In this document: positions 1 to 37,512 of the stretch, one piece after another
Numbering within the stretch: position 1 is the stretch's first letter
Layout of the letters: every line of letters starts with the position of its first letter
Source: Macrostomum lignano
Lineage: Eukaryota
Assembly: GCA_002269645.1 (NCBI GenBank)
Contig: NIVC01002575.1
Span: 1-37,512 of the forward strand
DNA length: 37,512 bases
Direction: 5' to 3'
Program-made: the position numbers and the translations under genes
Notes under the pieces: generated by a model
Seen by the model: the letters and a program-made list of their open reading frames with translations, nothing else
The model's database searches: none
Told to the model about the DNA's origin: nothing

Positions 1-3000
1 ATATGGTGAGTAGTGAGCAAGATTGTACGACCAGATCGAACTTGCCAAGCACATCCCAGATGAGCGCCTGGCGTGGGGGTCCACTCCTGCAGTTGGCTCG
101 TCCAGAAATTATTAGCTTTGAGTCTCCCACAAAGGCCATGGCTACAGACAGCTTGCGTTTCATGCCGCCGGACAGGTTTCTGCTCAACTCGAATCGCTTG
201 TTATCGAGGCCGACGTCCACAACAAAAACTGTCAATCTGTGAGCCTATCGTACTCTTGTCCAGGCCTTTTAGCATACCATAGAAGTAGATATGATCCTCC
301 ACAGTCAGATGGTTGAACAGCACGTTATGTTGAGGGCAAAATCCAAGGTGTTTCCGAATTTGATCCATTTGTGTGCGAATGTCGTGTCCATAAATGTAGG
401 CTGTACCCGTCGTGGGCGTGTACAAACCAGTCAAGATCGAAACGGTTGTACTTTTACCTAAAGAAAAATGGTTGGTTTCGAAAATTAGGCTGAAATGAGG
501 TTTAAACAGAAAAATGCAGCTAATATGATTCTTACCAGCTCCATTGTGCCCCAGGAACGAGGTGACCTGGCCTTCGTAGAAATTGTACGTAACACTGTTG
601 ACAGCAATGAAATCCTTAGCATTTTTGCAGGCACACAAGCCAGGCTTGTATACCTTCGTAAGCGCTCGAAGTGCGGCTCCAACTTTTAGATTTCTAGGCT
701 CTTCCTCAAAGTGCTGCCGATCACCTGTCATTTCAACATCTCCCTGGTCAGGCCAGCTCAACCCTGCTGCAAGAGCTGCACCAATAAGATTTGGTAAAAG
801 GAAAGTAAAATGGTTTCGGAACGCCATACTTTCCTGGAAAAACCTTTTCGATGTACCAAGTTAGAAGCATTAGCAGAAATGCGTCGACCCACAGCATAAA
901 AAGAACACCGCCAAACGTAAATGAACTATCCATCAGAGGACTCTTCGCTACGTTATCTGGCTGTATTCCAATATTCGCAAGTTCCAGAGACCAATGTACT
1001 TGCAGCCGAGGCCAAACCCAATTTGCGGTATTAGCAGCTGGCGGCAAGGGCGCCGGCGCCCATGCTGCTTCCGATGAACCGGTCAACAACAGTGTACGGA
1101 ATGTAGCCGAGAAAAAACAGCACACCAGCAAACGCCGACGCGACACTGGAGTTCGAGAAAAAAACCGAGATGAAGAAGGCCTCACAGATAGTGCTGACTA
1201 CGAAGGATAAAATAAAAAAGAACAGTATTATCGGATGGCTGTTCACGATGATTCCGCCAGCTTTAATTATAATAGTCATTAGAATTGTGGCCACCAGCAT
1301 TACGCATCCAGAAGTGATGAACCAGGCTAGCCAGTGTTCCAGTCGGCCAGCCCCATGATTTTCATCATCTCTTTAAGTCGGCTCTCCTTCTCGTACACAC
1401 AGCATTGACGAGCAAGGTGACACTGTAAATCCAGGCCAGGGTCATGATCATCGGGATGACGGACTGAATAACCGTCGTAAACTGATCCTGGATGTAGCAC
1501 GGGCTGGGGAAGAGACGCAAGTAGTTTATCTGGCTAGCATTTCCCCGAGAATTCGGCCGGTAATGCTTTGCTCAAGCAGCTCTTGAATGTGAAGAAAAAA
1601 CGAAGTAAAATATTTGAAGTGTTTGGGATAGTCGAGCGCTGACCCGGTGACCAGGTACTTGCCGTGACGCGAAACCGAAGCGTGCTGTCTACCATACTCG
1701 AGACCATGCGCAGACGATATTTCTCAAACGTGGCTCCGCCCAGAGTATCAAACGCTACAGCCGCCATGAAATAAGGCTTACGTGTCGTTCTGCTTGAACT
1801 CGTCAATCAAGTAAAGCGAATAGTCATTCATGGCCGTCTCCGTTTGGAAGCCGCGCAACTTGTTAAGCTTAAAGCATGCCGTATAGTAATAAATTCGCGC
1901 ATTATGGCGTCAATAATTACTTTGGCTGACTGCCAATTTGAATTTCAGACGATGTAGAAGTACTTTGAGCTAAGAAGTCGGAACCCATCTCGCATAAGTT
2001 TCCAGATCCACCACCGTGATGCGGGTACAAATCGTAAAGAATTTCTAAAAAAATATTTTTAAATTTAATTGCTGCATTATTATTCCAACGATATTCAGAA
2101 AAGCTGAGTAATTACCCTAAGCTCCTCGGCTTGAGTACCGTTAGCAATGAAATTAGCCATGTGAGCACTCTCAGTGGTGATCCAAGCTTTGGCCAAGTCG
2201 GATATTTGGCCGAGTCTCTCAAACGTAGCATTTAGCTGTAAAATATTTTTTCAAACCTTCATTCAAATGTTGTTTTACAACAACGAATATGAGCTAATTG
2301 AATTCTCAATTAATTAATTTTCGTACCGCTTTTAAGTTGGCCTGAGTTGCGTTGTTATTTGGGTAGTATAGAACATCTCCGAACAGCAGATTTGGGAGCT
2401 GGCTCATCCCAAGGGGAGATAACAGCATGGACACCTCAGCCATAATGGCCTTCAGAAACTTCTGGTTGTAGCAATCTGGAACCATGGAAATTAAGAGTCT
2501 CTTCGATCAGGTACAAATTCAGAGTCTGGAAAATTGAAACAGGAAAATTTGGCTTTCTTTGACAGACAAGCAGCACTTACAATGGACGGGGGTCGCAGAG
2601 TGCAAAGATAGGATTCGCAGCGCTGAACACTGTGCTCGCGTTTTTCAGGACATCCTGCACTTTGGAACTGAGCTGGCTAAACATTGAAATTATGGTTGTC
2701 TCCCCCGCGCCGCAAAGCAGCTTACTGACGCTTCGGACTGCTGTGTCAATATCGGACGACAGGCCGCTAGCAACCTTGCTAAGCTGACCAAACGCAGTGT
2801 TGGTCTGCATTAAAGTTGACGCCTGGCTGACGAATGCAGAGAGCACCGGTAGGTCCGTGACATTCATAGGTAAAGTATACTTGTCTGATTCAGTCGATTT
2901 CACCTGAGTTTTGTTAACAGCGTGAGTTAAGCTAGTCAACTCGATATTAACAGCAGATACTTTTAATGTATCCCAATCTTACCTGGTTTAGCATTAAGCT

Positions 3001-5213
3001 GACGTTAAACTGGTTCTGCAGATTAGTCTTAAATTGCGTCTGATTGCACAGGTTGGAAATTGTCACCCAGCCGTCGCTGCCGCCAGCGCTGGTGTCATTG
3101 CTGATTCCCGTTGAAAAGTTGCAGATTAGCTGGGCGCTTAATGGAGCCATGGTGGTGCTCAGCAGCGGCAGAAAGCCAGACTCCGTATCGATGTTCAGAC
3201 GCTACAAAAATAGAAAATATGATGAAAGCTTTCAGTAAAAATGGTGCAGGCATAATGACGGGTAACTAAGCACAGTCTTACACTCGGAACCATCAGTGCA
3301 GTTCCCAACACAAGAGCCTGCTCAGCGGCCGTCGCAGTAACGTTATCAAACAGAGCGCTGGGGTTGTTGAAGAAGCTTGAGAAGTTCAAAGCGGTCGAGC
3401 CTGGAATAATGCAGACATATGAACCGGATGCTTGGAGAACAAATAAAGCATTATTATCAGCAGACATTGCGACGGTTTGCAAAATACCTGCAGGATCGCT
3501 CCAATTTGTGGGCGTCACATCGAGTATCATGCGGTATTTGCTCAGTGCAGGATTTGAGTACAGTTGATTGTACAAAGTGACTGCTTCGTTGACTTGACTA
3601 AGCCTGATTGGGGACAAAGCAAGGGCACGAGTTATATAGTTTATGCTAAAAATAACTTCTGCAATCAGAACAAACGTTCCGATGCATTGCAATTAATAGA
3701 GAAATTAGTTAGCCAGCATGTCACTTTGTCAACGTTCAGAGTTAATAATAGTCTTTGATTAAGCAATCATTACTCGGCATTTGATTAGTTTTTGGAAAAA
3801 AGGCAGCAAAGTCTTGATATTCAAGTACACTGACTGCTCATACTAGCTCCTATTTAATTTGCAGATAGCATTTGTTGACCTGGAATTAGGCAATAGTAGG
3901 ACTAATTAGCTAATTGGACTCAGTCCATCATTTGATTGAATATAGCTCGTAGCTAGCTCGTTGCTCAAACTCAGGTAAAGCTTTTTACCTTTATCTAGAA
4001 TAAACGCCGTCTATGCTTCAGGAATTGCAATTAGGGCTAAAAAAAAATTGTGCGCAAATAATAGCATGACTGTATACTTGACTGATGAGGAACCTCATTA
4101 GCTAAATTTTAAGAATCCATGTCTGTCGTACATAAAGTTAATCTTAATTAATGAATAACCCCCATGCAGCCTCAAAAGCTTACTCAGTCGAGCTGATAAT
4201 CGGCTTTTTGGTGTAGCCCGTGTCCTCCTTCTGGCACACGCCCAGAAAGCAGAACGAGGTGAGCGCAGCTCCAATGCCGTTGCTAGCCAGGGAGGACGGC
4301 TTGAACTGGCAGTCGGGACTCTTCACCAGGAAGTCTTGCGATTTGCGCACGGCCACCAGAATAAGGAAGAACATCAGGGGTGCCAGGATCTCGGCTAGCG
4401 TCTTGCCCTGAGTTCGTATGCGAGGTTACGCAATTAGTTGTATAAAACACAATGTAATTACGAGTAATATTAATATTTGGAACAGTTCAGGAGGGCAGCG
4501 GCAGTCTGGCGCAACGCTTTCGGTGAAATAGTTCCAGGACTACTGAGCACATGCAAGCGCGTCAGTACTGCTACGCAGACACGCACTCCCCGCTCACACA
4601 GGGTGTACAGCAGCCACTTGACTTTCACAGTGTCGCGACTTTCCTAGTCATTTCTTTAGTTCACCTTCACTTGTCTCTGTTTACTCTGTTTTCTCTCTCT
4701 GTCTAGCTCAATCTTGTTATTCTCATCTCTCTCTCCCTTGCTGCCTTCTGATTGGCTCTCCGTCTCGCCTCTTTCCTCAGTCGCGCACTCCACCCCACCC
4801 CTTGTGTTATCTTGTACCCCCAAAGTTAATGTTCTATAAATACATCGGTTTGGGCCCTGCGCCCACTTACTGCTTCTTTCAGTCTTACTATTCAATGTAA
4901 CTTTTATTCAAATTATTCTTTAGTTTATACTCTTAAATTTTCTTTACACACAGAGCCATGTACACACTCTGTGCCTTGGTGGTTTGCCCTCATAAATGTG
5001 AATCGCGCGACAACTATCTTGGGCCAATTTTTTGAGCACAAGCCCAAAATAAATGCGCCCGCTCACGGAATCGAACCAGGGGCCGGTCGTGTGGCGCGAG
5101 AGATCCCCATATCATATAATTACTTTCCAATTCTCTTTGCAACAGCAGCAACATCTTACCCATTGGCGTTGTTTTAATTTGAAGTTCTTCCAAAGTAGCA
5201 GCAAAAGAGCCAT
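1..5213 (-). CDS. ABCA: ABCA-subfamily ABC lipid transporter, N-terminal half (TM1, exoplasmic domain, TMD1, NBD1); multi-exon, 3' end beyond the window, frameshifted as assembled
   Basis: Exon 5213-5160 encodes [18 protein letters not shown] (the ABCA LLLWKN motif). It splices in phase 0 to 4407-4184 ([22 protein letters not shown]...DCQF). Approximate further exons: 3658-3282, 3201-2983, ~2935-2581, ~2525-2327, 2235-2116, 2044-536, 457-1; small exons between 3660 and 4180 are not resolved. Motifs seen: [44 protein letters not shown], Walker A GHNGAGKST (split by intron 458-535), [10 protein letters not shown], signature [10 protein letters not shown], Walker [15 protein letters not shown]-loop TTHH. 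Several motifs only read through after correcting single-base indels. The paralog number cannot be assigned. Confidence 0.92.
5055..5125 (-). pseudogene. Degenerate tRNA-like fragment (3' half resembles tRNA-Gly/Asp type) or SINE head in ABCA intron 1
   Basis: The minus strand reads CTCTCGCGCCACACGACCGGCCCCTGGTTCGATTCCGTGAGCGGGCGC, with a perfect B box GGTTCGATTCC (5077-5067). The A box and acceptor stem are not recognisable, so this is not an intact tRNA. Confidence 0.4.
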
Positions 5214-7306
5214 GTCTGCTAGTGTGAAGCAGAGGCTTGATCTAATAGAAGCTGTCCTCTCACTGAGGCACTAGAGTTCTCAAATAGCGGATTCAATATT
5301 TAACCTACGCTGTCATTTAAAATAGAGAACAGTGGTGGAGTGCATGGCTGGAACTGCAGGGACTGTTAAAGAGGTGGGCGAGGGGTTGGCCAGAAGCGGT
5401 CTGAGGTAGTCGCACTTTGAGCCAACCCTCAACCCCAGCCCGCTATTCTTCTGCAAAGTCCTCAGCTTTCATTCCGTCCAATTGTGCGTCGACCTTGGCG
5501 TTCAGAAGAACTGCAGTTTTTCAAACCTGTTCGCTTGCTAATCCTCTCCTAGGTGTACTCTCCAACTCTCGACTACATTCCCTTCCGCAAATGCTCAACT
5601 ACTGAGAGCATAGGCTCATGGTAAAGTTCTCCCTGGGGTAAGGAAATACTGGCGGTGGGGAAGGTAGACGTTATAGGGGGTAAGACGGGGAGGGACTAAA
5701 GCTGGTATGAGCTGGAATAGCGCCCTGTTTTGAGCGTATTTCTTCATTTCCATTCGGAAATTTTCATCCCAAGCTATGCGCACCTGACTGTTTAACGACG
5801 GAGGCCGATTGGGCAATAGCAGCTTTCTAGCAACGCGTATTGGTTGCCATGCAGCAATCCCAAAATCTCTCTTCACATCCCCCACTAAAAATTTCCCCCA
5901 CTCCTCACGTGCGATGGTAGCTGGATCAATAAATCTACTCAGTCAGTAAGAACGGATGTAGGGCATAGAGTGCATGCACTGTGATTTATTATAGAAGTTT
6001 CAAATCAATGTCATCAGATGCAATTGGTGACAGTTAATGAGCCTCTATCGAGTAATATTTCCAAAGTTGAATCTCTCTTGGAGCCAAAGAGCAAGTGAAG
6101 TGAATTTTGCTTAATAGAGTGTCAGTTCGTTATTCTGGCTTGCAGTAAGTCTGTCTGCAACAGTGTATTGTTTGGAGAATTAGCGCAAAACAAGTATAAA
6201 CTGGATTTTGGGAGGGGTATGACCGATACAAGCGTAGTTGTGCTCCATTTTTTTTCATTGCAGTGCATATTCCATAGCAATGCACAATTTTTCTATAGGG
6301 GGGGGTCAGAGATTGCTGCTAGTAACGTTTTTTTCGTTGCTTCTCGTTGTTTCGGGCTTTGCTACTCGCATATTGTATTTTTTACAACGGGACAGAGCCC
6401 GATCGGACCATACGGTGGTCCAGACCGTCCTACTGTACAAACGCTGAGACCTGGACGCTGCAAGCTGCCTTCAAGATCGGTAAGAAGCGAAATTCTAACG
6501 CGGCACTTATTATCATGCACCTTATCAATTAATCAGGCCTGGTGCCTGTTGCGCCGTGTGGGCATCACTAGCTGCCCGTAGTCGCCAGAGGTTAGCGGAA
6601 GGGGCGTCAACGCCTCCCCGCCGCATCCCGGAGCCCAGCTGAGTCAGGTGAGGCATATTGCAGCATTGCAACATTAAGCCCTTCGCACACTTATTAGATA
6701 CTCGTAATTAATAAACAATACAAAGTTTAACAAACACAAATTTATGTCAATCAAAATGATGGAATATATTTCAGTAAATAATTAAGCTACCTTTGCCGCT
6801 AATACGTAGAATACACTGTATATTTAGCATTAAAATTTGTGTAAAGTTGCCACAACCCAAATATGCATGGAGCTGAAGTAACAGTCAGCGTATAGTAACA
6901 AACTATAGTCAAGCATCAAGGCTTTTTTTGTGTACTCATAAAAAGTTTTGGTCACCATGAAAAAGACTACAAAAAGGACTTAATAACACCGATTACTATT
7001 GCTAAACAAAACAGTTCAGGACTTCAAGTAAGTCAACACTGGCAATTGTAATGACACAGCCTAGGGAAAAAAATAGGGGCAATGTAAAGGCTCGATTGAA
7101 ATAGAATTTGGCGTGAAAACTGACTCAAAAGTTGACGCGGACTAAGTATTATTATAAAAGCATATCTAAACTACACTACTTCCGAGTAGTATAATGTATT
7201 TACCACCTCTAGTTAGGCATTGAGACCGAACCCACTATTAAAGTATTTTAAGAACTCTCCTTGTCGTCAAGCCAAGAGTCAAACCAGTCAAGCTACACAT
7301 GCCGAA

Positions 7307-10300
7307 TCAGTACTGATGCTTCTCAACGAACAGAGTGTCCTGAGCCGCGGCCCGAGCGAGGCGCCGCCGCCGCCGCCGTATTTGCCCAAAGCAGCCTGGC
7401 CATTGGCTCGGGCCCGCTTCAGCAGCTCGGCCTGGGCCGCTTTCTCGTTGTTGCGCGAGCCGCGCCAGGCTGCCAGAACGGAGGCCTGCAATTATAAGTT
7501 GAGTGTAATTGGAGTGTAACTGGCATGCATGCAGTGTCGCGCTTTGGCCACTGGGCAAATGCTGGGACTCTTGAGGACTGTCAACCCTGAGATGCGGCTG
7601 GAACCATGAAGACCAACAACAATTTAGTGTAATCTACAGGTTATCTTTCTGTAAGCAAAACTCACCTGCAGAGCCCGACCGAAGCTGAAAGTCAGAGCCC
7701 AAGGCTTTCTACCCTGCTGTTTGTTAATAGCGTCCAGATGGATGGTGGCGTCCTCCTCGCTCTGACCGCCGCTGAGGAAGCAGATGCCAGGCACAGCGGC
7801 AGGCACCGCTCTGCTCAGAGCAGTGACCGTGGCCTCGGCCACCTGCTGCGGCGTGTACTTTGTTGGGCAGGCCTGGCCGCACGTCACCATATTAGGCTTG
7901 AGCAGGGTGCCCTCCAGGTAGACGTGATGATCAGCCAGAGCTTTATAAGTGAAAGCCAGCACAAGCTCCGTGACCTTCTGCGCCGTGGCCAGATCGTGAT
8001 CGCCGTCCTGAGATTGGGAAATGAAGATATGGTAAATTTTGATTGATTGAGTACTAAAAAGTGATTTTCCCGAATCCAATGTTGCACCTCATAATGCACA
8101 CTTACTTGCAGAACCTCCGGTTCAACGATTGGCACTAATCCATTCTGCTGACAGATTGAAGCGTATCTAGCCAGCACGTTGGCATTCTCTAGCATAGCCT
8201 GATACGAAGGCGTGTACTGGCCAATGTTTAGCACGCAGCGCCATTTGGCAAACTGGGCGCCATCTTTTTTATACTGAGCGCAGCGTTCGGCCAGACCGTC
8301 CAGTCCCTGTGTGGTGCACTCGCCTAGCGAACCGGCCAGCGGAACAACTCCCTTGTCAACCTTGATGCCCGGTATGATGCCGTTGCGCTGCAGCAGCTGC
8401 GGCAGCGGCGTACCATCGTCCGACTTCTGGTAGAAGGTCTCGTGGAACAGGATCACGCCGGAGATGTGGTTAGCCAGCTCCTTATCGCCGGAGAATAGCA
8501 ACTGCCTGTACAGGCGCCTGTTCTCTTCAGTATTTTCTACATTGATGCCTTGGAAGCGCTTGCCGCAGGTTCCTTAGAGACGAGTGAAATGTTGAATGAA
8601 AAGCATAATTAAAATTTTTTAATTGCACAAAACTTGAAGGTCAAATTTTGTTCCCATTCTAGGGAGGGAGGGTTGGAGAATAGAAATGTGTGACAGAAAT
8701 GGTAACACATAAAAGAGAATGAGGTTGACGAGGGCTCAGTCTGCGGATCTGAGAGGTAGGCGGCCTAGTTTGAGGAGATCTGAGAGGGTTACTTAGTCTG
8801 CGGATCTGAGAGGTAGGCGGCCTAGTTTGAGGAGATCTGAGAGGGTTACTTAGTCTGCGGATCTGAGAGGTTGGCGGCCTAGTTTGAGGAGATCTGAGAG
8901 GGTTACTTAGTCTGCGGATCTGAGAGAGGGTGGTACTTAGTCTGCGGATCTTAGAGGGTGGCGGCCTAGTTTGAGGAGATCTGAGAGGGGCGGCCTAGTC
9001 TGGGGATCTGAGAGGGGGCGGCCTAGTCTGGGGATCTGAGAGGGGGCGGCCTAGTCTGGGGATCTGAGAGGGGGCGGCCTAGTCTGGGGATCTGAGAGGG
9101 GGCGGCCTAGTCTGCAGATCTGAGAGGGGGCGGCCTAGTCTGCAGATCTGAGAGGGGGCGGCCTAGTCTGGGGATCTGAGAGGGGGCGGCCTAGTCTGGG
9201 GATCTGAGAGGGGGCGGCCTAGTCTGCAGATCTGAGAGGGGGCGGCCTAGTCTGCGGATCTGAGAGGGTGGCGGCCTAGTCTGGGGATCTGAGAGGGGAC
9301 GGCCTAGTCTGGGGATCTGAGAGGTTGGTACTTAGTCTGCAGATCTGAGAGGGGGCGGCCTAGTCTGCAGATCTGAGAGGGGGCGGCCTAGTCTGCGGAT
9401 CTGAGAGGGTGGCGGCCTAGTCTGGGGATCTGAGAGGGCACGGCCTAGTCTGGGGATCTGAGAGGTTGGTACTTAGTCTGCAGATCTGAGAGGGGGCGGC
9501 CTAGTCTGCAGATCTGAGAGAAAGGCGGCCTAGTCTGGGGATCTGAGAGGGGGCGGCCTAGTCTGCAGATCTGAGAGGGGGCGGCCTAGTCTGGGGATCT
9601 GAGAGGGGACGGCCTAGTCTGGGGATCTGAGAGGTTGGTACTTAGTCTGCAGATCTGAGAGGGGGCGGCCTAGTCTGCAGATCTGAGAGGGGGCGGCCTA
9701 GTCTGGGGATCTGAGAGGGGGCGGCCTAGTCTGGGGATCTGAGAGGGGGCGGCCTAGTCTGCAGATCTGAGAGGGGGCGGCCTAGTCTGCGGATCTGAGA
9801 GGGTGGCGGCCTAGTCTGGGGATCTGAGAGGGGACGGCCTAGTCTGGGGATCTGAGAGGTTGGTACTTAGTCTGCAGATCTGAGAGGGGGCGGCCTAGTC
9901 TGCAGATCTGAGAGGGGGCGGCCTAGTCTGCGGATCTGAGAGGGGGCGGCCTAGTCTGCAGATCTGAGAGGGGCGGCCTAGTCTGCGGATCTGAGAGGGG
10001 GCGGCCTAGTCTGCGGATCTGAGAGGGGGCGGCCTAGTCTGCAGATCTGAGAGGGGGCGGCCTAGTCTGCGGATCTGAGAGGGTGGCGGCCTAGTCTGGG
10101 GATCTGAGAGGGGACGGCCTAGTCTGGGGATCTGAGAGGTTGGTACTTAGTCTGCAGATCTGAGAGGGGGCGGCCTAGTCTGCAGATCTGAGAGGGGGCG
10201 GCCTAGTCTGCAGATCTGAGAGGGGCGGCCTAGTCTGGGGATCTGAGAGGGGGCGGCCTAGTCTGGGGATCTGAGAGGGGGCGGCCTAGTCTGGGGATCT

Positions 10301-13300
10301 GAGAGGGGGCGGCCTAGTCTGCAGATCTGAGAGGGGGCGGCCTAGTCTGCAGATCTGAGAGGGGGCGGCCTAGTCTGGGGATCTGAGAGGGGGCGGCCTA
10401 GTCTGCAGATCTGAGAGGGGGCGGCCTAGTCTGCGGATCTGAGAGGGTGGCGGCCTAGTCTGGGGATCTGAGAGGGGACGGCCTAGTCTGCGGATCTGAG
10501 AGGTTGGTACTTAGTCTGCAGATCTGAGAGGGGGCGGCCTAGTCTGCAGATCTGAGAGAAAGGCGGCCTAGTCTGGGGATCTGAGAGGGGGCGGCCTAGT
10601 CTGGGGATCTGAGAGGGGGCGGCCTAGTCTGGGGATCTGAGAGGTTGGTACTTAGTCTGCAGATCTGAGAGGGGGCGGCCTAGTCTGGGGATCTGAGAGG
10701 GGGCGGCCTAGTCTGGGGATCTGAGAGGGGGCGGCCTAGTCTGGGGATCTGAGAGGGGGCGGCCTAGTCTGCAGATCTGAGAGGGGGCGGCCTAGTCTGC
10801 AGATCTGAGAGGGGGCGGCCTAGTCTGGGGATCTGAGAGGGGGCGGCCTAGTCTGGGGATCTGAGAGGGGGCGGCCTAGTCTGCAGATCTGAGAGGGGGC
10901 GGCCTAGTCTGCGGATCTGAGAGGGTGGCGGCCTAGTCTGGGGATCTGAGAGGGGACGGCCTAGTCTGGGGATCTGAGAGGTTGGTACTTAGTCTGCAGA
11001 TCTGAGAGGGGGCGGCCTAGTCTGCAGATCTGAGAGGGGGCGGCCTAGTCTGCGGATCTGAGAGGGTGGCGGCCTAGTCTGGGGATCTGAGAGGGGACGG
11101 CCTAGTCTGGGGATCTGAGAGGTTGGTACTTAGTCTGCAGATCTGAGAGGGGGCGGCCTAGTCTGCAGATCTGAGAGGGGGCGGCCTAGTCTGCGGATCT
11201 GAGAGGGTGGCGGCCTAGTCTGGGGATCTGAGAGGGCACGGCCTAGTCTGGGGATCTGAGAGGTTGGTACTTAGTCTGCAGATCTGAGAGGGGGCGGCCT
11301 AGTCTGCAGATCTGAGAGGGGGCGGCCTAGTCTGGGGATCTGAGAGGGGGCGGCCTAGTCTGCAGATCTGAGAGGGGGCGGCCTAGTCTGGGGATCTGAG
11401 AGGGGACGGCCTAGTCTGGGGATCTGAGAGGTTGGTACTTAGTCTGCAGATCTGAGAGGGGGCGGCCTAGTCTGCAGATCTGAGAGGGGGCGGCCTAGTC
11501 TGCGGATCTGAGAGGGGGCGGCCTAGTCTGCAGATCTGAGAGGGGGCGGCCTAGTCTGCAGATCTGAGAGGGGGCGGCCTAGTCTGCGGATCTGAGAGGG
11601 TGGCGGCCTAGTCTGGGGATCTGAGAGGGGACGGCCTAGTCTGGGGATCTGAGAGGTTGGTACTTAGTCTGCAGATCTGAGAGGGGGCGGCCTAGTCTGC
11701 AGATCTGAGAGGGGGCGGCCTAGTCTGCGGATCTGAGAGGGGGCGGCCTAGTCTGCAGATCTGAGAGGGGGCGGCCTAGTCTGCGGATCTGAGAGGGGGC
11801 GGCCTAGTCTGCGGATCTGAGAGGGGGCGGCCTAGTCTGCAGATCTGAGAGGGGGCGGCCTAGTCTGCGGATCTGAGAGGGTGGCGGCCTAGTCTGGGGA
11901 TCTGAGAGGGGACGGCCTAGTCTGGGGATCTGAGAGGTTGGTACTTAGTCTGCAGATCTGAGAGGGGGCGGCCTAGTCTGCAGATCTGAGAGGGGGCGGC
12001 CTAGTCTGCAGATCTGAGAGGGGCGGCCTAGTCTGGGGATCTGAGAGGGGGCGGCCTAGTCTGGGGATCTGAGAGGGGGCGGCCTAGTCTGGGGATCTGA
12101 GAGGGGGCGGCCTAGTCTGCAGATCTGAGAGGGGGCGGCCTAGTCTGCAGATCTGAGAGGGGGCGGCCTAGTCTGGGGATCTGAGAGGGGGCGGCCTAGT
12201 CTGCAGATCTGAGAGGGGGCGGCCTAGTCTGCGGATCTGAGAGGGTGGCGGCCTAGTCTGGGGATCTGAGAGGGGACGGCCTAGTCTGCGGATCTGAGAG
12301 GTTGGTACTTAGTCTGCAGATCTGAGAGGGGGCGGCCTAGTCTGCAGATCTGAGAGAAAGGCGGCCTAGTCTGGGGATCTGAGAGGGGGCGGCCTAGTCT
12401 GGGGATCTGAGAGGGGGCGGCCTAGTCTGGGGATCTGAGAGGTTGGTACTTAGTCTGCAGATCTGAGAGGGGGCGGCCTAGTCTGGGGATCTGAGAGGGG
12501 GCGGCCTAGTCTGGGGATCTGAGAGGGGGCGGCCTAGTCTGGGGATCTGAGAGGGGGCGGCCTAGTCTGCAGATCTGAGAGGGGGCGGCCTAGTCTGCAG
12601 ATCTGAGAGGGGGCGGCCTAGTCTGGGGATCTGAGAGGGGGCGGCCTAGTCTGGGGATCTGAGAGGGGGCGGCCTAGTCTGCAGATCTGAGAGGGGGCGG
12701 CCTAGTCTGCGGATCTGAGAGGGTGGCGGCCTAGTCTGGGGATCTGAGAGGGGACGGCCTAGTCTGGGGATCTGAGAGGTTGGTACTTAGTCTGCAGATC
12801 TGAGAGGGGGCGGCCTAGTCTGCAGATCTGAGAGGGGGCGGCCTAGTCTGCGGATCTGAGAGGGTGGCGGCCTAGTCTGGGGATCTGAGAGGGGACGGCC
12901 TAGTCTGGGGATCTGAGAGGTTGGTACTTAGTCTGCAGATCTGAGAGGGGGCGGCCTAGTCTGCAGATCTGAGAGAAAGGCGGCCTAGTCTGGGGATCTG
13001 AGAGGGGGCGGCCTAGTCTGGGGATCTGAGAGGGGACGGCCTAGTCTGGGGATCTGAGAGGTTGGTACTTAGTCTGCAGATCTGAGAGGGGGCGGCCTAG
13101 TCTGCAGATCTGAGAGGGGGCGGCCTAGTCTGGGGATCTGAGAGGGGGCGGCCTAGTCTGGGGATCTGAGAGGGGGCGGCCTAGTCTGCAGATCTGAGAG
13201 GGGGCGGCCTAGTCTGCGGATCTGAGAGGGTGGCGGCCTAGTCTGGGGATCTGAGAGGGGACGGCCTAGTCTGGGGATCTGAGAGGTTGGTACTTAGTCT

Positions 13301-16300
13301 GCAGATCTGAGAGGGGGCGGCCTAGTCTGCAGATCTGAGAGGGGGCGGCCTAGTCTGCGGATCTGAGAGGGGGCGGCCTAGTCTGCAGATCTGAGAGGGG
13401 GCGGCCTAGTCTGCGGATCTGAGAGGGGGCGGCCTAGTCTGCGGATCTGAGAGGGGGCGGCCTAGTCTGCAGATCTGAGAGGGGGCGGCCTAGTCTGCGG
13501 ATCTGAGAGGGTGGCGGCCTAGTCTGGGGATCTGAGAGGGGACGGCCTAGTCTGGGGATCTGAGAGGTTGGTACTTAGTCTGCAGATCTGAGAGGGGGCG
13601 GCCTAGTCTGGGGATCTGAGAGGGGGCGGCCTAGTCCGGGGATCTGAGAGGGGGCGGCCTAGTCTGGGGATCTGAGAGGGGACGGCCTAGTCTGGGGATC
13701 TGAGAGGTTGGTACTTAGTCTGCAGATCTGAGAGGGGGCGGCCTAGTCTGCAGATCTGAGAGGGGGCGGCCTAGTCTGCAGATCTGAGAGAAAGGCGGCC
13801 TAGTCTGGGGATCTGAGAGGGGGCGGCCTAGTCTGGGGATCTGAGAGGGGGCGGCCTAGTCTGGGGATCTGAGAGGGGACGGCCTAGTCTGGGGATCTGA
13901 GAGGTTGGTACTTAGTCTGCAGATCTGAGAGGGGGCGGCCTAGTCTGCAGATCTGAGAGGGGGCGGCCTAGTCTGGGGATCTGAGAGGGGGCGGCCTAGT
14001 CTGCAGATCTGAGAGGGGGCGGCCTAGTCTGCGGATCTGAGAGGGTGGCGGCCTAGTCTGGGGATCTGAGAGGGGACGGCCTAGTCTGGGGATCTGAGAG
14101 GTTGGTACTTAGTCTGCAGATCTGAGAGGGGGCGGCCTAGTCTGCAGATCTGAGAGGGGCGGCCTAGTCTGCGGATCTGAGAGGGGGCGGCCTAGTCTGC
14201 AGATCTGAGAGGGGGCGGCCTAGTCTGCGGATCTGAGAGGGGACGGCCTAGTCTGCGGATCTGAGAGGGGGCGGCCTAGTCTGCAGATCTGAGAGGGGGC
14301 GGCCTAGTCTGCGGATCTGAGAGGGTGGCGGCCTAGTCTGGGGATCTGAGAGGGGACGGCCTAGTCTGGGGATCTGAGAGGTTGGTACTTAGTCTGCAGA
14401 TCTGAGAGGGGGCGGCCTAGTCTGCAGATCTGAGAGAAAGGCGGCCTAGTCTGGGGATCTGAGAGGGGGCGGCCTAGTCCGGGGATCTGAGAGGGGGCGG
14501 CCTAGTCTGGGGATCTGAGAGGGGACGGCCTAGTCTGGGGATCTGAGAGGTTGGTACTTAGTCTGCAGATCTGAGAGGGGGCGGCCTAGTCTGCAGATCT
14601 GAGAGGGGGCGGCCTAGTCTGCGGATCTGAGAGGGGGCGGCCTAGTCTGCAGATCTGAGAGGGGGCGGCCTAGTCTGCAGATCTGAGAGGGGGCGGCCTA
14701 GTCTGCGGATCTGAGAGGGTGGCGGCCTAGTCTGGGGATCTGAGAGGGGACGGCCTAGTCTGGGGATCTGAGAGGTTGGTACTTAGTCTGCAGATCTGAG
14801 AGGGGGCGGCCTAGTCTGCAGATCTGAGAGAAAGGCGGCCTAGTCTGGGGATCTGAGAGGGGGCGGCCTAGTCTGGGGATCTGAGAGGGGGCGGCCTAGT
14901 CTGGGGATCTGAGAGGGGGCGGCCTAGTCTGGGGATCTGAGAGGGGGCGGCCTAGTCTGGGGATCTGAGAGGGGGCGGCCTAGTCTGCGGATCTGAGAGG
15001 GGGGCGGCCTAGTCTGGGGATCTGAGAGGGGGGCGGCCTAGTCTGAACAAAAGCCTAGAAATTAAAATGAAGGCTCAAGTGTAAATTAGAAGCATAAATA
15101 CGAAGCCTTATGGTTTCTTCGTATATGCATAAGCTCAGGAATACTGAGTCGCAACACAGTGAGCACAGTGAGCACAAGACAGGGACATAGCAAGAAATAA
15201 GCGATTTATTGAAACAAAAGATTTGTGTTCCCTAAGTACAACGATTTCATAGTACGCCAATCACTCTAGTAATTGGTTATATACTGGTAATCTGAGTATA
15301 ATGCAGATTCGCTCGCATTTTTACAACCCCCAGAGTTAACTCAACAAATCAGTTACCATGTGTACTTTATACAATAGTTAGATCTTTGCAACAAATTGCG
15401 TGTAGCTTGATAATATAAAATTTGTTGCATGCACGAAGCACTGAGACCTTGTGCTGGACCTTAGATTAGAGTCCTGATACAGGCAAATGAGACCTAATAA
15501 GTCAAGTATTGAGAGGTACAGGGGAATGTCAAGCTAATGTAACAGAGCCGCTCACAAACAAAAGCTTGAGAGCCAGGCCAAACGCAGTCTTATCTTGCCA
15601 GGCATGAAACAGAATAGATTGAGAGCAATGGGAAACTCAGGCTTAGATAATTGCTCCAGGGAAGCTGTGATGTCAACACAAATTTAGACCGTTTTTTTTC
15701 CTATGCGGAAAATGCCAAACCACAACAGGCACACGCTTCTTACAAGCTAATCTTTGTGTGTAGAGACACACCCTCTTTAGTTATTATGGCCATAACAGTT
15801 GAATAACAAATTTTCATGATAAACAAACACAAACTTTTATGCACCTTTTTGTTAAAAATGTTTTTGTTAAACTGTGCACTATATCACTATATTTTCCATC
15901 TTTCTCTTGTCTATATAGTGCTCTGTCTAAAAAATATTTAATTTCAAACCATATGAGTGGCAGTATCAACTGTTCAAAATTATGATTGAGCTGATAAAGC
16001 CAGAGTCTAACAGGTTCACAAATCTAAAAAGGATTAAAATAAATAGAATAAAATAAACAAAAACCAATATACTTTCTGCTCTCTGTCTTTCTTCCAAGTT
16101 AAATTTTTTTGACATTGTGAACTCTAAGTAGCTATTTTAACCTCATGGCCAACAAACTATCCTCAGCGCAACAATAAAAAAGCAATTACCAGTGCTTTCA
16201 TCAGCAGCCAAAATTCCACGACCAGGTGCAACAATAGCATTTGCAATGTCCCTTAGCTCTTTTTGCTTCTTAGCACTTAGGTATTCAGCAAACTGAGGCA

Positions 16301-16301
16301 T
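7307..16301 (-). CDS. ALDO: Fructose-bisphosphate aldolase, class I (~366 aa after correcting one missing G)
   Basis: Exons 16301-16190 ([38 protein letters not shown]), 8572-8106, 8007-7666 and 7485-7307, all GT-AG with compatible phases. Catalytic motifs ADES, GIKVDKG, FAKWR, IVEPEV, LKPNM (Schiff-base Lys), [17 protein letters not shown] and the C-terminal ...LFVEKHQY are present. The last exon needs +1 G at 7351-7353. Confidence 0.96.
8737..15045 (+). repeat. 6.3-kb minisatellite, 28-bp unit TAGTCTG(CA/CG/GG)GATCTGAGAGGGGGCGGCC, ~220 copies, inside aldolase coding intron 1 (8573-16189)
   Basis: Read directly from the sequence. There is a small set of recurring variant units (gggtggcggcc, ggggacggcc, ggttggtact, agaaaggcggcc) and divergent dimer-type units at the left edge (8737-8990). 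Confidence 0.99.
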
Positions 16302-17423
16302 TGTTGATTCAAAATATTTCAACTAGCATGCAATGAAGTGATGTTGGTTTTTATATTTTCATATAGTTAATAATGGCTTAAAATTCAATTATTTACCATA
16401 AAACTTATTCAGAAAGAAGGAAAAGTTAAAAGCATTATGTTTTGTTTTTCTTGAAGAAGTAATACTTTAAAATGTATATATACAAAAAGGCATTTAATAA
16501 ACTTATAAAAACACTAAAATACTCATGTATTTGCTTATCTTTATCACTAATGTAATATTCTGATAACGTACACTATAATGACTTCGTAGTTTTTAAAAAT
16601 CGTTTATTTAAAAATAAAAACATAATGTTGATAAGTCCACCCTTTCTCACCATTTCTATGGATAACTCATGCCTGTATTTTTAATTATTATTTTTTTTAT
16701 CATGCCTGCCTCTTATCAAATGTATACTATGTTGCAATATAAAGTTTAAACTTGGTCTGCAACATACAGTTTGACAGCTAAGCCTAGCTGAAAATCAAAA
16801 CAAAATAGAAGTGAGTAACTGTCGAATTATTAAATTTTACATATATAAATATAAGTTGCTTCATTGGCTTTGTAAATCCTGATCAAAACCGCATGAAGCA
16901 CATAAATGTACGATGTAAAATGAATGGAACTATTAATATAGCTAATATTATTAATAATGTCAGCGTCAATTAAGATATTTTTAGACTTGTAACGTTGACA
17001 AAGTATGTAAATTATTAATAATAAAATGCTAATTGCTTTGTAAACAGACAAATCGAGCCTTGATTCACTATTCGCTACTGCAAGCAGATTTAAGACAGTT
17101 CGTGTGGGCACTAGCAATTGAGCAAGCTAGCCGCTTGCCTTTTGGTACACAGAAATAATTTAATGTTTTTATACATTTTAGGGTTTAAAATAGTGCCAGA
17201 CTATTTTCCGTTACGGTTATTTAAAACATTTGCTGTACTAGTTTTCTGTTAAAAGTAAAAAAAATAATTTATTCTCTTAGTAGATTATAACTTTAAGAGT
17301 TCTAATAAAATATTCATACTGATTTCACTAGCTTGTTAAATGCAGATGACTTTAACTTGCACAATTTTAAAATTATTTAGGAATTATGAAATTTTCGCGA
17401 TGATCTCCATATCAGCTGTTATT

Positions 17424-17537
17424 GTCGGACATACGACCGTCTAGTCGGTAATGCAGCAACTAAAATTATTCCGTTTAGACAAGAGCACTCGCCGTGCTGT
17501 CAGACCGTCTAGTATTTTGTTATTCAGACCGTCTAGT
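17424..17537 (+). mobile_element. Possible Helitron-like 3' termini (hairpin followed by CTAG|T), three copies of GACCGTCTAGT
   Basis: GACCGTCTAGT occurs at 17435, 17503 and 17527. A hairpin AGCAC-TCGCC-GTGCT (17484-17498) lies 10 nt before CTAG|T. No 5' end was identified. Confidence 0.25.
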
Positions 17538-17880
17538 ATCTATTATTTTGTAGGCAGTGCAATATGACGATATTTGAAACGAAATTATTCATGACTATGA
17601 CTATTAATATTAATTTAACTAGACCTTTTTGCTTTAATTTTAGTTTTAAGAGCCTGCATTACATCTGCATGATTATGAAAGATAATAATAGACTACTCAT
17701 ATTTAATATGTAAGCCCTATTGCTTGTTCACTGCTATATTATAGTATATATTTAATTCAATTGTGATAAAAGTCAATAGAACCTAGCTTGGCCTATGTGA
17801 CAGTGTCATTTCTGTTCCATAATTATTGATTTATTACTAGCAATCTACGCCCCCGTTGGGGAGCCAAAGAAATGCAATAC

Positions 17881-18435
17881 AGCCTTGAAATCTCATTTAT
17901 ACCCCGTGAGCCTTGACATCTCAGCTATTCCCTCCGTAAGCCTTAACATGTCAGCAATGGCCCCATAAACCTTGAAATCTAAAAAATCCCCTGTTATTCT
18001 GTTAACCTTGAAACCCGATAAAATATAACCCTCAACCCACACCTGACCTAAACCTAACTTTAACTTAACCTAAAGCCTTGAAATCTCAGCAATTCTTCTC
18101 CCCTAAGCCTTGACATTTTAGTGATTCCTTCTTTAAGAATCAAGCACTATAACGATTTCCACCAAGCTTTGACATTGTAGCAATTCCCAAATGAATATTT
18201 TAACTTCGACATGACTTTTCTTTTATGTATACGTAGTGCTACTTTTATTTTTTACATGACTCTTCTTCTATCAGCACCCCCCGTGGCAAGCCAACAAAGA
18301 ATGGAATAAAAAAATTGAGTAAAGTACATGAACTTTGAAGTAGCTTCTGACTTTTGCTTTGACATCTCAGAAACCCCCCCCCATAATCTCAGTTATTCTC
18401 TGAAAGCCTAGCTTGACGTCTCAGTAATTCTCCCC
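17881..18435 (+). repeat. Degenerate ~29-bp repeat relic related to the 33.9-35.2 kb minisatellite
   Basis: Units such as AGCCTTGAAATCTCA, GAGCCTTGACATCTCAGCTATTCCC and AGCCTTGAAATCTCAGCAATTCTTCTCCCC match GAGCCTTGGCATCTCAGCAATTCCCC of the 33928-35242 array. Confidence 0.6.
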
Positions 18436-18542
18436 AGCACAGCACTATAGCTTCATTTAATTTTTACATGACACTTCTTTCATGTCTGACATGATACTTC
18501 TTTTGACTTTTACATGAAATTTCCATTAGTTTTAATAAGAGG

Positions 18543-19277
18543 CTTCTATGATTTTTTGATGACGCTTCTATGACATTTTACATGACGCTTCTATGATTTT
18601 TACATGACGCTTCTATGATTTTCACAAGACGCTTCTATGATTTTTTTACATGACGTTTCTATGATTGTTTACATGACGCTTCTATGATTTTTTACATGAC
18701 ACTTCTATGATTTTTACATGACGCTTCTATGATTTTTTACATAACGCTTCTATGATTTTTTACATGACGCTTCTATGATTGTTTACATGACGCTTCTATG
18801 ATTTTTATATGATGCTTCTACGATTCTTTACATGACGCTTCTATGATTTTTTACATGACGCTTCTATGATTTTTTACATGACGCTTCTACGATTCTTTAC
18901 ATGACGCTTCTACGATTCTTTACATGACGCTTCTATGATTTTTTACATGACGCTTCTACGATTCTTTACATGACGCTTCTATGATTTTTTACATGACGCT
19001 TCTATCATTGTTTACATGACGTTTCTATGATTGTTTACATGACGCTTCTATGATTTTTATATGACGTTTTTACGATTTTTTACATGACGCTTCTATGATT
19101 CTTTACATGACGCTTCTATGATTTTTACATGACGTTTCTATGATTTTTTAAATGACGCTTCTATGATTTTTTATATGACGCTTCTATGATTTTTTACATG
19201 ACGCTTCTATGATTTTTACATGACGCTTCTATGATTTTTTATATGACGCTTCTATGATTTTTTTACATGACGCTTCT
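18543..19277 (+). repeat. Minisatellite, 21-24-bp unit CATGACGCTTCTATGA(T)4-7A, ~33 copies
   Basis: Read directly. The T-run length varies between units, and decayed precursor units occur at ~18205-18530. Confidence 0.97.
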
Positions 19278-19339
19278 TTTTAAAAAGTCTTTTAGTTTTC
19301 CTGACGTTGAAAAGCTTTAATAAAAAAAAATTATACTCT

Positions 19340-19405
19340 ATGAAAATTCGAACCATCGTCGCTGCATTTAGCAGTTCAGTTTGTTCACCTCTAGGCTAGC
19401 TCTCA
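19340..19405 (-). mobile_element. tRNA-derived Pol III head (SINE-like remnant)
   Basis: Minus-strand A box TAGCCTAGAGG (19398-19388) and B box GGTTCGAAT (19354-19346) start 44 nt apart, as in tRNAs. A T9 run follows at 19330-19322. It does not fold into a cloverleaf. Confidence 0.5.
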
Positions 19406-19789
19406 TCAAATTTTGCACTTATATAATTCAACACTTTAAAATCCAAGCATAGAGTAAATCACACGAAGCAGTTATGACATAATCAGTTTCTCAGTCAGTC
19501 AGTATCAGTTAACAATATGGTTACGCAATTTAAATCAAGTCTGGTGCTACGCTTCCACACTGCATTTTCAATTCAAGTCGGAGTTACAATTCAGTTATGA
19601 TGCAATCTATTTCAGAATCAGAATTCAACCAGTCAGTTTTTTCTCTAGCATTCTTACAATGCATTTCAAGTCGAAAAGTTTGCTTGAACTTTGCAAAAAA
19701 GCATGTTTTTCGAATATTTAATGCCTTTAGCATCGAGCAATTTCTTAGCCACGATGCATGTACAGTCACGGGAAAATTTCTGATCGAAC

Positions 19790-19895
19790 AGTGCAAGTCT
19801 CATGAAAATCGGTCCAGCCATTTTTTCTCTAATCGATTGCGTACAAACAAACAAACAAGCTTTTCATTTTTAGTATATTGGATGGATGGATGGAT
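19790..19895 (+). mobile_element. Remnant resembling the end of microsatellite-bearing non-autonomous Helitron/Helentron-type elements
   Basis: CATGAAAATCGGTCCAGCC...(CAAA)4...CTTTTCATT followed by (GGAT)4. This layout resembles, from recall only, DINE-1/Lep1-like ends. Confidence 0.3.
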
Positions 19896-20418
19896 TGGAA
19901 GTTATATTTAGTACCTATATTTAATACTTCTCATGTGCTCCGTCATTAAATATTTTTGTACTGTTTTTTAGATAATTCTTCGTTTAAATGAATGATTCAT
20001 AGAAACAGTCAGCAGTTTAAAATGTGTTTTAATTTATGAGGTAGGGGCAGAAAAAGTTTTCTTGGAAATTGGTTGTTTGAAATTAATTGCTGGCACCAAT
20101 GAGGTGGGGTGGATTCCACACTGACACTGGCAGTCTAGGATAAGATGATAATTCACAGGGACTGAGATCCCAATGAATATATTTCAAAGGTTTGAGCTAA
20201 CTTTTCAATTTATTGAATGCTCTAGTTCAAATATTTGGCTATATTTATAGAGACATTGGCTGTTTAAGATGGGTCCCACTAATTCCTAGGGACTTAATAT
20301 CTAGCCAAGCTAGACATTTTGCAATCTTGTCAACAACCCTACTAATAGTTTCTTTCTTGGTACGTATATCCTTATAAAAGACATCAACATGGGCAAGGAT
20401 GCCATGCCCTGTGTTACA

Positions 20419-21937
20419 CATATGGGCATTTCCGCCAATTAGGCACTATCGGAAAATTACACTTCAACAAACAGAAAATTATGAATTGTAGCTTAAGCCA
20501 GCTAATTGAAGTCAAACAAGGACTTAAACTGAAAAATACAACCACTTTTGCTCAATTTAAAGCTATTTGAAGATTGTTAATCGGCAAAATTAATGTTGAA
20601 AAACCATTTTAAACTTACGTAGACGCCACTTTTTTGGATGTCCAAACACACAATTTTTAACTTCAACATTGAATAAAAGAGCGAAGAAAACATTCTTTAT
20701 AGTAATTTTCTTTGTTTCATGAAAAAAACACATTAAACTTTGTTCAAATCATTCCTTTTCGTCACAAAACCTGCAAGAAGTCATTGATTTTTATCAGTTT
20801 TCTTGCTATACCAAAAAGTATAAACAGTAAGTTTTTGCATCATTTGTACTCATGTTGTACCCTCTCATTTACTCATAAGGCTTTCAATCTTCACGTTTTT
20901 TAGCTTAAATGAAGGAAAACATCTTTGCGATGATGTATCAGTATATTTTTTAGCAATAGAATTTGCTTAATACATTTTTCTAAGACATTGATTTTTTTTC
21001 GATGTGACATCTTAACCACAAGATTGTACTCATGTTGTACCCAATAATTTTTTTTAGTGCTTTTTATCAGCTGAAAACAATATATTTATGGATTGCCGAC
21101 ATACAGAGCTTCACAAAAAGTGGTCTGCTGAACCGTAATCTGTCAAAATACCTTAAATATTAACATTTAAATGTAGTAAGCACACTACTTACACGAGATG
21201 TATTTTCATGTTGTACCCTTTATTTTATTTTTGCTAGTTTTTTTCTCAAAATCAGTCTTACAAGACTATCATTAGGTATAAAAGCTGGAAAATAAAACAG
21301 TTTCACATTAATTTCTTGTTTATTTATCAATAAAAATGTAATTTACATTTTGCACTATAGTATGTAGATAGTAATTTACATAGTATTAAATCAATTTTCC
21401 CCACATTTACTTGTAATATTGCTTCAGAAAAACTTTCTCTAGATTGTGGAAGCATATGCATTTCTTGCTGCTTGCAAAGTTGCACTGGAACTTCTGAATA
21501 ATTACGGTGATCGGCTAGTTACTGAAAAGTAAAATTAGAGATTTACGTTCGGTATATCGCGCAGAAAAAAACATTTTGACAAAGTTAAAAAATATCGTAT
21601 GAACTTATGCGCAAAAATAACAAAATCTGAATTAAAAAGTTGATTAAAAGCATTAAGAAACAATTAAAAAATTATTGACTGAAAGAAAGTTAATTATAAG
21701 CAAGCAATTACGCCTCAATATAAAATTTTATTCTCCTACGGTATTAATCGTCTTCTTAGATCAGTATAACTTTTATCGGCAACTTTTATTGTTACCAGAA
21801 AATTTCTTGTGCTTCTACAAGATAAAAAAAGAAATTTAATAACAAATTCTAGTTAGATTTCCTGTTTTCAACATTTTTCTTCTTCTTTGCACACTCGGAC
21901 ACAATTTGTGTCCCTATTTGGCGGAAATGCCCATATG
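20419..21937. mobile_element. ~1.5-kb non-autonomous DNA transposon with 25-bp terminal inverted repeats
   Basis: CATATGGGCATTTCCGCCAATTAGG (20419-20443) matches the reverse complement of 21913-21937 at 24/25 positions. The interior is AT-rich and non-coding. No target-site duplication is visible. Confidence 0.55.
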
Positions 21938-22140
21938 CTATGTGTAAGCAATGTATCAGCAATGTAACTGACAAGTTTGCTCTTGTTGGCAATGTTTGAC
22001 AAGAGCTTGCCATCCCAATGTAGCAACAGAAGCCCATTGGATAAAAAGATATCCATTGCAAAATTCTTGTAGGTGAATACTCTGGTTTGATAAATGTTGC
22101 TCCAAGATAGAACAATATTATCAAGGTATATACCAATTGA
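21938..22140 (-). pseudogene. Possible decayed DDE transposase fragment
   Basis: Minus-strand ORF 21868-22056 contains LLLHWDGKLLSNIANKSK. HWDGKLL is recalled as a motif of an invertebrate hAT-like transposase group. The remainder is degenerate and truncated by the adjacent TIR element. Confidence 0.3.
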
Positions 22141-22592
22141 CTTGACTATACAATGCTAGTGGCTATAAAGGTGGCATTGTGGTCTAATACTTTAATGTCC
22201 TAAGCTGCAGGTATATTTGGCATAATTAATTGTATAGGGCTGCAAAAGCATTTTTGGAAAGAAGTTAAGGATTTGAGAAGCTATTAATAGTCTCAGTTAG
22301 ACAAATCATCTGACCTACTTTCATTATCTAACATCTTATCAATATCAGTATAGTTGCATGAGGCAGTTAAGGTCTGCTGCTTTTGTTTATGAGCAGCTTC
22401 CACGAGTACTTGTTTATTGGCCTTATTGACCTTGCTGGCCTCCCTATAGTAGATGTCGTTATTTGCCATGGGGCATAGGTACATTATCATATCTTGCCTA
22501 AATTCCTTAAGTACTAATCTTACTTTTGCCTTCATAACTTGTAATTTCCTATTTTTAAGTCTTTATGACTTTTTCCTATCTTGAGTCTTTAT

Positions 22593-22860
22593 AACAGAGA
22601 AAGAAAGAAACAAGATAAGAGGATAAAGAATAAGCATAAAAGTAGAGGATAAGCAGAAATGAGAATAGAGAAAAGAGAGAAAACATAGGAAATATATAAG
22701 AGTAGAGAAGAGAAGAAAGAGAAGAAATGAGAGATAGAGAAAAGAGAAGAGAGAAAAGGGAAACGAAGAGACAAGAGACTGAATATAAAAGAAAATAAGA
22801 TGATAGATAAGATAAGAGAAGAGTCAGACAAGAAGGGAGAGACAGATAAGACAGATAATA
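22593..22860 (+). repeat. Purine-rich (GA/GAA/GATA) low-complexity tract
   Basis: Almost exclusively A/G on the + strand. It produces the spurious F/L/S-rich minus-strand ORF 22589-22831. Confidence 0.85.
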
Positions 22861-23632
22861 TTGCCTATTATTTTAATTTATATGGTAATTTATAAGGTCA
22901 CTGTGAATGATATGAATGACTTTATTTAAGAATGTATGCAAGAATAGTTCTAGGGATTGGAATTCAAGGGGTTTCAATAGCTTGTTGTTATATAATTGGT
23001 AAGAGGCATTAGTGCCTATCTTAATAACTCCTTTGAATAGGCATATAAAATTAAAGTAAAAAAACTATTTTTATTTTACAAGGTTGTTTACAAGGTCATA
23101 TTCATATCTTAATGCATTGTCATCTTCAGGGCATACCACAATAATCCCAACAAACTATATTTATAAATAGAACTAGAACCAAGGTAATGGATAGAATGGT
23201 ATCAACCTAAAGTGTTATGAGTTGGCACTGAAGGGGACTTTCTCTTTTCTAACTATATTGTATGCTTATTTATCAACTACACTAAAATAAAACCATTCTG
23301 AATCCAATAGATTCGATTGACCTAAGATTTTAAGTAAAAAAATTACTTAATCCCAAAATGGATTATACTACATGTCTAAAATATAAAATTTAGAGTAATA
23401 TAACTTCTAGAATTTTTTGTATACTAATTCCTATAGTTTTGACACTTTGTATAAAAGAGCATATAAAAATTGGAGGATGTGTTCTACAATTAATCTTAAT
23501 TGTGCCATTTAATGGGTTATCCTACCTTTAATGTTTAGTGAATAGTTTTTCACTGTTACTGCCATTAGCACAGGTCCATATTCCCAGTTTGTTAAATTTC
23601 AGTAAAGCAAATCTAATTAACTAAGCACAATT

Positions 23633-26600
23633 ATGGACGTTGTTAAGGCTATCCGCGACTACATTCAGACCATGCTACAGATCAGTGGACAGGGCATGAA
23701 GATACTGTTAATGGACCAGGAGACCATAGAGATACTGTCAGTTGCTTATACAATGTCAGAGATTAGTAAGCACGAGGTGTTCCTACTTGAGAGGCTGGAG
23801 AGTCCTCGCCAGCCAATGAAGCATCTCAAAGCTGTTGTATTTGTTCGGCCAACCAAGGCCAACATGCAGCTGCTGCACGCCGAGCTTCGCAGTCCAAAGT
23901 ACGGCTCGTACTGTTTATTCTTTAGTCAAGCAATTAGCCGACAGGATTTAAAGAGTTTAGCCGAACACGACGAGCAAGAGGTTGTACGCGAAGTTCAAGA
24001 GGTGTTCGCCGACTACCTGGCGCTGAGCCCGCTGCTCTTCACCCCCAATCAGCGTCTGGCTGTGCGCGGATTCGCCTGGCAGCCCGGCGCGTTGCAGCGC
24101 TGCGCCGAAGGCCTGGCAGGCGTGCTTCTGTCGTTGAAACGGCTGCCGTTTATTCGCTATCAGAACTCGTCCGCCAATGCTCGCCGGCTGGCCGAGCAGC
24201 TGGCTGGGCTGGTAGAACGAGAGAAAGAGGGACTGTTTAACTTTCAGGTGCGTTGCGATTTTTTATTGTCGACATGATTGTGAAATATACGAGTACATAC
24301 GAATTTGATTAAATAATAAAAATACAGTGGAAGTGGAAGTCAATGCAAGAGAGAAAAACGAAACAAAGTATAAATAGTCAGGCTGGTTCAAACACAAAGA
24401 GAAGTTGGTTTGTGCACTTTCCTGCTAGGTTGATGTAGCTGGATTTTTACGAAAAACTTTCAACAGACGCCCAACAGAGAGTAGTGTCACTTGTCACTAA
24501 CTAAACTTCTATTGTTTTAGTATATGTGACTAGCCATTTAGCCCCTCCTCTGGGTGGCTCTATAATAATTTCGCACAAACTCCTATTAGATATTAAGTAA
24601 GCATCTAAACCCCGAACTGTTTTAGTAGCATCTTCAGCTATATGCTTGTACCCTAAAGTAGTCACGTGGTAATCGGATCCCTCTTTTTAACAAAATGTAT
24701 TTTTAAAATATTCTTCAGCTATTTTTAACACATTCTTACACATTCTTACTTTGCTACTCAGTAGTTAACCGCAAACACTAATTGTTTATTTAGGAGCGCG
24801 GCGCCACCCACCTGCTTGTGCTAGACAGACGCGAAGATCCAGTAACCCCTCTACTAAACCAGTGGACCTACCAGGCTATGGTGCACGAACTGCTGGGCAT
24901 ACGCAACAATGTTGTTGAATTGGGCGACACCAAGGTCAATCTGAGTGCTCAATACGACGATTTTTATCGCGATCATTGGCACGTGAATTTTGGCGAACTG
25001 GGCGCCGCTGTCAAACAGCTAATGGAAGAGTTTCAGAGGAAACAGCAGGCCACGGCTGGAAAGATTGAAAGCATTGGAGATATGAAAAATTTTGTGGAAA
25101 ATTATCCCGCTTTTAAGAAATTGTCCGGCAGTGTTACTAAACACGTTAATCTGATGTCCGAGATTTCTAAGCTAGTTGGAGAGCGAAATCTGCTTGAGGT
25201 TTGTCTGCATTTGCTGCTGTGATCATCGTTTTGAATCTTCAGGTTATTGCCCCAGTCCTCAGTGAGTGCTGCCACCCGTTTGCCCTACCAGCTCCTCAGT
25301 GAGTGCTGCCACCCCTTTACCCTACCAGCTCTTGATTGAGTGCTGCCAACTCCTTTGCCCCAACAGCTCTTCATTGAGTGCTGCCAACTCCTTTGCCCTA
25401 CCAGCTCCTGAGTGAGTGCTGCCACCCCTTTACCCTACCAGCTCCTCAGTGAGTGCTGCCACCCCTTTACCCTACCAGCTCCTCAGTGAGTGCTGCCACC
25501 CCTTTACCCTACCAGCTCCTCAGTGAGTGCTGCCACCCCTTTACCCTACCAGCTCCTGAGTGAGTGCTGCCACCCCTTTACCCTACCAGCTCCTCAGTGA
25601 GTGCTGCCACCCCTTTACCCTACCAGCTCCTCAGTGAGTGCTGCCACCCCTTTACCCTACCAGCTCCTCAGTGAGTGCTGCCACCCCTTTACCCTACCAG
25701 CTCCTCAGTGAGTGCTGCCACCCCTTTACCCTACCAGCTCCTCAGTGAGTGCTGCCACCCCTTTACCCTACCAGCTCCTCAGTGAGTGCTGCCAACTCCT
25801 TTGCCCTATCAGCTCCTCAGTGAGTGCTGCCAACTCCTTTGCCCTACCAGCTCCTCAGTGAGTGCTGCCAACTCCTTTGCCCGTGGTTTGAAATATTGAC
25901 AGTTTTCCAATGGTTAAAACATGCCAAACCAACTGCTTGTCCCATAGGTGTCCGAACTCGAGCAAGAGCTGGCAGCCCTAGGCGGCGAGGCGCACGCCCA
26001 CCTGCAGCGGGTTCAGCATCTGATCGCTTCGCCGAAAGTCACGGAGCTGGACGCGCTCCGGCTGGCGCTGCTGTTTGCGCTGCGCTACGAGACTCAGGCA
26101 GCGTCGGCGCTGCCAGCCCTGCGGGACGCCTTGGCGCGTAGGGGGCTCAACGAACAGCAGACCGGGCTCATCGCGGCGCTGCTCAGGTGAGGAGACTGCA
26201 GAAAAAAAAATAGTTTTGAATATTAAGTGAGAAATAGTCTATGAAAGAGTTTGCTGCTGATGTCTATGGCCAAATTATCAACTTTGGTGCCTTTTCCGTC
26301 TATGTCTATGGGCAAGACCGATCGCGAATCTAGCGCAGCTAAATAGGAGAATTCTCAACTTGGTTAGCTTAACTATCAAGGCTGTAGAAAGCAACACCAG
26401 GTTAGTATAGCATTTTGCAGCCCATTTGGGCTTACGCGCATTGAATTTAATCCAAGATACGTTTGCCAATGTAACAGAGCATTTGTCTATGGTAGCAAGG
26501 CTGGCGCAGCGGCATTTAATTTGGTCCAAAAAGCATCAATTTGGTCCAAACACTCGTGAGCCATTGGACAAACTCTTGCCTTCTCTCAACCGTCTGCAGG

Positions 26601-27854
26601 TTTTTGCGCACCGCTGGAATGTCAGCGTCTCTACCAAAAATTTTCGGTTGCTTTTCCAGAGCTCTGCTGATAGTCGAAATCTGATAACCAACTGGAGCTG
26701 TTCCCTCAACTTCTGCTGCATTTCGGCAACGTCAACAAAGGGTTCGTCTCAACTGCATCGAGCAGCAGTTGGACCTGAGGCTCTCGAGCAACTTGCCTTG
26801 GCGATTGCCACCCTTTCGCAGGCGATCTCTGCCGGCAGAGTTTCAACGCGCTGCTGGATTCTGTAAACCACCTTTGGGTGTTCACCTCCGTCGAGTGCTT
26901 CGATCACAAGCCAATGACATTCGTTCAACAGCCTAGCATATGGTCCACAATTCTGGGACTGAGCTGCAAATGAACTAAATGGACCAAATTGATGCTTGTT
27001 GGACCAAATTAAATGCCGCTGCGCTAGCCTTGCTACCATAGACAAAAGCTCCATTACTTTGACAAACATATCTTGGATTAAATTCGATGCACGTAAGCCC
27101 AAATGGGCTGCAAAAAGCTATATTAAAATCAAATGGTAATCAGGTGACCATGAGGGCCTTTAACGACTCGAAACGCGTCTAATACGACTTGAGTGGCGCG
27201 TCACAAGCGCGTCACTTAGAGTCGCAGACGATAAAACGCTTTAAAAGGACTAAGGCAACTCTTTTACGACTTTTTGGCATTTTATATCTCGTAGTTTAGA
27301 ATAACTTCTGTCTTACTTTACTGGGACATGAACCTTTTGTTTCTCTTTGCTGCAGATACGGCGGCGTCAAGGCTCGAACCAGCGACCTATTCGGCACGCA
27401 GACGCCGCTGTCAGTTACCAAGCGCCTATTCAAAGGCATTAAAGGTGTTGAAAATATTTTTACTCAACACCAACCGCTGCTGGCCGACCTCATTGATCAG
27501 GCTTGCAAAGCCAAGCTCAAGGAGGCCGCCTATCCGTTCGTGTCGGCGCCGTCTGCCGCGGCACAGCAGCGACCAGCTGACCTCATTGTCTTCGTTGTTG
27601 GCGGCGTCACCTATGTTGAAGCCCTGGCTGTGCACAATTGCAATAAGAACATACCAGTTGTCAACGTGTTGCTAGGCGGTACATCAGTGATTAATACTCG
27701 ATCATTCCTTGAAGAGGTGGCCGCCGCTGTCGACTCGTCGGCTGAGCCGCCGACTTCGGGCGGATCGGCGCCGACTGGCTCCAGCAGCGGACCAGCTGGC
27801 GGGGTTGGGCCCGCTGCCAGGCTGCTCAGCGGGATTAAGGCCAATCGGTTTTGA
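23633..27854 (+). CDS. VPS45: Vacuolar protein sorting 45 (Sec1/Munc18 family), 585 aa, intact
   Basis: Exons 23633-24247, 24794-25198, 25948-26186 and 27356-27854 total 1758 nt and join in frame. Motifs: [61 protein letters not shown]...[47 protein letters not shown]. Confidence 0.97.
25250..25882 (+). repeat. 37-bp minisatellite CAGCTCCTCAGTGAGTGCTGCCACCCCTTTACCCTAC, ~17 copies, VPS45 intron 2
   Basis: Read directly. The centre is homogeneous, with 38-bp CCAACTCCTTTGCCC variants at both ends. Confidence 0.98.
26408..27120 (-). mobile_element. Internally deleted Tc1/mariner-IS630-like DNA transposon in VPS45 intron 3
   Basis: ~140-bp TIRs at 26408-26548 and 26980-27120 (roughly 88% identical by eye), flanked by TA on both sides (26406-07, 27121-22). 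The spacer encodes a frameshifted transposase N-terminal HTH region on the minus strand: [10 protein letters not shown]...RIQQR...[10 protein letters not shown]...[40 protein letters not shown]. No DDE domain remains. Confidence 0.75.
27155..27250. repeat. Imperfect ~95-bp fold-back (MITE-like palindrome)
   Basis: Nested complementary blocks CCTTTAA/TTAAAAGG, CGTCT/AGACG, CGACT/AGTCG and GAGTGGCGCG/CGCGTCACTT surround a TCACAAG loop. Confidence 0.55.
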
Positions 27855-27981
27855 CTTTCTAGATGAGCTCTGATTGCTATTCAATATTCGTGTGATTTTG
27901 CTTGTTTCCTCTGTGCATGTCTTCTTTCGCTCTCATTTAAGAAAATTTACTTTGATGTTGATGTAATCTCGATCCTAAGCC

Positions 27982-29232
27982 CCCTAATTGGGACTTTATA
28001 ATCCCAATCATTAATCCTTTAAAAGTGATCCCTAATTGGGACTTCATAATCCCGATGGCCAATCACCTGATCGGGATCCCTAATTGGGACCTTAGAATCC
28101 CGATGGCCAATCACCTGATCGGGATCCCTAATTGAGACCTCATAATCCCGATTGCCACTCACCTGATCGGGATCCCTAATTGAGACCTCAGAATCCCGAT
28201 GGCCAATCACCTGATCGGGATCCCTAATTGGGACTTCATAATCCCGATGGCCAATCACCTGATCGGGATCCCTAATTGAGACCTTAGAATCCCGATGGCC
28301 AATCACCTGATCGGGATCCCTAATTGGGACTACATAATCCCAATGGCCAATCACCTGATCGGGATCCCTGATTGGGACTACATAATCCCGATGGCCAATC
28401 ACCTGATCGGGATCCCTAATTGAGACCTTAGAATCCCGATGGCCAATCACCTGATCGGGATCCCTAATTGAGACCTCAGAATCCCGATGGCCAATCACCT
28501 GATCGGGATCCCTAATTGAGACCTTAGAATCCCGATGGCCAATCACCTGATCGGGATCCCTAATTGGGACTTCATAATCCCGATGGCCAATCACCTGATC
28601 GGGATCCCTAATTGAGACCTCAGAATCCCGATGGCCAATCACCTGATCGGGATCCCTAATTGAGACCTCAGAATCCCGATGGCCAATCACCTGATCGGGA
28701 TCCCTAATTGAGACCTCATAATCCCGATGGCCAATCACCTGATCGGGATCCCTAATTGAGACCTTAGAATCCCGATGGCCAATCACCTGATCGGGATCCC
28801 TAATTGGGACTTCATAATCCCGATGGCCAATCACCTGATCGGGATCCCTAATTGAGACCTCAGAATCCCGATGGCCAATCACCTGATCGGGATCCCTAAT
28901 TGAGACCTCAGAATCCCGATGGCCAATCACCTGATCGGGATCCCTAATTGAGACCTCATAATCCCGATGGCCAATCACCTGATCGGGATCCCTAATTGAG
29001 ACCTTAGAATCCCGATGGCCAATCACCTGATCGGGATCCCTAATTGGGACTTCATAATCCCGATGGCCAATCACCTGATCGGGATCCCTAATTGAGACCT
29101 CAGAATCCCGATGGCCAATCACCTGATCGGGATCCCTAATTGAGACCTCAGAATCCCGATGGCCAATCATCTGATCGGGATCCCTAATTGAGACCTCAGA
29201 ATCCCGATGGCCAATCATCTGATCGGGATCCC
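27982..29232 (+). repeat. 48-bp minisatellite GATCGGGATCCCTAATTG(A/G)GAC...ATCCCGATGGCCAATCACCT, ~25 copies
   Basis: Read directly. There are no indels among the regular units, and a BamHI site occurs in each unit. It yields the stop-free 399-aa minus-strand ORF 28019-29218 of 16-aa repeats. Confidence 0.99.
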
Positions 29233-29814
29233 AAAGTTTTAGTTAAAGTTTCTGATCTGATTGATAGATATATGATCAGCAGAATTCCAAAATACTTTGC
29301 AACGCTTTGGTTTATCCATCTGTACAAACCCGTGTCTCAACTTTGTTAATTCGTTTCTTTTTAAGTTTTCTGATGTTCTCTAGCATTCATGATAATTATG
29401 ACCTGAGGAGCGCTTTGTAATTGATGCTTTTTTTAGCTTCATATTTATATTGCATTAGTCATTGTGTGCTCAAGGAACAAAACAAGCATAACTAACCCAG
29501 ATTTATTATATAAATGTTATAAACCATTGTCTAATAATAGCTATTGTCCATAATAACATATTAATCGATGCATAGTAAAACTCTGGTATACTGTCTTGTG
29601 ATATGTGCTTTTACCTGTGTTGTGAACTTGAAAATAAATATATAGTCAAATACCTGCCGTTTGCCGCACTGTTGTCTGTTGGTTGATTAATTGCTTTTCT
29701 GAGCAGAATATATTTTTTATTTTTGCACCAGATGGGATATAGGAATATGCGTGATGAACCAATATTTACGAGTGATTGTATTACAGCTCAGTTTCCAACC
29801 TCACCGACCCTCGA

Positions 29815-31172
29815 GCTGGGCCACCGCCAGCCTCCCAGATCCTCAGTTACTGGGCCAGCCTCCCAGATCCTCAGTTGCTGGGCCAGCTTCCCAGACCCTC
29901 AGTTGCTGGGCCAGCCTCCCAGACCCTCAGTTGCTGGGCCAGCCTCCCAGACCCTCAGTTGCTGGGCCAGCCTCCCAGACCCTCAGTTGCTGGGCCAGCT
30001 TCCCAGACCCTCGGTTGCTGGGCCAGCTTCCCAGACCCTCGGTTGCTGGGCCAGTCTACCAGACCCTCAGTTGCTGGGCCAGCCTCCCAGACCCTCAGCT
30101 GTTGGGCCAGCCTCCCAGACCCTCAGTTGCTGGGCCAGCCTCCCAGACCCTCAGTTGCTGGGCCAGCCTCCCAGACCCTCAGTTGCTGGGCCAGCTTCCC
30201 AGACCCTCGGTTGCTGGGCCAGTCTACCAGACCCTCAGTTGCTGGGCCAGCCTCCCAGACCCTCAGCTGTTGGGCCAGCCTCCCAGACCCTCAGTTGCTG
30301 GGCCAGCCTCCCAGACCCTCAGTTGCTGGGCCAGCCTCCCAGACCCTCAGTTGCTGGGCCAGCTTCCCAGACCCTCGGTTGCTGGGCCAGTCTACCAGAC
30401 CCTCGGTTGCTGGGCCAGTCTACCAGACCCTCAGTTGCTGGGCCAGCCTCCCAGACCCTCAGTTGTTGGGCCAGCTTCTCAGACCCTCAGTTACTGGGCC
30501 AGCTTCCCAGACCCTCAGTTGCTGGGCCAGCCTCCCAGACCCTCAGTTGCTGGGCCAGCCTCCCAGACCCTCAGTTGCTGGGCCAGCTTCCCAGACCCTC
30601 GGTTGCTGGGCCAGTCTACCAGACCCTCGGTTGCTGGGCCAGTCTACCAGACCCTCAGTTGCTGGGCCAGCCTCCCAGACCCTCAGTTGTTGGGCCAGCT
30701 TCTCAGACCCTCAGTTACTGGGCCAGCTTCCCAGACCCTCAGTTGCTGGGCCAGCCTCCCAGATCCTCAGTTGCTGGGCCAACCTCCCAGACCCTCAGTT
30801 GCTGGGCCAGCCTCCCAGACCCTCAGTTGCTGGGCCAGCCTCCCAGACCCTCAGTTGCTGGGCCAGCCTCCCAGATCCTCAGTTGCTGGGCCAGCTTCCC
30901 AGACCCTCAGTTGTTGGGCCAGCTTCTCAGACCCTCAGTTACTGGGCCAGCTTCCCAGATCCTCGGTTGCTGGGCCAGTCTACCAGACCCTCAGTTGCTG
31001 GGCCAGCCTCCCAGACCCTCAGCTGTTGGGCCAGCCTCCCAGACCCTCAGTTGCTGGGCCAGCCTCCCAGATCCTCAGTTGCTGGGCCAGCTTCCCAGAC
31101 CCTCAGTTGTTGGGCCAGCTTCTCAGACCCTCAGTTACTGGGCCAGCTTCCCAGATCCTTAGTTGCTGGGCC
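29815..31172 (+). repeat. 28-bp minisatellite GGGCCAGCCTCCCAGACCCTCAGTTGCT, ~48 copies, immediately upstream of MRM2
   Basis: Read directly. It is open in all three + frames, which explains ORFs 29723-31162, 29751-31883 and 29776-31188. Confidence 0.99.
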
Positions 31173-31214
31173 CCATACTCCAGTATAATCCTACAGCGTA
31201 TATCCTCCACACAG

Positions 31215-32659
31215 AATATTTCAATAAGGAGCCGAGCCAAGTCAATAATCAGCTCCCAAACTCTGCTGTTGCAGCGCCGCGCCTATTGCGCAATCCGCAA
31301 TCCCGGCAATCCGTGGGTTGTCCGGCAGCTCCGCGATGTTTACGTGCGCAAGGCCCGCTACGAGTCCTACAGATGCCGCAGCGCCTACAAATTGATGGAG
31401 ATGCACGAGAAGCTGAACCTCTTCCAGCCCGGCCAGTGCATTGTTGAGTGCGGCGCCGCTCCCGGCTCCTGGACTCAAGTGCTCGCTAGGCAGCTCAAAG
31501 GACCCCAGGTTTGCCTCATGTTTTTTATTACTATAGCTAACCTTATCTCCCGGCAGGCTTGCTTCTGTTCGTATTTTATTCATCGGGGTTGTAGCCTAGT
31601 GAGGGGTTGTAGCTTAGTGAGGGGTTGTAGCTTAGTGAGGGGTTGTAGCTTAGTGAGGGGTTGTAGCCTAGTGAAGGGTTGTAGCCTAGTGAGGGGTTGT
31701 AGCTTAGTGAGGGGTTGTAGCTTAGTGAGGGGTTGTAGCTTAGTGAGGGGTTGTAGCCTAGTGAAGGGTTGTAGCCTAGTGAGGGGTTGTAGCTTAGTGT
31801 GGGGTTGTAGCTTAGTGAGGGGTTGTAGCCTAGTGAGGGGTTGTAGCTTAGTGAGGGGTTGTAGCCTAGGGCTTGTAGCCTAGTGGTTAGAGCATCGGAC
31901 TTACGACTGAAATGTCGCTTGTTCGATTCCCGATCCCACTCGGAACGATTTGTATTTTTGAGCAAGACACTTAAGTCTGCATTGCTTCAGTTCATCCAGC
32001 TGTAAAATGGGGGCCAGCATCAACTGGGATAATTGTGGGTGTATGTGGAGTGTGGCGACCCCCAATCCTTGGACTGAACAGCCGTACTCAGCCTTCAGAT
32101 GCGCCGCTGTCGGTTGCACATCGGCCTAAAAATATAAACTGGAAATATTTTATTTTTGGGAGCTCAATTCAAGGTCATTGTCTGTCACTTTCTCAGTCTC
32201 CCCAACACATTCTACCAGGTTCCGGAGCCGGCTCGCAGCCAGGCCCTGATCGTAGCATTCGACCTTCAACACATCGCCCCAGTGCCGAATGCCGTCTGCC
32301 TCTCCGAGGTGGACATCCGATCTGCCCAGTGTCTGGCATCGCTGCGAGAAGCTCTGACGGACCGACCAGTCGATTGGGTGCTCTCCGACATGGCGCCGAG
32401 CGCTTCCGGCGAGCGTAGTCTCGACTCCGCCGTCTGCGTTGAACTCTGCGAATTGGCGCTTCAGCTGTGCCTTCGTCTGGGCCGGCCGGGCTCCGGCTTT
32501 GTCTGCAAACTTTGGGACGGCGCGGAGACCGCGCGCCTAGAGGCGCCGCTGCATCGATTCTTTACTGGTGGCGTGCGGCGAGTCAAACCGCCGGCTAGCA
32601 GGGGCGACTCAGCCGAGTTCTACTTTGTTGCCCGCGGCCTCCAACTGCCGTCTGCCTGA
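31215..32659 (+). CDS. MRM2: Mitochondrial rRNA 2'-O-methyltransferase MRM2 (FtsJ2/RrmJ family); start codon not located
   Basis: Exon ~31215-31508 (WVVRQLRDVYVRKARYESYRCRSAYKLMEMHEK...IVECGAAPGSWTQV), intron 31509-32218, and exon 32219-32659 (AFDL...VDWVLSDMAPSASG...GFVCKLWDG...VKPPASRGDSAEFYFVA). The K-D-K-E catalytic tetrad motifs and the SAM-binding GAAPG loop are present. The two exons encode 244 codons, matching normal MRM2 length. Confidence 0.93.
31585..31868 (+). repeat. 18-bp minisatellite GGGGTTGTAGC(C/T)TAGTGA, 15 full copies plus 1 partial, in the MRM2 intron
   Basis: Read directly. The unit equals the first ~18 nt of the adjoining tRNA-like head (GGGCTTGTAGCCTAGTGG). A 5-unit (90-bp) sub-periodicity is visible. 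Confidence 0.98.
31869..32135 (+). mobile_element. tRNA-derived SINE with CORE (MIR-like) central domain
   Basis: A box TAGCCTAGTGG (31876-86) and B box TGTTCGATTCC (31920-30) start 44 nt apart. TTGAGCAAGACACTTAAGTCTGCATTGCTTCAGTTCATCCAGCTGTAAAATGGGG (31958-32012) resembles the recalled MIR/CORE consensus. An unidentified 3' tail ends in an A-rich stretch at ~32128-32138. Confidence 0.75.
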
Positions 32660-32670
32660 CTGACTTGTGA

Positions 32671-33202
32671 GCGTGACTGGCACTCTTGAGTAGCTCTAGT
32701 GTGATCAGGCAGTGTGACTGGCACTCTTGAGTAGCTCTACTGTGATCAGGCAATGTGACTGGCACTCTTGAGTAGCTCTACTGTGATCAGGCAATGTGAC
32801 TGGCACTCTTGAGTAGCTCTACTGTGATCAGGCAGTGTGACTGGCACTCTTGAGTAGCTCTACTATGATCAGGCAGTGTGACTGGCACTCTTGAGTAGCT
32901 CTACTGTGATCAGGCAGTGTGACTGGCACTCTTGAGTAGCTCTACTGTGATCAGGCAGTGTGACTGGCACTCTTGAGTAGCTCTACTGTGATCAGGCAGT
33001 GTGACTGGCACTCTTGAGTAGCTCTAATAAGATCAGGCAGTGTGACTGGCACTCTTGAGTAGCTCTAATAAGATCAGGCAGTGTGACTGGCACTCTTGAG
33101 TAGCTCTAATAAGATCAGGCAGTGTGACTGGCACTCTTGAGCTCTACTAGGATCAGGCAGTGTGACTGGCACTCTTGAGTAGCTCCTATATGTAGGATCA
33201 GA
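32671..33202 (+). repeat. 41-bp minisatellite GTGTGACTGGCACTCTTGAGTAGCTCTACTGTGATCAGGCA, ~13 copies
   Basis: Read directly. It begins about 12 nt after the MRM2 stop codon. Confidence 0.98.
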
Positions 33203-33524
33203 CAGTGGGACTGGCATGGCACCCTTAGGGCAGTGGGACTGGCATGGCACCCTTAGGGCAGTGGGACTGGCATGGCACCCTTAGGGCAGTGGGACTGGCA
33301 TGGCACCCTTAGGGCAGTGGGACTGGCATGGCACCCTTAGGGCAGTGGGACTGGCATGGCACCCTTAGGGCAGTGGGACTGGCATGGCACCCTTAGGGCA
33401 GTGGGACTGGCATGGCACCCTTAGGGCAGTGGGACTGGCATGGCACCCTTAGGGCAGTGGGACTGGCATGGCACCCTTAGGGCAGTGGGACTGGCATGGC
33501 ACCCTTAGGGCAGTGGGACTGGCA
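33203..33524 (+). repeat. 28-bp minisatellite CAGTGGGACTGGCATGGCACCCTTAGGG, ~11.5 identical copies
   Basis: Read directly. It abuts the 41-bp array and shares CAGTG(T/G)GACTGGCA with it. Confidence 0.98.
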
Positions 33525-33927
33525 CTTCATGTTGTGAAGTCAGCGATAGACTGTTCTGTCAGCTTTTACGCTCGAAGACAGCAGCGACGAAATGCCATCA
33601 TTTGTTTCTTTACTATTCAGTCGCCTGTTTAAATTCGAATACATAAAGAGATTACTCTGCAATATCGAGTGCCATCTGTTATCAAAACTGGTAATTTTCT
33701 GATCAACTTTAACACACTGTCTGTATTCCAGCATTTCTATATTTAATTTAAATTTTAGTTTTTGTGTGATTGAGCTTTTAGTTCTGTATAATTTGTAAAA
33801 TATAAAATTATTTGCATTTGTCTGGTATAAATTCAAACATTGGCGTAAACCTTTATTTTTATATATAATCCTAGGAATTTAAACACCTGTTGTGGAGGCA
33901 CCAAATAAAATAAGGCTATCACCGAAT

Positions 33928-35242
33928 GCATCTCAGCAATTCCCCCTTGAGCCTTGGCTTATCAGCAATTCCCTTGAGCCTTGGCTTATCAGCAATTCCC
34001 CCTTGAGCCTTGGCTTATCAGCAATTCCCCCTTGAGCCTTGGCTTATCAGCAATTCCCCCTTGAGCCTTGGCTTATCAGCAATTCCCCTTGAGCCTTGGC
34101 TTATCAGCAATTCCCCCTTGAGCCTTAGCTTATCAGCAATTCCCCCTTGAGCCTTGGCTTATCAGCAATTCCCTCTTCAGACTTTGGCATCTCAGCAATC
34201 TCTCCTCGAGCCTTGGCATCTCAGCATTCTCTCCTTGAGACTTGGGCATCTCAGCATTCTCTCCTTGAGACTTGTCATCTTAGCATTCTCTCCTTGAGAC
34301 TTGTCATCTTTGCATTCTCTCCTTGAGACTTGGGAATCTCAGAATTCCCCCTTGAGACTTGGGCATCTCAGCATTCCCCTTGAGACTTGGGCATCTCAGC
34401 AGTTCCCCTTGAGACTTGTCATCTTAGCATTCTCTCCTTGAGCCTTGGCATCTCAGCAATCTCTCCTTGAGACTTGGCATCTCAGCATTCTCTCCTTGAG
34501 ACTTGGGCATCTCAGCAAATCCCCTTGAGCCTTGGCTTATCAGCAATTCCCCCTTCAGACATTGGCATCTCAGCAATCTCTCCTTGAGACTTGGGCATCT
34601 CAGCATTCTCTCCTTGAGACTTGGGCATCTCAGCATTCCTTCTTGAGACTTGGGCATCTCAGTATTCTCTCCTTGAGACTTGGGCATCTCAGCATTCCCC
34701 CTTGAGACTTGGGCATCTCAGCATTCCCCCTTGAGACTTGGGCATCTCGGTATTCTCTCCTTGAGACTTGGGCATCTCAGCATTCCCCCTTGAGACTTGG
34801 GCATCTTAGCATTCCCCTTGAGACTTGGGCATCTCAGCATTCTCTCCTTGAGACTTAGGCATCTCAGCATTCTCTCCTTGAGACTTGGGCATCTCAGCAT
34901 TCCCCCTTGAGACTTGGGCATCTCAGCATTCCCCCTTGAGACTTGGGCATCTCAGCATTCTCTCCTTGAGACTTGGGCATCTCAGCATTCCCCCTTGAGA
35001 CTTGGGCATCTCAGCATTCCCCCTTGAGACTTGGGCATCTCAGCATTCCCCTTGAGACTTGGGCATCTCAGCATTCCCCCTTGAGACTTGGGCATCTCAG
35101 CATTCCCCCTTGAGACTTGGGCATCTCAGCATTCCCCCTTGAGACTTGGGCATCTCAGCATTCCCCCTTGAGACTTGGGCATCTCGGTATTCTCTCCTTG
35201 AGACTTGGCATATCAGCATCCCCCGCCCCCCGAGCCTTGGCA
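33928..35242 (+). repeat. 28-30-bp minisatellite GAG(A/C)CTTGG(G)CATCTCAGCA(A)TTCCCCCTT, ~45 copies, upstream of CHEK2
   Basis: Read directly. It is zoned: GAGCCTTGGCTTATCAGC units on the left, mixed units in the middle, and GAGACTTGGGCATCTCAGC units on the right. Confidence 0.98.
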
Positions 35243-35371
35243 ATTGCTTTAGCCCAGAGATTAGTGATTAAGTCCGACATAAAATCATGATCATTGCATA
35301 TCAGAATTGCCTAAGCATCTAGTCATATCTGAATAGCTCTGTTTCTGCTGCATGTTCCAAGCTTACCTGGC

Positions 35372-36419
35372 ATGTCAGCTCCGATTGTTGGCACCCAGGC
35401 TGTGGACGAGTTGGAAGAGGGCGGTGAGGCCGAGCAACTCGCCACCCCGCCAGACTGCTATGGTAGACTGTTCAGTCTGCGAGGTCATTTTGAGAATATC
35501 TGTGAGTTGTGATTGGTGGGGCAACAGTTCTTGGATATAAATACATTTTGTCAGGGAATATTGATTCTTAAAAATCGAAAACCAAAAAAGCTTATTCTTG
35601 AAAATTATAAATTTCAGAAAAGCTTTATATTTTTTAAAGAATTTTTCAAAATCTATTTATAAACGGAAATTTCAGCTTAAAAAATCAAAGTTAAGCGAGT
35701 TTGTTAAGCCATACCCAATGAATTTGGAGTAAGATACTCAAACTCAAAGCCATCAATAAGTGTTTACTTAGTAATTTAGCGTATGGAAAGTTCTACAGCT
35801 GTTTGTTTTACTGCATCCAATAAATCCAATATTCGCAGACTTGAAAGAGGACGAAAAAGTGGTGATTGGAAGGAACTTGAACTGCAGCCACGTTCTCAGT
35901 GTTTCCGACGATCCGCATCTACTGACTTATTCTCAGACGCACTTGGAGATTAAGCGGGTAAGTTAGCACATACATTATTACATTTATTTGACATTATTAT
36001 CCGGCCGAGACATAGCTTATAGTGCATGAAGAAATTGTAGGTTAAAGCTAACGACGGCTCGTTTCACACCCAGCTGAAGGACCTTAGTAGCAATGGCACG
36101 TTTGTTAATGGCCAAAAAGTTGGTAAGTTGAACTCTATTATTATCAACTACTTGTAGAATGCCTGCAAACACTGGGCTAGAAAATAATGCTTTTTTTCTA
36201 TCCGTCTTTAGGTCGCAATCGCTCTAGAGTGCTAGCCAATAATGATGAGATATCATTGGCAGTTAACACAAATAAAGCTTGGACCTATATAGAATTCGAT
36301 GCCATCCTGCAGAAACAGTATCCAGCCTGTGTTACCGAGCACTATACTGTGAGCAAGACTCTTGGCAGGTGAGGCTTCACTTGAGTATGTGATGGATGGA
36401 TAGATAAATAGATATAATC

Positions 36420-36488
<69 letters not shown>

Positions 36489-36979
36489 GTAGGTAGATAG
36501 ATAAAAAGGAGTGTTGACATTCTCCTAATAAATTTCAGCGGCGCCTTCGGCGAGGTGAAGCTGGTGTTCGAAACGGGCACCTGTCACCGGTACGCAATGA
36601 AGATCATTAGCAAGAAAGGCATGTCGTTGCCCACGGGACTCACGACGGATATGAGCATCCGCCGGGAGGTCAGCATCCTTCAGCAGTTGAACCACCCGAA
36701 CATTGTTCGAATCGAACGATTTTTCGATTCAAACGATCGAGTGTTCCTCATCCTGGAACTGTAAGCCTTCTAGCTACTTTGGTTGATTGATTAATACGAA
36801 TCTGACTAACCAGAAAGTGCAATATAGAGCTTGACCCGAAATGATCCCCCTTCCAAATCTTCGCAACCAGGGCGGAGGGTGGCGAACTTTTCGATCGAAT
36901 TACGTCTCAGCCGAATCAGAGCGGATTCGACAATGAGACTGCCAAATTCCTGTGCTACCAGATGGCGCAAGCTGTCAAG
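35372..36979 (+). CDS. CHEK2: Checkpoint kinase 2 (FHA domain plus N-lobe of the kinase); partial, continues beyond the window
   Basis: Exons 35372-35501, 35839-35957, 36041-36122, 36212-36368, 36539-36760 and 36871-36979 join in frame. FHA motifs: VIGRNLNC, YSQTH, LKDLSSNGTFVN. Kinase motifs: TLGSGAFGEVKL, YAMKIISK, REVSILQQLNHPNI, LILELAEGGELFDRI, AKFLCYQMAQAVK. Confidence 0.93.
36391..36503 (+). repeat. (GATA)n microsatellite, ~17 perfect copies plus GGAT/GGTA variants, CHEK2 intron 4
   Basis: Read directly. Confidence 0.99.
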
Positions 36980-37512
36980 GTGAGCGGCTTGGGGTTGATA
37001 CACTGGCAGGCACTTTGACTTTCTTGACTTAGCTGGAGGGCTCGCAGTCACACAGCTGTAAGGCGGCAGCCCCCTATTCCGCTAATCCCTGAAAGACCAA
37101 CAGTTGTAGTTACAATTTTGCAGTCACGCAGACAGAGTTTTGACAACAAGCTCAATAGGATTTAGAGCCTGACTTATCTCATTCAGGAGCTGAAATGTCA
37201 TGATCAAATGGTCATTCGAGATCACACTAGAGCATTGCGTTCTGTACGGCTGTAGAATCATTTAGGAATTCCATCGAGTCCGAACATCGAGTAGGACATT
37301 CAGCTCCGAGCCATGACTGGCTTTAGCAAAGGTCTGGATGTGTCATTGTGCACAGGGGAAGTTCAACTGCAGAAGCCGGTTCCTCATTTTCGAATCCTCA
37401 CAGAGTAGCTACATCGGCATCCTCAGAATCCAGCTCATTCTCCACAGAGAATTTTGCAAATTTGCTTTCCGAGGTAGTGGCACGGCAATGCAACACATCA
37501 AAAACAGCCAAA

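What the first reader, a model, noticed from the sequence alone, without database searches (positions are those of the whole stretch)
31173..31310. MRM2 has no start codon of its own: candidate spliced-leader-supplied AUG creating the mitochondrial presequence
There is no in-frame ATG between the satellite and the conserved SYRCRSAYKL block; the first Met comes after it. Two in-frame phase-0 acceptors are present (CCTACAG|31197 and CCACACAG|31215). Adding a single Met at 31215 gives a 245-aa protein, the normal MRM2 length. It would start M-NISIRSRAKSIISSQTLLLQRRAYC, which is Arg/Ser/Leu-rich, acid-free and has an R-x-Y|C cleavage-like motif. Established knowledge: flatworm spliced leaders end in AUG, and that AUG can act as initiator. 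Inference: mitochondrial targeting of this enzyme depends on trans-splicing, and choosing between the two acceptors 18 nt apart would alter the presequence.
Basis: partly seen in the sequence, partly recalled or inferred. Interest (0 to 1): 0.7.

Follow-up and report, generated by a model that had tools for sequence, protein, structure and literature searches.

The report
Flatworm MRM2 gene borrows its start codon

Summary
The window is contig NIVC01002575.1 of the Macrostomum lignano Mlig_3_7 assembly. It carries an intact two-exon MRM2/FtsJ gene (31275-31508 and 32219-32659). There is no ATG in any frame from 29757 to 31335. The first in-frame ATG (31395) lies just after the catalytic Lys codon (31389), so it cannot be the start.

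M. lignano trans-splices about 30% of its genes to a 35-nt leader that ends in ATG. The published RNA-based GenBank annotation calls this CDS 5'-partial in all three genomic copies. It starts at 31272 in two copies and at 31278 in the third.

So an AUG supplied by the leader is the best explanation (about 0.7). The main product is more likely M-RRAYCAIRNPGNPW... Sites 31197 and 31215 remain possible minor acceptors, and only older gene models use them.

MRM2 also looks like the downstream gene of a VPS45-MRM2 operon whose spacer is inflated by satellites.

The mechanism has been known since 2006, so this is a new member of a known kind. Interest is low to moderate. No spliced-leader reads could be examined.

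The parts
23633..27854 (+). VPS45 gene with its own ATG. Exons are 23633-24247, 24794-25198, 25948-26186 and 27356-27854. It is the upstream gene of the putative two-gene transcription unit.
   Evidence: tblastn placed the exons and I refined the splice sites by hand. The 585-aa model is an exact match to UniRef100_A0A1I8JIT2, M. lignano VPS45. The GenBank CDS spans 23621-27854.
27855..31274 (+). Spacer between VPS45 and MRM2, read here as the intercistronic region or outron. It holds a 48-nt satellite (28027-29232), AT-rich unique DNA (29233-29825) and a 28-nt satellite (29826-31172).
   Evidence: TRF arrays. Length is 3420 nt, or 867 nt once the two arrays are subtracted. No GT[A/G]AG donor occurs on the + strand. 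Satellite copy number differs between genomic copies, 3417 versus 3161 nt.
31191..31196 (+). In-frame candidate acceptor CTACAG|31197. It would give M-RISSTQNISIRS..., 251 aa.
   Evidence: It matches the published [T/C]TNCAG motif. The chimeric VPS45-MRM2 UniProt model P0407 uses it.
31209..31214 (+). It would give M-NISIRSRAKS..., 245 aa.
   Evidence: It does not match the published motif. The older UniProt fragment P0408 starts exactly here without a Met.
31269..31274 (+). In-frame acceptor TTGCAG|31275, the most probable spliced-leader trans-splice site. It would give M-RRAYCAIRNPGNPW..., 225 aa.
   Evidence: It matches the motif and has the highest pyrimidine content of the sites (0.70). 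The GenBank 5'-partial CDS starts at 31272 in two copies and at the equivalent of 31278 in the third. GC and GC3 rise at this point.
31275..31508 (+). MRM2 exon 1 coding part. It holds the conserved WVVRQLRDVYVRKARYESYRCRSAYKL block, the catalytic Lys codon (31389-31391), the first in-frame ATG (31395-31397) and the GAAPGSW SAM-binding motif. The donor is CAG|GTTTGC at 31509.
   Evidence: Translation. Pfam FtsJ, E = 1.9e-45. Alignment to human MRM2, PDB 7o9k.
31509..32218 (+). MRM2 intron. It contains an 18-nt satellite (31585-31869) and a tRNA-like SINE-like segment.
   Evidence: GT...AG boundaries. TRF. The GenBank CDS of 225 aa over 31272-32659 needs this intron.
32219..32659 (+). MRM2 exon 2, ending in the TGA stop. 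It holds the remaining catalytic residues: D in LSDMAP, K in FVCKLW and E in SAEFYF.
   Evidence: Translation. Alignment to human MRM2.

Best explanation
The gene is the Macrostomum lignano orthologue of mitochondrial rRNA 2'-O-methyltransferase MRM2. Its pre-mRNA has no initiator codon.

Proposed mechanism: the 35-nt spliced leader (...TTATTGCATG) is trans-spliced onto an in-frame acceptor just upstream of the conserved domain, and the leader's terminal AUG becomes the initiator Met. The main acceptor is most probably TTGCAG|31275, giving M-RRAYCAIRNPGNPWVVRQL... (225 aa). The in-frame acceptors at 31197 and 31215 may serve as minor alternatives that would add 20-26 basic, Ser-rich, acid-free residues.

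The gene probably lies downstream of VPS45 in one transcription unit. Two satellites stretch the spacer to 3.4 kb, and trans-splicing both releases the MRM2 mRNA and supplies its start codon.

Shown here:
- the gene structure and the absence of an ATG
- in-frame acceptors and the identity of the organism
- the annotated 5'-partial CDS start

Inferred:
- that spliced-leader reads sit at 31275
- that the leader AUG is translated
- that VPS45 and MRM2 are co-transcribed
- that the product is imported into mitochondria
For: 1. Identity of the organism and contig. My VPS45 model matches UniRef A0A1I8JIT2 exactly. The locus is NIVC01002575.1 of GCA_002269645.1.

2. M. lignano biology (PMC8629364). 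The spliced leader is CGGTCTCTTACTGCGAAGACTCAATTTATTGCATG. About 30% of genes are trans-spliced and about 15% sit in operons. The trans-acceptor motif is [T/C]TNCAG. Repeats inflate operon spacers, and the paper uses a 1-kb repeat-adjusted threshold. [quoted passage not shown]

3. No usable ATG. There is no ATG in any frame from 29757 to 31335. The first in-frame ATG falls after the catalytic Lys.

4. GenBank annotation. The CDSs PAA56773.1, PAA48684.1 and PAA48587.1 are 5'-partial. They start at 31272, 31272 and the equivalent of 31278. This annotation sets gene 5' ends from mapped spliced-leader reads with the TBONE pipeline (PMC5730564). The neighbouring VPS45 CDS starts right after an upstream in-frame stop codon. 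This suggests CDSs were drawn as open frames without regard to a start ATG. The MRM2 frame has no upstream stop until 29700. A start at 31272 therefore means the mRNA model itself begins there.

5. Acceptor quality. TTGCAG|31275 fits the motif, has the best pyrimidine tract and is in frame.

6. Composition. GC rises from 0.45 to 0.62 and GC3 from 0.54 to 0.78 at about 31275.

7. Operon signs. The genes are on the same strand. The repeat-adjusted spacer is 867 nt (plus arithmetic). There is no GTRAG donor in the spacer. A chimeric VPS45-MRM2 model exists in UniProt (P0407). At copy L002 the MRM2 gene is named Mlig024799g4, and a VPS45 on the same contig, with the adjacent accession, is named Mlig024799g1.

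8. Precedent. The flatworm leader AUG is a proven initiator. It is in frame in 28% of S. mansoni trans-spliced mRNAs and required by more than 40 cDNAs (Cheng et al. 2006, as summarised in PMC9851317). Its use is conserved in E. granulosus (PMC3510090).
Against: - No spliced-leader RNA read or cDNA was examined. The trans-splice site is inferred from CDS boundaries that sit 3 nt to either side of the junction, not on it.
- I could not see whether the published annotation flags this gene as trans-spliced (supplement searches were empty).
- Exact look-ups of every predicted leader-Met protein found nothing in the public protein collection.
- A 14-residue N-terminal extension is at the short end for MRM2. 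The predicted product has 32 residues before YRxRSAYKL, against a median of 61.5 and a range of 21-105 in 34 orthologues. That argues for the longer isoforms being needed for import.
- The GC shift rests on only 78 nt, and VPS45 exon 2 is equally AT-rich.
- A cis-spliced micro-exon (ATG 29754 with donor CGA|GTGATT at 29772, phase 0) cannot be excluded from sequence. The aldolase gene in this same window has a first intron that holds a 6.3-kb satellite.
Confidence: 0.7

Rival explanations
1. The spliced leader is trans-spliced mainly at 31215 (or 31197). The leader AUG then opens a 34-40-residue Arg/Ser/Leu-rich cleavable mitochondrial presequence, and choice between these two acceptors tunes import.
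For: - Both sites are in frame with no stop.
- The resulting 245-aa protein numbers almost one to one with human MRM2.
- N-terminal length before YRxRSAYKL is 52-58, close to the orthologue median of 61.5.
- The extension has 6-7 basic and no acidic residues.
- Older UniProt models start at 31215 (P0408) or splice into 31197 (P0407).
Against: - The RNA-evidence-based GenBank models start at 31272 or 31278 in all three copies, although the frame is open upstream.
- ACACAG|31215 does not fit the published trans-acceptor motif.
- The 31197-31274 stretch has non-coding-like GC and GC3.
- One older copy carries an L-to-Q change in this stretch.
- The older models are probably ab initio predictions forced by the missing ATG.
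Confidence: 0.2
2. A cis-spliced 5' exon upstream of the 28-nt satellite supplies the ATG. One candidate is ATG 29754 - MNQYLR - with donor CGA|GTGATT at 29772, joined to 31215 or 31197. The satellite would then lie in a first intron.
For: - The candidate exon is phase-compatible.
- Satellites sit inside introns elsewhere in this window: aldolase intron 1 (7.6 kb with a 6.3-kb array), VPS45 intron 2 and the MRM2 intron.
- The candidate is identical in all three copies.
Against: - The donor does not match M. lignano's GT[G/A]AG motif, and no GTRAG occurs anywhere in the 3.4-kb spacer.
- Out-of-frame ATGs at 29732 and 29747 lie just upstream of the candidate.
- The evidence-based annotation has no such exon in any copy.
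- The three copies are near-identical, so conservation carries no weight.
Confidence: 0.07
3. MRM2 is made as, or only as, a VPS45-MRM2 fusion. A cis-splice would run from a cryptic donor in the last VPS45 exon (GGG|GTTGGG, 27802/27803) to acceptor 31197, as in UniProt A0A1I8IJ25.
For: An 819-aa chimeric model exists with n=3 in UniRef, and the junction is in frame.
Against: - The donor is very weak (no GTRAG).
- An N-terminal 570-aa Sec1 domain would block mitochondrial import of an enzyme that acts on the mitoribosome.
- GenBank's RNA-based annotation keeps the two genes separate.
- Chimeric models are a recognised artefact, or signature, of flatworm operons (PMC12582326).
Confidence: 0.04
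4. The mRNA is not trans-spliced. Translation starts at a near-cognate non-AUG codon upstream of W34, or the locus is a non-functional copy.
For: In-frame near-cognates exist: ATA 31185 and 31200, ATC 31188, ATT 31218 and CTG 31263. The aldolase gene in the same contig shows an apparent frameshift, so broken genes or assembly indels do occur here.
Against: - The ORF, splice sites, SAM motif and K-D-K-E tetrad are intact.
- The sequence is identical in three copies.
- Out-of-frame AUGs at 31336 and 31373 would precede any downstream start.
- The organism has a ready source of AUG in its spliced leader.
Confidence: 0.05

Closest known systems
Flatworm mRNAs that use the spliced leader's 3'-terminal AUG as initiator Met (Cheng, Cohen, Ndegwa and Davis 2006, J Biol Chem 281:733; 'slORFs' in PMC9851317)
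   Same: - The leader ends in AUG.
- The acceptor is in frame with the ORF.
- No other AUG can give a full-length conserved N-terminus.
- The same logic was applied to S. mansoni (more than 40 cDNAs) and E. granulosus (PMC3510090). That list includes transcripts similar to an NADH-ubiquinone oxidoreductase subunit and to COX6B, with the leader AUG in frame.
   Different: - The species is a free-living macrostomorph, not a neodermatan.
- No cDNA or read evidence was seen here.
- I found no paper naming MRM2 as such a case.
- Three in-frame acceptors lie within 78 nt.
Echinococcus granulosus thioredoxin glutathione reductase: alternative trans-spliced mRNAs that encode mitochondrial and cytosolic variants (Agorio et al. 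2003, J Biol Chem 278:12920; only the title was seen, through reference lists)
   Same: A flatworm gene in which trans-splicing determines whether a mitochondrial N-terminus is present.
   Different: The paper could not be read here, so its details rest on the title. For MRM2 no alternative isoforms are shown, and a cytosolic role for MRM2 is not expected.
M. lignano operons resolved by spliced-leader trans-splicing, with spacers inflated by repeats (Ustyantsev and Berezikov 2021, PMC8629364)
   Same: - A same-strand gene pair.
- The downstream gene starts at a [T/C]TNCAG acceptor.
- The raw spacer of 3.4 kb shrinks to 867 nt after removing tandem repeats, under their 1-kb threshold.
- The upstream gene also has a TTTCAG acceptor 30 nt before its ATG.
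   Different: The typical adjusted spacer is about 100 nt. Co-transcription is inferred here from naming and a chimeric model, not observed.
Human MRM2 (FTSJ2), PDB 7o9k/7o9m/7ods
   Same: The match is E = 1e-45 over residues 32-237. The K-D-K-E residues and the GAAPGxW motif are conserved, and the overall length is nearly identical if translation starts at 31215.
   Different: Human MRM2 has its own AUG and, from my own knowledge, an N-terminal transit peptide of about 18 residues. The flatworm gene encodes no AUG.

Membership tests
MRM2 / RlmE (FtsJ-type rRNA 2'-O-methyltransferase, mitochondrial) | FtsJ methyltransferase domain | tested here: met
   Pfam PF01728, E = 1.9e-45, covering model positions 1-180 of 181.
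MRM2 / RlmE (FtsJ-type rRNA 2'-O-methyltransferase, mitochondrial) | K-D-K-E catalytic tetrad and GxAPGxW SAM-binding motif | tested here: met
   SAYK59L, LSDMAP, FVCKLW, SAEFYF and GAAPGSW all align with identical residues in human MRM2, PDB 7o9k.
MRM2 / RlmE (FtsJ-type rRNA 2'-O-methyltransferase, mitochondrial) | Closer to MRM2 than to the paralogues FTSJ1 and FTSJ3/Spb1 | tested here: met
   Against PDB sequences: MRM2 1e-45, FTSJ1-type 1.5e-29, FTSJ3 1.7e-21. The best database hits are annotated as mitochondrial rRNA methyltransferase 2.
MRM2 / RlmE (FtsJ-type rRNA 2'-O-methyltransferase, mitochondrial) | N-terminal mitochondrial targeting signal | tested here: inconclusive
   All candidate N-termini are basic and free of acidic residues. 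The most likely one is only 14 residues long. No targeting predictor was available.
Flatworm mRNAs initiated at the spliced-leader AUG | The organism has a spliced leader that ends in AUG | tested here: met
   The organism was identified as M. lignano. The 35-nt leader ending in ATG is given in PMC8629364.
Flatworm mRNAs initiated at the spliced-leader AUG | The mRNA carries the spliced leader at an acceptor upstream of the ORF | not testable with these tools
   Only indirect evidence is available. The evidence-based GenBank CDS is 5'-partial and begins within 3 nt of TTGCAG|31275 in three copies. No reads or cDNAs were accessible.
Flatworm mRNAs initiated at the spliced-leader AUG | The leader AUG is in frame with the conserved ORF, with no intervening stop | tested here: met
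   True for junctions 31197, 31215 and 31275.
Flatworm mRNAs initiated at the spliced-leader AUG | No genomic AUG can give the conserved N-terminus | tested here: met
   There is no ATG in any frame from 29757 to 31335. The first in-frame ATG lies after the catalytic Lys.
Flatworm mRNAs initiated at the spliced-leader AUG | Translation actually starts at the leader AUG | not testable with these tools
   This needs N-terminal proteomics, ribosome profiling or reporter assays.
M. lignano operon (polycistronic unit resolved by spliced-leader trans-splicing) | Adjacent same-strand genes with a repeat-adjusted spacer under 1 kb and a trans-spliced downstream gene | tested here: inconclusive
   The genes share a strand and the spacer is 867 nt after subtracting the TRF arrays. 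Trans-splicing of the downstream gene is only inferred. Supporting signs are the chimeric model P0407 and the shared unit prefix Mlig024799 (g1 and g4) at copy L002.

The most novel reading that the evidence does not exclude
Three in-frame trans-splice acceptors within 78 nt (31197, 31215, 31275) are all used. Each borrows the same spliced-leader AUG, giving MRM2 isoforms with N-terminal extensions of 40, 34 or 14 residues. Acceptor choice would then set the strength or cleavability of the mitochondrial targeting signal, and so import efficiency or dual localisation, for an rRNA-modifying enzyme encoded in a satellite-stretched operon with VPS45.
Probability: 0.15. Interest if true: 0.45.

Novelty: new member of a known kind. 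Interest (0 to 1): 0.25.

Why it matters
The case shows why some conserved flatworm genes appear as 'partial' or chimeric models. Here there are three different public models for one gene: a 5'-partial 225-aa CDS, a fragment that starts at N (31215) without a Met, and an 819-aa VPS45-MRM2 fusion. Annotation pipelines for Macrostomum and other flatworms should add the spliced-leader AUG before calling ORFs.

Biologically, it would add an essential mitoribosome-maturation enzyme to the set of genes whose translation depends wholly on trans-splicing. It would also give a concrete locus for testing whether acceptor choice tunes mitochondrial targeting, in an organism where transgenesis is available.

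The mechanism itself is not new.

Tried and rejected
- Organism identification by homology. The MRM2, VPS45 exon 1 and aldolase fragment searches gave hits of at most 46%, 55% and 81% identity and no species signal. One search timed out. The word-index search seems to return only proteins of about the query's length. The MRM2 proteins of this species were also hidden inside a cluster represented by VPS45.\n- Representative search plus cluster names. Only bat, branchiopod and nematode cluster heads appeared, which was uninformative.\n- What worked: an exact look-up of a hand-built full-length VPS45 model.\n- Rfam and ARAGORN on the window found nothing. No spliced-leader sequence occurs in the window.\n- Exact look-ups of 16 hypothetical MRM2 products were all absent from the collection. 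These covered leader-Met forms at the three junctions, allelic variants, leader-extended ORFs, internal-Met forms and the 6-aa micro-exon form.\n- Supplement searches for Mlig003446, Mlig024799, Mlig002693, MRM2 and FTSJ2 in PMC5730564 and PMC5816591 returned nothing.\n- Cheng 2006 and Agorio 2003 are not held. PMC3101182 turned out to describe cis-alternative splicing and was not used as a precedent.\n- Read-through ORF from ATG 29754 across the satellite (731 aa). Rejected because it is in frame only in this copy and terminates before MRM2 in the other two.\n- Internal Met 61 as the start. Rejected because it removes the catalytic Lys and the conserved N-terminal block.
Full report
**1. What is in the sequence**

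The finding lies at the 5' end of a two-exon gene on the + strand. Exon 1 runs to 31508, with donor CAG|GTTTGC. A 710-nt intron follows. Exon 2 is 32219-32659 and ends in TGA.

The product is an FtsJ-type methyltransferase (Pfam PF01728, E = 1.9e-45). It is closest to mitochondrial MRM2. Against solved structures, human MRM2 scores 1e-45, FTSJ1-type enzymes 1.5e-29 and FTSJ3 1.7e-21. The GAAPGxW motif and the Lys, Asp, Lys and Glu catalytic residues are all identical to human MRM2.

**2. Checking the observation**

- The coding frame is open from 29703 through the whole 28-nt satellite (29826-31172) into exon 1.
- On the + strand there is no ATG in any frame between 29754 and 31336.
- The next two ATGs (31336, 31373) are out of frame.
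- The first in-frame ATG (31395) is two codons after the catalytic Lys (31389-31391). A protein started there would lack that Lys and the conserved WVVRQLRDVYVRKARYESYRCRSAYKL block.
- Met plus the sequence from 31215 gives 245 aa, which numbers almost one to one with human MRM2.
- The 270 nt around the site are identical in three independent contigs, so the missing ATG is real.

Taken alone, a run of 74 ATG-free codons and a few in-frame AGs are near chance expectation. Homology makes the case.

**3. Which organism**

Homology searches gave no close relative. I then built a full VPS45 gene model from the window (exons 23633-24247, 24794-25198, 25948-26186, 27356-27854). It is an exact match to UniRef100_A0A1I8JIT2 of Macrostomum lignano.

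The window is the whole contig NIVC01002575.1 of assembly GCA_002269645.1, Mlig_3_7.

M. lignano has one 35-nt spliced leader, CGGTCTCTTACTGCGAAGACTCAATTTATTGCATG. About 30% of its genes are trans-spliced and about 15% are in operons. The enriched trans-acceptor motif is [T/C]TNCAG (PMC8629364).

**4. What public annotation says**

The same cluster look-up returned this gene's public models.

- GenBank PAA56773.1 (this contig) and PAA48684.1 (copy L002) start QRRAYCAIRNPG..., at 31272. PAA48587.1 (copy L003) starts RAYC..., at the equivalent of 31278. All three are flagged partial.
- That annotation is built from RNA-seq. Gene 5' ends are set from mapped spliced-leader reads by the TBONE pipeline (PMC5730564).
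- The VPS45 CDS in the same annotation begins right after an upstream in-frame stop (LSTIM...). This suggests CDSs were drawn as open frames. The MRM2 frame is open for 1.5 kb upstream, so a start at 31272 means the mRNA model itself begins there.
- This site fits the published motif and has the best pyrimidine tract of all AGs in the region. CTACAG|31197 also fits the motif.
- GC rises from 0.45 to 0.62 and GC3 from 0.54 to 0.78 at about 31275. This is suggestive, but it rests on only 78 nt.
A0A1I8JIW4 starts at N (31215) with no Met. A0A1I8IJ25 is an 819-aa VPS45-MRM2 chimera that joins a weak donor (GGG|GTTGGG at 27802/27803) to 31197. These look like predictions forced by the missing ATG.

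**5. Mechanism proposed**

The leader's terminal AUG, joined at an in-frame acceptor, is the initiator. The most likely product is M-RRAYCAIRNPGNPW... (225 aa). Sites 31197 and 31215 may be minor alternatives.

MRM2 also looks like the second gene of a VPS45-MRM2 unit.
- The two genes are on the same strand.
- The 3420-nt spacer shrinks to 867 nt once the two satellites are removed. That is below the 1-kb repeat-adjusted operon threshold of PMC8629364.
- No GT[A/G]AG donor occurs in the spacer.
- A chimeric model exists, which PMC12582326 treats as an operon signature.
- At copy L002 the MRM2 gene is named Mlig024799g4, and a VPS45 on the same contig, with the adjacent accession, is named Mlig024799g1.

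**6. Doubts**

- No spliced-leader read was seen. The annotated starts are 3 nt to either side of the junction, not on it.
- A 14-residue extension is short. The predicted product has 32 residues before YRxRSAYKL, against an orthologue median of 61.5 and a range of 21-105. The 31215 and 31197 forms, at 52 and 58, are typical.
- All three N-termini are basic and free of acidic residues. Targeting is unresolved.

**7. Rivals**

- A cis-spliced micro-exon (ATG 29754, MNQYLR, donor at 29772) is phase-compatible. Satellites do sit in introns here: the aldolase first intron is 7.6 kb with a 6.3-kb array. However, the donor is poor, out-of-frame ATGs lie just upstream, and no annotated model has this exon.
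- The read-through ORF from 29754 across the satellite is in frame only in this copy.
- Start at Met 61, non-AUG initiation and pseudogene status are unlikely for the reasons given above.

**8. Comparison with what is known, and novelty**

Use of the flatworm leader AUG as initiator Met is established. It is in frame in 28% of S. mansoni trans-spliced mRNAs and required by more than 40 cDNAs (Cheng et al. 2006, as summarised in PMC9851317). It is conserved in E. granulosus, where the listed transcripts with the leader AUG in frame include ones similar to an NADH-ubiquinone oxidoreductase subunit and to COX6B (PMC3510090). For Macrostomum, PMC10468722 notes that the leader likely contains the start ATG. 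Alternative trans-splicing that gives mitochondrial and cytosolic variants is reported for E. granulosus TGR (Agorio et al. 2003; title only).

This locus is therefore a new member of a known kind. The remaining open point is whether three in-frame acceptors give isoforms with different import behaviour.

**9. Verdict**

Interest is 0.25.

Noticed in passing
window 7300-7485 (- strand): The last exon of the class I aldolase gene has an apparent frameshift after a (GGC)n run. The in-frame reading ends ...[32 protein letters not shown]. The conserved C-terminus [14 protein letters not shown] is in the +1 frame. This is either an assembly indel or a broken copy.
   Followed up: partly
window 8572-16301 (- strand): Aldolase exon 1 (16301-16190, with its own ATG and AT-rich codons) is separated from exon 2 (starting at 8572) by a 7.6-kb intron. 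That intron holds the 6.3-kb, 28-nt satellite (8738-15045). Exon 1 sits in a 30-35% GC block, while the other exons are GC-rich.
   Followed up: partly
window, nine tandem arrays (8738-15045, 18460-19277, 25252-25882, 28027-29232, 29826-31172, 31585-31869, 32673-33216, 33203-33524, 33928-35224): About a third of the contig is minisatellite with 18-48-nt units. The arrays lie in introns, directly after stop codons (32673 follows the MRM2 TGA by 14 nt) and between genes. Array length differs between the three genomic copies.
   Followed up: partly
window 31585-31960: The 18-nt satellite in the MRM2 intron (GGGGTTGTAGCTTAGTGA) looks like repeated copies of the 5' end of an adjacent tRNA-like, SINE-like segment (ggcttgtagcctagtggttagagcatcgg...ttcgattcccg). 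ARAGORN calls no tRNA there.
   Followed up: no
window 26426-27102: VPS45 intron 3 contains a large inverted duplication. ORFs on opposite strands encode near-identical peptides ([13 protein letters not shown]... and [13 protein letters not shown]...).
   Followed up: no
window 23597-23632: VPS45 has a motif-matching acceptor, TTTCAG|, 30 nt upstream of its own ATG, so it too may be trans-spliced. Its GenBank CDS is drawn from the codon after an upstream stop (LSTIM...) and flagged partial.
   Followed up: partly
window 200-3700 (- strand): Exons of an ABC transporter (an ABCA-like nucleotide-binding domain) run off the left part of the contig. They were not analysed.
   Followed up: no
L002 15586 and L003 7730: Downstream of MRM2 in the other two copies, a protein kinase gene model starts at an internal Met inside the kinase domain (...GAFGEVKLVFETGTCHRYA|MKIISKK). 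The model is probably truncated. The window ends before this gene.
   Followed up: no
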